Source: an uncultured virus (IMG/VR IMGVR_UViG_3300027406_000071)
Lineage: Duplodnaviria > Heunggongvirae > Uroviricota > Caudoviricetes
Virus record (IMG/VR): IMGVR_UViG_3300027406_000071
DNA: 64,000 nt
Strand: one strand, 5' to 3'
In this document: positions 1-64,000 of the stretch, one piece after another
Layout of the letters: each line of letters opens with the position of its first letter
How positions within the stretch are numbered: the first letter of the stretch is position 1
Translations under genes and position numbers: made by a program
Notes under the pieces: generated by a model
The model's input: only the letters and a program-made list of their open reading frames with translations
Database searches by the model: none
What the model was told of the DNA's origin: nothing

Positions 1-10
1 CAGCCCAGAT

Positions 11-50
11 TTTGGGTTGTCAATTATTTCACGTATATTAGTAGTATAAT
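11..50 (+). promoter_or_regulatory. Class I (early, host-sigma-like) promoter TTTG-N19-TATATTAG within GTATATTAGTAGTATAAT
   Basis: The 18-mer at 33-50 recurs exactly at 29025-29042 and 61933-61950 upstream of genes; resembles the Bacteroidota -33 TTTG / -7 TAnnTTTG consensus. Confidence 0.7.
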
Positions 51-70
51 TAAAAGTCAAAAGTCAAAAT

Positions 71-1180
71 ATGTCAAAAACACAATTTACATTCAAAAAG
101 CAAAAAGGTGGAGCATTCGAGCTCTATGCACCTTCAACTAAAGAAACTATAATTGCCCGCGCTGATCACCCTAAATATGGTTGGTTAGAATCACAAGACG
201 CAGGTAGAGTTATCAATGTCTATACAGATGGTAAGATGACCTCAGCTAAGGATTACTATGGTCTTTACAAATCAGTGCCAACCAAAAAGGCAGCCAAGCT
301 TAAGATCAATCTAACTAAGTTGGACAATCTTAAATTCTCTGATGACCTGTTCGTCCCTCTTAAAACTAATACTTCAATTGATTCATTCCTAAGTAATGAT
401 GGAGGTTACATGCCTGGTTCTAACATCATGGCAGCAGGAGCACCAGGTGTTGGTAAAACTACTGTCCTTCTAGAGACACTATACTCAGTTCAAAAATCTG
501 ATCCTACTAAAAAGGTGCTCTTCATCTCGGCTGAAATGAATCAGCTTGACATGGCTCGTTATCTAAAACGTTTCCCACACTGGGGACAGCTGCCAATCCT
601 ATTCCTTTCTGACTATGTAGATGAGAATCCACAAGCAGTAATCGAGCAGACCTTGGCACAAGGTTGGGACTTAGTCTTAACTGACTCCTACACTGAGGTA
701 AATGACACTATTAAAGAGGCTTGTAACATGACTCGAGGTAAGACTGAAAAGTGGTTCCTAGACATGATGATCGCCAATAACCAAGGTAAAAACAAGCGTA
801 AGGTATACACTACCTTTATCACCATCCTACAGTTATCTAAAGGAGGTACATTTGTCGGCTCAAACAAACTAAAACACATGACCACTGCCATGTTAGAATT
901 ACAATGGAAAGGCTCTGAGAACTCAGCTGAAAGGTATATGGAATTCAGCAAAAACCGTCTAGGAGGAGTAGGTAACAAGTTATTCTTTGACTTTACCAAC
1001 GGAGTCACCTTTGATACCACTAGGTATAAGAGAGATCTACTTAACCAGGAGCTGATAGCTGAAGAAAAAGAGAAGCTAAAGCATGAAGAGGATGCATTTG
1101 ACCGCTTATTTGCTGCGGTTCCTAATGAATCTGAGCTCGACCCGGCGGATGAAGCTAACCTGGGCAGCCCATTAGCATAA
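71..1180 (+). CDS. RadA/Sms-like RecA-superfamily ATPase (no Zn finger or Lon-like tail)
   Basis: Walker A GAPGVGKT, ISAE motif, Walker B LVLTDS, KNRLG matching the RadA KNRFG motif. Confidence 0.8.
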   Translation: MSKTQFTFKKQKGGAFELYAPSTKETIIARADHPKYGWLESQDAGRVINVYTDGKMTSAKDYYGLYKSVPTKKAAKLKINLTKLDNLKFSDDLFVPLKTNTSIDSFLSNDGGYMPGSNIMAAGAPGVGKTTVLLETLYSVQKSDPTKKVLFISAEMNQLDMARYLKRFPHWGQLPILFLSDYVDENPQAVIEQTLAQGWDLVLTDSYTEVNDTIKEACNMTRGKTEKWFLDMMIANNQGKNKRKVYTTFITILQLSKGGTFVGSNKLKHMTTAMLELQWKGSENSAERYMEFSKNRLGGVGNKLFFDFTNGVTFDTTRYKRDLLNQELIAEEKEKLKHEEDAFDRLFAAVPNESELDPADEANLGSPLA

Positions 1181-1460
1181 AACCTAAACCCTGCCCGGCG
1201 GGTATCTGAAGTCCGGGTCTTTTAATTATACATTGGAGACTTAGTATACCTCCACCCAACGCCAGACCTGACTAGTCTGGTGTTCTGGGATGCTTAGGGG
1301 TAATTCGGAGTCATGTGGTGTGTGTATGTTCGCGCCCACGTTTAACTCATCTCTGGGAGCTCCTCATACTCAATGAACGATCTAATAACCAGTATATATC
1401 TGATCCCCTGGGGACTGACTGGGCTCTGGGTTGGCTTTAGAGTATGGGATTGATAAAGTT

Positions 1461-1496
1461 TACCACTTTTTACCACTTTTTACCACTTTCTACCAC
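1461..1496. repeat. Tandem direct repeat (TACCACTTTT) x3.6 in a 526-bp convergent intergenic region
   Basis: taccactttt taccactttt taccactttc taccac read directly. Confidence 0.9.
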
Positions 1497-1706
1497 CCTT
1501 GAGGGTCGGATGCCCTTGGAGCGTTGGATTGGTGGTTTACCAATTGTGTCTTGATTTCTGTCTTGCCCTTATAGAGATGTATAGGTATATGACTGTAGGG
1601 ATGATGAGGTATACTGGTTCCATATTATAGGTTTGATTTATTTGCCTTATAGTCCTTATATAGGTGTATTACTATCATTACTAGGCATATTATTATTGGG
1701 TAGAAG

Positions 1707-2162
1707 TTATTGTCCATGGAGCGTGCGAGTTTCAATTTGATTGGCTTGTTTAAATGCTTCCAGTTCCCATGGTCTTTTATGATATGGTGTTTCAAAAGAG
1801 TATTGAGTTTGATGCCATTGCCAGTGGGTTGCGTGCGTTTGTAGATGTTGACTAACCAACTGTTTTACATGGACCAATTCATGATGGGTAACCTTCCACC
1901 AGTCTCGTTTATGGAATCTATTTAGGTGAATTATATACCTGTCTTGATCTACTTGATATGTGAGTCCTTTTAGATTTGGGTGTGAGAATCCAAAATGAAA
2001 TAAGATCTTAACCTGTCTCCTTGGAATTGGTCTTTGTATACTGTCTTGTATGTATTGAATATGTGTTGGGTGGAGCGTGAAAGGTTGAGGTTCAAGAGGC
2101 TGGTTTGGTTGACTAAACCATATGCCAATACAAACTGTTATTACTCTAATCAAGTGCTCCAT
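1707..2162 (-). CDS. Putative zincin metallopeptidase with N-terminal hydrophobic segment
   Basis: HELVH (HExxH) followed by RPWELEA. Confidence 0.6.
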   Translation of the reverse strand: MEHLIRVITVCIGIWFSQPNQPLEPQPFTLHPTHIQYIQDSIQRPIPRRQVKILFHFGFSHPNLKGLTYQVDQDRYIIHLNRFHKRDWWKVTHHELVHVKQLVSQHLQTHATHWQWHQTQYSFETPYHKRPWELEAFKQANQIETRTLHGQ

Positions 2163-2183
2163 ATTTTATATATAGATGTTATT

Positions 2184-2321
2184 TTATTTAGGTCTTTTCT
2201 TATGCTTTTTCCAGAATTCTGAGCGCCAATCCCACCAGACCCCATCATCCATTCGTTTTAAGATTCTATTCATAATTAGGTATCCTAAAACCATGATTGC
2301 AATCATCTTAATTAGTAACAT
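2184..2321 (-). CDS. Small membrane protein
   Basis: 45-aa ORF filling the gap, one hydrophobic helix and basic tail; start moved to the ATG just after the upstream stop. Confidence 0.4.
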   Translation of the reverse strand: MLLIKMIAIMVLGYLIMNRILKRMDDGVWWDWRSEFWKKHKKRPK

Positions 2322-2322
2322 C

Positions 2323-3207
2323 TTACTGGATATTGTAATCTTCTGGTGTTGTGGGTTTTGTCCATCTTCTAAGATCTCCAACCCAATCTTCTAATCTATA
2401 TGGATGTTCCCAATGTGGAGGTTGAGGTATTCTAATTCTTGGTACTCTTAATCTATCACCATCTCTGGCTTCTACCCACTTTGTTTTCCTTTTTAGTTTT
2501 TGAACCACTTTTAATAGTGTTGTTTTATCTTCTGAATATAGTGCCCATTCCAGATTAATTGGTAGTAATTCGTGGCGAGCGCATGCTAATGCAATGGCTT
2601 CTACTCTTGTAAATATTCTTGCTTGAGTTCCTGGTTCTACAACTGTAATTGCTTCTTCATTCTTGATTTGTCTTTCCCATATACCTAAAACTGTTGCGTA
2701 TGGTCCATCAGTTATTTGTCCTGGTCCATATGCATTAAAGAAATAAAATATGTGTGTTTTTAGATCATTCCAAGTTTGGTGTTTTTTGATCAGTTGTACA
2801 TTTTGTTTCTTAAGCCAACTATATGGTGAGAGATCATGATCTTTTTGTCCTAAGTGAGATGACGATGCTGAGTATATTAATACTGCCTTGTTTTTAATTG
2901 CCAATCTTATTATTTGGCTTGTACCTTCCATACATGATGACTGTACTTTGTCGAAATCTTCATATGATTGGTATACTCGAGAATACTCTCCAAAATGGTA
3001 GATAACATCAAATTTAAATCTTGATAATGTACGCATAGCACATTGAGTTTGTCCTTCAACATACTGTACTCCTTCTATATGATTTGATTTTTGACCAGTA
3101 GAATAATCGTCTAATGAAACGATTTTTGCATGTGGTGTATTATTTAAAATACTTTTAATTAAATGTGTTCCTACAAACCCTGCACCTCCAGTTACTAATG
3201 TATACAT
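2323..3207 (-). CDS. NAD-dependent sugar epimerase/dehydratase (extended SDR)
   Basis: VTGGAGFVG, YSWLK (YxxxK), FFNAYGP. Confidence 0.9.
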   Translation of the reverse strand: MYTLVTGGAGFVGTHLIKSILNNTPHAKIVSLDDYSTGQKSNHIEGVQYVEGQTQCAMRTLSRFKFDVIYHFGEYSRVYQSYEDFDKVQSSCMEGTSQIIRLAIKNKAVLIYSASSSHLGQKDHDLSPYSWLKKQNVQLIKKHQTWNDLKTHIFYFFNAYGPGQITDGPYATVLGIWERQIKNEEAITVVEPGTQARIFTRVEAIALACARHELLPINLEWALYSEDKTTLLKVVQKLKRKTKWVEARDGDRLRVPRIRIPQPPHWEHPYRLEDWVGDLRRWTKPTTPEDYNIQ

Positions 3208-3208
3208 A

Positions 3209-3976
3209 TTATGACAACCACTCGTAATATTCCCTCCATCCTTGTTTAATCAAGGTGAATTTGTTTGGATTTTTTACGTAGGTTAAATCAAATATTTTTT
3301 CATCACTACCCATAAATCCGTCTTCTAAGCATAATGCTACTGTTTTTTCAATCTCACTTATATACCAATCTATTGTTTTAGATGGGCACACAAATGCAGT
3401 ACCTTGTATATTCCTAACTTGTGAAAAACTATGCCACTGAGGATCAGGAACTTCAAAGGGTACATTATGACTAAACTTAATTATTTTGTCTTCTAATCTT
3501 TCAATATTTGGCCAATTATCATTGACATCTACATCTTCTCTTATACCACCTGCATCTAACCATAATAAATGTGTAGCATCTGGACATAAATTCAAAGCTT
3601 CCTTTAAAAAGAACACTTTATTGAACATTATGATATTGTATAATGGATAGTTCATTTCAGGAACATGATCCCAGTGTCTTTTCTCTTTAAATGATTCACT
3701 GATCATTAATTCTGTTAATGGCTCATTCCATTTTTTATATGCTTCTAAATCTTCTATTTCATTTATAACATATTTAGTTATTTTGTTATCAGGATCCACA
3801 AGAGATCTCATTTCTCTAACACGTTCTTCAAATTTAGGTTGTGTAAAAATTACCATCTCACATTTTAACTTCAATGTGTTTGCCATCCATGTTAAATATG
3901 TATGATATGACATTGAATAATCCTTCCATTCGGAACGACCAATATCATATAATGCTGTAATTATTAGTGGTTTCAT
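3209..3976 (-). CDS. HtrL/YibB-family glycosyltransferase-like protein
   Basis: ITALYDIGR start, YNIIMFNKVFFLKEA, WLDAG, GSDE; start placed at MKPLII. Confidence 0.7.
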   Translation of the reverse strand: MKPLIITALYDIGRSEWKDYSMSYHTYLTWMANTLKLKCEMVIFTQPKFEERVREMRSLVDPDNKITKYVINEIEDLEAYKKWNEPLTELMISESFKEKRHWDHVPEMNYPLYNIIMFNKVFFLKEALNLCPDATHLLWLDAGGIREDVDVNDNWPNIERLEDKIIKFSHNVPFEVPDPQWHSFSQVRNIQGTAFVCPSKTIDWYISEIEKTVALCLEDGFMGSDEKIFDLTYVKNPNKFTLIKQGWREYYEWLS

Positions 3977-3987
3977 TTTATAATTGT

Positions 3988-4713
3988 TTAAATCCAAGAC
4001 CAATTTACTTGAATATTCTTATGTTTAATATTTATCTTATTTATATCGAAATGATCTGATTTACTTTGATTATTAAAAATAGTGTCTAATTTAAATCCAT
4101 CTCTATTCAATATAGTAGGCACAAATCCTTCTGAATAACCATGCTCTTTATTTATCAATAAATTAGTTAAATGTCTTAGACTTTTATTTGAAAATCTAAC
4201 TATTGGAAAGAATGATCCAAATAATTCATCTTTTTTATCAATATGATCGCCATCTCCAGGAAATCTATCAAACCATGCGATGTTACTATGTGTATTATCG
4301 TCTATTTCAGGTATATTTGATTGGTTTTTAACACCTTTATTCTTAAAAACATAATAAGAAATAAAATCTGCATCGTTATTTTCAAATGCCTTAAAGAATT
4401 CTGACCAATTATCACAAATTACGTCATCATCCATAAACCAATACCATTCTTCATTTGGATTGAGTATAAAATAGTAAGCCATTCTGAAATGTGCATAAAA
4501 CCAAATAATATTTTTATTTCCTTGTGAGTTCCAAAAGTGTTTTTTACTAACATCACCTTTAAAATTAAAAATATCTCTTACTTTTTGCTCATCATATTCA
4601 ATTCCAATAGGATATCTATCAGACAAATATTCAAAGTCAAAATCTACTGTTTTCCAATAAGAATCATAAGACCTAAAAGTGTTATCACATGTACAAACTA
4701 TCTTTTTAGACAT
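3988..4713 (-). CDS. Putative GT-A glycosyltransferase
   Basis: WYWFMDDDV DxD motif, FFPIVRFS, SEGFVPT; lies in GT cluster. Confidence 0.65.
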   Translation of the reverse strand: MSKKIVCTCDNTFRSYDSYWKTVDFDFEYLSDRYPIGIEYDEQKVRDIFNFKGDVSKKHFWNSQGNKNIIWFYAHFRMAYYFILNPNEEWYWFMDDDVICDNWSEFFKAFENNDADFISYYVFKNKGVKNQSNIPEIDDNTHSNIAWFDRFPGDGDHIDKKDELFGSFFPIVRFSNKSLRHLTNLLINKEHGYSEGFVPTILNRDGFKLDTIFNNQSKSDHFDINKINIKHKNIQVNWSWI

Positions 4714-5524
4714 ATTTTTCTATAATTTTTACATCCCATTCAGGAATTCTATTATATTGGTGAGCTATTTTGTATAATCTATCATTAGAATCTACTAAAT
4801 GATTACCTTTAAGAACAGGCAATCCATATCTACTTTCAATTAATTTACCTAATCCCCATTCTATGTGTTGAAATGTTGGACCTGATAATGAACAATGTAT
4901 TACCCAACCATCATTTGGTTTAAAAATCTTACATTTTTCTATTTGATTCTTGTAAATTAAAATATTAAATGCAGCTTGATCTCTAATATCATGACCATGT
5001 AATGCTCCATCAACTAATTTTTGTTGCATTCTTAGTGTTTTTACTAGAGAATCTTTTTTACCTCCCATTACTCCACTACATACAACTTCAAATGGTTTTA
5101 TAAAGTCATGTTCTTCTGGAAATGCCTTAGTCATAACATCCATGTTCCATGGCTCTTCTCTGTGGAATATACCTTCAGATGCTGCAAAGAAATCATAAGA
5201 ATTAAAATCCATTAATTCAAATGGATCACCTTGAAAGCAAACATCAAAAACATCAGTGACCATAAAAACATCATAATCACTATTTTCTATCCAATTTGCT
5301 GTATGATTTAGCCTACTATCATTAATTGTTAAGTTTTGATCAGTTTTTACCTCAAAATACTTAATATTATTAGTTTCTAATGACACTTTGTCATCTTCAG
5401 ACATATCTGCCGCTATAAGGACCGCATCTCCATCAGTTTGTTCTTCAAAACTATGAGCCCAAACTTTTATTTTATCGATATTTTTAGCAACATTGTTACT
5501 AACACCAGTAAGTGCCTTCCTCAT
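4706..5524 (-). CDS. Putative GT-A glycosyltransferase (PLOD-GT/nucleotide-diphospho-sugar transferase-like)
   Basis: TDVFDVCFQGDPF, CSGVMGG, DQAAFN, HQYNR. Confidence 0.7.
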   Translation of the reverse strand: MRKALTGVSNNVAKNIDKIKVWAHSFEEQTDGDAVLIAADMSEDDKVSLETNNIKYFEVKTDQNLTINDSRLNHTANWIENSDYDVFMVTDVFDVCFQGDPFELMDFNSYDFFAASEGIFHREEPWNMDVMTKAFPEEHDFIKPFEVVCSGVMGGKKDSLVKTLRMQQKLVDGALHGHDIRDQAAFNILIYKNQIEKCKIFKPNDGWVIHCSLSGPTFQHIEWGLGKLIESRYGLPVLKGNHLVDSNDRLYKIAHQYNRIPEWDVKIIEKYV

Positions 5525-6771
5525 TATATAACTCTTTCTATTTTTTCACACCAACCTTTAGCTGTACTATATGGCCAAAATACCCATTTATATGGTTTTT
5601 CACCTTGATAATCTACAATAACATTGACCCATTCATCTCCAGAATCAAGTTTACTTTTAATTTCACCAGCATTTAAATCATTTCTATATACAGATGTTCC
5701 ATCTTCCTTTTCACATATAACAGCGACGAATTCATAATCTTTTTCTGTTAATTTGGATTTTGGTATATCTATAAATGTTTTAAACTTTGGTAGAAAACTA
5801 TTGTCGTAATCTAATGGTATTGGATTAGGTGATAGTAAATTATCTAATGTATGTTGTTGTACTCGTCTATCTTTTAATCTAATACCAGAGTGTTTTTCCC
5901 AATCTGCAATAGTTCTAACTCTTCCTAAACCATATTTATTAAATGTTTCCTCTTCTGAATCAAAGGATTCTCCATCGATACCTAATAATTTGCGAGTTTT
6001 CTCATGAGTTCTATGATTTCTTTTATGCCATTCTGGATCATCGTCCCATTGTTTAGTTCTACCTTTACGAGTATATTCATGCCAAGCAATTATTCTATGT
6101 GGGTGAAATAAATCATATCCATGCGTAAATGCTCTAATAGCAATAGTTATCTCTTCACCATGAAAGTAGAATTCAGGATCGTGTTGAACCTCAACTGCAA
6201 ACTTACCTAAAGTAAATGCAAAATGAGCAGAGTAAAATCTAGAGGATACTGGTTCTTTTAGATTTTGCCAATTAGGTATACTAGCAGGCAAAAAGAATAT
6301 AACACCTTCTGGTGTAAATCTATCAAAATTCATTAACCATGGTTGCTTTTGTCTGCCTTCAGGATCATTATCAGGTTGATATGAGGAAATATAACTTGTA
6401 AGTAATGGTTTTTCATGACCCTTAGCTTGTAAGTCTTTCAACATAGTAATTAATACTGTATCCCAGTTTTTAATAAATCGATGATGTGAATCTAATTGAA
6501 AGGTGTATGTTTCTCCTTTATATAATTGTTGTATGCTATTTCTAGCCCAACATGCTCCAGTAGAGTCTTTGTAATTTACATCTAAAATTCTAAATCTATC
6601 ATCATCTTTATATAGATCCATTGTATCCCATTCATCTTCTGGTGAATGTTGCCAACATATTCCAAATCTAAGTCGATCAGGATGTTCAGCATTTTCTATA
6701 CAATCTTTTAGAGTATTTAATAATTCAGGATCTCTATAGCTAGCTATCTGAATAAAAATGGTTTCTTCCAT
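5524..6771 (-). CDS. GT60-family polypeptide alpha-GlcNAc transferase-like protein (Pfam GlcNAc)
   Basis: IFIQIASYRDPE, GACWAR, QLDSHHRF (DSH), FHGEEI, FTHGYD, HEY. Confidence 0.85.
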   Translation of the reverse strand: MEETIFIQIASYRDPELLNTLKDCIENAEHPDRLRFGICWQHSPEDEWDTMDLYKDDDRFRILDVNYKDSTGACWARNSIQQLYKGETYTFQLDSHHRFIKNWDTVLITMLKDLQAKGHEKPLLTSYISSYQPDNDPEGRQKQPWLMNFDRFTPEGVIFFLPASIPNWQNLKEPVSSRFYSAHFAFTLGKFAVEVQHDPEFYFHGEEITIAIRAFTHGYDLFHPHRIIAWHEYTRKGRTKQWDDDPEWHKRNHRTHEKTRKLLGIDGESFDSEEETFNKYGLGRVRTIADWEKHSGIRLKDRRVQQHTLDNLLSPNPIPLDYDNSFLPKFKTFIDIPKSKLTEKDYEFVAVICEKEDGTSVYRNDLNAGEIKSKLDSGDEWVNVIVDYQGEKPYKWVFWPYSTAKGWCEKIERVI

Positions 6772-6835
6772 GTAATTATAACGTTAATTAGTAGTTATAT
6801 TATATATCAACGTTTTGTTTACATGTCCAATGAGA

Positions 6836-8377
6836 TTAGACTGGATCCTGTAATTTCCTATTATGTGTAATAATATTATTAGCGATATATGTATCATTCT
6901 CTTCAACATCTATTTTATAAGTATTGAAAGTTCCAGACATATCTTCGATTGAATTGATAATATGTTCTGTACCACTATCATCTATAAAGATATCGCCTTC
7001 TTTGATATTTATTGCTTGGGTAACCATCCATAAATTATCTCTTTTAATAATATGTAAATGTGCTACTGTTGATGTTAATAATCCTTGATTAAAGTTTAAA
7101 ACTCTAGTAACAGTATTTAATTCTATACCTACAATAGTTGTAGTTGTACTTGAAACTGATGGATCAGTTTCTTCCCATGTTAATAATTCAAGTACATTAT
7201 CAGTATTTGGCATATTACCTATGTTATTAGAAGCTAAAGTATCACCTATTTTTAATGTTTCTATTTGTGTAGACGTTCCATTAGGTAATTTAATTTGTGT
7301 TCCTTCTAATAAACATTCACCTCCACTGTCACATGCATCTCTCGTTACATTGCCAATCCATGTTTCGTAAAAACCAGTTCTTGTTCTTAAAATAGTCCAT
7401 GGTGATCCACTTTGGTAACTAGAACCAGTAAGTTCATATTTGCCTCCTATTACTAGTTGAGTATTAGATCTAGCTTTAACATTTGATTGTTCAGAATTAC
7501 ATGAACTCAATTCATATACATAATATGATGGTGTTGCAGTTGGTGGAACCGGCGTTGGCAACGGTGTTGGTTCTACAGGTCCTGAACCTCCACCTGAGTC
7601 TTTGTTTGGTGTTGGAACTGGTGTTGCAGTTGGAAATGGTATAGGTGTTGCTGTAGGTGGTGCAGCAGTTGGATTAGGTGTTGCAGTTGGATATGGTGTT
7701 GCAGTTGGTCTCGATGTTGGAACTGGTGTTGCAGTTGGTGTTGGAGAAGGTGGTGGTAATTCACATTCACTACCAACAAATATCGATCCGCTTCCACTAG
7801 TTTTTCTTACTGTACCATATTTAGCACAAACAATTCTTTGATCTCCAGATAAACCTGTCCAAGTACTAAATTGAGTTCCTCCTCCACATGCTATCCAAGC
7901 ATAAGTTGCAGTTGTTTCACCAGAACTAGGTACTAAAGTATAATATAGACAATCTGGTGTTTGAGTAGGTGAGGGTGTTGGAACTGGTGTTGCAGTTGGT
8001 ACTGGTGTTGCAGTTGGGTTAGGAGCATCATAAGAACATGGACCATCATTAGAACATGAACCACCTGAAGCTAATCTTTCAAAACCATCAATACCACTGA
8101 CGATTGCGTTATTATTAAAATCATATACATTTACTACTTCTTGTGAACATACAGAAACAACATAACCTTCCTGTCCAAAGCGCCATACATTTGCAGTACT
8201 TATTGCCATAGTAAGGCGTGTTGTTACATAATTTCCAGTTTCTATTGATTTGTAACGTATGCCGTACTTATTTTGATCTACTTCTATTGAAAACCATGAA
8301 TGCTGACAATTACCTGTTGGAATTGATGTCGCAGTTGGTGTTGGTGTTGGTTCAAAATCGCCAAATACTGTTATCAT
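6836..8377 (-). CDS. Pro/Thr-rich probable virion protein with C-terminal Hint (intein-like) domain
   Basis: PTATP repeats; Hint motifs CLLEGTQI, TVAH, YIANNIITHN (about 6860-7315). Confidence 0.8.
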   Translation of the reverse strand: MITVFGDFEPTPTPTATSIPTGNCQHSWFSIEVDQNKYGIRYKSIETGNYVTTRLTMAISTANVWRFGQEGYVVSVCSQEVVNVYDFNNNAIVSGIDGFERLASGGSCSNDGPCSYDAPNPTATPVPTATPVPTPSPTQTPDCLYYTLVPSSGETTATYAWIACGGGTQFSTWTGLSGDQRIVCAKYGTVRKTSGSGSIFVGSECELPPPSPTPTATPVPTSRPTATPYPTATPNPTAAPPTATPIPFPTATPVPTPNKDSGGGSGPVEPTPLPTPVPPTATPSYYVYELSSCNSEQSNVKARSNTQLVIGGKYELTGSSYQSGSPWTILRTRTGFYETWIGNVTRDACDSGGECLLEGTQIKLPNGTSTQIETLKIGDTLASNNIGNMPNTDNVLELLTWEETDPSVSSTTTTIVGIELNTVTRVLNFNQGLLTSTVAHLHIIKRDNLWMVTQAINIKEGDIFIDDSGTEHIINSIEDMSGTFNTYKIDVEENDTYIANNIITHNRKLQDPV

Positions 8378-8380
8378 AAT

Positions 8381-8698
8381 TTACTTATTTAATAATTTTA
8401 ATAGATCATCAAATACAATATAAAAAGCATATCCAGCTCCTTGATAACCATGATCTTCTTCTACAGTAAATAATTGTCTAAGTTTTTTAAGCTCCGCATT
8501 AATAGAATTTTCAATAGCCTTGCCTATTTCCATTGGATTGTCAATCTCTATTTGTTTATCTAATTCTTTGCTATTACTTGCCATTGTTATAAATCCACCT
8601 TTACCATATTGATATGTTAACCTATATCTAATAACGTGATCTCTAACTTGGACTTGTAAATTCTTCTCATTTAAAAAATCTTCAAATAATTTTACCAT
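8381..8698 (-). CDS. Hypothetical protein with capsid-targeting-like leader MVKLFEDFLNE
   Basis: Leader shared with several ORFs at 22.8-35 kb. Confidence 0.7.
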   Translation of the reverse strand: MVKLFEDFLNEKNLQVQVRDHVIRYRLTYQYGKGGFITMASNSKELDKQIEIDNPMEIGKAIENSINAELKKLRQLFTVEEDHGYQGAGYAFYIVFDDLLKLLNK

Positions 8699-8721
8699 GT
8701 TAATTATATATTCTATTTTTA

Positions 8722-11700
8722 TTACATATCTGTGTAATCATAACAGTCACTATCATTGTTCACAAACTCTAAGGTTACAGTAAATCCTTTTGCTGAAAAG
8801 TCTTGATTTGAAGCTGTAACATATAAATATTTAGAGTCAGTATTTACTTTTTCCATTACCGGTGAAATTGCAAATTTATTATTAGCACTATGTGTCCATG
8901 TTGCAATGCTACTTACTGCACCGTTGCTACTTACACCGTTTAAAGTATATACTACGTTAGCTGTGTTATTAACAGTACCATATGATGATTCTATCCATCT
9001 TAATTCATATCCTTCATTTTCAAATGTAAATGGCACCTTTACGAATGCCTTTTGCAATCCATTATTTGTGACTGTTACGTCTCTTGCAACTGGATTAAGA
9101 GCTATATGTTCCCAACATGATCCTGTTCCACGCGATCCAGAATTACCTGAAGTTCCACTAGTTCCACTACCATCTCTTCCTGAAGTTCCATTTGTACCTG
9201 AGCTTCCGTTTGTTCCTGAAGTTCCATTTGTATAATCTTCACCTTTTACTGGTGTTTTACCTGATGTACCGTTTGTTCCTGAAGTTCCGTCAGTTCCACT
9301 TGTTCCATCAGTTCCTGAAGTTCCGTCAGTTCCTGAAGTTCCGTCAGTTCCACTTGATCCATTTGTACCTGAAGTTCCAGGGTCTCCGTTTTTACCTGAA
9401 GTTCCATCAGTATAATCTTCACCTTTTATTGGTGTTACACCTGAAGTTCCATCAGTTCCACTTGTTCCATCAGTTCCTGAAGTTCCATCAGTTCCTGAAG
9501 TTCCATCAGTTCCTGAAGTCCCGTCAGTTCCACTTGATCCATCAGTTCCTGAAGTTCCATCTTTACCTGAAGTTCCATCAGTTCCTGAAGTTCCATCTTT
9601 ACCTGAAGTTCCATCAGTATAATCTTCATCTTTTATTGGAGTTACACCTGAACTACCATTAGTACCAGAAGTTCCGTTAGTTCCACTTGTTCCGTCAGTT
9701 CCACTTGTACCATTTGTTCCAGAAGAACCATCAGTTCCACTTGTACCATTTGTTCCAGAAGTACCATTTGTACCTGAAGTTCCATCTTTACCTGAAGTTC
9801 CATCAGTATAATCTTCACCTTTTATTGGTGTTATACCTGAAGTTCCATCTTTACCTGAAGTTCCAGCTAAACCAGAAGTTCCATCAGTTCCTGAACTTCC
9901 ATCAGTTCCTGAGCTTCCACTCGAACCTGAACTACCATTAGTACCAGAAGTTCCGTTAGTTCCAGAAGTTCCAGAAGTTCCATCTTTTCCAGAAGTTCCA
10001 TCAGTGTAATCTTCACCTTTTATTGGTGTTATACCTGAAGTTCCGTTAGTTCCTGATGAACCTGAGCTTCCGCTAGTTCCATTAGTTCCACTTGTACCAT
10101 TAGTTCCTGAACTTCCATTAGTTCCTGAGCTTCCACTCGAACCTGAACTACCGTCAGTACCAGAAGTTCCGTTAGTTCCACTTGATCCTGATGTTCCATT
10201 TTCACCATTTCTACCTGAAGTTCCATCTTTACCTGATGTGCCGTTTTCACCATCTACATAATCTTCACCTTTTATTGGTGTTGTACCTGATGTACCATTA
10301 GTTCCACTTGATCCATTAGTTCCTGAAGAACCACTTGATCCTGAAGTTCCACTTGATCCATCTTTACCTGAAGTTCCATCAGTTCCTGAACTTCCATCAT
10401 TTCCTCTACCACCATCTTCACCTGAAGATCCAGAAGAACCATTAGTTCCAGATGTTCCGTCTATACCAGAAGTTCCATCTTCACCGTCTTTTCCTGAAGT
10501 TCCATCTACATAATCTTCACCCTTTATTGGCGTTATACCTGAAGTTCCATTTCTTCCCGAAGATCCGCTCGATCCATCAGTTCCTGAAGATCCACTTGAT
10601 CCACTTACACCAGAAGTTCCACTTACACCTGATGTTCCTGGATTACCAGTTACTCCTGAAGATCCACTTGTTCCATCTCTACCTGAAGTTCCATTTTCAC
10701 CGTCTTTTCCTGAAGTTCCATCAGTATAATCTTCACCTTTTATTGGTGTTACACCTGAAGTTCCACTTATACCTGATGTACCATTAATTCCAGATGTTCC
10801 GTTTACACCTGAAGTTCCGTTTACACCGTTAATTCCAGATGTACCGTTAATTCCAGATGTACCATTAATTCCTGAAGTTCCATCTCTACCTGAAGTTCCA
10901 TCTTCGCCGTCTTTTCCTGAAGTTCCATCTACATAATCTTCACCTTTTATTGGTGTTACACCTGATGTTCCATTAATTCCTGAAGTTCCATCGTTATAAT
11001 CTTCACCTTTTATTGGTGTTGCACCTGATGTACCATTAATTCCAGATGTTCCATCTCTACCTGAAGTTCCATCAACTCCTGAAGTTCCATCAACTCCTGA
11101 AGTTCCGCTTACTCCTGAAGTTCCATCTTCACCGTCTTTTCCTGAAGTTCCATCTACATAATCTTCACCTTTTATTGGAGTTGTACCTGAAGTTCCGCTT
11201 ATACCTGATGTTCCATGATCACCATCAGCACCATCAGCTCCAGATGTACCATCTGCGCCATCTCTACCTGAAGTTCCATCTTCACCGTCTTTTCCTGAAG
11301 TTCCATCTACTCCTGAAGTTCCATCGTTTCCATCAACTCCTGAGGTTCCATCTTTACCTGAAGTTCCTGATGCACCTTGTATTGATCCACCATTAATCCA
11401 ATTTGTTCCGTTCCACATCCAGAAACTATCATCTGCTTGTACAATATATGCGTCACCTTGTTGATTGCCTTCTTCCGGTAAATTTGCTTCTGTTTCAACT
11501 TCTCCTTTAAAATTAACACCTGGTCCTACTCCACCTCGTGGACCATCAACTCCTGAAGTTCCATCTTCTCCTTTAATACCTGAAGTTCCATCAACTCCTG
11601 AAGTTCCATCTGCACCAGAAGTTCCATTGTTTCCATCAACTCCTGAAGTTCCATCTGCACCGTCTTTTCCTGAAGTTCCATCAGTATAATCTTCACCTTT

Positions 11701-13455
11701 TATTGGTGTTACACCTGAAGTTCCATCTATACCATTAATTCCTGAAGTTCCATCTTCTCCTTTAATACCTGAAGTTCCATCAACTCCTGAAGTTCCATCT
11801 GCACCAGAAGTTCCATCTACTCCAGATGTTCCATCTTCACCGCCAACATTTGGTAAAGTAGCACCATCACCGTTCGTATAAACAATTATCATGTTACCAT
11901 CGTCGTCTATTGTAATAGAAGAGATTCCTCTACCATCAACACCATCGGCACCTGTAGCTCCATCATCACCTTTAATACCTGGTATACCAGTTAAGTTGAT
12001 ATTCCAATTAGAACTAAATGAAGATTCTGTACTTTGATAAACGTTATTCCACATCATTACACCAGTAGAACTATCATATGAAGTTACTTGTACTATATCA
12101 AAATCATCCGGACTGGCATCTAAAGATACTATAACGTATTCACCACCTTGATATGATAAACCAGTATCTACTGTTACCGAACCTAAATCTTGGTTACCTG
12201 GATTTCTGTCTTCACCGAGACTATGTGGACCATTAAATGAAGTTGCAAATTCTATTGAATCTCCATCTGTTCCAGAAGTTCCATCTACACCAGAAGTTCC
12301 AGCGTTTCCATCAACTCCTGAAGTTCCATTAATACCAGAAGTTCCATCTATACCAGAAGTTCCATCTATACCAGAAGTTCCACTAACTCCATCGATACCA
12401 GAAGTTCCATCGATACCAGAAGTTCCATTGATACCAGAAGTTCCATTAACTCCATCTTCACCATCTTCTCCATTAGAACCATCTTTTCCTGATGTTCCAT
12501 CAACTCCTGATGTTCCATTAACACCGTCATTTCCTGAAGTTCCAGCGAGTCCATTAATACCAGAAGTTCCATTACTACCAGAAGTTCCATCGTTTCCATC
12601 AACTCCTGATGTTCCATCTGCTCCTGTTTGACCAGGTACACTACTTAGATTAATAATCCAAGGACCGTTACTATTTAATAAGTTACCGTTATTTGATACG
12701 TGTGAAAATGTTAATTGCGTATTACTGTAAGCAGTTACTATTGCAATTTGTACATTAGTCATATCTAATGGTTGTGTAATCGAAATATATTCGCCACCTA
12801 TATAAGATAATCCAGGATCTACTGTTAAAGTACCGTTTGCATTATTTGAGTGTATATCAGTTGAAGTAGTCATGAAATTTACTGAGGATCCATCTACACC
12901 TGAAGTTCCATCGTTCCCATTTACTCCTTGTGCTCCATCAGCTCCATCTACACCTGAAGTTCCATCAGCTCCGCTTTCTCCAGATAATGATAATTCTACC
13001 CAACATCCATTAGGATCATTAGATATTCCTATATCTGCAGCCGTTTTTTGTTCAGCAGTAAAACCATTTGCTGGAGTTGCACCCGCAGCACAGTAAGTTC
13101 CTGCAGGATCTATTCTTAATGCTCTTTCCCATTCTGGTAAAGCTAACCAATCAGCTTCTCCTAAATCACCACCGTTTCCAAAGAAACCAACGGGAATTAA
13201 ATTAAATATTTTTTTATCTTCTACAACATGAATCATCATACCAACTCTTCTTCTACCTGATGACCAAATGTCATCCGATATTGTAAAACCTGTATATGTT
13301 GAAACTCCATTTTCAAAAAGAGGTATACTATTTCTTTCTCCAACTGTTATCATTTCTTGATAACCACCCTTTTGTGCGATAGAATGTATTAAACCTTCAG
13401 ATGGTGCTGAATGAGATAAAAAGTTAACTCTTTGTATTCCTTGTGGTAAAGCCAT
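8722..13455 (-). CDS. Giant collagen-like (GTSGxx) fibre/appendage protein
   Basis: Long Gly-X-Y runs, about 12 TP[IV]K[GD]EDY knobs, N-terminal domain shared with 13564-15465 and 17011-20604. Confidence 0.85.
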
Positions 13456-13509
13456 TATAAATTAAATTATTTTTCTTTTTTTATATATCTAAATTAAAAA
13501 CGTGGAAAC

Positions 13510-13539
13510 AAAAAAAGAGAGGCAAAAAGCCTCTCTTTT
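13510..13539 (-). terminator. Intrinsic terminator
   Basis: aaaagagaggc-N5-gcctctctttt hairpin with A/T tracts. Confidence 0.8.
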
Positions 13540-13563
13540 AATAAAATTAATTTAATTAATTAA

Positions 13564-15465
13564 TTACCTTGGATCATCTCCTTCTCCTTCGCCTCCTTCG
13601 CCTCCTTCAGGATTTGTAATTAATGTTCCAGTGTATGTTCTATCTCCTTCTGCTTGAGTAATTGGTATTTGTACTCTTATAGCATTTTGATTAACAATAT
13701 GTTGTTGAGCAGAACCTTCTAGTTCTAGACGTGCAACTGCCGAATTAGTAATAGGTTGTCCGTCTCTTCTAACAATCCATAAGTAATGGTTAGTAGAAGT
13801 TTCTTTACTTACTGCAGGAGTTCTAAATGATGTTAGATCTTCTTCCTCATTTCTACTACTACCTGTACCTGAAACTATTTTATAAGTTGGATCTTGTGAA
13901 GCTTCTTCAAATGTCCATGTAGTTGTGTATTTATCCTCAGGTCTATCTGGTGTTGCAGTTGGTGTTGGACCGTTTCCATCACCTGAACTATCAGTTGGTT
14001 GAGGTGTTGGTGGAATCGGTGTTGCAGTTGGATCTGGTTGCGGTGTTGCAGTTGGATCTGGTTGCGGTGTTGGATCCGGAGAATCTCCTGGACAATCAGC
14101 AACTGATACTATTTCACCGCCTCTAACTTTAACTTTTAATTTTGGAATTCCTTCATTTCCTATATCATACCATCTGTCGCTACCATTAAATGGCACACTT
14201 GTTTCAACGTCTTGCCATAAACGATCACCTATAGTTAATTGCATTGGATCTGCTTTATCTGAAGTATATATTGGATGTTTTAAATCTTCACATGCTTCTT
14301 TATTTTCAATATCTCCTGCACCGTCAGCTACATTTACACCAAATGTATACACATCTTTAGGTGCTTCTGGTGTTGCAGTTGGCTCAGGAACTGGTGTTGC
14401 AGTTGGATCTGGAACTGGCGTTGCAGTTGGATCCGGTTGAGGAACTGGCGTTGCAGTTGGATCTGGTTGAGGAACTGGTGTTGCAGTTGGATCTGGAGCC
14501 GGAGTTCCGTCAGCACAACATACTGTTATTGTTCCTGTCATACCTGCATGTGCAGTACACACATATGTATATGTTCCAAACGCATCTTGTGGTACTTTCC
14601 ACACTAAATCTGCATTTTCAACAACTGGTAAACTACCACTAACAATTCCTGCAGCGATATTACCGTTTTGACTAAAAATATTTAATGGATGCCCTCCAGT
14701 AGATCTTCTAAATGTATAAGTTTCACCTTTACATACATATAAGTTAGGATTTCTATTGTTAACACTATTTTCATATTCTGAATCTTGACCTACTTTATAG
14801 AATTCTGCTCCTTCAGACCAGAAATCTAATACTTTTTCATAATCTTGACCATCAGCTCCATCGGCTCCATCGGCTCCTGGTGCTCCATCAGCTCCATCAG
14901 CTCCATCAACTCCATTGGCTCCTGGTGCTCCATCGGCTCCATCAGCTCCTGGTGCTCCATCAGCTCCGTCTGCTCCATCAACTCCATTAGTTCCGATACT
15001 TGTTTCTATCCAACATCCCATTGGATCTGCAGATATTCCTATATCTGCAGCTGTTTTTTGTACAGCAGTAAAACCATTTGCTGGAGTTGCTCCTTCAGAA
15101 CAATAAGTTCCTGAAGGATCAATTCTCAATGCTCTTTCCCACTCAGGCATATTAATCCAATCAGCTTCAAGTAAATCTCCTCCGTTTCCAACAAAACCTA
15201 CTGGAATTAAATTAAAAAATTGTTTTGTTTTCATTACAAAAACCAACATACCGGCTCTTCTTCTACCTGAAGACCATATGTCATCTGATAAAGTGAAACC
15301 AGTATATGCTGAATCACTGTTTTCAAAACATGTAATTGTAGGGAAATCATTCTGATGATAGATTTCTTGATATCCACCCTTTTGTGCAATAGAATGTATT
15401 ATTCCATCACTTGGAGCGGATGCTGATAAAAAGTTAACTCTTTGTATTCCTTGTGGTAGTGCCAT
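13564..15465 (-). CDS. Modular fibre protein: shared N-domain, short collagen, cupredoxin-like domain, PT repeats
   Basis: [14 protein letters not shown] domain; GADGAP repeats; GHPL...YVCTAHAGM; PDPTATP repeats. Confidence 0.8.
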   Translation of the reverse strand: MALPQGIQRVNFLSASAPSDGIIHSIAQKGGYQEIYHQNDFPTITCFENSDSAYTGFTLSDDIWSSGRRRAGMLVFVMKTKQFFNLIPVGFVGNGGDLLEADWINMPEWERALRIDPSGTYCSEGATPANGFTAVQKTAADIGISADPMGCWIETSIGTNGVDGADGADGAPGADGADGAPGANGVDGADGADGAPGADGADGADGQDYEKVLDFWSEGAEFYKVGQDSEYENSVNNRNPNLYVCKGETYTFRRSTGGHPLNIFSQNGNIAAGIVSGSLPVVENADLVWKVPQDAFGTYTYVCTAHAGMTGTITVCCADGTPAPDPTATPVPQPDPTATPVPQPDPTATPVPDPTATPVPEPTATPEAPKDVYTFGVNVADGAGDIENKEACEDLKHPIYTSDKADPMQLTIGDRLWQDVETSVPFNGSDRWYDIGNEGIPKLKVKVRGGEIVSVADCPGDSPDPTPQPDPTATPQPDPTATPIPPTPQPTDSSGDGNGPTPTATPDRPEDKYTTTWTFEEASQDPTYKIVSGTGSSRNEEEDLTSFRTPAVSKETSTNHYLWIVRRDGQPITNSAVARLELEGSAQQHIVNQNAIRVQIPITQAEGDRTYTGTLITNPEGGEGGEGEGDDPR

Positions 15466-15493
15466 TTTTTATTATTTATTTTTATTATTTATT

Positions 15494-16966
15494 TTAGCTA
15501 TTTACAACGTAAACTATAGGTAATTCAATAGTCATTGGAACAGTGTTTAATTTATACAAATTATAATTAGTTCCATTTGGTCCAACAAATGCTAATTTTT
15601 CTGAACAATTATCTGCTGGTGCTCCATCGATTTCAAATCTTTTATGAACTGTTAAGTCATCACCTATCATATCTACTGGAATTGCTAGCCAATAGAAGTT
15701 AGCTGAACTACTTGCCGGAATTGTAAAACTAGTACCATCAACTATTTCAGATAGTGAGTTTACTTGTTCATATGATCCAGGGTTAGCTAACATATCTGCG
15801 AATGATTCATCATAATTAGCAGCTACACTATTATCAGCTTTATATAAAGTTCCTCCAATTAGATCTTGTGCGTAAGGATATCCTCCTGATCCTAAGTGGA
15901 AGTAATATGCATCAGCTTGTTCTGGTTCTGGCGTTGCAGTTGGTGGAACTGGCGTTGCAGTCGGTTCAGCTGTTGGAACTGGCGTTGCAGTTGGTTCAGC
16001 TGTTGGAACTGGCGTTGCAGTTGGTGGAACTGGCGTTGCAGTTGGATCTGGTGGACATTCTGTCCATTGTAAAACTTTAGTAGCTACACCTTCAGATCCT
16101 ATAGTAACCCAGAAGTAATTTGTAGGTTCTGATGATGGTGTTTCAGAATTCCACCAAAGGAATCCACTATTTGTAAAGAATTCATCTCCATTTTGATCTG
16201 CGTAAAATACGTTTCCAACTTCAGGCATAGTTAACGCCTCTTCTTCAGCGGTCCATAATACATATGGTCTAGCTTCGTCTCCTGCTTGATGAGATACACC
16301 ACTAATATCTTGTGCATTACAGAAGAAATCACGATGTTCTTCTTCATTCTTATCAAGTAATCCATTTATGAATTCTTCAGGTTCACCTGCCATTAGATTC
16401 CATCCAGAAACAACATGTCTCTGTGGTTGTAATAATAATGGTTCAGCAGTCGGAACTGGCGTTGCAGTTGGTATTGCAGTCGGAACTGGCGTTGCAGTTG
16501 GATCTGGTATAGCTGTTGCTGTAGGATCTGGAACTGGCGTTGCAGTCGGATCTGGTATAGCTGTTGCTGTAGGATCTGGAACTGGCGTTGCAGTCGGATC
16601 TGGCACTGGCGTTGCAGTCGGATCTGGCACTGGCGTTGCAGTTGGAACTGCAGTCGGAGCTGGTGTCGCAGTTGGCGAAGGAGTATTGGCATTAACAGTT
16701 AAAACATTAGTAAAAGTTTCACAACCATTTCCGTCGACTATTTTTATTTTATAATCACCTGCAACAACTCCACTGTTACCTGAATAATCTGTAGCGTTTC
16801 CAAAAGTAAATGAGTTTGATACAACTGAATTTACAGGATTTTGAAACGTCGGATATGCGTTTTGTGGTACAGGTAAATTATTCCCTGCGTTCAATAAAGT
16901 ATACTGGTAAGGTCCGACTCCTCCAGATACTGTTACTGATACTGTTCCATTTGTAATGTTTGCCAT
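15494..16966 (-). CDS. PT-repeat protein with SprB-repeat-like N-domain and C-domain shared with 20622-21848
   Basis: VSGGVGPYQY...GDYKIKIVDGNGC; tandem PDPTATPV; YYFHLG...NFYWLAIP. Confidence 0.75.
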   Translation of the reverse strand: MANITNGTVSVTVSGGVGPYQYTLLNAGNNLPVPQNAYPTFQNPVNSVVSNSFTFGNATDYSGNSGVVAGDYKIKIVDGNGCETFTNVLTVNANTPSPTATPAPTAVPTATPVPDPTATPVPDPTATPVPDPTATAIPDPTATPVPDPTATAIPDPTATPVPTAIPTATPVPTAEPLLLQPQRHVVSGWNLMAGEPEEFINGLLDKNEEEHRDFFCNAQDISGVSHQAGDEARPYVLWTAEEEALTMPEVGNVFYADQNGDEFFTNSGFLWWNSETPSSEPTNYFWVTIGSEGVATKVLQWTECPPDPTATPVPPTATPVPTAEPTATPVPTAEPTATPVPPTATPEPEQADAYYFHLGSGGYPYAQDLIGGTLYKADNSVAANYDESFADMLANPGSYEQVNSLSEIVDGTSFTIPASSSANFYWLAIPVDMIGDDLTVHKRFEIDGAPADNCSEKLAFVGPNGTNYNLYKLNTVPMTIELPIVYVVNS

Positions 16967-17010
16967 TATTTATCTTTGTTTTATTTATTTATATATTCAT
17001 TTATTTAGTA

Positions 17011-20000
17011 TTATCCGCAATAAAGGTATCCATAAACGCCTTCTGCTTTGCCATTTCCATCAAAATTAACAGATGACATACATTTACCTACTGTAAATGA
17101 ATTAATCACTTGTCTTTCTTCATATTGTGGAGTGCCATCTTCAATGTTAACAACTGCATATTCAACTGGTTGTTTCATAAGATAACCTGGTGTATCTGAA
17201 GAACATAAAAGGTCTCCAATAGCTACTTCACCATTTTGATTACATACTTTCATACCTAATAGCGATCCTTCAATTGAATCACCTAATGAAGCAACTCTCC
17301 AAATAGTTTTAGTATCTCTATCAGCTTCTGCTAATTTAACACCAAATGAATCTCTATAATGATGATCTTTTTCTACATATACTCTAGGTTCACTAAAGTG
17401 TTTATCTAATGGACTTGGTTTTAAAGAATAATCAACTTCTAGCCATAAAATACCAACTATACCAGTATCTTTTGCAGAATCTGCTTTTACTAATTCATTA
17501 TTATTATCTAATTTAACTAAATCTCCACTTTCGATAGAAACATCATTTCTTTTAACGTATGCGTGAGAAAGTGTCGCCAATTGGCCTCCACGGCCTTCAT
17601 CGGTTTCTTCACTTAGTTCACTATCGGTTCTTGCATCTTCTTTATATTTTGAAAATGTTTCTTCACCAATAATAACATCCTCGTACAATGCAAGTTTAGA
17701 TACACCATCTACAACTTTGGTTTGAAAGAATCCACTAGCTAAAACTCCACCAATCTTTGCATCACCTGCAATATCAATATCACCTTTAAATTTAGCATCA
17801 CCAGCAGGTGAGATATAAAAAGTTGGAGCGTTGATAGCATCATTATCTAAATTAATGGCCATTCCGTTAGGCGAATATGTTGTCCAATCAGCACCCGCTA
17901 AATTGAAGTCTCCACTTTTTAGGACACCTGTAGTTATTTTACTACCATCAATAGTAGTAGATGTAGTTAAATATTGACTAGTATCTGGGGCAGGACCAGT
18001 TGCTCCTTTATCACCTTTTGGTCCAGCATCACCTTTAGCACCTGCACTACCTTGAGCACCTGTTGCACCCTTTATAAGTGACCATGTATATTTTGTATGG
18101 TCGTTTGAATCTTCTAGTGTTTGATCAGTATATTGACCGATATAATCTCTATTTGTAGAATCGTCTACACTAAAATTTGAAGCTCCATTTGAACTGTTAG
18201 CATAAGCTATGTGTAAATATGAAGTTAGACCATTTTGACCGTTTGTTCCTGCAATACCATCTGCACCATTTGCACCATTTGCACCTTTAACTAGTGCCCA
18301 TTTCCATTTTGAATCTCCAGCTCCAGCATCATTTGGATCATAGTCAACATAAGTTCCTATATAATCTTTTCCAGCAGGTGATTGGCTAAATCCACCACCA
18401 TTTTCATTATCAGCATACGCTATATGGAAATATGAACTTATTCCAGCATCACCTTTACCACCAGTTTCACCTTTAAGACCTTCTAAACCTCTTGGTCCGG
18501 CATCACCTTTTCCACCAGTTGGTCCAGCAATACCCTGAGCTCCACCTGCTCCTTGAATTCCTTGTAAACCTTGTGCACCATTACTACCTTTTTCACCTTG
18601 ATCACCTTTTTCACCTTGATCACCCTTAATTAATGACCATGTATAATCAGAATGGTTGTTAGATTCTGTACTTGTTGTTTTGTTAAAAGCAAAACCAATA
18701 TATTTTTTATTTGTAGGTGAATTACTAAAGCCAGTAGAACCATCTCCAGAATCAGCATATCTAATCCAAGTATATGTTGGTTCACCGTTTACTCCATCTG
18801 CACCTCTAATACCATCAGCACCATCGGCACCATCTTGTCCAACTAATGAATTAAGGAAATCAGTAGTAGTTCCTGTATTTCCAGAGGCTAACCATGCATT
18901 ATATGCACTATCTCCATCAGCACCATCTTGACCATCTACACCATCAAAATAATCTACGCCCTTAACAGGAATATATCCATCAGCACCATCCTGACCGTCA
19001 GCTCCTTTAATTAATGACCATGTATAGTTTGTATGGTTGTTTGAATCTTCTAGAACATAATCAGTATATTGACCAATATAATCTTTACCTGCAGAATCGC
19101 TAATATCAAAGTCTAAACCTGTTGTATTATTAGCATAAGCTATGTGTAAGTATGTAGTTTGTCCATTTTCACCATCTATTCCTGGTATACCGTTTTCACC
19201 ATCTACTCCGTCTACACCTTTAACTAATTGCCATTTCCATAATGGAGAATTGAAACCTGCATCGTCAGACACATCATCAACATAAGTACCTATATAATCT
19301 TTTCCGGCAGCTTGTTGGCTAAATCCTCCACCTGATGCATCATCAGCGTAACCTATATGGAAATAAGTTTGTACACCATCAAGACCTTTAGGACCTGGAA
19401 TACCATCTTCACCTTTATCACCTTGTAAACCGGCAAGACCTTGATCACCTTTATCACCTTTATCACCCTTGATTTTTGTCCATAAATATACATTTGGATC
19501 TGTAGAATCTGCTAAATTAAAATCAGTATATTGTCCAATGTATAATTTATTATCTGAATCAGTTACACTAAAACCGCTCTGGCCGTTTGAATCGTTTGCA
19601 TATGCTAAGTGTAAGTATGAAGTTTGTCCATTTTCACCATCTATTCCTGGTATACCGTTTTCGCCATCTGCTCCATCGATACCTTTAATCAATGCCCATT
19701 TCCATAAAGATGAATTTGGTAAAGCATCATCTTCTATACCATCGACATAAGTACCTATATACTCTTTTCCGGCAGCATCTTGACTAAAACCTCCACCTGA
19801 TGAATCATTAGCATAAGCTATATGAAAATAAGTTGGTAATCCATCATCACCTTTTGGACCTTGAATTCCATCAGCACCATCATTACCTTGTAAACCATCT
19901 AAACCTGAATCACCTGTGTCACCTTTTTCACCCTTTATCTGTGACCATGTATATTTAGTATGATCTAAAGATCCATTAGGATTAAAATCAGTGTATTGGC

Positions 20001-20604
20001 CGATATACAATTTATCGTTAGATTCTGTTTTAGAAAAACCAGAACCATTTATATCATTTGCGTATGCTATATGTATATATGAATTAAGACCATCTACTCC
20101 TGGTGAACCATCTAAACCATTAACACCTACTGGCAATTCAACCCAAGAAGAATTAGCATCCGGAGCAATTCCTAAATCAGCTGCTGTTTTTATCACAGCG
20201 GTAAATCCATTTAAAGGACTTGCAGACTCTGAAGTGAATGCTCCAGAAGGATCCATTCTTAATGCTCTTTCCCATTCTGGTAATGCCAACCATTCTTCTT
20301 TTCCTAAATCACCTTCATTTCCAAAGAAACCAATAGGAATTAAGTTGTATAATTTTCTATCTTCAACGACATATATCATCATTCCTACTCTTCTTCTACC
20401 AGTTGACCACACATCATTAGATTGTGTAAATCCATCATAAACGGCACCGGTTATATTTAAGAATGATTTAATATTATTTCTATCTTCCTTGGTTAACATT
20501 TCTTGATATCCACCCTTTAATGTAATAGAATGTAAAATTCCATCAGTAGTTTCTGCTGGTGAGAAAAAACCCGATCTAGATATTCCTTGTGGTAATAGGC
20601 TCAT
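17011..20604 (-). CDS. Tail-fibre/antireceptor-like protein with collagen segments and a peptidase G2/chaperone-like C-terminus
   Basis: Eight ~50-aa YxHIAYA...YIG...W.xIKG repeats between collagen tracts; C-terminal KVCNQNG..IGDLLCSS..PGY. Confidence 0.75.
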   Translation of the reverse strand: MSLLPQGISRSGFFSPAETTDGILHSITLKGGYQEMLTKEDRNNIKSFLNITGAVYDGFTQSNDVWSTGRRRVGMMIYVVEDRKLYNLIPIGFFGNEGDLGKEEWLALPEWERALRMDPSGAFTSESASPLNGFTAVIKTAADLGIAPDANSSWVELPVGVNGLDGSPGVDGLNSYIHIAYANDINGSGFSKTESNDKLYIGQYTDFNPNGSLDHTKYTWSQIKGEKGDTGDSGLDGLQGNDGADGIQGPKGDDGLPTYFHIAYANDSSGGGFSQDAAGKEYIGTYVDGIEDDALPNSSLWKWALIKGIDGADGENGIPGIDGENGQTSYLHLAYANDSNGQSGFSVTDSDNKLYIGQYTDFNLADSTDPNVYLWTKIKGDKGDKGDQGLAGLQGDKGEDGIPGPKGLDGVQTYFHIGYADDASGGGFSQQAAGKDYIGTYVDDVSDDAGFNSPLWKWQLVKGVDGVDGENGIPGIDGENGQTTYLHIAYANNTTGLDFDISDSAGKDYIGQYTDYVLEDSNNHTNYTWSLIKGADGQDGADGYIPVKGVDYFDGVDGQDGADGDSAYNAWLASGNTGTTTDFLNSLVGQDGADGADGIRGADGVNGEPTYTWIRYADSGDGSTGFSNSPTNKKYIGFAFNKTTSTESNNHSDYTWSLIKGDQGEKGDQGEKGSNGAQGLQGIQGAGGAQGIAGPTGGKGDAGPRGLEGLKGETGGKGDAGISSYFHIAYADNENGGGFSQSPAGKDYIGTYVDYDPNDAGAGDSKWKWALVKGANGANGADGIAGTNGQNGLTSYLHIAYANSSNGASNFSVDDSTNRDYIGQYTDQTLEDSNDHTKYTWSLIKGATGAQGSAGAKGDAGPKGDKGATGPAPDTSQYLTTSTTIDGSKITTGVLKSGDFNLAGADWTTYSPNGMAINLDNDAINAPTFYISPAGDAKFKGDIDIAGDAKIGGVLASGFFQTKVVDGVSKLALYEDVIIGEETFSKYKEDARTDSELSEETDEGRGGQLATLSHAYVKRNDVSIESGDLVKLDNNNELVKADSAKDTGIVGILWLEVDYSLKPSPLDKHFSEPRVYVEKDHHYRDSFGVKLAEADRDTKTIWRVASLGDSIEGSLLGMKVCNQNGEVAIGDLLCSSDTPGYLMKQPVEYAVVNIEDGTPQYEERQVINSFTVGKCMSSVNFDGNGKAEGVYGYLYCG

Positions 20605-20621
20605 GCTTGTATTAACTATTT

Positions 20622-21848
20622 TTAATTTACATATTTTATGTCAACTGATCCCGCAGTTGGCACTGTATTTAATTTATATAATGTATATTCTTCTCCATTG
20701 TCTCTAACGAAGTTTAATTTATCTGAACATATATCTGCTGGTGCTCCACTGATTTCTATTTTAGGATTAACCGTTAAATCAGGAATTCCTGCTGATATAG
20801 GAATAGCTATCCAGTAGAAGTTTGCTGTAATACTTGCTGGCATTGTAAAAGTTGTTCCGTCAACTAATTCTGCCAATTCACCAACAGTTTCATATGATGC
20901 AGGATTAGCTAACATATCTTCAAATGATTCACTATAATTAGCTGCAATTGAATCATCAGCTTTAAATAATTGATCGTTAATTAAATCTCTTCCCCATGGA
21001 TATTGATTAGTTCCTAAGTGGAAATAATATATTCTTGAAGCTACTGGAGACGGTGTTGCAGTTGGTATTGCAGTCGGAACTGGCGTTGCAGTTGGAACCG
21101 AAGTTGGAACTGGTGTTGCCGTTGGAACCGAAGTTGGAACTGGTGTTGCCGTTGGAGTTGGACCTGAACCTCCACCTGAACCTGATCCTGAACCTGATCC
21201 TGAACCTGATCCTGAACCTGATCCTGAACCTGATCCTGAGCCACTATTTGGTGTTGCCGTTGGAGTTGGACCTGAACCTCCGCCTGAACCTGAACCTGAG
21301 CCTGAGCCACTATTTGGTGGTGTAGTTGGAGATGGTCCTGAACCTCCACCTGAACCTGAACTTGGCGCATCAGTGTTTGAATTCGATGTTCCTGTGCTAT
21401 TTACACCAAATATATCACAACTATCAATACTAGGGCTAGTTTCTGATAAAGTAATTATAAATGCACTACAGTCTCTTACTGTAGAGTTTGTATTACTTGT
21501 ACCACTTACATAAAACTCTGAACAATCATATATAGGAGTTATCCATATATAATGACCTGCACTATAACCTGCAGCTACATATCTGTCATAATCAGTATCT
21601 GTAATTTTAATCTTGTGAAAAATTAATGATTTTCCTATCTCATCATCACTTAATGAAAGATCTTCGTTAAGTCCAAAGATTCTCCACCCTGCAACTGTTT
21701 GTTGATTATAAAGTAAATTATAATCCATCTCATCATGTGTGAGTGCTCTACCTAATGTATGTGGATGTAATGGAAACCATTTCCCATTAATTAAATTTCT
21801 ATGAAGACCGTGTATAAAATTGTAATTTTCTATGTTGCCGCTATGCAT
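20622..21848 (-). CDS. Probable virion protein with GS/PT linkers and shared C-domain
   Basis: LTHDEMDYN N-terminal motif, (GS)n, PTATP, C-domain paralogous to 15494-16966. Confidence 0.7.
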   Translation of the reverse strand: MHSGNIENYNFIHGLHRNLINGKWFPLHPHTLGRALTHDEMDYNLLYNQQTVAGWRIFGLNEDLSLSDDEIGKSLIFHKIKITDTDYDRYVAAGYSAGHYIWITPIYDCSEFYVSGTSNTNSTVRDCSAFIITLSETSPSIDSCDIFGVNSTGTSNSNTDAPSSGSGGGSGPSPTTPPNSGSGSGSGSGGGSGPTPTATPNSGSGSGSGSGSGSGSGSGSGSGSGGGSGPTPTATPVPTSVPTATPVPTSVPTATPVPTAIPTATPSPVASRIYYFHLGTNQYPWGRDLINDQLFKADDSIAANYSESFEDMLANPASYETVGELAELVDGTTFTMPASITANFYWIAIPISAGIPDLTVNPKIEISGAPADICSDKLNFVRDNGEEYTLYKLNTVPTAGSVDIKYVN

Positions 21849-21897
21849 GTTAACACTTTTCTTTTTTTTATATATTCAATTTTTTAATCTTCTCGAA

Positions 21898-22452
21898 TTA
21901 AATATCGTAGTTTTGAGTTAGATAGTAATGTTTAGTTATTAATTCTGTGTAAAAATCATTAGAAACTATCTCTGTATAGTCACATGGGTTAACATAATTA
22001 CCTTGTTTTTGAATATATGCTTCACACTCATAGTTTTCTTTAAGAAATTCTAATCTTTTATTTCCTGTAAATACTTCTTGAATTTTTTTAATACTTAGTT
22101 GATTTAATTCAGCTTTTTGGCCAGATTCAAATATCTTACGCATATTATTTACAAATATAGCATATTTAGCTTCTTTCTGTGTTTTTAAATCTTTTTTTCT
22201 AATTTGAAAAGATAATAATCTTTGAATGCTTTCTTGATTAGTTCCACAATCACATTCTGGATTAAAATGATAATATGCAAGATCTTCATCTATATGTCTC
22301 TTAAGATCTGCTAAAGTTTTATATCTTAAATTAGTTTTAGTACCATAAAAAGCATCTCTGTTAAATAATATGTCAGAAACTGTTCCGTCATTATCATTTA
22401 CGAATCTAAGTGCTCTATATGCACTAACTAAAGAAATTCTGTCAAATATCAT
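21898..22452 (-). CDS. Hypothetical protein
   Basis: 184-aa ORF abutting the neighbouring gene. Confidence 0.7.
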   Translation of the reverse strand: MIFDRISLVSAYRALRFVNDNDGTVSDILFNRDAFYGTKTNLRYKTLADLKRHIDEDLAYYHFNPECDCGTNQESIQRLLSFQIRKKDLKTQKEAKYAIFVNNMRKIFESGQKAELNQLSIKKIQEVFTGNKRLEFLKENYECEAYIQKQGNYVNPCDYTEIVSNDFYTELITKHYYLTQNYDI

Positions 22453-22838
22453 TATTGGCTAGTTAAATTTGTTATCATATAAGCTATTACACCAACTGTT
22501 GTGGTAAATAGTGTCCAAAATACTTTTGTAAAAGTAGACTTCCATTTTACTAGATCTTTGTGTTGATCAACTAATCTTTCGTAATCTCTTTCGTCTTTTT
22601 CTTGTTGTTTTCTCCATTGTGTATTTTTAGAAATTTCAACAATTGCACCGTCATATGGATTAAGGAGCCTTTTCTTAAGTTCTGATACATCCTCTTTCAT
22701 GTCGCTTTGGTTATCAATCACTTGTTTGATTGAAGCTTCCAATTGAACATAATTAGGATCTTCCATTTTAGCCTTAAGACTTGTAAATGCTTCTAATAAT
22801 TCTCTTACTAATTCGCTGTTTGATTTATCGTTTGCCAT
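22452..22838 (-). CDS. Coiled-coil protein with C-terminal transmembrane helix
   Basis: Heptad-like body; VFWTLFTTTVGVIAYMI. Confidence 0.65.
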   Translation of the reverse strand: MANDKSNSELVRELLEAFTSLKAKMEDPNYVQLEASIKQVIDNQSDMKEDVSELKKRLLNPYDGAIVEISKNTQWRKQQEKDERDYERLVDQHKDLVKWKSTFTKVFWTLFTTTVGVIAYMITNLTSQ

Positions 22839-22839
22839 A

Positions 22840-23580
22840 TTAGAATGGTTTATTTTTATCTTTATTTTCTAATTGTCCTTTAATCCAAAGTTTTCCTAGT
22901 GGATTTTTAATTGGTTTAGAAATTTGTTTAGCAATTTGTTTTTCTATTTGAGCTAAAATATCACCTCCATATTCAGAATTATCTACAATTAACATATTAC
23001 CTGCTCCGAATAATTTTTGAAATTTACCTAAGTTATCTTGAACCTCTTTCCACATCTTTTCAACCATCTTGTCTTCAAGTTTACGTTCTCTCATTCTGTT
23101 TCTCTCTAATGCAATATCTAATGATGTATTTACAAATACCATATAACAATCATATCCCATATCACGATATAAATTTCTATGTCCTTTTATTTTATCAAAG
23201 TTTTTACCAGTACCGTCAATTACTTGACCTAATTTTCCGCCTAAGTAATTATTTTGCATTCTTTTAGTAAGTCCTTTAGCTTTATCTCTGATTACCATTA
23301 CTTTTTCCCATTCTTCTGGATCTTTGGCTAATTTAGATAAATCAGCAGGGCTATAACCTGCTTTTTTTAATCCTGCTTCAAACGCATTATCATTATTGAC
23401 TAGTTTCAATCCTGTTGCATATGACACCGAACTTACTACTCCTTTTGGAAAATTAAAAAGTTCTGTAGCAACATATGATTTACCAGAACCTGGTCCACCT
23501 GCCATAAAGAATGCCTTAAGAATTCCTTGATCATGAACACCTTCATCAATAAATTGTTCAAATAATTTTATTTTCTTCAT
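22840..23580 (-). CDS. Zeta-toxin/AAA_33-like P-loop kinase with capsid-targeting-like leader
   Basis: AGGPGSGKS, VIDGTG, ALERNRMRER lid; leader MKKIKLFEQFIDE. Confidence 0.8.
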   Translation of the reverse strand: MKKIKLFEQFIDEGVHDQGILKAFFMAGGPGSGKSYVATELFNFPKGVVSSVSYATGLKLVNNDNAFEAGLKKAGYSPADLSKLAKDPEEWEKVMVIRDKAKGLTKRMQNNYLGGKLGQVIDGTGKNFDKIKGHRNLYRDMGYDCYMVFVNTSLDIALERNRMRERKLEDKMVEKMWKEVQDNLGKFQKLFGAGNMLIVDNSEYGGDILAQIEKQIAKQISKPIKNPLGKLWIKGQLENKDKNKPF

Positions 23581-23614
23581 AATAGTTAACTGTGATTTAT
23601 AATCTATATATCAT

Positions 23615-23649
23615 AAAAAAAAGAGGTACCTTTAAAAGTACCTCTTTTT
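23615..23649 (-). terminator. Intrinsic terminator
   Basis: aaaaagaggtac-N8-gtacctcttttt. Confidence 0.8.
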
Positions 23650-23673
23650 AGATTAAATAATTTTACTAAAATA

Positions 23674-25011
23674 TTATTCTTCCCAGATCATCACTGTACC
23701 TGCGTCATAATATTCACTATAATATCCTCTTTTGTTTAGTTCTTTTTCCCATGAATTGAGTACACCGAATGTGTAATTTTTGTGATCTTCAGAGTAATAA
23801 TCGTAAATTCTTCTTCCTTTATACATATCAGCATCTTCAGCAGAAGCCCATAATCCGCCTTCTGTTCCATCAAATTCATCTGAAGTACTTACGAATCTCA
23901 AATGCTTAGATACAAATTCTTTTAGTTTTTCTAAACTTACTTTAGCTTCATTAACATTAATGACTACTGATTCCATTGCAGCTTCAATGTCCCATTGAAT
24001 TCTTTGTAATGGATCTTCACCTCTATTACTTCTTTTAACAAAAGCAATAAGTCCTGGCTCAAATTTAGCATTTTGTGCCATTTCAAAACCATAACTTGAA
24101 TCTTGTCCACCACCGTCATTATCATATGCTAAATCAGAAATCCATTTGTCATATTTTCTTTGGTTCCAATTTACTTTCTTAACCTTTTTTGCATGTGGTC
24201 CATCTCCTAATGAAGAGACTGCAGCATCATAAGAACCAGGTATAAATACACCTAAATAAGTTCCATCACCATATTTAACTTCTTTTCTAAATCTTTTTAA
24301 AGAATATTCACCACCTTCGATTTGTTTACGCTTTGTAACTTCTCCTTGTCTGTAACCTATTTCAATCTTTTTTTCTTCAGCAGTTTTAGGATCGATTTCG
24401 AAATGTAAAGATTTTACTAAATCTGCAATACCGTCAAATTTATTTTCGTTGATATTTGTATAATCATCAAATGTAGGAAATAAATTATTAGATTCATACC
24501 AACCTTGTTCGTAATCGTCATCATCTTCATAATCATCATACTCAGGTTCTTGATACCATGATTGATTTGGATCAGTTTCTGCTTCTTCAGTAAAGTCATG
24601 TCTTTTCCATGGAAACTTTGGATTTTCAACTAATGCAGGGAATAGGACTTTATTACCTTTTGCTTTAGTTTTTAATTTCTTAGGTTCGAAAGCTAAAGTA
24701 ATACCAATATCTCTCATTTCTGCTTTACCCATTGCTCTAATAGCTTTAAGTACTGCTTTATTTTCTAAGTCTTCTTCTGTATAACCATTCATTTTGGCTA
24801 ATAACTCATAATAGTCCATGTTACCAAATACGCCATAACCTTCATATTTCTTTTCATGCCATTGATTACCTTCGTTATCAAACATGTATACATCAATAGT
24901 GTTTTCTCTTTCAGAACCTATTTGTACATCAGTATCATAAGTAATCCATGAGAATTGGCCTTCATTGATTGATTCTAAATTAAATTGTTTAAATGTTTTT
25001 TTAATTTTCAT
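23674..25011 (-). CDS. Multi-segment hypothetical protein with leader and internal xNE sites
   Basis: MKIKKTFKQFNLESINE; internal FPTFDDYTNINE and ESVVINVNE. Confidence 0.7.
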   Translation of the reverse strand: MKIKKTFKQFNLESINEGQFSWITYDTDVQIGSERENTIDVYMFDNEGNQWHEKKYEGYGVFGNMDYYELLAKMNGYTEEDLENKAVLKAIRAMGKAEMRDIGITLAFEPKKLKTKAKGNKVLFPALVENPKFPWKRHDFTEEAETDPNQSWYQEPEYDDYEDDDDYEQGWYESNNLFPTFDDYTNINENKFDGIADLVKSLHFEIDPKTAEEKKIEIGYRQGEVTKRKQIEGGEYSLKRFRKEVKYGDGTYLGVFIPGSYDAAVSSLGDGPHAKKVKKVNWNQRKYDKWISDLAYDNDGGGQDSSYGFEMAQNAKFEPGLIAFVKRSNRGEDPLQRIQWDIEAAMESVVINVNEAKVSLEKLKEFVSKHLRFVSTSDEFDGTEGGLWASAEDADMYKGRRIYDYYSEDHKNYTFGVLNSWEKELNKRGYYSEYYDAGTVMIWEE

Positions 25012-25792
25012 TTTTATCGTATGTTTTTATATGATCAATTATCTCTGTGCTTGTTAACTTTTGGTCCCAACGTATAAAGAATGCTGTTTCATATGGATGA
25101 GAACCTATCATTTCATATATTGAAGCAATGTGAGTTTTATCCAAGTCATCAGATTCTTTCTCGTTATCAGCTAAATGAGAACGTAATCCTTTAAAATTAT
25201 ATATCTTATTAAATTTAAGATCATTCTCTTTGTGATTTAATCGTTTAGAGCCATAGTATTCCAGATGATATCCCAACTCTGTTAGAGGAGTTATCATATT
25301 ATCCTTATGATTCTTTATGGTTTTCTTGTTAGGCAGACCAGCTTCACCATAAAAACATATGGCTATCTGTTTTGACCATTTAGATACAGTATCTGAACAT
25401 ACACCTAATACACCTTCAATTGCATCTGTATTATAGACTATTGTGCCTTTTGAAAAATCATTGTTATTAGACCATGCAAATCCTTGAGAAGTCATTGCTA
25501 TTGAATCTAATTTATTATAAAAAAAATTTAGTGGTTTGGCATTTTCTAGTAGAAATGAAAATGTTGATGTATTCATGCAATTTACCCATAAATAATCTGC
25601 ATTTTTAATAATCCATTCCCATGAAACTTCATTTTTAGGACCATCTTGTCCTAAAAAACATTTATCATGAATATACCATAAATCTATTTTTACGTTATAC
25701 CCTTGATCTATCGTTGAGTCTATATAATCTGGTGTATTTTCTAAAAGTGAATTAGGACCATTAATATTACCTCTGTTAGAAATTAATAACAT
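25001..25792 (-). CDS. Degenerate GDPD/PLC-like phosphodiesterase fold plus short C-terminal domain
   Basis: ISNRGNINGP...ENTPDYI...IDLW...GVCSD; the usual HRG reads NRG; C-terminal IAICFYG. Confidence 0.55.
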   Translation of the reverse strand: MLLISNRGNINGPNSLLENTPDYIDSTIDQGYNVKIDLWYIHDKCFLGQDGPKNEVSWEWIIKNADYLWVNCMNTSTFSFLLENAKPLNFFYNKLDSIAMTSQGFAWSNNNDFSKGTIVYNTDAIEGVLGVCSDTVSKWSKQIAICFYGEAGLPNKKTIKNHKDNMITPLTELGYHLEYYGSKRLNHKENDLKFNKIYNFKGLRSHLADNEKESDDLDKTHIASIYEMIGSHPYETAFFIRWDQKLTSTEIIDHIKTYDKNEN

Positions 25793-25804
25793 GATGTTTA
25801 TTAT

Positions 25805-26041
25805 TTATACGTCTGAAGTATTAGAAGTTTCAATCTTTTTACGAGACCGCCACCGAAATAAGATAGCCAATCCAAAGAATAATCCCGCCATAACATACAT
25901 AACTAAATTGGCGTACCAAAGACTTCCAGTGATTGTCGTTAGCCAATATTGGATTACGTCGAACCCAAGAGGGTTGAAAAATAGAGCTATCATCATGCTC
26001 CAATTCGCTAGGCGGCTTGTTAAGTTTTTCGATATGTCCAC
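25805..26041 (-). CDS. Small two-helix membrane protein
   Basis: Two hydrophobic segments, basic tail. Confidence 0.55.
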   Translation of the reverse strand: MDISKNLTSRLANWSMMIALFFNPLGFDVIQYWLTTITGSLWYANLVMYVMAGLFFGLAILFRWRSRKKIETSNTSDV

Positions 26042-26082
26042 TACTGTCTCCTTCCATTATTTTAAAATACGATTTACTATTA

Positions 26083-27111
26083 TTAGTATTCAAATGGAGG
26101 TGTTCCATAATCTTTTTGTTGGATGCCATGCCATTTTCCTGCACTAAAAAAATACCACCATCCATATTTAGTATCATCTACTACTTTAAATTCTTTGGGT
26201 AATTTAACACTTTTTTTAGAAGCTCTAGCAATATACTTTAATACAGGAACTCCATCGTCCCATGTTTTAGCAGTTGATCTAGCATTTACTGATTGACCGT
26301 CTGAAAAAGCATCATATACTTTTGCATCATCAATTTCATCGGCTAATAAATCAGTTGCTGATTCATTAACACTTTCAGTTACCGCTCTTTTATACTGTGT
26401 TTGTAATTCTTTAAATTCAGTTTTAAGTTTAGAGGAAATAGTTTTCTTAATACCCCAATTATCTCCAAAGATTAGTGGAGCTACAGCGCCCATACCAGCA
26501 GTCTTAACTTGCTTTTCATATTTTCTAGCGTAAGTAGATCTATCAAACCAATCTAATGCCGCTTGAGCCATATCTTTAGATATTTTAACTCCTTCAATTT
26601 CAGAAGTACTACCATTAACTATCATTTTAAATAGTTTCTTAGCAGGTGCTTGTCTTGCTTCGTTTATAAACTCTTCAAATAACTTTACCTCTACAAAGGA
26701 TTTTAATGTCCTTTTAGATTCTTGGATTTTATTATCCTCATTGGAATAAAAATCATATCCTTTACCATCAACAAATCCATTTTTATCGAATTTAACGTAA
26801 CTTCCGGCTTCTATAGGATTATTAAAGTATGCTGAACACCTAGTGTTTAAATTTAGTAATTCTTTTTTAGCCTTGTTTTTAGTCATATCTTCACAAAAAA
26901 TTCTAGCACTATGAAAACCACTAGCTACACGTATACCCTTATTAGTATCATAAATAGTCTGTTCTATAAATTTGTAATTTTTGCTTTCAGCTTCTTTAAA
27001 GTCGTTTGCTTCTTCTTCAGATTCAAATAAAGCTGCTATCCATTCTTCAGCTTTATCAAAACGGTTACCTTTTTCTGGGTTAGATCCCCATACTGTGTAT
27101 ACTTTTGCCAT
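26083..27111 (-). CDS. Multi-segment hypothetical protein with internal leader-like motif
   Basis: Internal VKLFEEFINE and VTESVNES. Confidence 0.7.
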   Translation of the reverse strand: MAKVYTVWGSNPEKGNRFDKAEEWIAALFESEEEANDFKEAESKNYKFIEQTIYDTNKGIRVASGFHSARIFCEDMTKNKAKKELLNLNTRCSAYFNNPIEAGSYVKFDKNGFVDGKGYDFYSNEDNKIQESKRTLKSFVEVKLFEEFINEARQAPAKKLFKMIVNGSTSEIEGVKISKDMAQAALDWFDRSTYARKYEKQVKTAGMGAVAPLIFGDNWGIKKTISSKLKTEFKELQTQYKRAVTESVNESATDLLADEIDDAKVYDAFSDGQSVNARSTAKTWDDGVPVLKYIARASKKSVKLPKEFKVVDDTKYGWWYFFSAGKWHGIQQKDYGTPPFEY

Positions 27112-27122
27112 GTTATTATAAT

Positions 27123-27431
27123 TTAATTAATGTACATATTTAATTCATATCCAGCTGTTCCACTTCTACCGTATATTTGAACATGTAAAGCTTTCTTTTG
27201 TTCTTTGTCGTTTTTATATAAACTTAATGTATCTTTTTTAGTTGCACCTTCTTTTGGTTTAAAGAATGCATCAACATATGCATTACCATATTCCTCACTA
27301 TCAAGATGATAACCCTTTACTGCTGCGTATCTTTCAATTTCGTCTATAGTTGAAGAGTATGTTCTGTGATATATTTGAAAATCACCTCTTGACTCGCTCA
27401 CGTACTCTTCAAACAATTTTACTTTTTTCAT
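27123..27431 (-). CDS. Hypothetical protein with leader MKKVKLFEEYVSE
   Basis: Shared leader. Confidence 0.75.
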   Translation of the reverse strand: MKKVKLFEEYVSESRGDFQIYHRTYSSTIDEIERYAAVKGYHLDSEEYGNAYVDAFFKPKEGATKKDTLSLYKNDKEQKKALHVQIYGRSGTAGYELNMYIN

Positions 27432-27433
27432 AA

Positions 27434-27784
27434 TTAAAAGTTTAATTTTTTTATTTTTTTAATAATGGTTTTAACATCATCATCTTTATCACCATATACT
27501 GGAGATTCATTAGAACTATTCCAAACTGCCATATTAACTACAGTACCATCAGAATTAATGTTATATGAACCACCTGCATATTCGTCTCCGTCAATATCTA
27601 GGTCGAATGAGTCCTCTTCATAATCATCACTAACAGTGTATTCTTTACCGTCTAATTTTGTAAGAGCATCTGCAAATTTCTGTGCAACCTTTAAAGTTTC
27701 TTTTTTAGAAAGACCAGCTCTGCTTTTTTTAGTTAAATGAGAAGTTTCATTAGTAAAATCTTCGAATAGTTTTACGTGTTTCAT
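27434..27784 (-). CDS. Hypothetical protein with leader MKHVKLFEDFTNE
   Basis: Shared leader. Confidence 0.75.
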   Translation of the reverse strand: MKHVKLFEDFTNETSHLTKKSRAGLSKKETLKVAQKFADALTKLDGKEYTVSDDYEEDSFDLDIDGDEYAGGSYNINSDGTVVNMAVWNSSNESPVYGDKDDDVKTIIKKIKKLNF

Positions 27785-27789
27785 AATAA

Positions 27790-28092
27790 TTATAATTTAA
27801 ATTTAGCATCCTTAAACGCTTTTTTGATTTGCTTAGTTACGTCAGATTGAATACCTGGTCCTCTAAAGCTTCCACCTATTTCATAAGCTCTTTCTTTTAC
27901 AGATTCTGCAAATGATTTTGCTTCATTATATACTTCCATTTCTAGTTCTTCTCTTCTCTCATCTTCGTCATCTGAAATAGTACCATCAGCGTTCGCTTCT
28001 ACAATAGGTTGTTTTTTAGAAGATTCACATGAGCAATTACCTCCGCATTCACATTCGTTTATAAAGTCTTCAAACATTTTTGTGTGTTTCAT
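27790..28092 (-). CDS. Hypothetical protein with leader MKHTKMFEDFINE
   Basis: Shared leader; CECGGNCSC cluster. Confidence 0.75.
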   Translation of the reverse strand: MKHTKMFEDFINECECGGNCSCESSKKQPIVEANADGTISDDEDERREELEMEVYNEAKSFAESVKERAYEIGGSFRGPGIQSDVTKQIKKAFKDAKFKL

Positions 28093-28123
28093 AATAAAAT
28101 ATATTTTTTATAATCTATATATC

Positions 28124-28624
28124 CTATTTATTTAACTCTAATTGTACTTTAGCCCAATAGTGTTCTGTTCTTGGATTTTTATATCCTCTTGGTCCACCAT
28201 TCCAGTTTCTTGCAATAGTTTCAAAACCTCCTTCTGGATGATGATAGTTTTTCCAAATCAAAAACATTTCTATAGATTTATCTTTACTAAATCTGTCCTT
28301 TAATTTAAACTTCTTTTTGATTTTCTGTTTTTTTAGAATTCTATTAACTTCTCTTACCATAATGGGTCTAAGTTGTAAAACTCCAATTGAAGGCTCTTTT
28401 AGATGTGTATCACCTATTGCAGAATCATTGCCCATTGATTCTACTTGAATTAATGCCATAATTAATTTATCAATTTTTGGCTCAATTACTATTTCTTCTA
28501 TAGGCTTAGGTTCAATTCTCTCTACATGTTCAATAATTTTTCTAGAATGATCTGCTCTATAACTAGGCGATATCATAAAAGGTAAAAATGTAATTAACAC
28601 TGCATTTCTTAAATTACTACGCAT
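28124..28624 (-). CDS. Lysozyme-fold lytic transglycosylase/destabilase-like protein
   Basis: LIQVESMGN (catalytic Glu), GVLQL, ARNWNGGP; N-terminal hydrophobic anchor. Confidence 0.8.
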   Translation of the reverse strand: MRSNLRNAVLITFLPFMISPSYRADHSRKIIEHVERIEPKPIEEIVIEPKIDKLIMALIQVESMGNDSAIGDTHLKEPSIGVLQLRPIMVREVNRILKKQKIKKKFKLKDRFSKDKSIEMFLIWKNYHHPEGGFETIARNWNGGPRGYKNPRTEHYWAKVQLELNK

Positions 28625-28633
28625 AATGTTTTT

Positions 28634-29008
28634 TTAAGATAAACTAAAACTCTGTATATTTAAACTATCATTAAATTCTTTCTCTTCTTGTTTTTCCCAT
28701 TTACTAGTTTCAACTCTATCATGAACTGAAATAGGAGCATCTGATGGGAATCTTGAATCTGATGTGTAGATAAAATTACCACCAGCCATAGAGTGTCTTC
28801 CACTTTTAAATAATCCTGCAGGAACTGCGTAATTAGATTGTTTTCCAAATATTGTTCTTTCAACGAGTATCAACTCATCATCTGGAATTAAGTCAGTTTG
28901 TAAATTTTGTCCATAGTGAAGAATAATGCTATCTTCTCTAGAAGTTAAACCATTGTTTGTACAATCACCTAGTGAATTTCTTAGTACGAATGTTAAAATT
29001 GTGTCCAT
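28634..29008 (-). CDS. Hypothetical early protein
   Basis: Start MDTILT lies just downstream of the class I promoter; MAGGNFIYTSDSRF motif. Confidence 0.7.
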   Translation of the reverse strand: MDTILTFVLRNSLGDCTNNGLTSREDSIILHYGQNLQTDLIPDDELILVERTIFGKQSNYAVPAGLFKSGRHSMAGGNFIYTSDSRFPSDAPISVHDRVETSKWEKQEEKEFNDSLNIQSFSLS

Positions 29009-29024
29009 CTCTATTTGTTTTTTA

Positions 29025-29042
29025 ATTATACTACTAATATAC
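29025..29042 (-). promoter_or_regulatory. Class I promoter copy GTATATTAGTAGTATAAT
   Basis: Exact repeat of 33-50. Confidence 0.7.
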
Positions 29043-29044
29043 CA

Positions 29045-29078
29045 AAAAAAAGCCAAATAAAAAAATATTTGGCTTTTT
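29045..29078 (-). terminator. Intrinsic terminator adjoining the class I promoter
   Basis: agccaaata...tatttggct with flanking A/T tracts. Confidence 0.65.
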
Positions 29079-29101
29079 ATTTTTAAAAAGTTACGAACAA
29101 T

Positions 29102-31117
29102 TTAAAATACGAATTGAAAAGTCTTTAATAGATCTTTAGCTTTAATAGAATCTGCATCTACACCAAACTCATCATATAGTTTTTGATACATTTCATCCCA
29201 TAAATCTTGATCTGCTAAATCATTTAATACTTCTTTATTATCTCTAATGAATTTTTTTACATCACCTCTAATATCTTCATTTACTTCAGTGTCTAATGCA
29301 AATTTTTCAACTAGTGAATCTAATGTTACTTCAACTACTGATTCTTCTAATTCGTCAATAAATTCTTGAACATCACCGCCGTCATTTAATGAGTATGTAA
29401 ATTCATCTTTAGCTTTATTAGAAATAATTACAGTATCGCCTTTGATTTCAGCCTTCATGTTTTTCATTCCTTTAAGTGCTTGTTGAATAAGTATTAAAGC
29501 ATCATCTGAATTCTGACCATAACTTCTTTCATTCACTGATTCCATTAAACCAATTGCAATATCTCCAACTTCTCTATCACCACCATCAACATACTTCTTG
29601 TTTAGTATTGCGAATTTAAAACCGTCTGCTTTTATCATATACATTGGCATCATACCAGTACTAAAGTCATATTTGTAATTACCAGCTTTTAATTCTTTAC
29701 CAACATTCATAAATGATTTAGCATTTCCTACTAAATCAGCTAAATTGTCTAAGTGTGTTCCAGCATCATCTTTTTCATTGATTGTTTTTGCTTCATAAAC
29801 TTCTATAGCATCTTCTATATCTTGTAAGTCCATACCAAAGTTTTCAGCATGAGCTACTGCATAATCAACTAATTCACTATAACCAAGATCTTTTCTTGCA
29901 TCTTCCCATTCTTTTCTAGTTTTTCTATCATCGGAATTTCCATATGCATCGTCTAAGAAATCGATTAAAACTTCTTCGTCTTTTGTATTTAAATAAGAAT
30001 CTATTGCCATTAATTCTCTATTTTCACTTAAGCCTTGTTCTTTATTTTGTTCTTTAGCAAAAGCAAATGCATCTTCTTCAAGTTCAAAACATTTAACTAA
30101 TGTATCGCCTTCCCAAACACCATATGGTGTTTCTGGTTTATCACAATGTCTTACTTCATATTTGTCATTTGGATTTTCGCTGTGATGTTCAGTAACTTCT
30201 TTTGCCCAACCAACTTTATGATTTTTAGCATATTGCGCATGTGCCAATGGCATAAAATATTCATCACGTTGCTTTTTATTTAACAATTTCCAATAAGCAT
30301 CAACTAAGTCTCCGCGACCATTGTCTGAATGTCCACCAATTTCCGCATAATGTGCAAGAGCTTTTTCAAATTCTTTACTAGAACCTTCAGTAATAACTAC
30401 TGATTCAGCTAATTCTGCATGAACATCTTTTAAACCTACAGCATCGTCTAATTGAGATAGTAAATCTTTTTTCTGTGCAGTTAATGCTCTTAGTTTTTCT
30501 AATAGTTCAGTCTTTCTGTCACCTTCAGCTGCTTTCCATTCTTCAACAGTAGTTACCATGTCTTTTACAACTTGGCCATACTCTTTTTGAATTTTAGTAA
30601 TTGATTTGCCTTCTTCTAACTTAGTTTCATTATTTTCGAATGCATATAATTCTTTGGCTGATTTAAGTTTCTTACCTGCTTTTTCAGGATTACTAGGATC
30701 TGGATGTGCTAATAAACCAGCATCAATTAATCTATCAAATATTTCATCTCTTACTAAACTGAAGTCAATAGAATCACTAGAATTGTCCCAAGTTTGGGCA
30801 ACATATTCAGGATCTATCCAACCATAACCTTTTTTAATATCATTAACCATATCTTTGAAATCCATTTCAAATTGCTTAACTCTACCTTCATTTACTGTAA
30901 TTATAGCACTAGATAGTGATTTAACCGCTGTTAATTTATCTGTAAAAAGATTTAAAGCCTCGTTTAATACAACAGGTTCTTTAATATCCTCTACAATTTT
31001 AGTAGCTTTAATAGGACTTTTAGTTTCAGATATCAATAAAGCTTCTTTAATTACTTCTGCAGAATATAAATTTATTGCAGAGTCATTTTTATTATTGAAA
31101 TTTATAAATGATGACAT
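29102..31117 (-). CDS. Acidic polyprotein-like hypothetical protein punctuated by [VIL]xE sites
   Basis: VLNE, TVNE, VITE, TINE, SVNE, EVNE separate unrelated-looking segments. Confidence 0.7.
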   Translation of the reverse strand: MSSFINFNNKNDSAINLYSAEVIKEALLISETKSPIKATKIVEDIKEPVVLNEALNLFTDKLTAVKSLSSAIITVNEGRVKQFEMDFKDMVNDIKKGYGWIDPEYVAQTWDNSSDSIDFSLVRDEIFDRLIDAGLLAHPDPSNPEKAGKKLKSAKELYAFENNETKLEEGKSITKIQKEYGQVVKDMVTTVEEWKAAEGDRKTELLEKLRALTAQKKDLLSQLDDAVGLKDVHAELAESVVITEGSSKEFEKALAHYAEIGGHSDNGRGDLVDAYWKLLNKKQRDEYFMPLAHAQYAKNHKVGWAKEVTEHHSENPNDKYEVRHCDKPETPYGVWEGDTLVKCFELEEDAFAFAKEQNKEQGLSENRELMAIDSYLNTKDEEVLIDFLDDAYGNSDDRKTRKEWEDARKDLGYSELVDYAVAHAENFGMDLQDIEDAIEVYEAKTINEKDDAGTHLDNLADLVGNAKSFMNVGKELKAGNYKYDFSTGMMPMYMIKADGFKFAILNKKYVDGGDREVGDIAIGLMESVNERSYGQNSDDALILIQQALKGMKNMKAEIKGDTVIISNKAKDEFTYSLNDGGDVQEFIDELEESVVEVTLDSLVEKFALDTEVNEDIRGDVKKFIRDNKEVLNDLADQDLWDEMYQKLYDEFGVDADSIKAKDLLKTFQFVF

Positions 31118-31149
31118 ATTTTTGATTGTATATTTTTATTTATATATTC

Positions 31150-31623
31150 TTATTTCTTTCCAGAACCACCTTTTCCTTTTCCAGAACCTTTTCCAGAACC
31201 TTTTCCAGAACCTGATCCACTAGAACTACCCTTTCCTGATCCTCCTATAATTTCACCTGCACCAGAACCTGATCCACTAGATACATTTTTTCCAGTTTTA
31301 GCTTTTCTTTTAGCTGGTTTCTTTTTAGCTGGCGCTTTTTTAGCAGCTGGTTTTCTACCTTTTCTAGTTTTACCTGCTGCTGCTTCTGCAACATCAGATG
31401 CTTGATCCAATAATTCTTTAGATGCTTTTTTAACATCACCAATTTCAGCTTTAACGTTTTTAGCTCTACGCTTTACTTCTTTCTTAATAGAATCTACTTT
31501 GTCTTCTACTACGTCTGCAATAAAGTCACCGTCTTTATCTTCGATTTTACCCTTTTTGATCAAAAGGAAATAGGCACCAGCGGCTACCGCTAATAATGCC
31601 AATACAATTAATGTTGTGCTCAT
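31150..31623 (-). CDS. Membrane-anchored protein with Lys/Ala/Gly-rich histone-H1-like tail
   Basis: N-terminal TM helix; KPAAKKAPAKKKPAKRK; GSGK repeats. Confidence 0.7.
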   Translation of the reverse strand: MSTTLIVLALLAVAAGAYFLLIKKGKIEDKDGDFIADVVEDKVDSIKKEVKRRAKNVKAEIGDVKKASKELLDQASDVAEAAAGKTRKGRKPAAKKAPAKKKPAKRKAKTGKNVSSGSGSGAGEIIGGSGKGSSSGSGSGKGSGKGSGKGKGGSGKK

Positions 31624-31658
31624 AATTTTTGTTTTTTATTTAATTAAATTCTTATTAC

Positions 31659-31686
31659 TTATACTATTTATCCGTCTTTTGTTTCA
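31659..31686 (-). promoter_or_regulatory. Class II promoter TGAAAC-N16-GTATAA (one of at least eight copies)
   Basis: Same bipartite motif at 25805-25832, 37889-37917, 51742-51770, 57805-57832, 63484-63511; TAAAC variants at 6795-6822 and 32767-32794. Confidence 0.65.
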
Positions 31687-31695
31687 TAAAAGAAG

Positions 31696-31717
31696 AAAGC
31701 AGCCTTTTGGCTGCTTT
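31696..31717. terminator. Intrinsic terminator hairpin
   Basis: aaagcagcc-tttt-ggctgcttt. Confidence 0.7.
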
Positions 31718-31731
31718 TTCATTGAGTTTGT

Positions 31732-31902
31732 TTAAGCTGGACCACCGACCCCGAAATGGACCCAATTTGCGTAATCATCCGCAGTGTTTTGAAGATCTTC
31801 TACGTTTACTTCGAATACTTGATCATTCTTAACACTTGTAACTTCTACGGTTGTTGAATCACTCTCAGGAACCGACGCAGCTCCTGGAATTAATTCAGCC
31901 AT
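31732..31902 (-). CDS. Small hypothetical protein in its own transcription unit
   Basis: Start MAELIP; GATATATAA motif upstream, terminator downstream. Confidence 0.6.
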   Translation of the reverse strand: MAELIPGAASVPESDSTTVEVTSVKNDQVFEVNVEDLQNTADDYANWVHFGVGGPA

Positions 31903-31998
31903 TATAAAACACGTTATTTTTAGAGACAAGAACTTTATCGTTCTCTTATATTATATATCACGTTTTATAATATAGTTTCTTAATATAATACTATTTTT

Positions 31999-32745
31999 TT
32001 AAATATTTTTTAAATTATTTACAAGCCAGTCTAATTCTACTTGACTACCTGAATCTGAGATGGCATTTTCAGGATCTGGGTGTGTTTCAACGAACACTCC
32101 ATCATATTCAAATATACGAGCTGCTTGAGAATATTGCTTTGCCAATTTACGACTTCCTCCTGTAATACCGTCACCTGCCATTTGAGTAGAGTGTGTACAA
32201 TCAAAGATAACTTTGTCTGCAAATTCTTTCATTACATCAACACCTCTAAAATCTACAATTAATCTATCATATCCAAAGTTAGAACCTCTTTCAGTAAGCC
32301 AAACTTGACAATTAGGATTTACTTCTTTAATTTTAGTAACAGCATGTTTCATAGCATCTGCCGATAACCACTGTCCTTTCTTAACATTAATAGTATTGAA
32401 ATGTTTTGCACACTCTACTAATAGATCTGTTTGTCTACATAAGAATGCTGGAATTTGAATTACATCTACCACATCAGATAATGGTAATGCTTGACTTGTT
32501 TCATGAATGTCAGTAACTATTTTAATATCAGGAAATCTATCTTTGACATTTCTCATAATATTAATACCTTCGTCCAAACCTGGACCTCTATTAGAGTGAA
32601 TTGAAGTTCTATTAGCTTTATCGAAACTGCCTTTAAGATACCAATCTTTTCCATTCATTAATGGATAAAGTGTTTCAGCAACTAACATGAAGTTGTCCTC
32701 GTTCTCAATACTACAAGGACCTAGTATGTATGTGTAATCTTGCAT
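31999..32745 (-). CDS. kdsA: 3-deoxy-D-manno-octulosonate 8-phosphate synthase
   Basis: GPCSIE, KGSFDKANRTS, QIPAFLCRQTDLL, NVKKGQ, ERG, DCTHS, ETHP...SD. Confidence 0.95.
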   Translation of the reverse strand: MQDYTYILGPCSIENEDNFMLVAETLYPLMNGKDWYLKGSFDKANRTSIHSNRGPGLDEGINIMRNVKDRFPDIKIVTDIHETSQALPLSDVVDVIQIPAFLCRQTDLLVECAKHFNTINVKKGQWLSADAMKHAVTKIKEVNPNCQVWLTERGSNFGYDRLIVDFRGVDVMKEFADKVIFDCTHSTQMAGDGITGGSRKLAKQYSQAARIFEYDGVFVETHPDPENAISDSGSQVELDWLVNNLKNI

Positions 32746-32797
32746 TTTTATATTCGTTTATAGATGTTATACGAATAAATTTAGAATGGTTTATTTT

Positions 32798-34411
32798 TTA
32801 TCTAGATTCAAGCCCTATGTTTTTATTAAATGGCTCATTTGCCCCAGTTCCTGCGCTAAACTGAAACCTTGCGGCTGCAAAATCTTTAATTTTAAATTGA
32901 ATGCCTGTTGATTTTACACCTATTAATAAATACAACTGTTGAACTGAACTGACTCTGTTTACCATAGAAGATAAACCGTCAACATATACTTTATTGCTAT
33001 TTATAGTTTTTACTAGTTCCTGAGAAATAGGATAAAAAATAACACCAAACCTATATTGGTCGTTTTTCTTAAGTCTTTTAGCATAATATGTTACTGCTGA
33101 TTGTTCATTCTTACAACCATCAGGCCTGGAACCTGTTTTGCTCCAAAATTCATCCATTATTTTATACCATTCTCCTTGATCTCTATTAAATAGTTCATCT
33201 ACTTTTTCATGAAGTATATGCCTAGAAACTTCCATATTGTTTATTCCTAATTTATCTAAAATAGACCTATATCCGGAAGTTTTATTGTTATATAAAAGAC
33301 TATTTGCTAAAACAATATTTGTTAGCCATACATTTGATTGTCTTCCTTGATTAGGCTCTTTAGTATATCCTCCATTTGTTTTAGGATCAGCAATCACTTT
33401 GATTATATCATCATATGTTTTTCTTTCAGACTTGTCTAAAACAAAATTCTGTTCGGAATTCTTATCAGAAACTCTATTATGTATTATTTCACACATCGTG
33501 ACGATAGATGGAGTTCCTCCTTTTTTACCAGCTTTTGAAGATATGTCCCATCCATCAAAATGAAAATCTACTAACGCAGCATTTGCTCCTTGTGGAAAAC
33601 TTAAGCCCGTCCCAGGATCGCTAACTGCACTGAATAAAAATATACCTCCTAATATTTCTCCAAAATCATTTGCTATTTTTGCTAATGAAACCGAGTCTAT
33701 TCCATATTCTTCTTGTATATTTTTACCAAAATCCAATTCAAAACTTTGACCTGCTTCTTTAAGAAATGTTTTTAAATTCCCGGGAATTTTATATGTATCT
33801 TGATTTCTAGTATACTCTACTAGATCTTTAATATAGTCTATGTATGGTTTAGGAAAGGTGTTACCGTATTTTTTTTCAACTGCATCAATAGCTGCTTTAC
33901 ATATAATATCTATTGTTCCATAAGTAGCTCCCTTTCCATCTAGTCCTAGAGCCTTAGGTGTTAATTTACCTCTTCCTATTATTGCTTTTTCTCCGGTTTT
34001 TGTTTTAGCCACATTACTTACAATAAGATATTCTTCACCTTTTAAAAAAGTTTCAGTTCCAATATTAATATCTTTTAGTATCGTAACAACTACGGTTGGA
34101 AATGTTCCGGAAAGTGATTTGTCATCTCCAGGATATTGTATTTCAATTTCAAAATAATCTTTAGGTAAACCAGATGCTATTAACATTTGAGTTGTATTGT
34201 CAGTTGGTTCTACCCCTAAATCTGCTCTTAATTGTTCACCTGTACCAAATTTAGTGATCGCACCTGGATAAGAAGCAGATTTCATCCAATCAGTATATGC
34301 TGAGTTAAAAAATTCTCTTTTGTAATTATATTTGACTTTCTCATTTATTTCAGCTTGTTTTCTGTTCATTGCAATCTGAAAGTTATTTCTAATATCTCCG
34401 AATGTACTCAT
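32798..34411 (-). CDS. Large hypothetical protein, possible PD-(D/E)XK nuclease fold
   Basis: DFGEILG...LVDF...ISSK pattern. Confidence 0.45.
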   Translation of the reverse strand: MSTFGDIRNNFQIAMNRKQAEINEKVKYNYKREFFNSAYTDWMKSASYPGAITKFGTGEQLRADLGVEPTDNTTQMLIASGLPKDYFEIEIQYPGDDKSLSGTFPTVVVTILKDINIGTETFLKGEEYLIVSNVAKTKTGEKAIIGRGKLTPKALGLDGKGATYGTIDIICKAAIDAVEKKYGNTFPKPYIDYIKDLVEYTRNQDTYKIPGNLKTFLKEAGQSFELDFGKNIQEEYGIDSVSLAKIANDFGEILGGIFLFSAVSDPGTGLSFPQGANAALVDFHFDGWDISSKAGKKGGTPSIVTMCEIIHNRVSDKNSEQNFVLDKSERKTYDDIIKVIADPKTNGGYTKEPNQGRQSNVWLTNIVLANSLLYNNKTSGYRSILDKLGINNMEVSRHILHEKVDELFNRDQGEWYKIMDEFWSKTGSRPDGCKNEQSAVTYYAKRLKKNDQYRFGVIFYPISQELVKTINSNKVYVDGLSSMVNRVSSVQQLYLLIGVKSTGIQFKIKDFAAARFQFSAGTGANEPFNKNIGLESR

Positions 34412-34412
34412 A

Positions 34413-35012
34413 TTATTTTATTGCTTTTATTGTTGATATATTTATCCCATCGTATTCGTCTTCTAATGATTTTACTAATTTTAGGTTAGCATCGTCATCA
34501 TCATAAAACTGCATATCATTGTAACCCATTTCTATAAGTTCTTTGAATGCTGCTTTTTTACGATCAGATATATTACCTTTGAATTTGTGAATAGGATCAT
34601 TAACTGCAAATATTAATTCATAATCAATTCTATATCCTACGTGTTCTCTTAGCCATTTATGAATCATTTTACGATCATCTCTTGCCGTAACAATTCCTAC
34701 TGCTAATTTTGACTTATAAGCTTCTTTGAATATTTTAAGATAATATTCTATTAATTTACCGGCTTTCATAATCTCTAAAGATTTAAACTCGTCAAAGTTT
34801 AATTCTTCATGTTCACCTTTTTCATATGTATTGAATTCTTCAGGTGTTAGAGAATAACATTCACCTGTTTTTTTATTACACACCTTGATTTTTGCAGAAG
34901 ATATAACTAATGTATCATCAAGATCAAATACAAGAATTTTAGACCCATGATATGGTTTACCTGGCCTTCTTGCTTCATTTAAATAAGCTTCATATCTTTT
35001 AACGTATTTCAT
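34413..35012 (-). CDS. HAD-superfamily phosphatase with capsid-targeting-like leader
   Basis: FDLDDTL, VTAR, K, FYDDD; leader MKYVKRYEAYLNE. Confidence 0.85.
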   Translation of the reverse strand: MKYVKRYEAYLNEARRPGKPYHGSKILVFDLDDTLVISSAKIKVCNKKTGECYSLTPEEFNTYEKGEHEELNFDEFKSLEIMKAGKLIEYYLKIFKEAYKSKLAVGIVTARDDRKMIHKWLREHVGYRIDYELIFAVNDPIHKFKGNISDRKKAAFKELIEMGYNDMQFYDDDDANLKLVKSLEDEYDGINISTIKAIK

Positions 35013-35042
35013 CTTAAGTTATATAAACCCTTTTAAAAAAGT

Positions 35043-35306
35043 TTATTTATTATTTTCTTGTCTTATTTTAATGGCAGCAGTTTTAATATCTAATTTTACT
35101 ATTTGTGCTTGTAAAGAAAGTTTTTGTGCAGCGATCGCATGTAACTCGGATTTCAATGGATCCTCTTCTTCTCTTTGCTTTTTAGCAGTATCAGCGGCCT
35201 TTATCTTGATATCGGTTTTCTTTTTATCTAAATCTCTAATCTTTTGATTTAAGTCAGCAACTTTTTGTGCATCTTCGTAAATCTTTTGTGTTTTAATGTG
35301 TTTCAT
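35043..35306 (-). CDS. Coiled-coil hypothetical protein
   Basis: Leader-like MKHIKTQKIYE; heptad pattern. Confidence 0.6.
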   Translation of the reverse strand: MKHIKTQKIYEDAQKVADLNQKIRDLDKKKTDIKIKAADTAKKQREEEDPLKSELHAIAAQKLSLQAQIVKLDIKTAAIKIRQENNK

Positions 35307-35598
35307 TTTTTGGTATGTCTTTTTCTATTTCTAATCTCCATAACATATTATTTGGAACTATAAATTTTCTATCGTGACCATATACATAAAAAACAGTTTT
35401 CCATATATTTTGTCTTACTATTCTGGCCTTTTTAGCTCCTCTAATGTAAACTATATCATCTATATTGTAATCATTGCCATATAAAAACTGTGCTCCTATT
35501 ACAAAATTAGAAACAAGATCTTTAAATGCAAATGTTATTATCGCAACAGCCGTCAACCATCCCCATTCTCCTACAAATTTAGATACTATTTCTTCCAT
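35293..35598 (-). CDS. Minimal MscS-like membrane protein
   Basis: FAFKDLVSNFVIG, YNIDDIV, FIVPNN resemble MscS TM3 and beta-domain. Confidence 0.6.
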   Translation of the reverse strand: MEEIVSKFVGEWGWLTAVAIITFAFKDLVSNFVIGAQFLYGNDYNIDDIVYIRGAKKARIVRQNIWKTVFYVYGHDRKFIVPNNMLWRLEIEKDIPKNETH

Positions 35599-36248
35599 TC
35601 TTTAACTAAGTTATTATACAACCACATTCCTATCTTTTCACCAAATTCAATATCTGATTTAAAGTGATGACCTCCTACTATTCTTGATTTAGAAACATCA
35701 TCCGCTATTTTCATAGCATCTTCTTTTAATTGGGGGTATACATCACCTATTATTTTTGCCACTAATATACTTTGGGCAGTGTGACCTGATGGAAATGATG
35801 GAGTTTTTGCTGTATCAGAACCGAATACCTTTATATCTACACCATGATATGGTGCTAATTGGTATGGTCTTGGTCTATTGTATTTATATTTTAATCTAAT
35901 TATTCTATCACCAGCTGCTTTGATCAAATATTTAAAATATTTATTTGACCATTGTAAATCATTAGATTTAACTAATTCTTTAAATGCCCACATAAAATCA
36001 TCGTCATATTTATGTTCTAATTTTGCTGGCTTTTTTGTACTGGCACATTCTATTGCCATATCTAATAATTCTAGTTTTACTAATTCAGATGAATTTGAAG
36101 GTGGTAATTCTATGGGTGCATCTTCTGAATATGATTTAAACCATTCTTTATCTTGTGTTGCACTTAATCTTATTACATGTTTATCTTTTGGTTCTTTTCT
36201 AAAAACCAATCTATCTATAATAAATGTACTAAGTGATTCTAATCTCAT
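35586..36248 (-). CDS. PAP2/vanadium-haloperoxidase-superfamily phosphatase
   Basis: KYKYNRPRP, PSFPSGH, SRIVGGHHFKSD. Confidence 0.9.
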   Translation of the reverse strand: MRLESLSTFIIDRLVFRKEPKDKHVIRLSATQDKEWFKSYSEDAPIELPPSNSSELVKLELLDMAIECASTKKPAKLEHKYDDDFMWAFKELVKSNDLQWSNKYFKYLIKAAGDRIIRLKYKYNRPRPYQLAPYHGVDIKVFGSDTAKTPSFPSGHTAQSILVAKIIGDVYPQLKEDAMKIADDVSKSRIVGGHHFKSDIEFGEKIGMWLYNNLVKEWKK

Positions 36249-36538
36249 TCTGTCGTTGCCTCGTCATCTAATCTATTGATTTCTTCTTGAATTTCAAATA
36301 ATCTCCATTCAAAATCAAATAATTCTTGACGGCTTAATTTATTTTGTTTAAAGGATTTTCTAGCTCTGCTATATTCCTCTGTCAATCTTTTTAAAGCTTT
36401 TTTTAGTTCGCTTCTCGTTTGATTAGCGTTAATACTGGACGTTGCCTTAATCGTCTTTTTTGGCTTGTTTACTGTTTTTTCTACTACTACCATATCAAAA
36501 TCTGAAAATAGTTGTAGAAACTTTTCTGTATTGCTCAT
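36245..36538 (-). CDS. Hypothetical protein
   Basis: ORF with ATGA coupling to the next gene. Confidence 0.6.
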   Translation of the reverse strand: MSNTEKFLQLFSDFDMVVVEKTVNKPKKTIKATSSINANQTRSELKKALKRLTEEYSRARKSFKQNKLSRQELFDFEWRLFEIQEEINRLDDEATTE

Positions 36539-36571
36539 GATTTTTTAATGTTTTTTAATTAAACACCCATT

Positions 36572-36964
36572 TTATATATCACCCATATATTTATCTCTAA
36601 CTCTACTACTGACAGAAATTGCTTCACCTTGTTCGTCTACTCTTACAAATTTAATATGTGTTGCAAGTATAATGCCTTGTTTACCGTTGTATACATTATG
36701 TGATCTTGCTTCAACTTTTAGGGTGACAGATGAGTTTCCTATTGTTTCTACTTCACCGTATATTTTAAGGAGATGTCCTTCTTTTGCTGGTTTTTTAAAA
36801 ACACATTTATCTATGAGAACTGTTACCATTCTTGGTGTATCGCATACTTGGGAAGCATATGCAGCTCCCGCTGCGTCAACCCATGCTAATAATTTTCCAC
36901 CAAAAAGATTGCCATGAAATCCCAAGTCGGACTTCTTGACCGGATGCGTACTTATTAACTCCAT
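36572..36964 (-). CDS. Hotdog-fold acyl-CoA thioesterase (YciA-like)
   Basis: DLGFHGNLFGGKLLAWVD, FKKP, FVRVD. Confidence 0.9.
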   Translation of the reverse strand: MELISTHPVKKSDLGFHGNLFGGKLLAWVDAAGAAYASQVCDTPRMVTVLIDKCVFKKPAKEGHLLKIYGEVETIGNSSVTLKVEARSHNVYNGKQGIILATHIKFVRVDEQGEAISVSSRVRDKYMGDI

Positions 36965-37255
36965 CTATTTTATATTGTTTAGTAGATTGTCGATAAGCCC
37001 ACTTTCTTCTCTAAGAGCTTCGACTTTATCATTAAATGATCTTCCATCTAAATAATTGTGATTTTTACAATTACCTTTATGGGTAATACTTGAACTGGTA
37101 CTCCAATTCTTTTTAAAACTTACATATTCACATCCATCAAATTCTACTATTGTGACTTTGTAACCATTTTCTTCTTTAGTTTCTTGTTGTGTAATAGAAT
37201 CTTCAGAACATGAGGTTAATATTAATAAAGATATAAAGTATATTGCTTTTTTCAT
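36965..37255 (-). CDS. Lipoprotein
   Basis: Lipobox LTSC; FDGCEY...THKGNC. Confidence 0.7.
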   Translation of the reverse strand: MKKAIYFISLLILTSCSEDSITQQETKEENGYKVTIVEFDGCEYVSFKKNWSTSSSITHKGNCKNHNYLDGRSFNDKVEALREESGLIDNLLNNIK

Positions 37256-37263
37256 AATTTTTT

Positions 37264-37575
37264 TTATACTGGCGGATCTAAAGGTACATTAGGATATCTT
37301 TCACTTCCCAGAATTAAATTAGTTGTTGTGTCAGGAATACCTGCACCAAGATAAGGCTCAAGTTTTAACATTGCATTAGTAATATCTTGGGCTATAATAG
37401 TAACATTCTTTTCTTTACCATTATCTAAATATAAACATTCATAAATAAGATGTTCTTTAATTTTAGAAGTTTCTACCACTTTAATACTAAGTACTACTGT
37501 TCTTCTATCAGACTTATTTAAAGCCCTAACTAATTCAGATTTAGTTCTATTGTATTTCTTTTTAAGATTTGCCAT
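37264..37575 (-). CDS. Hypothetical protein
   Basis: ORF in operon. Confidence 0.6.
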   Translation of the reverse strand: MANLKKKYNRTKSELVRALNKSDRRTVVLSIKVVETSKIKEHLIYECLYLDNGKEKNVTIIAQDITNAMLKLEPYLGAGIPDTTTNLILGSERYPNVPLDPPV

Positions 37576-37586
37576 TTGGGGTTAAT

Positions 37587-37868
37587 TTATTGATATAGAT
37601 CAAGTGTTTCTTGATCCAATTCGATTTCTTCACCTTGTTCTAATTCCTCAGGATTACCCCATTCCATGATAGCCGCGTAAATAGCAATATGTTTTGGATC
37701 TTCTAAAGGACTTTGTTCAAAGCCTGTTTCACCTAAAATATAGAATTCAGAACCATTATCATCTTCAGAAAATCTAAATGTAACTTCTTCTTCATCAAAT
37801 AAAACAGTACCTTGATGAGTTGTCATTTGATACCTAATGTAAGGTGTTTCTTTAACTGTAAATTTCAT
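37587..37868 (-). CDS. Hypothetical acidic protein
   Basis: ORF downstream of a class II promoter. Confidence 0.65.
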   Translation of the reverse strand: MKFTVKETPYIRYQMTTHQGTVLFDEEEVTFRFSEDDNGSEFYILGETGFEQSPLEDPKHIAIYAAIMEWGNPEELEQGEEIELDQETLDLYQ

Positions 37869-37928
37869 ATTTATATTTTTTATAATACTTATACGACATT
37901 AAATATAAATAGTTTCAACAGGTAAACC

Positions 37929-38369
37929 CTATTTTAGAGATTTCTCGATAGCTTTCTTGATTGCAGACGCAAATACTGTCTTATTAAAAGGTAAGTTCTC
38001 ATCTTGTAAATCGATGAATGTAGCTTTAACTGTAGATTTAGCCATTCCTTCAACTTCAATTACATTATCATCCATATAGATTAGTAAAGTGACTATTGTT
38101 TTTTTACTCACTTTAGTCCACGGTCCTATCGATATTCCAGTCGTTGGTGCTTCTATTGAAGTTACTTTAACTTCAACTGGCTTACCATCTAAACATAAAT
38201 CATACTTGTCTGAAATAACATCTTCCATCATTTGTTTAATACCAAATGTAATTCTTCTTTGGCTGATCTCTTCCATTTCAACTTCTGTTGTTACATTCTT
38301 AACAGTATAACAATCTTGTGCGAATAACATAGTTGGAATTAAGAATAGGAGTATTAATAGCTTTTTCAT
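37929..38369 (-). CDS. Secreted CsgG/TolB-N-like small protein
   Basis: Signal peptide MKKLLILLFLIPTMLFAQ; C-terminal FNKTVFASAIKKAIE resembles FNQSTIGIATKKALE of 39725-40429. Confidence 0.55.
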   Translation of the reverse strand: MKKLLILLFLIPTMLFAQDCYTVKNVTTEVEMEEISQRRITFGIKQMMEDVISDKYDLCLDGKPVEVKVTSIEAPTTGISIGPWTKVSKKTIVTLLIYMDDNVIEVEGMAKSTVKATFIDLQDENLPFNKTVFASAIKKAIEKSLK

Positions 38370-38370
38370 A

Positions 38371-39744
38371 TTAGAATCTAATTTTACCACCAGTTAGTAT
38401 TTGATAGTTGAGGGCATTTCCACCTGATTGCCAAACTCCAGTAAAACTGATATTGTATTTAAATGTTTTTGTAATTTGTATATCCCAAGAACTAAATGGA
38501 ACTATAAGAACACCTGGATCCCACCATTGACCTTCATAGTATTGTGTGAATGGAGAATAGACTCCTAGAATTAAAGCCGATGTTGTAATCTTTGGACTAA
38601 CTCTAAAGTTTCTATGAACTCCAGTAACTGCTGATAGATTTTGTAGTTCTCTTTTACCTAATTTACCTATAGTAAAATTTAAACCAGCCATTCCAGTGAA
38701 TTTCTTCTTACCAAACTTAAATGATTCTAAAACAGTAGTTGTGTTTAAATGATTTTGATTAAAATTAGTCATTGTAGTATTTGCACCTACTAAATTAAAT
38801 GTTCTATTCGGATTGATCCATGATTTATAGAAAGTTAAACTAAAATCATTAGTTACAGTTGTATATGTAAATAGTGCTCCTTGAACTCTGCTCTTTTTTG
38901 TATTAGCACTAGTAATAGAACCTACTACTTTTACTTGACGTCCATTTGAGTTATCTTGGTTGTCAATAACTACAATATCGCCTGATGCAATTAAAGAACC
39001 TCTGTTTTTATTATCTGATTCTCCACCATCAACTGCATTTGAAATAGAATTAGCTAAAGACATACCTAATCCGCCTTCTTTTGATTCATCTTCTGTTTTT
39101 GTTTCAGCGCTACCTGTTGAAGTGCCACCTCCACCTGTATTACTTTGTTCATTACTAGTTTGATTAGAACCAGAGCCATTAGATTGTTCCGAACTAGACT
39201 CTGAATTACTATTCTCATTATTTTTATTATCGGAACTATTAGATTCACTATTAGAATCTTCAGATTCTTTATTAGAGTTAGAACTTTGTTCTCCTGATTT
39301 CTTCTTTTTCTTTTTCTTCTTCTTCTTTTTGTTTGCATTATCAATAGCCTCTGCTACTGGAACACCTGATGATGAAAGTGCTTGTGGTAACATATCTCCA
39401 CCTAACACATTCATTATATTTGTAATTACTGTAATAGTATTTTGAACTATTATAGCATTTGTATTATTTGTAATAGCTTGAGTAACGCTTTGACATGGAT
39501 TCGCAGAATTAGCCTGAGTAACTAAATTCATCCATGCATCAAAAGTACCATCTGTAAAATCTGGTTGTGTAAATGTCTGAACATTGCCAAAATAATTTAA
39601 GGCAATCTCATCACTTGAACCCATTTGAATTGTTTGTTGATTCAGAGTACATGGATCTGTAAACGTATAAGACCACTGGCCATAACTGACTAGTGGTGCT
39701 AAGAATAACAGAACTGTTATTATTTTATTCTTCAAATATCCCAC
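38371..39744 (-). CDS. Secreted protein with probable C-terminal outer-membrane beta-barrel
   Basis: Signal peptide, Lys run and Ser/Asn linker, alternating beta-strand pattern, terminal GGKIRF. Confidence 0.6.
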   Translation of the reverse strand: MGYLKNKIITVLLFLAPLVSYGQWSYTFTDPCTLNQQTIQMGSSDEIALNYFGNVQTFTQPDFTDGTFDAWMNLVTQANSANPCQSVTQAITNNTNAIIVQNTITVITNIMNVLGGDMLPQALSSSGVPVAEAIDNANKKKKKKKKKKKSGEQSSNSNKESEDSNSESNSSDNKNNENSNSESSSEQSNGSGSNQTSNEQSNTGGGGTSTGSAETKTEDESKEGGLGMSLANSISNAVDGGESDNKNRGSLIASGDIVVIDNQDNSNGRQVKVVGSITSANTKKSRVQGALFTYTTVTNDFSLTFYKSWINPNRTFNLVGANTTMTNFNQNHLNTTTVLESFKFGKKKFTGMAGLNFTIGKLGKRELQNLSAVTGVHRNFRVSPKITTSALILGVYSPFTQYYEGQWWDPGVLIVPFSSWDIQITKTFKYNISFTGVWQSGGNALNYQILTGGKIRF

Positions 39745-40429
39745 GCTTTATCATTCTTTTTACGATACGAGCAGTTCCAGATTCTAGGGCTTTCTTAGTT
39801 GCAATACCAATTGTTGATTGATTGAATTTGACAACATTGTCTTCACCAATCTTTGATCTTTTAATCGTGACTGCTTCACCACTTCCACTGCCTGTGAAAA
39901 TAGTTCCAGTTTCAGCATTAACAAATCTTACTTGCATACCAATAATAGTTTTTAGTACAGTCTTTACTCCATCAACTGTAACTTCTTCTTCCTCAGATAC
40001 TGAATAGTCATATATTTCTACATATACAAAATACTCTGCTAACACAACATTACCTACAACTTTAATATCATTTGCCGATATACCTTTTGCTGCAGCTTTA
40101 TGTTGCTTAACCATTCTCTGTTTGATTTCTTCTTTATCTTCTGTAAATAGAAATCTATCTGTCCATTCTAAATAAGACAGAGTAATATTACTAACACCTA
40201 AACCAACTCTATTCTCTCTCAATTCTGGATAGAATTCATATAGTTCTGGTGTAAAGCCTATATTTAATACTTGAATAGGCAATTGATAATCTAACATATA
40301 GTCAGATACCTCATCGATGTCTGCTTTTTGTTCAAAACTAGCTTTATAGTCTTCAGTCTCAGTTTTACCTATTTGAGCATTAACTGTAAAGGTAACTAAC
40401 AAAAAGACCAGTGTAAATAATCTTACCAT
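39725..40429 (-). CDS. CsgG/HfaB-like protein
   Basis: Signal peptide; GLGVSN, RFLFTED, IYDYSV, MQVRFVNAETG. Confidence 0.7.
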   Translation of the reverse strand: MVRLFTLVFLLVTFTVNAQIGKTETEDYKASFEQKADIDEVSDYMLDYQLPIQVLNIGFTPELYEFYPELRENRVGLGVSNITLSYLEWTDRFLFTEDKEEIKQRMVKQHKAAAKGISANDIKVVGNVVLAEYFVYVEIYDYSVSEEEEVTVDGVKTVLKTIIGMQVRFVNAETGTIFTGSGSGEAVTIKRSKIGEDNVVKFNQSTIGIATKKALESGTARIVKRMIKRGIFEE

Positions 40430-40686
40430 GTTATTTCGTCTTCTTTCTTTTCTTTAACAATCACTTTTGGTGCTTCCTTCTTTTCCACTATATTATTAAT
40501 AATAATTTGTGGTTGAGCCGGAATACTATCTTGTACTACAACTGGAGTAGGTTCCTTTTTTGGAGATAACCAACCTTCCATGTTAGTAATAAAGATACCA
40601 AACCCAGCGGCGATGACTAAGCCAACGCCGGCAATGATTTGATTTTTAATTTCAGAAAAGAATTTGTTTTCTTTTTTATCTGACAT
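40423..40686 (-). CDS. Small single-TM protein
   Basis: IIAGVGLVIAAGFGIFI. Confidence 0.65.
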   Translation of the reverse strand: MSDKKENKFFSEIKNQIIAGVGLVIAAGFGIFITNMEGWLSPKKEPTPVVVQDSIPAQPQIIINNIVEKKEAPKVIVKEKKEDEITW

Positions 40687-40691
40687 TCTTC

Positions 40692-40883
40692 TTAGTTTAT
40701 TTTTAATGTACTAAGTATTATATAAGTTACTAATGTAAATAGTAGACCATTCATGATCTTCTCATCAGCTTCTTTTTGTGTTAGTACTTTTTTCTCGCAA
40801 CATCCATCTGAAGTAGGCTTTGTAGCTCCACATCCAAATAGTAGTATTGAACTTAACGACAGTGCAATCATCTTCTTTCTCAT
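40692..40883 (-). CDS. Small lipoprotein with C-terminal hydrophobic helix
   Basis: Lipobox LFGC. Confidence 0.55.
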   Translation of the reverse strand: MRKKMIALSLSSILLFGCGATKPTSDGCCEKKVLTQKEADEKIMNGLLFTLVTYIILSTLKIN

Positions 40884-40890
40884 TATTAAG

Positions 40891-41628
40891 TTATTTTTTT
40901 ATGGTTTTAAATGTTTTAACAAATTGGCCATTAGTAACTTGTAAGAGATAAACACCTTGTGGTAATGAAGATAGATCCATTTGAAATTGTACCCATCCTG
41001 CAAAGAATCTTTTACTTTCTTTTAAAAATTCTGAACCATTATAGTTTAATACTCTGACAATATAATCGCCATTGTCTGGTACTGTCAGGTCAAATGTAAT
41101 TGGACCTTTTGTTGGAACTGGATAAACAATTCCATAAATACCATCAGTTGGCCTAGTATCAAATGGCATTGATCGTTTATTCACATAGCCATCTGTGTTT
41201 TCAACATCAATATCCCATCCTAATTCTGTGCCAGCTGTTTTTCTACCAATCGTAATTGGAATTGTGTCCCAATCTTGATTAGTAACCCTAAATCTTACCG
41301 TAAATAATTCTGTTGTATTAATTATAGTAAAATTACCGAAGGAAGCGTCATAACCGCCCCATCTAACAGTTTCACCTTCCCAGTCCATAGTATATGTTAA
41401 CCACTCTTGAGCTTTAGGTGTCACAGTAATCGATACAAACTCTAAATAGTCTGGATCATAGTTCAATGCAAATTCTAAACTACCAACATCTTCGCCTGAA
41501 GTTTCAATTTCTACAGGCAGATTAATAAACTCACTTACAGGCACATCAATCTCAGGTACGTTAAATACGACCTGAGATTGTGCACATGTGGTGAACAATA
41601 CTAATATTGTTAGTAGTATATTCCTCAT
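40891..41628 (-). CDS. Cohesin-like domain protein with T9SS type A C-terminal sorting domain
   Basis: Signal peptide; SLEFALNYDP...LFTVRF; VYPVPT...DLSSLPQGVYLLQV...FKTIKK. Confidence 0.8.
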   Translation of the reverse strand: MRNILLTILVLFTTCAQSQVVFNVPEIDVPVSEFINLPVEIETSGEDVGSLEFALNYDPDYLEFVSITVTPKAQEWLTYTMDWEGETVRWGGYDASFGNFTIINTTELFTVRFRVTNQDWDTIPITIGRKTAGTELGWDIDVENTDGYVNKRSMPFDTRPTDGIYGIVYPVPTKGPITFDLTVPDNGDYIVRVLNYNGSEFLKESKRFFAGWVQFQMDLSSLPQGVYLLQVTNGQFVKTFKTIKK

Positions 41629-41629
41629 A

Positions 41630-42724
41630 TTAATTTAAACCTGTACCGTTGGCATCACCTAATATTAATAGGTAGAAATTACCAGTGGTAGTTCCATTAA
41701 TTTGTGGAGATAAAAATACTGATAGTCCTGGAATTGAACTTGACTGATCTGAACTTGAAGCATTAATAGTATTATATTGTGCTTCAGTAAAGAATAATAC
41801 ATCTGGATTAGAAGCGTAACTTGAGTTACCTTGTGCTAATCTAGAGAATACTAAGTAAGAATCCGATGCTGTAATTCCAGTAGCTTGATTTGGATTTGCA
41901 GTATAGAACTGAATACCAGAAGCTGATTGTACTCCCGCAACAATTTGTGCGATCATATTAGCATCTGCAGTTGATAGTGCTGCACTTGCATCTAGTCCAC
42001 TTGCAATCTTAAGTCTAATTTGCCAGTAAGATTGGTCTAAGCTTTCTGAGAATGTTGCTGTTCCATCTGCTGCCGTTGTTACTGTAGTTACATCTGTCCA
42101 AGTATTTCCATCTGATGATTTCTGTAAAATCACAGGAATAGATTCAGCTGGATTTGTTCCACTATTTAAGATAGTTGCTACATAATCAAACACAGGTTCT
42201 ATAAAGTTACCACCATTATCTTGTGTACCTAGAGCTCCATCTGTTCCATCAGCCTTTACATAATAAGCAGTAAGATTAGTAGTAAAATCTACGTCAGCAA
42301 CTGCTCCGTTTGTGTAATTTGATAGAAAAGGTGCGTTTACTGTAAACATATTACCAGCAATCATATCGAAAGTGGTAGATGCTCCAGTATAAACCCATAC
42401 TACTTTTACTACTCCGTTTGTTGAATCAACGTCATACGACAAATATCCAACTGGGCCAGATGTATTGTTATATGCTACTGTTGGTTCATCAAATACTGCG
42501 TTATCATAATTAAACGAAAACTGAATACCTTTAACTGCATTACCAGACGTGTTATCATAGTAAATATCAAACTCAGTGTTTGAGCTCGAACCAGTAGATT
42601 CTAAAGTGTACGTTGAATCAAAAATAACATAAGGCTTTGTTGCATCAGGCGCAGTCGTCTGCCCGAAGACAGTCATTGTACTGATAGCTAAAGCCAGTGT
42701 TAGAAGAATGTTTTTTAATTTCAT
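41630..42724 (-). CDS. Secreted cohesin-like plus dockerin-like protein
   Basis: Signal peptide; GIQFSFNYDN; STADA...NPNQATGITASD; terminal GDANG. Confidence 0.65.
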   Translation of the reverse strand: MKLKNILLTLALAISTMTVFGQTTAPDATKPYVIFDSTYTLESTGSSSNTEFDIYYDNTSGNAVKGIQFSFNYDNAVFDEPTVAYNNTSGPVGYLSYDVDSTNGVVKVVWVYTGASTTFDMIAGNMFTVNAPFLSNYTNGAVADVDFTTNLTAYYVKADGTDGALGTQDNGGNFIEPVFDYVATILNSGTNPAESIPVILQKSSDGNTWTDVTTVTTAADGTATFSESLDQSYWQIRLKIASGLDASAALSTADANMIAQIVAGVQSASGIQFYTANPNQATGITASDSYLVFSRLAQGNSSYASNPDVLFFTEAQYNTINASSSDQSSSIPGLSVFLSPQINGTTTGNFYLLILGDANGTGLN

Positions 42725-42741
42725 TTGTTTTTAATTTTTTT

Positions 42742-43938
42742 TTAGTTTTTATGACCCGCTCTTATTACATAGAAAGTTGTTTGATTTCCATTGGCTAAAT
42801 CAAAGAGGGACCATGCTCCGTAACCGGAGAGTTGTGATTTGTCATCTGAATCCGCAGCAACTGCCGGCCAAATGGTCGGGTTTTGCCAGGAATTTGTGTT
42901 CCATATTTCTTGTCCTCCACCAGGGTAACTGGAAATGTTACCTTGTCTCTTCTGGTGCATTAGATAAATGTCAGAGGCAGAAAATGAACCTGTATTATTT
43001 ACATCAAGTCTCCAATAATCTTTAGAACTAACTGTATCTGATAGTAATCTGTCTTGAAACCAGTTAATATCTGAAGTTGTAAGCGTTCCTATTGTCGGAA
43101 TGATGTCTATTGTAAAATCGTAATCGTTGTAATTTAACGTAGTATTAAATGAATAATATCCATTTGAATCTGTTGTTGTAGTGGCTTGTGTTGTATATGA
43201 GAAACCTACTTGGTTTTTATTCTGTGTCTTTAGGTAAACTGTTTGTCCTACAATACCTTGTTCTTCTGCTCCTTTAATATACCCACTTGCCGTGATAGGT
43301 ACTGCGTTAGGATCTGTAGAAGTCCATTCTGCAAATGGATGACTGGGACTGAGTTGATTAAATTGACCTGTATTATAGTTAGCGGGTATTTCATATTGAA
43401 AATTTGCAGCACCTATACCACCAAAATTTTGAATTCTATATTCAAACTCATACCATACAGTTTTATCTAGGGTTGCCGTACCATAAGCCCATGTATTCCA
43501 ACCATAATGTTTAGTAACTATATCATTAGTCTTACCAATACCTTTAATCATAAACTCATGTGAGTCATCTGTGAAAGTTCTAAATCGATATGTACCTGAT
43601 TTGTTAGGTTTAAACCAACCGGAATAGATAATTGCATATCTTTGACTGCCCCATCTTGGTGGATTCCATAGTTGATAAGGAGTATGATTACCACCTCTTG
43701 GGCCTTGGTAACTTGTTATATCTATAGGTCCCCATGTATAGAGTGTAGTACCGCCATCGGCAAGATTAACCATAGCGTCAAATTCTGAATGCGAGTTAGC
43801 ATTACCTGTATAATATTGACCTGATTGATTCCCACCATAGTGAGTCTTAAGTGACTTTAAGTTTACTGTAGTAGTTTGTGCATGGACGATAGGCATCGCC
43901 AAGATAAAACACAAGAGGAATAATTTGAAGTACTTCAT
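42742..43938 (-). CDS. Secreted PA14-domain protein with dockerin-like C-region
   Basis: YSGWFKPNKSGTYRFRTFTDDS (PA14 DD); LDVNNTGSFSASD. Confidence 0.7.
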   Translation of the reverse strand: MKYFKLFLLCFILAMPIVHAQTTTVNLKSLKTHYGGNQSGQYYTGNANSHSEFDAMVNLADGGTTLYTWGPIDITSYQGPRGGNHTPYQLWNPPRWGSQRYAIIYSGWFKPNKSGTYRFRTFTDDSHEFMIKGIGKTNDIVTKHYGWNTWAYGTATLDKTVWYEFEYRIQNFGGIGAANFQYEIPANYNTGQFNQLSPSHPFAEWTSTDPNAVPITASGYIKGAEEQGIVGQTVYLKTQNKNQVGFSYTTQATTTTDSNGYYSFNTTLNYNDYDFTIDIIPTIGTLTTSDINWFQDRLLSDTVSSKDYWRLDVNNTGSFSASDIYLMHQKRQGNISSYPGGGQEIWNTNSWQNPTIWPAVAADSDDKSQLSGYGAWSLFDLANGNQTTFYVIRAGHKN

Positions 43939-44010
43939 ATACTACATCAAGTCAGGCACAATACATTTATTGATTAGAGGCTAGACTAACATATTTTTTT
44001 TATTATTATA

Positions 44011-44040
44011 TTATATATCTATAATGTTGAAGATATATAA
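44011..44040. promoter_or_regulatory. Divergent pair of class III (late-like) GATATATAA motifs
   Basis: ttatatatc 44011-44019 (-) and gatatataa 44032-44040 (+); about ten more copies upstream of genes. Confidence 0.6.
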
Positions 44041-44106
44041 CATTAGGCCAGTCGCAACGGCGACACTTAACTTCTCGGCCTAGAACTCTTAAACACTTTT
44101 TTACAA

Positions 44107-45384
44107 ATGCTGAAATACTCAATGATAGCCTTTCTGGGGCTTTTTCTAGTTACTAGCGCATATGCGCAAACTTGTGATTTAACACTCATAAGTCAAACAC
44201 CACCTGTCACAACAGAAGATGACCATTCTTTTGTAATTGAATTTGTTAATGCAGAAAACTGTGGATGTAATGAATTTACTCAGTGGGATGAAAATACTTG
44301 CGATGGCAATGGATCTAGTTCCGTAAATAATAATGAAAATGTATCTCATCTTGTTTTTGGTATTCATTATGTAAATGAAATCACTGGAGAAGACTTAGGA
44401 GAAAACACAGATTGTACTTCTACAACATTTCATCCAGGTTGGTCATATACTAATGTTACAAATTGGGGTGGTTGGGAAACTGGAGATGTCGTTACTATTA
44501 ATATAAATCCACCATTTGCCTGGGAGTGTATTTTAGCCACGCCCCTTGAGGGATATTGTTGGGAAGTAGTAATATGGCAGATTAATCTTTCTCAAACTGC
44601 GGGTTATGATGATTTTCCAGATAACGGATGGACTGTTGGTAATAGTTTTAATCAAACGCAAACATATCCTGATATTAATATAGATGATAATAGAATAGCT
44701 GTTTGTTATGATCCTTGTGTACCTGACACTATAATCGAATACATTACTGATACGATTTATATAGAAACTATTGATACTCTTTATGTAACTGATACTATTA
44801 TTGAATATGTAGACAATTTTATTACTGATACTCTTTATGTAGAAACCATTGACACAGTATATGTTGATGTTGAAGTTTTCGTTGAGGTTTTTATCACCGA
44901 TACTATTACTGAAATTGAGTACATTACAGAATATGTTACTGACACTCTTTTTATTACAACTGTCGATACAGTTGAAGTTATTGTATATGAATTCTTAACA
45001 GATACGGTTTATGAGTATATTTCTATTGATTGTGAAACTGGATTAGAATGTATTGATGATCCTGGTTTAGTTTGCCCAGATTGGACTTCAGTTTATCTTC
45101 CAAATACATTTACACCAAATAATGATGGTTTAAACGATACATGGAAAATGGTTTATGATTTAGATTGTTGGGTAGATGTAGAATTTAAAATATTTAATAG
45201 ATGGGGAGACATGATCTACTCTGGTAAGGGTGATTATTATGATTCATATCCTTATTGGGATGGTAGTGTCAATGGTGGTGATCACTATGCTACCGATGGA
45301 GTTTACACATATACATTCTACGCTAAGAAATTTGGATCTACAGAAGTATTCCAAAGACACGGGCACATAACAATATTTAGATAA
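44107..45384 (+). CDS. Secreted protein with DT-repeat stalk and T9SS type B (gliding-motility-associated) C-terminal domain
   Basis: Signal peptide; YLPNTFTPNNDGLND, IFNRWG, WDG, GVYTY, GHITIFR. Confidence 0.85.
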   Translation: MLKYSMIAFLGLFLVTSAYAQTCDLTLISQTPPVTTEDDHSFVIEFVNAENCGCNEFTQWDENTCDGNGSSSVNNNENVSHLVFGIHYVNEITGEDLGENTDCTSTTFHPGWSYTNVTNWGGWETGDVVTININPPFAWECILATPLEGYCWEVVIWQINLSQTAGYDDFPDNGWTVGNSFNQTQTYPDINIDDNRIAVCYDPCVPDTIIEYITDTIYIETIDTLYVTDTIIEYVDNFITDTLYVETIDTVYVDVEVFVEVFITDTITEIEYITEYVTDTLFITTVDTVEVIVYEFLTDTVYEYISIDCETGLECIDDPGLVCPDWTSVYLPNTFTPNNDGLNDTWKMVYDLDCWVDVEFKIFNRWGDMIYSGKGDYYDSYPYWDGSVNGGDHYATDGVYTYTFYAKKFGSTEVFQRHGHITIFR

Positions 45385-45385
45385 C

Positions 45386-45745
45386 ATGAAATCATTAATT
45401 ATTTCCCTGCTATTTCTTCTACCTTTTTATACGGTAGCACAATGCAATCAACATGTCTTTACCTCTGTTGGTGCTGAAAAATGGACTAACTTTCAATATC
45501 AAGATTGTGATGGTGGTGCACATTATTTTGGCTTGCCAGCTGGAGGTTATACTATAATCTTCTGTGCAGATATCGGTACTGCTTTCGTTTTAAATGGAGA
45601 TGGTTATGTATTTCCTCTATTAACAGAACATCCTAATTATGCTTCGTGTGTTCAAACAGAATGTGAAGGTGATTTTGATGGAGATGGAATTGTAGGAGCA
45701 GAGGATCTGCTTACCTTTTTATCAAACTACGGAGAGTGTAACTAA
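45386..45745 (+). CDS. Small secreted protein with single dockerin/EF-hand repeat
   Basis: Signal peptide; GDFDGDGIVGAEDLLTFLSNYG. Confidence 0.7.
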   Translation: MKSLIISLLFLLPFYTVAQCNQHVFTSVGAEKWTNFQYQDCDGGAHYFGLPAGGYTIIFCADIGTAFVLNGDGYVFPLLTEHPNYASCVQTECEGDFDGDGIVGAEDLLTFLSNYGECN

Positions 45746-46140
45746 ACTGTTTTAGCTATAAGTTTCTTGAATTTTGTTGTAGACCAACCGTGATCTCTGT
45801 TTAAATAATGAATTGGTATATTTAAATTATCACCAGTAAATGGTTTATCAATATAATCATCTCCCAGAAATCTTACATTAAATTCACCCATTTTAAGTAG
45901 ATCTAATAACTGTGCTTCGTATGTATAAATATGTACGCCACAAACTGATTTTAATTCTAGTAACATTTCTGTTCTTTCTTCTACAGATAATATTGGCTTC
46001 AGTTTATGGGGTCTTTCAATTGATGGATCAGTATGTAATAAAACTATTAAACAATCACAATTAGCAGCACACTCTTTAAACATTTTAATATATCCTGGGT
46101 GTATTACATCAAAATTTCCACAAATTACTCCTTTTTTCAT
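45742..46140 (-). CDS. TagD/RfaE-like cytidylyl/adenylyltransferase
   Basis: GNFDVIHPGY (HxGH variant), ER, GDDY, WSTT. Confidence 0.85.
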   Translation of the reverse strand: MKKGVICGNFDVIHPGYIKMFKECAANCDCLIVLLHTDPSIERPHKLKPILSVEERTEMLLELKSVCGVHIYTYEAQLLDLLKMGEFNVRFLGDDYIDKPFTGDNLNIPIHYLNRDHGWSTTKFKKLIAKTV

Positions 46141-46376
46141 TATTTCCATGGTAACATTGTTATGCCTATTTTATTAAATATAAATTCAAAAATGATTATA
46201 AATGTAATTCCACCTACTATTTGCCATGCCCAGAATTTCCATCCTGTTAGACCTTCTTGCCATTTACGAAATCTAGACTTTTTAGCCCATTTATATAGAC
46301 CTAATTTAGTATTGATTTTATTTGCCCACCAACCTATGTCGAATAGATTACCAAATGCTATTAATAGTTTTCTCAT
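46140..46376 (-). CDS. Small membrane protein
   Basis: Trp-rich, C-terminal TM helix. Confidence 0.55.
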   Translation of the reverse strand: MRKLLIAFGNLFDIGWWANKINTKLGLYKWAKKSRFRKWQEGLTGWKFWAWQIVGGITFIIIFEFIFNKIGITMLPWK

Positions 46377-46377
46377 A

Positions 46378-47022
46378 TTATTCTTCTTTACCGTTCCAAT
46401 CTCCATCTTTTAATTTAAATGACCAGAAGGATTTACCTTTAGTGTTTTCATTTGGAAAATCAAAGGAGATTGATCTATGTTTTCCACCATCTTCTATCCA
46501 AGATAGAGTCTTAATAAAATTAGAAGGTATTCTTGCTGGATCTGAATTAGTAGTCCATTCTTCTGAAAAATAAATAGTAATATCAACTTCAATGTCATCG
46601 TATATTGCAGCTAAATCTCTTTCAAATCCTTCTAATGCAGCCCACGCTCCTCTATTTAAATTCTGATGTTGTAATGCACAATTAGTATAAGTAAATGTAG
46701 TTTCTAACCATTCCTTTTTACATGAGAATGTATTTGCTGGCGCCATGTGACCTTTATCCCATACATTATCACTATAATCTGAAGAAGATGATGTTTTAAT
46801 ACCTTCTACTTTTGTAAAGCTTATGCCATGTCTAGGATATGATGGTGCAGTTGCATCACAAATAACAGTATATTTTACCATTAATGGTTGTTGATATGTT
46901 TGTGAATATGTAATTTCGTAGATATCTGTTTTTACATCTATGATATTTAATTCATCTTCTTGTGCACTAATTAATGTGCTAAATGCAACAAATGCTGCAA
47001 TAAAAAAAATCTTGTAGTTCAT
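46378..47022 (-). CDS. Secreted DNA/RNA non-specific endonuclease (NucA family)
   Basis: Signal peptide; DKGHMAP, NCALQHQNLNRGAWAALE, IPSNFIK. Confidence 0.9.
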   Translation of the reverse strand: MNYKIFFIAAFVAFSTLISAQEDELNIIDVKTDIYEITYSQTYQQPLMVKYTVICDATAPSYPRHGISFTKVEGIKTSSSSDYSDNVWDKGHMAPANTFSCKKEWLETTFTYTNCALQHQNLNRGAWAALEGFERDLAAIYDDIEVDITIYFSEEWTTNSDPARIPSNFIKTLSWIEDGGKHRSISFDFPNENTKGKSFWSFKLKDGDWNGKEE

Positions 47023-47912
47023 TATTTTATTTGTTTTACCCATGATAGTAGGTTGGTTTCGGGTTTCCAATTTAATGTCTCTTTTATTTTACTAATATCT
47101 GCTACTGATCTTTTAGGTTCTAATCTTTCTTCTATATGTGTAATAATTCCACCAAAAGCTTCGGCTAAATCCATAACACTAGTTTCCTGACCTGATGCAA
47201 CATTCATTATTTTAATTCCGTCATTATCAGTACTATTATAGGCATCAATACACGCAGAAACCACATCACCAACATAAACCCAATCTCTGGTTTGTTGGCC
47301 ATCACCAGTAACAGTAATTGGTTTAAAAGATTCAAATTGATTTAAGAAAATAGGAACAGCACTTAAATAACCACCTTCATTTCTTTGACCTTCTCCATAA
47401 ACATTAAAGAATCTTAATGCAGTGCCTTTAAAGGGATTAGTTTTAAATTCATCTTCTAATAGTAATTCAGTCATTCTTTTTGCTCTTGCGTATGGACTAA
47501 TAGGATTAATTGCACCAGATTCTTTATATGGTAAATTATCTGAGTCTCCATAAATTGCAGCAGTAGATGCGATAATAATATTTTTGTTACCTTGTTTTAA
47601 AGACCACTCAACCATATTAGTTGTACCTCCAACAATTTCTTCATAGTATTTACTAGGATTACTCAAACTTTCTTCAACAGAAACAGGAGCCGCAAGATGA
47701 AATAATGCATCATGTTGTATTTCCCATGTTTGAATAATTGGATTATGTATGTGTTCTTCTATAAAGTCACACCCTAAATCTTTAATGTTGTCTATAGATC
47801 CAGTACTAAAATTATCTATAACAGTTACTTGCCATCCTAGATTTAAAAGTCTTTTTACTAAATGTGTGCCAATAAAACCTGCACCTCCTGTTACTATTGC
47901 TCTTTTACTCAT
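47022..47912 (-). CDS. NAD-dependent sugar epimerase (UDP-glucose 4-epimerase-like)
   Basis: TGGAGFIG, ASTAAIYG, YARAK, RFFNVYG, RDWVYV. Confidence 0.9.
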   Translation of the reverse strand: MSKRAIVTGGAGFIGTHLVKRLLNLGWQVTVIDNFSTGSIDNIKDLGCDFIEEHIHNPIIQTWEIQHDALFHLAAPVSVEESLSNPSKYYEEIVGGTTNMVEWSLKQGNKNIIIASTAAIYGDSDNLPYKESGAINPISPYARAKRMTELLLEDEFKTNPFKGTALRFFNVYGEGQRNEGGYLSAVPIFLNQFESFKPITVTGDGQQTRDWVYVGDVVSACIDAYNSTDNDGIKIMNVASGQETSVMDLAEAFGGIITHIEERLEPKRSVADISKIKETLNWKPETNLLSWVKQIK

Positions 47913-47913
47913 T

Positions 47914-50900
47914 CTATTTATTTTCTATTAATACACCGTGAAGGTGATTATTTATTACATCTATTACTCTATCTGATCCAATTTGTTTTGTACATTCAAA
48001 TTGTCTTTTAGTTCCTTTCCATGCTGGACACCAATTCCAATCACCTTTGTCAAATGTATCCCATCCCCAGCAACCATGACATACTTGATGATTGTTAATA
48101 TAGATAGCATCTTTAAATTCCACATAAGGATCAGTAAAACCACTTATAATGCAGGTTTTAGTTCCAAGTGCCCAAGCGAACCAAGACAAGCCAGAGGAAA
48201 TTCCAATAAACATGTCCGCGTTATTAATTGCTTTAGCAACCTCTTCTAAAGATTCTGGCAACTGTTCGATGCCAGTCAATTCACTACCTTCGCTCGAAGC
48301 ATGGGAAACGGAAATATTATTTTTATTTGCCCAATCTATAACCTCTTGCCAACCAGTTGGATTATTCCAATACTTGGCTTGTGCTGTTGATTGAGTTGCT
48401 ATAACTAAACTTGGATTTCGCGCGCTGTTTGAGGTCTTTTTCAAGAATTCAGATGCCAACTTAGGTCTCTGTTCTTGATACTCAACTCCAATTCTATCAG
48501 CAGCGATTTTACCCAGACTTATAGTTCTCCAATCGTATTTGTGCTCGTGTCTTTTCCAAGGCTCTTCCATGGTATAAAAGACTCCAACGGTCATTAGCGC
48601 TCCCTTTGTAGGCTCTGACCAGTCTAAGAATTCAACACCTCTTTCCAAGTACCATGCATGATCAAACAGCCAGGGTTTGTGTGTCTTCACGTATAATCGT
48701 GTTGGCTTGTGTGTATACATCACTGCGTGTAACTGTCCCATAAACGATATGGTGTCTCCGAGTGATGAGCTCGCCATTTCTATGGTCAGCTCTTGGTCTT
48801 CGAGTGTTAGTGTCTCTTCGTAAATCAGTCGATCGTTACTCAAAATCTTTACAGTCCACTCTGTCCACCAGTGTCTTGATGGCTGATACCAATGGCCGCG
48901 TTTCATGTTATCTACACTGTAGATCAGATCCTCTCCGTCCCAGAATTCGGCTCTCAGTGGCTCGTCACCTACTTCTTCACATGTTATGCGTGGGCCATCA
49001 ATGTACTCTAATCTCCATCGAGGAGCTTTGGCTATTGGTTTGGCTCTCGGGGTCTCTAAACAGGTTTGGTACCACTCTATATGTTGTTGCTTGAAGCGTT
49101 CTAGATCATCATCTGGGATATTTTTTCCTTGATCCTTTGATGATTTGAGTGTTTTGATTAATTGATCAACATTTTCATGGAGGTCGTTAGAGAATGGAAC
49201 TATGTAAGGTGTAAACATGTCCTTATATTGTTCTAAGTCCCTAGAGAATGTAATTAATCCACTCCCAATTGCTTCACGCAATGCTAATGGACTACACTCC
49301 CATGTTGAGTTAAACATAAATGCGTCACATGCACTCATAAATGTTTCTACGTTTGATTGTTCACCCCAAACTTTGACATTACTGGGTAGATTTTCCATAA
49401 TTGGTCCCCAATATTTCTGAAAGTTTTCAGCTTGATTACCTACAAAGTGGAATTCAAATTCTCCTGGACATTGTGCTTCTACAACTCTAGCAATATCAAC
49501 ACCTTCTTTTTGGTTTTTACCAGAAGTCCATAAACCCACATTTAAAATATGCTTCTTGTCTATTGACAATCCTAGTTTACCTCTTGCTTTTGCTCTTTCT
49601 AAAGTTGAGGGTTTGGTATCAATAATAGGATATTCAATAACTGGCTTTAAACCATTTCTATTTGCGAAAGTCTCTAAATGATATGGTGTACATAAAGCGT
49701 ACATATCTGGATCATTTATTTTATTATCTGGATTAAACCAAATATTGTGGCAAGTTTCTACTACTTTCCATTTTTTATTGTATAACCAATCCATTGCAGA
49801 TTGATCTAATTTATTAAAACTATCAAAAGATTCTGGACACTCATCTATGTGAATAATATCTGGATCTATTTCAGATATTTTATCCATTAGTTTTTGACCT
49901 CTTTCTGTAATATCTATAGATTGTAAGAATGCAATAGTATGAAAGTTATTGCCTAGTTTTTCTATTAATTGATCTCTTTGTACATTATAGATATTACTAT
50001 ATTGTGTATACTCTATTAAGTGAACTTCATATTCTGAAACATCGAGCATCGCTTCTACTCTTTTCAATACAAACTGTGGCATTCCACCTGTACTTAAATG
50101 TGGTGCTAAGAATAATAGTTTCTTTTTAGTTTCCATGCTTTCTGTTTTTTGATTTATTGGTAGATCATCATATAAATCTAAAACAGCATTATATGTTTTA
50201 TCTACTGATGGATGACATTCAAATGTAGGTTTATTTTCTAAACAATAAATTTGAGGTGGAATGGCTTGAATAGTATTATGTTCCTTAACATTATATTTCA
50301 TGTTACTAGAACAAAATATATCACATCCACCTGCAATATATTTATATTTATAATCTTGTGTACCCTTTCTATATGGTGCTCTTAATTTAGGATCTATAGA
50401 ACTGCCTAATTGAATAATATTAACATCAGTTGTTCCTGCAATATGAAGTAAGCCCGAATCCATTGTAATTATAGCTCGAGCTTTATGATTCATCATCCAT
50501 CGTAATTCTGCTGGATCATTAGTAGGATCATTAAGTAAATTAACACCTAAATTAATATTTAAATCCATTACTGGTTTATCTACTGAAAATGTTCCTACTT
50601 CTTTTGAATCTCGTCCTACTGCAACTACAGGAATTCCTTTTGAATTTAATCTATCAACTAATTCTTGCCATTTATGTTGGTCCCATGTTCTAGTTGGCCA
50701 AGTATGTGTAGGATGAATTATAACATAATCTTCATGTCCTAATTCTCTTTCTCTTTCAATATACAAATCCATTTCCATTTCTTCTTGAGTTAAACTAAAC
50801 CCTAAAGATATGGCATGGAATTGTCTAATGTCTGTGTTCGATGATCTAAATTCTACTTTCTCACCCCTTAAATCATATGCTTTACCAACAATTGGCATAA

Positions 50901-51117
50901 ATGTACGATACACTTTAATTGATGGATCGTTTCTAAGAGGATCATCTAATTTTAGTGCTTTAGAAACTAGTGGATGATTTTCAAATAAAAATGGTTTACT
51001 AGAGAAAACTATAAGTTGCGACTCGTATGCCTTTGACAATTTCCTAAGAGTAGGAATTGCGGCTAAAGTATCACCTAACGCTGGTGTGTCAATACATATT
51101 GCAACCTGTTTTGACAT
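47914..51117 (-). CDS. Three-domain glycosyltransferase: GT9-like + GT4-like + Aah/TibC-like protein O-heptosyltransferase
   Basis: LGDTL...MDSGLLHIA; HLSTGGMPQ...KNQ...ECSPLALREA; SSSLGDTI...AQAKYWN...SSGLSWFAW...CHGCW...WCP...FEC. Confidence 0.85.
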   Translation of the reverse strand: MSKQVAICIDTPALGDTLAAIPTLRKLSKAYESQLIVFSSKPFLFENHPLVSKALKLDDPLRNDPSIKVYRTFMPIVGKAYDLRGEKVEFRSSNTDIRQFHAISLGFSLTQEEMEMDLYIERERELGHEDYVIIHPTHTWPTRTWDQHKWQELVDRLNSKGIPVVAVGRDSKEVGTFSVDKPVMDLNINLGVNLLNDPTNDPAELRWMMNHKARAIITMDSGLLHIAGTTDVNIIQLGSSIDPKLRAPYRKGTQDYKYKYIAGGCDIFCSSNMKYNVKEHNTIQAIPPQIYCLENKPTFECHPSVDKTYNAVLDLYDDLPINQKTESMETKKKLLFLAPHLSTGGMPQFVLKRVEAMLDVSEYEVHLIEYTQYSNIYNVQRDQLIEKLGNNFHTIAFLQSIDITERGQKLMDKISEIDPDIIHIDECPESFDSFNKLDQSAMDWLYNKKWKVVETCHNIWFNPDNKINDPDMYALCTPYHLETFANRNGLKPVIEYPIIDTKPSTLERAKARGKLGLSIDKKHILNVGLWTSGKNQKEGVDIARVVEAQCPGEFEFHFVGNQAENFQKYWGPIMENLPSNVKVWGEQSNVETFMSACDAFMFNSTWECSPLALREAIGSGLITFSRDLEQYKDMFTPYIVPFSNDLHENVDQLIKTLKSSKDQGKNIPDDDLERFKQQHIEWYQTCLETPRAKPIAKAPRWRLEYIDGPRITCEEVGDEPLRAEFWDGEDLIYSVDNMKRGHWYQPSRHWWTEWTVKILSNDRLIYEETLTLEDQELTIEMASSSLGDTISFMGQLHAVMYTHKPTRLYVKTHKPWLFDHAWYLERGVEFLDWSEPTKGALMTVGVFYTMEEPWKRHEHKYDWRTISLGKIAADRIGVEYQEQRPKLASEFLKKTSNSARNPSLVIATQSTAQAKYWNNPTGWQEVIDWANKNNISVSHASSEGSELTGIEQLPESLEEVAKAINNADMFIGISSGLSWFAWALGTKTCIISGFTDPYVEFKDAIYINNHQVCHGCWGWDTFDKGDWNWCPAWKGTKRQFECTKQIGSDRVIDVINNHLHGVLIENK

Positions 51118-51120
51118 AAG

Positions 51121-51513
51121 CTAGTTATATTCTTGATAAGACTTTTCTTCTACTAACGCTGAACCAGTTAATTCATTGATTTGCTTTTTTACTTCTGCTC
51201 TCTCATCATTGGTATAATAAACAGATCTTGCTAATTCTATAAAATCAGAATCAAATCTCTCTTCACGTTCGTGATCTCTAATTATATCTTCAATATTCCA
51301 AAGTGTTTTATTGATATTAAGTAAATCTAGTTTCAATTCTGCTAAAACTTCTTGTGCATGTGTTTCGTTATAGATCTGATCTACAACTGGTTTCAAAGAA
51401 TCAAACTCGTTTTGTACGTTAACTAGTTTTGATGGTTCTTTAATTTGTTCTAATTTAATCTCTAAGATTGTGTACTTGTCGATTATTTCTCCGTTAGATA
51501 CTTCTATTTTCAT
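51121..51513 (-). CDS. DUF6165-like protein
   Basis: VSNGEIIDKYTILEIK, LWNIEDIIR, ARSVYYTNDERA, EEKSY. Confidence 0.75.
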   Translation of the reverse strand: MKIEVSNGEIIDKYTILEIKLEQIKEPSKLVNVQNEFDSLKPVVDQIYNETHAQEVLAELKLDLLNINKTLWNIEDIIRDHEREERFDSDFIELARSVYYTNDERAEVKKQINELTGSALVEEKSYQEYN

Positions 51514-51723
51514 TTATTTTTGTTTTTGACCGAATGGTTTAGTTAATAATTCTGCAGCTGCAGCCACAAATACTGAATCTCTAACACTTAATGCTCCTGC
51601 TCCTTGTGCAGCGTTTGCAGCTTGTATTAAAATATTAAGTGCTTGTATGTCTGTCATTGTTTTCACCTCTTCAAATGGTGAAATTTGTGGTTGTTCTACC
51701 TCAGCGTCTTTTACTTTTTGCAT
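51514..51723 (-). CDS. Hypothetical protein
   Basis: ORF downstream of a class II promoter. Confidence 0.6.
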   Translation of the reverse strand: MQKVKDAEVEQPQISPFEEVKTMTDIQALNILIQAANAAQGAGALSVRDSVFVAAAAELLTKPFGQKQK

Positions 51724-51771
51724 ATTGTGATTATTTACTAGTTATATGATTTTATCACTTATTTGTTTCAA

Positions 51772-52743
51772 TTACAAATTAAGTAACATATTCATTAATT
51801 CTCTTTGTGGAAAAACATCTGATTTATCCTTTCTAACTTGACCATGTGTTAATATACCTTTTGTTTTACCATAACTCAAGTCTTCACTATAATCAAAAAC
51901 ATTTGAATTTCCATTAACTAAATAAGATACTGCTTGTCTATCGTATTGTCCAACACTTTTCATTAACATTTCTTTTACACCTTTATTAATATCGATTCCA
52001 TGTTTATCTGAAAGTAATAATAAAAGTGCTTTAGTAGCTTCTATTTGTGAGTTAGAATATTTGTGATAATATCTATGTCCTTTGTATTCTGTGTCTAATC
52101 TACAAACCTGAGATTCATGTACTTCTGCACCATACCATGTGTAGAACTTGCCATTTTTTTCTGTTAAAAATCCTGCTGAACATATTTCTATGCTAATACT
52201 TCCTTTATGCATTTTAGAAGATTTAACAGATCCTAAATGATATCCCCAGTATTCGTCTTTGATTGCTTGTAATATTTTACCATCCCATTCAGAATCTTCT
52301 TCTGTCAAATTATTAGTATCTTTATCTGAAGCAATTCCTCCAATCACATAATGTGTTCCTACTCTACCTCTTTGGTCTCTTGACCATTGATCAATTACTG
52401 CTTTAGGATTGTGTCTTCCTGCAGTGTGATGTAAGAATATCCATTCTTTGTGTGTTTTTTGTAAAACGTATTCACCTTCTGGTAAAGGATATTGTTGGAT
52501 CCAAGTTGCACCGGTTGTTAAATCAGTATCTGCTTCTAGTTCCAGTGGATTGTATTCTAATTTCATCCATGTCATTGGTCCAACAATTCCATCGGATGTT
52601 AATTTATTTTGTTTTTGAAACTCAATTACTTTTGTTTTAGTTTTATTTCCAAAAACGCCATCTGGTTTTAAATCTAAAAGTTCTTGAAGAATTCTAACTA
52701 AATCTCCACTTTGGCCTATTTTTAAAACGTATTTACTTTGCAT
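51772..52743 (-). CDS. Endolysin: peptidoglycan-binding domain + N-acetylmuramoyl-L-alanine amidase
   Basis: DGVFG..T...V..FQ...L..DGIVGP; LHHTAG, ISIEI, LTHGQVRKDKSD. Confidence 0.9.
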   Translation of the reverse strand: MQSKYVLKIGQSGDLVRILQELLDLKPDGVFGNKTKTKVIEFQKQNKLTSDGIVGPMTWMKLEYNPLELEADTDLTTGATWIQQYPLPEGEYVLQKTHKEWIFLHHTAGRHNPKAVIDQWSRDQRGRVGTHYVIGGIASDKDTNNLTEEDSEWDGKILQAIKDEYWGYHLGSVKSSKMHKGSISIEICSAGFLTEKNGKFYTWYGAEVHESQVCRLDTEYKGHRYYHKYSNSQIEATKALLLLLSDKHGIDINKGVKEMLMKSVGQYDRQAVSYLVNGNSNVFDYSEDLSYGKTKGILTHGQVRKDKSDVFPQRELMNMLLNL

Positions 52744-53156
52744 AATTCTTCTGTTTTATCATGAAACACTTTGATTAATTTATATATTTCATTTTTACTG
52801 GTACTCTTATGTCTAAAAGAAAATGTCTCTTTCATAGTTTTTTTATCAGTAATCTTGTATCTGATAACATAATATGGTCTGATTTTTAATTTGTGAGACA
52901 TGCTTTTAATAGCACCTATTTGTTGTCGAGCTTTATTACAATATCCATGATGAACTTGTATATATGCAGATATTATATGATCTGGATGATCATCTAAAGA
53001 AAGAAAGTAATGCATTGCTTTCAATTCATTTGCTATTAGATATAGAGAATGAATTGTATTTGGATTTTCAGACATAACCTTTATATACGTTTCTTTTTCT
53101 AAAGGCTTAGAAATGTAAACGTCTTCTATGTTAATCTTTAATCTACTTATTTGCAT
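52722..53156 (-). CDS. Hypothetical protein
   Basis: ORF overlapping both neighbours. Confidence 0.55.
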   Translation of the reverse strand: MQISRLKINIEDVYISKPLEKETYIKVMSENPNTIHSLYLIANELKAMHYFLSLDDHPDHIISAYIQVHHGYCNKARQQIGAIKSMSHKLKIRPYYVIRYKITDKKTMKETFSFRHKSTSKNEIYKLIKVFHDKTEELCKVNTF

Positions 53157-54222
53157 TCTTATTTTTTATAAAATCTTCCATCTCTTTTTTGGCTTTTTTA
53201 GCCATTGCTTCATTCCAAAGTTCGTCTTGAGTTTTAGATTTTAATTCTTCGTTTGTCGGTAAATGTGGTGTTTCTATTTTTTGAACTATAGCACCAACTG
53301 ATGTTGGATTAGGTTCTTGAAATTCTGTAGAACTTTCTTCTGAAGCTCCATCAAGTTCTTCTTGCTGAACTTCTTCAAAATCCTCAAGATCCATATCTTT
53401 TACCATGTCATTCATTACTAAATCAAGAGCATGATCTTCGTCCCATTCTTCTACAGATTCTTTTATTTTAGATAGATTTGGTTCTTCATACAAGTGATCG
53501 CTATGTGATTCTTCATTATCTTCTGGTGGATTCTTTAACCAACTACCAGGCTCATGACGATCAATATATGCATCGTATTCATCAGGGCCGTAGGATTCAG
53601 TTAATTCATCTGAAATATCTCTCCATGCGTCAAGTTCTTCATCTACATCGACACTTGGCATTATATTATCACCTGGTTTATCAAGAATATCTTCAAAGAA
53701 TTCTTCAGAAGGTACAGTATCAAATCCTGTTACATCTTCTTCTTTATTCAAATCTCCTAAAATACCTTCTGATATAATCTCATCCTCATCTTCTGGTTTT
53801 ATATAGTCTACTAAAGATTTAATAAATCCTAAAGCAATAAGTGGTAAAATAGCACCTGATACAAATGCTAAAATTCTTTTTTGGTCAATAAGATCTTCTT
53901 CTATTAAATCAAATAATTCTGACCATCCTGTAAAATTTTCTAAATTAATAAATGCATAATACATGTTACCTTGCATTTGCATCAAAGTAATTGCTATGAA
54001 TAAGGACCATACAATAGTTTTATTCATTTTCTTTAAAATAACTAGAGATGCTAGAGATGCTGCTGCACCTATTTCAAAACCAATTGCTAAAGTTACTGCT
54101 AACCAATATGGATTTGATAATTCAAAGAAATCTATTACGTGTATTGTTGATATAACAGAAACTAATGCGTATAAAGATACGAACGTTCCTATTACAAACC
54201 GTTTTACTAATTTATCTTTCAT
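53143..54222 (-). CDS. Four-TM membrane protein with long acidic tail
   Basis: Four hydrophobic helices then a D/E-rich disordered tail. Confidence 0.7.
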   Translation of the reverse strand: MKDKLVKRFVIGTFVSLYALVSVISTIHVIDFFELSNPYWLAVTLAIGFEIGAAASLASLVILKKMNKTIVWSLFIAITLMQMQGNMYYAFINLENFTGWSELFDLIEEDLIDQKRILAFVSGAILPLIALGFIKSLVDYIKPEDEDEIISEGILGDLNKEEDVTGFDTVPSEEFFEDILDKPGDNIMPSVDVDEELDAWRDISDELTESYGPDEYDAYIDRHEPGSWLKNPPEDNEESHSDHLYEEPNLSKIKESVEEWDEDHALDLVMNDMVKDMDLEDFEEVQQEELDGASEESSTEFQEPNPTSVGAIVQKIETPHLPTNEELKSKTQDELWNEAMAKKAKKEMEDFIKNKNANK

Positions 54223-54226
54223 AATA

Positions 54227-54628
54227 TTATTGTTTTTTCCAAATTTTGGGTTCAATTTTATCCCATTTATCTAAAGGACATCTAGACATACGTGACATTG
54301 ATTTTGCAGAAATATTACATCCACACCCTGTTACTACTTGACCAGTAACGTTATTTTTCATAGACTTTCTTGGATCACATGTATTACTAGTTCTCATATA
54401 ACATCCGTCACAATGTTTTAATCTAGCTTCACTCATTGCTTTAGTCTCGTCATCTAACATGCCGAATGCATCTTTAACTCTATTGCCCCATCCTGAAAGA
54501 ATTTGACTTAACTGTGAAGCAGTCTCTTCTTTTGGTGTTTCAATAGGTTGAGGTGGTTGAACATTTAATTTTTCAGCCATTCTCTCAATATCAGAGTTAT
54601 AATTTTGTGATTTATCCTCAGATGCCAT
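54227..54628 (-). CDS. Cys-rich (DUF6171-like) protein
   Basis: CDGC...C...CGCNISAK...CPLDKW. Confidence 0.6.
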   Translation of the reverse strand: MASEDKSQNYNSDIERMAEKLNVQPPQPIETPKEETASQLSQILSGWGNRVKDAFGMLDDETKAMSEARLKHCDGCYMRTSNTCDPRKSMKNNVTGQVVTGCGCNISAKSMSRMSRCPLDKWDKIEPKIWKKQ

Positions 54629-54629
54629 T

Positions 54630-54929
54630 TTAGTCTTCTTTTTCTTCTAGTGCGTTAATTGAAATTCTTTCCTTGTCTGATATCTCTTCAATTCTTAGAG
54701 TTTTCCAAGCCGGAACTTCTTTAATTAATCTAATCATATCTTGTTCAGAAATGATTTTTGTTTCTAATCTATTTGTTAAAGAATCAACTTCCGCATTGGT
54801 TACTCTTAAATCTTTTTTGATTTTTTCAACGTCAGAATCAATTCCACATGATTTGAAATAAGTAAGCACTAAAAGTGCAATTACTATCTTTGTACCATGA
54901 TCTGCTAAAAATGTATTAAATTTGCTCAT
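54630..54929 (-). CDS. Membrane-anchored coiled-coil protein
   Basis: IVIALLVLTYFKSC then heptads. Confidence 0.6.
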   Translation of the reverse strand: MSKFNTFLADHGTKIVIALLVLTYFKSCGIDSDVEKIKKDLRVTNAEVDSLTNRLETKIISEQDMIRLIKEVPAWKTLRIEEISDKERISINALEEKED

Positions 54930-54941
54930 AATGTGTGTATT

Positions 54942-56024
54942 TTAATTATCTATCTTATTATTTATCTTATTTATTTTTTCAGGTGTCAAGTTTTTAAGAA
55001 AATGAACGTATAATTCAATGCAATTCTTAACATCTTTCTTATGTGCCATTTCTACAGTTGAGTGCATATATTTAAGTGGCATACCTAAAATAGCAGTTGG
55101 TGTATTCTCTAAAAAGAATGCAACAGTATCATTTCCATAACTACCAACATGATGTTGAAGTGGAATATTATTGTTCTCTGCAACTTTCTTGATCATGTTT
55201 AAAATACCTCTATGATTTTGAGATGCATACTCTAATGATGGTCCTTTACCACCTTCAACTGGCCCATGTTTTGCATTATCCATTTTTGGTGTTGCTGTAT
55301 TATGGCAAACATCTGTGACTAATGCTAAATCAGCTTGTAATTCTTTTGCAATTTTTTTAGCGCCAAATAATCCAACTTCTTCTTGTACTGAATTAACTAC
55401 ATATAGATCAAATGGCAAATCTACACCTTCTTTGTGTATTTTTCTAAGAACCTCTGCTATAATATAACCTCCTATCTTATTATCTAATGCTCTACCTACA
55501 TAATAATCACCCATTTCTTGTAATTGATCATCAAATGTAATTAAACATCCTACTTCAACACCAGCTTCATTTACTTTTTCTAAACTATCTAATCCAGTGT
55601 CTACCCATAATTCATGATCAGCATAACCTAAATCTTTTCTTTTAACTCTCGTATGAATTGCTGGCCAACCAAAAACACCTTTAACTTGTTCTCCATCATG
55701 TGTATGAATAGTTACTGCCTTAGAAGGTGCAATCATATTATCTGATCCTCCATGTTTTCTAACTCTAATCATACCATCTTTTTCAATATTAGTAATAATC
55801 CATGCAATTTCATCACAGTGGGCTTCAATTACTACTTTTGGAAATTGAGTATTAAATTTGGTTTTAGATTTTCTAACTCCGTATGAAGTTCCATATGCAT
55901 CTGTATACAAAAAATCAGAAAACGGTTTAATGTAATCAGTCCATATTTTTTGACCTTCAGTTTCCTGTGCTACTGGAGCATAAGCATTTAAGTAATCATA
56001 TAAAAATTGTTTGTTCTTTTTCAT
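54942..56024 (-). CDS. M42-family aminopeptidase
   Basis: AHCDEI, ALDNK, QEEVG, DV, YMHSTVE. Confidence 0.9.
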   Translation of the reverse strand: MKKNKQFLYDYLNAYAPVAQETEGQKIWTDYIKPFSDFLYTDAYGTSYGVRKSKTKFNTQFPKVVIEAHCDEIAWIITNIEKDGMIRVRKHGGSDNMIAPSKAVTIHTHDGEQVKGVFGWPAIHTRVKRKDLGYADHELWVDTGLDSLEKVNEAGVEVGCLITFDDQLQEMGDYYVGRALDNKIGGYIIAEVLRKIHKEGVDLPFDLYVVNSVQEEVGLFGAKKIAKELQADLALVTDVCHNTATPKMDNAKHGPVEGGKGPSLEYASQNHRGILNMIKKVAENNNIPLQHHVGSYGNDTVAFFLENTPTAILGMPLKYMHSTVEMAHKKDVKNCIELYVHFLKNLTPEKINKINNKIDN

Positions 56025-56788
56025 ATACCTTTTAATTCTTTAAATGTTTTTCTTCTTCTTATAAATTGCTTAGAATAAAATTCTAAATCTGATTGTGTTA
56101 ATGTGAAACATTGTGGTATGTTATCTTCTTCATTTGCAATCCATATTTCTCCACCATCTGCTTTAATTCCTGTCATATCCCAATATGCAATAAAGTATGC
56201 ACCACATTGTATGAAATAATCTTGAATCCAATCTTCTCTTTTTGGTCTTCTACTGTTTTTATAATCAATAATAACAACTTTATCATCAACCATTTTAGAA
56301 ATATTATCTACTGTTCCAGCCCATCCTCCACCTTTTACAGTCCATAAGAATGTTTCTGCTTCTAATACTTTAACAACTCTATCAAAATAATCAGAACTAT
56401 TAAAATAGAATTTATAAAAGAATTTCCATGCTTCTTCTAAATAAAGAGGTCCATTGTCTTCTTCGCTGAATTGGTTAACCTCCTCATCTTCTTTTGCTAA
56501 ATCTTTAAGAATCTTTAGCCTTTCAGTGGCTGACCCAGAAGTGCTCTTATACAGTTCTATGAGTCTGTGCATAATAGTTCCCCTGTTCATTGAAAGTTCA
56601 GATATACGTTTAGCTTCGGCTTCACCTACTCTTTTTTTCCATTTCTCTAAACCTGACATATCTTTGGTATTACCCAAGATAGTAGTAACTGAAGGCAACT
56701 TAGCTATTACTTTGTCACCTTCAGTTACTTGATAAAACCTAAGTCCATCTTCATGAACTCTGTTTATTGATACTTCTTCTGTTTTCAA
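56021..56788 (-). CDS. PD-(D/E)XK exonuclease
   Basis: PSVTTIL, RGTIMH, AGTVD, IDYK, QCGAY. Confidence 0.85.
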   Translation of the reverse strand: MKTEEVSINRVHEDGLRFYQVTEGDKVIAKLPSVTTILGNTKDMSGLEKWKKRVGEAEAKRISELSMNRGTIMHRLIELYKSTSGSATERLKILKDLAKEDEEVNQFSEEDNGPLYLEEAWKFFYKFYFNSSDYFDRVVKVLEAETFLWTVKGGGWAGTVDNISKMVDDKVVIIDYKNSRRPKREDWIQDYFIQCGAYFIAYWDMTGIKADGGEIWIANEEDNIPQCFTLTQSDLEFYSKQFIRRRKTFKELKGI

Positions 56789-56791
56789 ATT

Positions 56792-57277
56792 CTATTGTGT
56801 TAAGAATATAGTAAACTTATCCCATAATGCATTCCATATGTGTGCATTATTGATGATAAATTTAGTTATAATAAAAATGATAAAACCTACAAATGTAGAT
56901 CTAATAATATTACCAATAATAGGCAGCAGAGACAAATCATCAAATACTGGCCATAAAATTATTAAATAAGAAACAGGCGATACCTTTTGTATTTGAGGAT
57001 AAACCATATCTGCCAAACCTATTTGTAACATGTAGTTTCCAAAACCTGAAATCTTATTAAGAACAAATGCCTGTTGAATTTCACCAGATGCAGTTTGAAC
57101 CTCTTCTGGTAAATTAACTACACCATAAATTCTACCCAACCAATCAACTCTTAATTGAAAGTCTTGATTTAATTGATCTTGATTTTGTTTTGCAGTTTTA
57201 CGAAAAATCCACCAAACTCTAATATCTCTAGCTAATTCTACCCAATATACAAAAGTGTTTTTGATCCAGTTCCACAT
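56792..57277 (-). CDS. Membrane protein
   Basis: LRVDWLGRIYGVVNLP; C-terminal TM helix. Confidence 0.6.
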   Translation of the reverse strand: MWNWIKNTFVYWVELARDIRVWWIFRKTAKQNQDQLNQDFQLRVDWLGRIYGVVNLPEEVQTASGEIQQAFVLNKISGFGNYMLQIGLADMVYPQIQKVSPVSYLIILWPVFDDLSLLPIIGNIIRSTFVGFIIFIITKFIINNAHIWNALWDKFTIFLTQ

Positions 57278-57278
57278 A

Positions 57279-57563
57279 TTAATTTATTTTTGTTAATTCT
57301 TTTATAGTTGCTAACGGAACATTACCTGTTTGTCTTTCTACAATTTCGCCGTCTTCAAAATACAATAATGTAGGTATCGATCTAATGCCATATTCTGCAG
57401 CAATGTCTGATTCTTCATCTACGTTAATTTTTAGTACTTTAACTTCACTAACTTCTTCTGAGTATTTGTCTAATGTTTTAATAAGCATTTTACATGGTCC
57501 ACACCATGCAGCCCAAAAATCTACTAATACTCTTCCTGTTTTAATTTCTTCTTTAAAATCCAT
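57279..57563 (-). CDS. trxA: Thioredoxin
   Basis: DFWAAWCGPC, SIPT. Confidence 0.95.
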   Translation of the reverse strand: MDFKEEIKTGRVLVDFWAAWCGPCKMLIKTLDKYSEEVSEVKVLKINVDEESDIAAEYGIRSIPTLLYFEDGEIVERQTGNVPLATIKELTKIN

Positions 57564-57572
57564 ATTTTAATT

Positions 57573-57788
57573 TTAATATATTTCCCATTCAGTTAATAAT
57601 TCATTATCTGTAAGTCTAATATAAGTATCAAGTGACATGTGAATTGCTACTTGACCCTCTAATGTAAGAACTTTGGTGAATTCTACAGAATCTTCAAATC
57701 TTTCATCTGCATCTCCATTATAAAGTTCATCACTAATTTTAATTAGATTTTCAATTGATTCCTCTTGAATCCAAACTTCTATAGTCAT
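57573..57788 (-). CDS. Hypothetical protein
   Basis: ORF downstream of a class II promoter. Confidence 0.6.
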   Translation of the reverse strand: MTIEVWIQEESIENLIKISDELYNGDADERFEDSVEFTKVLTLEGQVAIHMSLDTYIRLTDNELLTEWEIY

Positions 57789-57804
57789 AATTATTGTTTA
57801 AGTA

Positions 57805-58437
57805 TTATATACTCTTATTTGATATTGTTTCAATTTGATGTTTCTTCAAATCTTTAAGAACATCTTTTTTAACTATTTCTAAATACTTTGCTCGTTTTTT
57901 ATCACTTGCAAATGGTACTGACCAAAATTGTTTTGTCTTTAACCATCTTGAAATATTCCATCCAAACACAAATGTAAATACACCCATCACTAAACGTAAT
58001 TTAACCGAATTCAAATAAAGTGTTTTTACTGGCAATGAAGGTGCTCCATGTGTGATGTATGTTCTTACCTTTTTATCACTCAAAAATGGTTTTGGATATG
58101 CGTATGGTCCAATCACTGGGACAAACTTGTATGCAAAACCTGGAGTAAATACTTCGTCAAAGAATATCTCTGTTCTTGGTGTTAATCTAAACCACCAAAC
58201 TGGAGATACGAAATAGATTCTGTCTGCCCAAGTTACTAACTCTTGATATTTTTTAATAAGATCTGTTCTTGGTCTAGAGAAATCATCTCTATATAAATCA
58301 ATAACTTCTACCTCATTTAGGTAATCACTATCTAATAGAGTTTTCTGAATTGTCTTAAAAATACCATTGTAACAGAAAGATTCCTGATCTGGATGACCTA
58401 CTACAATCAAGTTCTGCATTCTTTCTAGCTTTTTCAT
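57805..58437 (-). CDS. Flavodoxin-like NAD(P)H:quinone oxidoreductase
   Basis: GHPDQESF, DLY, PVWW, DEVFTPGFAY, THG. Confidence 0.85.
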   Translation of the reverse strand: MKKLERMQNLIVVGHPDQESFCYNGIFKTIQKTLLDSDYLNEVEVIDLYRDDFSRPRTDLIKKYQELVTWADRIYFVSPVWWFRLTPRTEIFFDEVFTPGFAYKFVPVIGPYAYPKPFLSDKKVRTYITHGAPSLPVKTLYLNSVKLRLVMGVFTFVFGWNISRWLKTKQFWSVPFASDKKRAKYLEIVKKDVLKDLKKHQIETISNKSI

Positions 58438-58613
58438 AAAAATTGTTTAAATTGTGTTTCTTCTTTTTTTCTAGATTCTTCTAGTTTTTTTACATGATAT
58501 TCTCTGGCATATTGTTCCATGATCTTGCTCATTGTTGTGTAATGAGAAAATGCATCACTATCTATATTTTTATTTGGCCATTCATTTTTATCTAACCATT
58601 CTTTTGCTGTCAT
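58434..58613 (-). CDS. Small hypothetical protein (59 aa, absent from ORF track)
   Basis: MTAKEWLDKN...FKQFL; ATGA overlaps at both ends. Confidence 0.6.
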   Translation of the reverse strand: MTAKEWLDKNEWPNKNIDSDAFSHYTTMSKIMEQYAREYHVKKLEESRKKEETQFKQFL

Positions 58614-58939
58614 TTTCTTTTCTTTTGAAATAATGGTATAGTCAATGTAACTGTGGCTCCTCCCATCATAGTAGCTAACACATCTCTGCGCTCTACCGTA
58701 CCACCAGTTCTACTATCATACAATTCTTTTAATATACCTGCTGAAATTGATGCTAACATTCCCGTTATTTGAGCTCTTGTTTTATTATTATGTTTTTTAT
58801 ATGACCAATAATAACCTACTGTGCTAGCTGCTGCGCCTGCTATAAAATGTATTTGTTTGTCTTTCTCTTGTAAAATAAAATTCTGCCCAACCATGTTTGT
58901 TGTTAACATAAATAGAATTATTAAAAAGAAATGTCTCAT
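58610..58939 (-). CDS. YfiM/DUF2279-like membrane protein
   Basis: DKQIHFIAG, KELYD, DVLATMMG. Confidence 0.7.
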   Translation of the reverse strand: MRHFFLIILFMLTTNMVGQNFILQEKDKQIHFIAGAAASTVGYYWSYKKHNNKTRAQITGMLASISAGILKELYDSRTGGTVERRDVLATMMGGATVTLTIPLFQKKRK

Positions 58940-59175
58940 CGGTTTGCTCTTTGGTTTTTTGATTTAAATCTGATACCATCATTATTTTTGGCATGCTTTG
59001 TCTTTCTGCCTTTAACTCGCTCTCTCCACATTTTAAATGAGGATTCTTTCATGTGCTTCCTCATTAACTTCCTAACATCATTCTCTTTAAGTCCGAATTG
59101 GAATTCAATGGCCTCAAATGGAGTTCTATCCTCCCAAGCCATTTCTATAATTCTATCAATTTGTTCTTCTGTCAT
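58936..59175 (-). CDS. TIGR03643/DUF2805-family protein
   Basis: DRIIEMAWEDRTPFEAI...SFKMWRERV.GRKTKH. Confidence 0.85.
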   Translation of the reverse strand: MTEEQIDRIIEMAWEDRTPFEAIEFQFGLKENDVRKLMRKHMKESSFKMWRERVKGRKTKHAKNNDGIRFKSKNQRANR

Positions 59176-59255
59176 TTTGATCCTAGTATCATTAGAGTAA
59201 AAAACCCAATCACTGTAAGAATATTAATTATTGTATAAATTCTTTCTTCTTTCAT
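59172..59255 (-). CDS. 27-aa single-TM peptide (absent from ORF track)
   Basis: MKEERIYTIINILTVIGFFTLMILGSK; ATGA overlaps at both ends. Confidence 0.45.
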   Translation of the reverse strand: MKEERIYTIINILTVIGFFTLMILGSK

Positions 59256-59506
59256 TTCTCTGTATAATTGTTCGTTAGTAACGTCAATAGAATATTCACC
59301 TCTGTAGGATTAGTAAATCTAATCTCCGGAGTTTCAAATGCCTCAACATACCATCCATCTTCTTCAACCTCATCACTTGCTGGTGAGATTAAGCTGAAGT
59401 TACCTACGTCGTATGTGTAGTAGTGGAAGTCATTTGGTGCTCCACTATTCTCAGCTGTCTCGTCATTGCGAGTGAAGTCTAATTCTATTAGTTGCTTTTC
59501 TGTCAT
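59252..59506 (-). CDS. Hypothetical protein
   Basis: Starts inside the repeated junction. Confidence 0.65.
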   Translation of the reverse strand: MTEKQLIELDFTRNDETAENSGAPNDFHYYTYDVGNFSLISPASDEVEEDGWYVEAFETPEIRFTNPTEVNILLTLLTNNYTEK

Positions 59507-59518
59507 CTCTCTTTGGTG

Positions 59519-59677
59519 TTAAAGACAATGGTCATTTAATGGTATATCATTCTCATTCTTATACCCAAGTCCAAGTGTAATATCCTCTTTAGTGGTAAGC
59601 GTTGTACCATCTTTATAAGTGATAGTTACTACTCCTTCTTTGACTTCAATCATTTGAACATTGTCTAATGGTTTCAT
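59519..59677 (-). CDS. 52-aa hypothetical protein (absent from ORF track)
   Basis: MKPLDNVQMI...NDHCL between two junction repeats. Confidence 0.6.
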   Translation of the reverse strand: MKPLDNVQMIEVKEGVVTITYKDGTTLTTKEDITLGLGYKNENDIPLNDHCL

Positions 59678-59958
59678 CTCTCTTTGGTGTTAAAGGTTTC
59701 TAATATATGTAGAGCAAAGTCTGCCATCATATCATAGTGATAATGAGCATAGGTTTGTCCTTCACTACGATTAGACTGAACAAAGTCATCAGTCATAGAT
59801 AGAATCTTGTCGTGTGTATCAGTACCATATTCTGCTAATACTTTATCCCACTCCTTTTTTAGCACCTCTTTAGGTGTTGTCTTAACGATGTGTTCCATCT
59901 CTTCACCAAAGTTGTCAAAATCTGCTTCTGGATTGTAATTTGGATTTACTTCACTCAT
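59674..59958 (-). CDS. Hypothetical protein ending ETFNTKER
   Basis: Bounded by junction repeats. Confidence 0.65.
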   Translation of the reverse strand: MSEVNPNYNPEADFDNFGEEMEHIVKTTPKEVLKKEWDKVLAEYGTDTHDKILSMTDDFVQSNRSEGQTYAHYHYDMMADFALHILETFNTKER

Positions 59959-60104
59959 CTCTCTTTGGTGTTAAAGGTTTCTTCCTTGTAGTTCTTAATA
60001 CATTCCTCCTCCATTAGGTCAACCCATTTTGAGTACGAGATTTCTTCTCTATTAAGTTGCCATTCCAACTCTCTTACAAATCCTTGCTTTAAGTATTTAC
60101 CCAT
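59955..60104 (-). CDS. 49-aa hypothetical protein ending ETFNTKER (absent from ORF track)
   Basis: MGKYLKQGFV...EETFNTKER. Confidence 0.6.
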   Translation of the reverse strand: MGKYLKQGFVRELEWQLNREEISYSKWVDLMEEECIKNYKEETFNTKER

Positions 60105-60115
60105 TGTCTTTGGTG

Positions 60116-60361
60116 TTAAACATACATTGGAAAATCTACACCATGTCGGTGTACAAATGAGTTGTGTACCTCTTCATCTAATTCAATTCTTACATCAACA
60201 TCACTGTCCTTAAACATTCCAGTTAAAGCAGTAATATCAAAGTCAGTATATTCTTGATCTTCAGTTTTATCTTCTAGCGTTCTTAATGCAGTTTGATAAA
60301 CTTGTAATGCTTTTACAATAATATCCCTTTGTGGCTGTGGTAATTTAACTGTGTTTCTCAT
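60116..60361 (-). CDS. Hypothetical protein
   Basis: Start MRNTVK just after the upstream stop. Confidence 0.6.
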   Translation of the reverse strand: MRNTVKLPQPQRDIIVKALQVYQTALRTLEDKTEDQEYTDFDITALTGMFKDSDVDVRIELDEEVHNSFVHRHGVDFPMYV

Positions 60362-60362
60362 T

Positions 60363-60638
60363 CTAATCAACTTTTTCTTTTTTACGGCCTTTCCAATCTC
60401 TATCCATTCTATTCTTTCTAGCATTTTTAAGAGCTTCGCGTTCTTTATTAACTGGAAATCTACTAAAGTTTCCCATACCATCCATATCCACATCATCGCT
60501 CATCGATCCATGTCTATCATAATAGTTTGGATAGTTTTCTTCTCTTTGTTTTTTAGCACCATAGAAGATGTTCCATATTGTAAAATAGATGTAAACTGAA
60601 AATATCAGTCCACCCATAATAAAAAATCCTAGATTCAT
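60363..60638 (-). CDS. Small single-TM protein
   Basis: Start MNLGFF with ATGA overlap; DMDGMGNFSRF. Confidence 0.6.
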   Translation of the reverse strand: MNLGFFIMGGLIFSVYIYFTIWNIFYGAKKQREENYPNYYDRHGSMSDDVDMDGMGNFSRFPVNKEREALKNARKNRMDRDWKGRKKEKVD

Positions 60639-60823
60639 GAGTTTCTTCTTTGTCTGATCGCTATCGCAAAAAGGAGGATAGTTCCTGGCCAGTGTGCCGA
60701 ATACTGAGCTTCTTCTGTGTAACCTAATACTCCATAAGTTACGGAATATAGAAGGCATGCAAATGCTAAAATTACTGGGTACCAGTTATTAAAGAATTTT
60801 TTGAATTTGTTAATCTTGTTCAT
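60635..60823 (-). CDS. Small two-TM protein
   Basis: WYPVILAFACLLYSV...HWPGTILLFAIAI. Confidence 0.55.
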   Translation of the reverse strand: MNKINKFKKFFNNWYPVILAFACLLYSVTYGVLGYTEEAQYSAHWPGTILLFAIAIRQRRNS

Positions 60824-60839
60824 AATATTTAATTTATAG

Positions 60840-61691
60840 TTATTCATATGCTTTAGGGTTAGGTAATCCACTGTAATAATCCCAATCTTTTAAATCATCT
60901 CTGTGGATAGGTACATTCCATTTAGGATCATACCAAAATCTACGGTTCTTAGAATCTATACGAGTATCCATCATTTTGTTTCCATAACACAACATAAATT
61001 TTTCTTGAATTGCGTTTTCGCCAAATGGATTATCCCAATCTTTGATGCTTCCACCGCCCTTTGCGTATGCCAACATTGGAATATCTGTACATAATTCTAG
61101 TATTTTTGGGTACTTTGCAATTTGTTGTGCTGCCGGAAGAAATGGATCAACATCACCTGCTCTAAAAATAATTTCAGCTCTTAGATAATTACCAATACCA
61201 TTAAACCATTTTTGATCCATAAGAACCTCATATAATGGTTTACGAAATGTTTTTTTAGTTAGATTTGTCATGATATTCAAAAAGAATTCACGTGGTTCTG
61301 TTGTTGGATCTGGACCTCTTCCTTCATTCCAACTCAAACCTTGTGTCCATTTACCAAAACGTCTAACATCTACAAATGACAATGTTGTTCCATCTTTTCT
61401 ATAAAATTTAAGATGTGCGTGTTTGTCTTCTTGTCCAGTGTTAGTAGTTCTAAAATGACCACTCATACCCATAGTAATACGTATAGGAATAGTTGCTTCA
61501 CTATCATCATCTTTGATAGTTAATATGATCTCTTTACCTTTACTTTCTGAAGTTAGTGTAAAATATTTAAATGGGATATCTAATTCTGCCCCTTTGTGTT
61601 GAGGATTCTTTTTTACATTTGTGTAAATCATTCCACTTGATGCTTGATTTACATAGTCTGATGTTAATTTAAGTTCGGCTAGTTCTGGCAT
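60840..61691 (-). CDS. Fpg/Nei DNA glycosylase (NEIL1-like, no Zn finger)
   Basis: MPELAE, KGK, MGMSG, DVRRFG, H2TH GIGNYLRAEI; no CxxC pairs at the C-terminus. Confidence 0.9.
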   Translation of the reverse strand: MPELAELKLTSDYVNQASSGMIYTNVKKNPQHKGAELDIPFKYFTLTSESKGKEIILTIKDDDSEATIPIRITMGMSGHFRTTNTGQEDKHAHLKFYRKDGTTLSFVDVRRFGKWTQGLSWNEGRGPDPTTEPREFFLNIMTNLTKKTFRKPLYEVLMDQKWFNGIGNYLRAEIIFRAGDVDPFLPAAQQIAKYPKILELCTDIPMLAYAKGGGSIKDWDNPFGENAIQEKFMLCYGNKMMDTRIDSKNRRFWYDPKWNVPIHRDDLKDWDYYSGLPNPKAYE

Positions 61692-61693
61692 AA

Positions 61694-61918
61694 TTAAAAT
61701 GGTAAGTCTTGGTTCAACAATTTTTCTGTCTTGATTGCATCAATATCAACTTCCTTTACGTTTAATGATGCGAACGGTGTAATATGCAATTTATGTACAT
61801 CCCACTGTTGATTTGGGTGCAACGCATTCTGGTTTTTGGCGATCAGTTCTGCTTTAGAAAAAGCATGTTTATCATTGTCACCTTCAATGTAAACTTCATA
61901 AGTTACTGTATATCTCAT
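61694..61918 (-). CDS. Hypothetical early protein
   Basis: Directly downstream of a class I promoter. Confidence 0.65.
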   Translation of the reverse strand: MRYTVTYEVYIEGDNDKHAFSKAELIAKNQNALHPNQQWDVHKLHITPFASLNVKEVDIDAIKTEKLLNQDLPF

Positions 61919-61932
61919 AGTTCTGCTTTAAT

Positions 61933-61979
61933 ATTATACTACTAATATACAAAAAGTTTATGACATAAAAAAATCTGGG
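61933..61979 (-). promoter_or_regulatory. Class I promoter copy with CCCAGATTTT...TGTCA upstream element
   Basis: 18-mer identical to 33-50; upstream element also shared with 4-22. Confidence 0.7.
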
Positions 61980-61994
61980 TGAATTATTTTACTA

Positions 61995-62567
61995 CTAATG
62001 GTGAATTAATATATGATCATCGAAATATTGATCAAACATTTTGTTCCATTCTTTAGTTTCCATTAATGTAATATGTAGATTTTTACCATCTGGAAATGCA
62101 TTACTTGATAATCCCTTTGGAATGGTGAATATAACTACACCGTCATCTGCTAAATAAGATTTCATTTCAGATAATAATTCCGGTAACTCTTCTAATGGCA
62201 CATGTTCTAAAACTTCTGTACACATTATAATATCGAATGTTCCTGTTGGTTTTTTACAATATTCTGGGTGGGCAGGATCATATCTATAAAATCCTCTTAA
62301 TCTTGAACCAAAGTGTTCACTAGCAGTTTTACGTTCTTTAACTCCTGGAATTGGCACTTTTTTTGTCCAATGTACTCCAGTTCCAGATCCAAAATCTAAG
62401 ATAGTACCGCTACCTCTTTTATCTAATTCATATTCTAATTCGCCATATATCTTTTGAATTCCGCCCCCATCAAAAACTGTTTTTTCTTTTAACGTGACCA
62501 TTTTACCATTTCTTAAAAATGGTTTACCTTCAAAAATGTCTTTGTAATATTTTAGATATTTACTCAT
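61995..62567 (-). CDS. Class I SAM-dependent methyltransferase
   Basis: ILDFGSGTG, YDP, FDIIMCTEVLEHVP. Confidence 0.9.
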   Translation of the reverse strand: MSKYLKYYKDIFEGKPFLRNGKMVTLKEKTVFDGGGIQKIYGELEYELDKRGSGTILDFGSGTGVHWTKKVPIPGVKERKTASEHFGSRLRGFYRYDPAHPEYCKKPTGTFDIIMCTEVLEHVPLEELPELLSEMKSYLADDGVVIFTIPKGLSSNAFPDGKNLHITLMETKEWNKMFDQYFDDHILIHH

Positions 62568-62584
62568 TGTTTAAAGTTAAAAAA

Positions 62585-62646
62585 TGGAACAGATTCTACC
62601 ACAGGACGGGGGCCCATAACAGTGGTTAGATATAGAACCTGCTCCA
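62585..62646 (-). ncRNA. Candidate ~62-nt structured RNA or leader
   Basis: 14-bp closing stem UGGAGCAGGUUCUA/UAGAAUCUGUUCCA with G-U pairs only on the - strand; inner CCAC/GUGG helix. Confidence 0.5.
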
Positions 62647-62675
62647 ATAATATATTTATCATGGTTTTATTTCAT

Positions 62676-62700
62676 AAAAAAGCCTCTCGTTTGAGAGGCT
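62676..62700 (-). terminator. Intrinsic terminator after tRNA-Ala
   Basis: agcctctc-N4-gagaggct followed by U-tract on the - strand. Confidence 0.85.
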
Positions 62701-62707
62701 AATTTCG

Positions 62708-62815
<108 letters not shown>

Positions 62816-62825
62816 AATAAAAAAA

Positions 62826-63224
62826 GGAAGGATCGTGTACTAAGGTATACTAGCCTTAGAAGATCGACTTATTGTGTTGATTACTGCATACCAATCAACT
62901 TTACTATTATTTCAAGTTCTACTCAAGATGGTTAAATCTCGTTGTAGTGCCACAACGGCTTTGATTGTACTTTATCCCCTAATAAGACAGGATGTTCAGT
63001 CACTTAGGCAAGGCTTCCTCTCGGGTACTTGCAATGCTCTTAGAAAGATTAGTTTAGATATCTTTCCCGATCTACCACCTTCTACTCTGTCGAGTCTTAG
63101 TTACGCACTTTTGCAACTAAGCCGGAACTTGTCCGATGTCTAGTGTGCCTTAATCCCTCTTTCCGTCAGGATTTTTTCGGCAATACACTCACATTATCAA
63201 TGATCAATATCTAATGTGCCTTCC
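62826..63224 (-). ncRNA. Candidate ~400-nt highly structured non-coding RNA
   Basis: Ends pair (GGAAGG/CCUUCC); ten or more hairpins, GNRA loops, G-U pairs favour the - strand; no credible ORF. Confidence 0.75.
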
Positions 63225-63279
63225 AATATTTTAAAGAACGTTTCCTTGGTACTTTATATATACCAATTAATATTTGGTA

Positions 63280-63456
63280 CTATGCTTTGTTTGCTGCACT
63301 TACTGCAACTCTTACGTCTTGTGCTAATCCTTTGATTACTTGCATAGCCTTACGTACTCTTGTACCTGCTGCTTTGTTTCCTTTTTCTGAGAATTTTGCT
63401 GCATCCTCTTGGATGTTAGTCAATTCTTCTTGGATTTGATTTAATAATTCTGTCAT
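63280..63456 (-). CDS. Hc1-like histone-like protein (58 aa, absent from ORF track)
   Basis: DAAKFSEKGNKAAGTRVRKAMQVIKGLAQDVR. Confidence 0.85.
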   Translation of the reverse strand: MTELLNQIQEELTNIQEDAAKFSEKGNKAAGTRVRKAMQVIKGLAQDVRVAVSAANKA

Positions 63457-63518
63457 AATATTTGTTTTTTAAATTTATACCTGTTATACTCTGCTAAATT
63501 GATTTGTTTCAACTTTTT

Positions 63519-63725
63519 TTAATCTTTTTTACTTTCTCCGATTACTGTTACTGATTTTACATTTTCATCAGATGCTAATATATGATTAGCGTATGCTTCT
63601 GTGTTTTTAATATTGGAATAAATTCTCTTTTCTAGAGTTTTATATTCTACTTCAACATCCCATCCTCCTGGAACAAGACTTTTTGAATTAGTTCTATACT
63701 CATCACTTATATAATATCCTTCCAT
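63519..63725 (-). CDS. Hypothetical protein
   Basis: 68-aa ORF in operon. Confidence 0.6.
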   Translation of the reverse strand: MEGYYISDEYRTNSKSLVPGGWDVEVEYKTLEKRIYSNIKNTEAYANHILASDENVKSVTVIGESKKD

Positions 63726-63726
63726 A

Positions 63727-63894
63727 TTATTGTTTTTTTAATAAGATCCATAAAAATAAATATACTAGTGAGCTTGATGGAACTAATAAGAATATGATTC
63801 TCCATGCGAGTGCTGATGTATCTGACCATCTTGCGATTCCTCCACAAACTCCTCCTAAATACCTATTGTTTTTATTTCTTTTTATTGTTGTCAT
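63727..63894 (-). CDS. pspC: PspC-domain membrane protein (55 aa, absent from ORF track)
   Basis: KRNKNNRYLGGVCGGIA...WRIIFL...VYLFLWIL. Confidence 0.8.
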   Translation of the reverse strand: MTTIKRNKNNRYLGGVCGGIARWSDTSALAWRIIFLLVPSSSLVYLFLWILLKKQ

Positions 63895-64000
63895 TTTTGT
63901 CTTCTATTATATTACCGTAATCATCCATAAGTGGAGCATTTTTGATTTCTTTAAATATCCAAACCCATACTAAACCGAATATAATTCCTGCTATTGTCAT

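Follow-up and report, generated by a model that had tools for sequence, protein, structure and literature searches.

A structured phage RNA with a manA-like core and an additional 5' domain, encoded between an Hc1 gene and tRNA-Ala

The window analysed here is a stretch of 64,000 nucleotides from an uncultured virus of the class Caudoviricetes (IMG/VR record IMGVR_UViG_3300027406_000071). Window positions 62826–63224 hold, on the minus strand, the gene of a structured non-coding RNA of about 390 nt with no conserved reading frame inside. Read along this strand, the open reading frame of a histone-H1-like protein, Hc1, is followed by a small hairpin, a conserved leader, GGAAGG, the RNA, CCUUCC, a U7 tract, a hairpin with a U8 tract, tRNA-Ala(UGC) and a terminator. 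The individual features are as follows:

63280–63456, minus strand: Hc1 gene, histone-H1-like, 58 aa, directly upstream of the RNA (Pfam Hc1, E = 6.3e-21)
63246–63266, minus strand: hairpin UUGGUA/UACCAA between the Hc1 stop codon and the RNA, read by eye
63225–63247, minus strand: conserved leader, from alignments, with the final part GUUCUUURAAAUAUU
63219–63224, minus strand: 5' strand of the outer helix, GGAAGG, covarying with the 3' strand
62830–63218, minus strand: putative mature RNA, 389 nt, from adapter-tagged contig ends in RNA runs
63008–63218, minus strand: 5' domain with helices P2–P8, from covariation; no Rfam match
62886–63006, minus strand: manA-like core, H3 and a three-hairpin junction (H4, H4a, H4b, H4c), from covariation
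62835–63023, minus strand: extent of the sub-threshold match to Rfam manA (RF01745), 32.7 bits
62832–62868, minus strand: 3' stem P9 (GUCG/CGAU) enclosing hairpin P10 (CUAAGG/CCUUAG), with compensatory pairs
62826–62831, minus strand: 3' strand of the outer helix, CCUUCC, covarying
62819–62825, minus strand: U7 tract, from the sequence
62782–62813, minus strand: terminator-like hairpin with U8, abutting the tRNA, read from the sequence
62707–62781, minus strand: tRNA-Ala(UGC), the only gathering-threshold Rfam match in the whole window
62681–62700, minus strand: intrinsic terminator behind the tRNA, from a terminator scan

A first-pass annotation of this DNA had described an ornate, unannotated phage-encoded RNA beside a tRNA, and this description was borne out at its original position. 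GGAAGG (63224–63219) pairs with CCUUCC (62831–62826), with U7 following (62825–62819), just as had been proposed. The suggested enrichment in G+C was also confirmed, at 0.395–0.435 within the RNA versus about 0.26–0.37 in the flanks. RNase P, tmRNA and group I introns, whose core motifs had been reported as lacking, gave no match even at E ≤ 10. Among homologues of the RNA the longest stop-free stretches vary in strand, frame and length, and the sequence is therefore regarded as non-coding. An antisense open reading frame of 89 aa (62874–63143, plus strand) was discarded as a gene, as it is not conserved. The hairpin with U8 at 62782–62813 was not listed by the consensus terminator scan. Rfam 15 contains no family for this RNA, and a literature search returned no description of it or of a long manA variant.

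Relatives of the RNA were collected via its neighbourhood. Distant-mode blastn with a 901-nt query did not find the RNA among 50,697 phage records, the matches being limited to the tRNA and one 74% match in the Hc1 gene; the record nearest to the window, G001, is devoid of the RNA region. Due to this lack of blastn-level relatives in phage records, relatives of the neighbouring methyltransferase were gathered instead, and their surrounding DNA in viral and metagenome contigs was searched with nhmmer. The methyltransferase as a single query had led to the same phage only. The nhmmer search located the RNA in 10 metagenome loci, and L001 is identical to the window over the RNA. Scanning the viral collection with four invariant motifs added seven viral contigs besides the window's own: eight were matched by the two 5'-half motifs and seven by each 3'-half motif, with eight in total. 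As motifs from both halves find the same family contigs, the two halves always travel together, and the 5' and 3' domains co-occur in 8/8 viral contigs. Of 19 loci returned by a second motif scan of viral contigs, 12 lie outside the family, and nhmmer matched none of these. An 18-nt family motif occurred 43 times in 185,579 prokaryote genomes, compared to about 69 occurrences estimated by chance, and none of the 43 matches extends past the motif. In all, 15 further distinct homologues were identified, each in an uncultured marine phage contig, resulting in a family of 16 distinct sequences including the window (75–99% identical; three truncated at a contig end). Three carrier records have one copy each.

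The two long carrier contigs measure 212 kb and 179 kb, with estimated completeness of 76% and 59%, and both encode a T4-type major capsid protein, gp23 (PF07068, E about 1e-46), found in two of the three carrier records. The completeness estimates together with the T4-type capsid point to T4-like phages of roughly 280–300 kb. The window moreover encodes proteins with Por_Secre_tail, CHU_C and SprB domains. Type IX secretion is not known outside Bacteroidota and close kin, and the presence of its sorting domains in phage proteins makes a Bacteroidota host likely. Neither the methyltransferase nor an ATPase, searched in phage records by tblastn, gave a clue to the host.

The single-sequence fold of the RNA has an energy of −109.4 kcal/mol (z = −3.08), and none of 100 shuffled sequences folds as well. 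RNAalifold applied to the first ten sequences returned 96 pairs, 18 of them with compensatory changes. The final model, curated by hand on alignment A5 of 16 distinct sequences, comprises 100 pairs in 19 helices. Here, 96.3% of the paired cells are formed, versus 34.8–45.6% with slid partners. Thirty pairs are changed on both sides, against a shuffle mean of 14.7 and 1–7 pairs in the slid controls, and this number was reached in none of 500 shuffles. Covariation among homologues, a lack of which would have spoken against the first-pass annotation, is present by this count. An unbiased all-against-all covariation listing was dominated by shared ancestry and of no use.

The outer helix covaries in L264, where AAGAGG/CCUCUU has A-U for G-C at two pairs. 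By eye, L259, L266 and L307 have AGAAGG/CCUUCU instead; aligned to the outer-helix columns of the model, this group scores G-U. The outer stem is longer in the L259 group. The leader also pairs weakly with the U-rich trailer, thereby extending the outer stem, and the flanks lengthen the helix from 6 bp to about 11–13 bp with a mismatch or internal loop. At the 3' end, compensatory changes affect two pairs of P9 and three of the six pairs of P10.

In the 5' domain, a segment of about 210 nt with seven helices and two GNRA-capped hairpins, covariation is found in P2, P3, P4, P5, P6 and P7, with four of five pairs compensatory in P4 and six of nine in P5. P8 never varies, and covariation consequently says nothing on this helix. 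The GNRA loops read GACA, GGCA or GAAA in P6 and GAGA or GAAA in P8. The apical loop of the domain holds the self-complementary sequence UGAUCA (GAUC in L264) and the loop of P10 the self-complementary GUAUAC, although six-base palindromes in loops are expected to occur occasionally by chance. Two loop contacts were considered and dismissed. A kissing contact between the hairpin loop CAAGU and AACUUG of the core was rejected because its variable loop position changes with no compensation (by eye), and pairing of the loop UUGAUCA with GAUC further 3' is unsupported, as L178 and L307 change one side only. No Rfam family matched the 5' domain in a 291-nt scan, and a model of the domain (R2), run against 100 and then 62 sources, returned the window itself and one marginal 18-bit match overlapping a manA. 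Judged from these sequence searches, the 5' domain is specific to this RNA family.

Ten of the thirteen helices named in the first-pass annotation are kept in relatives, namely the outer helix, CACAUUA/UAAUGUG, AAUCC/GGAUU, CGGA/UCCG, CUUAGUU/AACUAAG, ACUC-GACA-GAGU, CC-GAGA-GG, CUAAGG/CCUUAG, the closing pair and GCAAG/CUUGC, the last of which is invariant and hence gives no covariation signal either way. The other three are complementary in the window and unconserved: UAGAU/AUCUA is replaced by the covarying GGGAAAGAU/AUCUUUCU, CGUUGUG/UACAACG by the covarying GCC(G)/(U)GGC plus CUAC/GUAG, and GUUGAUU/AAUCAAC by the covarying CAAUC/GAUUG. The helix GUUGAUU/AAUCAAC, which also appears in the RNAalifold and minimum free energy (MFE) structures, was rejected on covariation, as was the closing stem CUAAG/CUUAG drawn by cmscan.

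With permissive filters, the 3' half of the RNA aligns along the whole model of the manA RNA motif (RF01745; Weinberg et al. 2010, PMC2864571). The match in the window scores 32.7 bits (E = 1.4e-6, 801-nt search) against a gathering cut-off of 55.2. Of 14 homologue loci, 11 show it in the same position, at 24.8–34.4 bits, and the other three gave no match at E ≤ 0.1. In each of three whole phage records it is the single manA match (per-record E of 2.4e-8 to 2.8e-6), and none of 14 control genomes matched in the same test. Since all matches stay below 55.2 bits, no Rfam family reaches its gathering score for the RNA, and there is no strong hit of the kind that the first-pass annotation had named as removing the novelty. 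Its proposal of a new class is in part upheld, in that the 5' domain is confined to the family; for the 3' half it is weakened by the consistent sub-threshold manA match.

All five core helices of manA are present in the RNA family. The manA-like core has 32 pairs, 96% paired and 10 compensatory, a result that none of 500 shuffles attained; five of the six helices scored (with the H3 outer stem as a separate one) have 100% of their pairs formed, and 16 of the 32 pairs coincide with those imposed by the Rfam manA alignment in cmscan. The junction-closing helix of the manA model, CAAUC/GAUUG, was missed by both MFE and RNAalifold folding. Three of its pairs carry double changes (CAAUC/GAUUG, CAACU/AGUUG and UGACU/AGUUA), with U-A/C-G becoming C-G/U-A or C-G/U-G, and C-G becoming U-A in L307. 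The GUGAC...UAAGGU hairpin and the three junction hairpins are kept in the family as well. Four core motifs, GUGACYGAAUA, GGGGAUAAGGU, AGAAC and GGUAUGCAGUAAUC, are common to the family and manA, and several conserved motifs keep the same order. The four vary little or not at all within the family and agree with the Rfam model at upper-case consensus positions. The last, GGUAUGCAGUAAUC, corresponds to GGUAuacAguAAUCC in manA and recalls the loop of the last manA hairpin; here, it directly follows the junction. In the hairpin that might present it (GUUGAUU/AAUCAAC), mismatches accumulate with no compensation.

Compared to canonical manA the RNA is nevertheless distinct. Canonical manA RNAs scored 152–195 bits in 15 of 20 loci picked by a core motif, versus 24.8–34.4 bits in the present family. 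The RNA is twice as long, and canonical manA loci lack its extra 5' domain of about 210 nt. Conversely, peripheral elements of manA are not kept here, namely the 5' hairpin with the closing stem, P8 and the terminal GGUA...AAUCC-loop hairpin: the manA closing stem as drawn by cmscan is not conserved, and the region of the manA P8 hairpin aligns with non-pairs. The outer stem and the 3' stem-loop are this RNA's own. Both RNAs are carried by T4-like phages of marine samples, with Bacteroidota as the probable host phylum here, as argued above, versus cyanobacteria for manA. Some manA copies abut tRNAs too, as do four verified canonical copies that were chosen on account of the tRNA beside them.

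Variants of manA share a common core and differ in their peripheral helices, and manA RNAs form RNA-only decamers and a 60-subunit icosahedral cage in vitro by kissing loops and a GNRA-receptor contact, as reported in the available part of a recent preprint (10.64898/2026.07.01.735769). In the same part, homo-oligomeric assembly is reported only for canonical manA. Loops with the corresponding complementarity are visible in canonical manA sequences (GUGGUG with ACCA; UACUGUA with UACAGUA). The contact loops L5-L7' and L8-L9' named in the accessible portion of the preprint have no clear counterpart among our 16 sequences, with the mapping of loop names being our own inference.

Based on the shared core, the 3' part of the RNA is probably homologous to manA. 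An independent new RNA class, in which a common three-hairpin junction and short motifs make the 3' half look like manA by convergence or chance, is unlikely, though by no means negligible. Such a class would agree with the Rfam scores, which all lie below cut-off, and with the absence of manA counterparts to the 5' half, the 3' end and the Hc1 linkage (see below). Reciprocal detection was weak, too. A model of the family core (R1) gave five weak partial matches of 14–20 bits in 100 manA-pattern loci and one noise match in 72 further loci. A model of the canonical manA core (R3) hit the right place in 6 of 16 family sources at 13.9–16.1 bits (E = 0.05–0.17), just above noise at 8.8–11.8 bits, and nhmmer with the window RNA and the family profile found no sequence-level likeness in 117 manA-pattern loci. 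Still, a chance likeness fits poorly with a manA match that keeps its position in 11 of 14 loci and is the sole match in each of three phage records (E of 1e-6 to 1e-8). Moreover, the manA model predicted a helix that was later found to covary, the conserved motifs keep the order seen in manA, and both families reside in T4-like phages beside tRNAs.

The gene upstream of the RNA is constant. By tblastn, Hc1 is found upstream in 13 of 13 homologue loci with upstream sequence (14/14 including the window), at a distance of 37–57 nt in 12 of these 13 (13/14 with the window). The exception is L261, where Hc1 is located 147 nt from the RNA with a tRNA-Ala in between, and the RNA sits flush between tRNA-Ala and tRNA-Gly. 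The leader end GUUCUUURAAAUAUU is kept in all relatives, even behind the tRNA in L261. The arms of the hairpin between Hc1 and RNA, as read by eye, are replaced with other complementary arms, namely CUUAGUAC/GUACUAAG in L189, GGUUA/UAACC in L259 and AACGAG/CUCGUU in L264. The arms of TATATAAAGTACCAAGG form a hairpin with compensatory changes in relatives; as a repeated promoter, TATATAAAGTACCAAGG was discarded, occurring once in the window, at chance level.

This linkage raises the question of whether the RNA is first of all a partner of Hc1, i.e. a scaffold, sponge or antidote that binds or holds back a nucleic-acid-condensing protein of the same transcript. Contigs that span both Hc1 and the RNA occur in RNA runs (X1 record 4, X19 record 24 and X10 record 11), and no Hc1 was found in the flanks of 117 canonical manA-pattern loci, making the pairing, which is constant here, family-specific. 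However, gene order alone is weak evidence, and a bridging contig is no proof of a single transcript. As the sole account of the RNA we consider a function of this type improbable; it is compatible with the manA-like reading favoured below rather than exclusive.

The downstream side is far less uniform. In 11 of 15 homologue loci (12/16 including the window), a tRNA lies 9 to about 360 nt behind the RNA; among the four loci with no downstream tRNA, one contig ends at the RNA and three have 500–640 nt of other sequence. The stretch up to the next gene varies: the RNA is followed by a terminator-like hairpin and then a tRNA, by a tRNA about 9–12 nt away (L184 and L261), by a spacer of 175–360 nt, or by something else. 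The hairpin with U8 occurs only in the window, L179 and L178, and the U7 tract is absent in L259, L266 and L307. This unconserved stretch argues against a cis-acting leader or riboswitch, in which a ligand would choose between the outer helix with its U tract (or the next hairpin) and read-through into tRNA-Ala. manA was reportedly first proposed to act in this manner and is filed in Rfam as cis-regulatory, a riboswitch candidate. The U7 tract and the terminator-like hairpin between RNA and tRNA in the window would suit such a switch, and so would a high abundance in RNA-seq, which terminated leaders can attain. Against this, the loci show no constant 5'-UTR position before a regulated gene, the RNA lies between two tRNAs in L261, and its apparent 3' end precedes the U tract (see below). 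At 390 nt and 19 helices it is also far above known aptamer size. The RNA is not located in a 5' UTR, unlike manA, and this position rules out a simple 5'-UTR switch; any other leader function appears decidedly improbable.

The RNA is present in RNA libraries. Among the 20 listed runs that contain the stretch, six are metatranscriptomes, from six studies, so that the transcript on which the first-pass annotation depended does exist. Four RNA runs (X1, X10, X18 and X19) were compared over a 6.5-kb region that surrounds the RNA. An identical 809-nt contig of X1, which spans Hc1, the RNA and part of the tRNA, has a depth of 570, versus 2.7–6.8 for seven identical or near-identical flanking contigs. 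Depth in X10 amounts to 4114 in the RNA interior versus 203 over the Hc1 region and 4–15 in the flanks. X19 has RNA contigs at 298 and 187 versus 0–5 in the flanks, and the summed depth over the RNA in X18 is 474–487 versus 21–80 in the flanks. RNA contigs are thus about 10–400 times deeper than flanking phage genes in the four metatranscriptomes. Depth is one figure per assembled contig, unsuited to ranking genes, and the runs were chosen for containing the RNA. The 10- to 400-fold excess is accordingly a strong hint rather than a measurement that the RNA is very abundant in natural metatranscriptomes. Evenly spread contaminating DNA cannot explain it.

The ends of the RNA were approached through 24 of 113 loose ends of assembled contigs, not through raw reads; these loose ends include letters which we take to be sequencing adapter. 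In X10 and X19, adapter joins an insert starting at the C after GGAAGG, in two sequence variants; in X18 and X19, adapter follows L001 position 2738. All four informative adapter ends are oriented as expected for a minus-strand RNA if the libraries are, as we presume, of the dUTP type, which is a weak indication. The adapter junctions suggest an RNA species of 389 nt, spanning window positions 63218 to 62830 and cut from the flanking stem. Across the outer helix the two apparent cuts are staggered by 2 bp, and each product would be left with a 2-nt 3' overhang. A 2-bp stagger with 2-nt 3' overhangs is the geometry of RNase III, from which we infer an RNase III-like cutting of the outer stem. 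In rRNA precursors, sequences flanking the mature RNA likewise pair with each other into stems cut by RNase III; the present locus resembles these in flank pairing and 2-bp offset, with a shorter stem (6 bp, up to 11–13 bp with mismatches). Another parallel is offered by species 1 and 2, small stable RNAs that are encoded in the tRNA gene cluster of phage T4 and cut from tRNA precursor transcripts: a T4-like phage, a stable RNA and adjacent tRNA genes, with the T4 RNAs being much smaller.

The first-pass annotation had entertained a short variant of GOLLD or ROOL. These RNAs are large, of many helices, found in phages or prophages and near tRNAs, and the similar context of the present RNA, i.e. 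a phage, an ornate fold and a confirmed adjoining tRNA, speaks in favour of the idea. However, neither family is among the matches at E ≤ 10 in the 801-nt and 291-nt scans, where manA is the sole family match, and neither reached the gathering score over the whole window. The RNA is also shorter and has a manA-like core. Judged by covariance-model search, a GOLLD or ROOL variant is exceedingly improbable. Like manA, GOLLD and ROOL reportedly self-assemble in vitro; a cryo-EM preprint deals with them (10.1101/2024.12.08.627333).

In summary, we consider it probable (about 60%) that the gene encodes a stable, very abundant and trans-acting structured RNA of an uncultured clade of marine T4-like giant phages, manA-like and possibly self-assembling. 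The RNA would be transcribed as part of an Hc1–RNA–tRNA unit. Its flanking sequences would pair into the outer stem, and staggered RNase III-like cuts would free a species of about 389 nt, which would fold into a manA-like 3' core and the family-specific 5' domain of about 210 nt and seven helices. Rather than acting as a 5'-UTR switch, it may serve as a structural RNA; by analogy with manA, self-assembly is the most likely mode of action. The extra domain could supply more contact loops, two of the GNRA type and two palindrome-bearing, and joint action with the basic Hc1 protein encoded alongside is conceivable. The fold, its conservation, the gene order and the occurrence in RNA libraries are observations, whereas manA homology, processing sites, trans action and self-assembly are interpretation, with some support for stability, processing and trans action. 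A more specific version combines these elements into a new class of RNA particle, where the two-domain manA relative, cut from an Hc1–RNA–tRNA transcript and made at very high levels during infection, forms a larger or differently shaped RNA-only shell and acts with Hc1, for example as an RNA–protein compartment or a decoy capturing a host factor. This version is possible, if on the whole unlikely. If true, it would be the first case of a manA-type RNA whose protein partner can be identified and whose maturation pathway is defined.

The 2026 preprint, in its available part, shows manA cages in vitro and no cellular role (10.64898/2026.07.01.735769). The RNA described here offers handles beyond those of canonical manA, namely strong signs of accumulation, apparent ends in a flanking stem, a position at odds with a simple 5'-UTR switch, an invariable Hc1 neighbour and a 210-nt domain with mutable loops. 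Provided that the likeness of the cores reflects common descent, it would add to the cyanophages a further lineage of T4-like giant phages that carries manA-type RNAs, and it may serve as a natural "manA plus one domain" construct for how peripheral helices set the geometry of assembly.

Canonical manA RNAs (Rfam RF01745) can lie directly beside tRNA genes. At four bona fide manA loci (L009, L030, L038 and L053; 164-177 bits) a tRNA gene follows 0-14 nt downstream on the same strand, these four having been picked because a tRNA had already been seen there, so that no frequency can be derived from them. Among the 117 manA-pattern loci, a tRNA was found inside the flank in 10, and in 7 of these it is directly downstream. 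Inspection by eye of canonical manA (L009, L038, L010, L027, L011 and L008) further revealed that the loop of the P8-like hairpin is complementary to that of the last hairpin. The loop pairs covary between manA variants, also as judged by eye, with UACUGUA facing UACAG... and CAUGUA facing UACAU.... This complementarity fits the L8-L9' loop-loop contact described in the preprint on manA assemblies (10.64898/2026.07.01.735769).

Past the stop codon of the Hc1 gene upstream of the RNA (window 63246-63279), the words UACCAA, UUGGUA and UACCAA follow one another, and two mutually exclusive hairpins are therefore possible; the comparison with relatives at this site concerns the second of the two. 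In six homologue loci (L182, L189, L195, L183, L181 and L197), 170-220 nt separate the RNA from tRNA-Ala. AT-rich hairpins occur in this insert, as does a conserved word, ...GATATATAATTATGTACCAACC..., resembling the stretch immediately upstream of the RNA, and the word may represent a repeated promoter or processing signal of the RNA genes. Outside the RNA family, the top matches come from two "huge phage" records of metagenomic origin (LR756500.1 and LR745206.1; 462 and 635 kb): the Hc1 gene is matched at 74% by one of them, tRNA-Ala at 91% by the other.

Three further genes adjoin the RNA module:
60840-61691, minus strand, Fpg/Nei-type DNA glycosylase
61995-62567, minus strand, SAM methyltransferase (PHROG "methyltransferase"; weaker match to tRNA methyltransferase)
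63727-63894, minus strand, 55-aa PspC-domain protein

Elsewhere, the window encodes two very large proteins consisting mostly of collagen triple-helix repeats, which are probably fibres:
8722-13455, minus strand, 1577 aa (Pfam Collagen, E 1e-118)
17011-20604, minus strand, 1197 aa (Pfam Collagen, E 1e-26)

A group of genes for sugar and envelope functions (2323-6771, 31999-32745, 47022-51117 (-)) comprises two NAD-dependent epimerases/dehydratases, a GlcNAc transferase, an HtrL/YibB-like protein, a DAHP/KDO8P-synthase family protein and a 1067-aa protein that fuses heptosyltransferase with group-1 glycosyltransferase domains.

Sorting domains of type IX secretion (Por_Secre_tail, CHU_C), together with an SprB repeat, are an unusual cargo in a phage and occur in phage proteins at three places:
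40891-41628, minus strand
44107-45384, plus strand
15494-16966, minus strand

These sorting domains and the SprB repeat hint at a Bacteroidota host.
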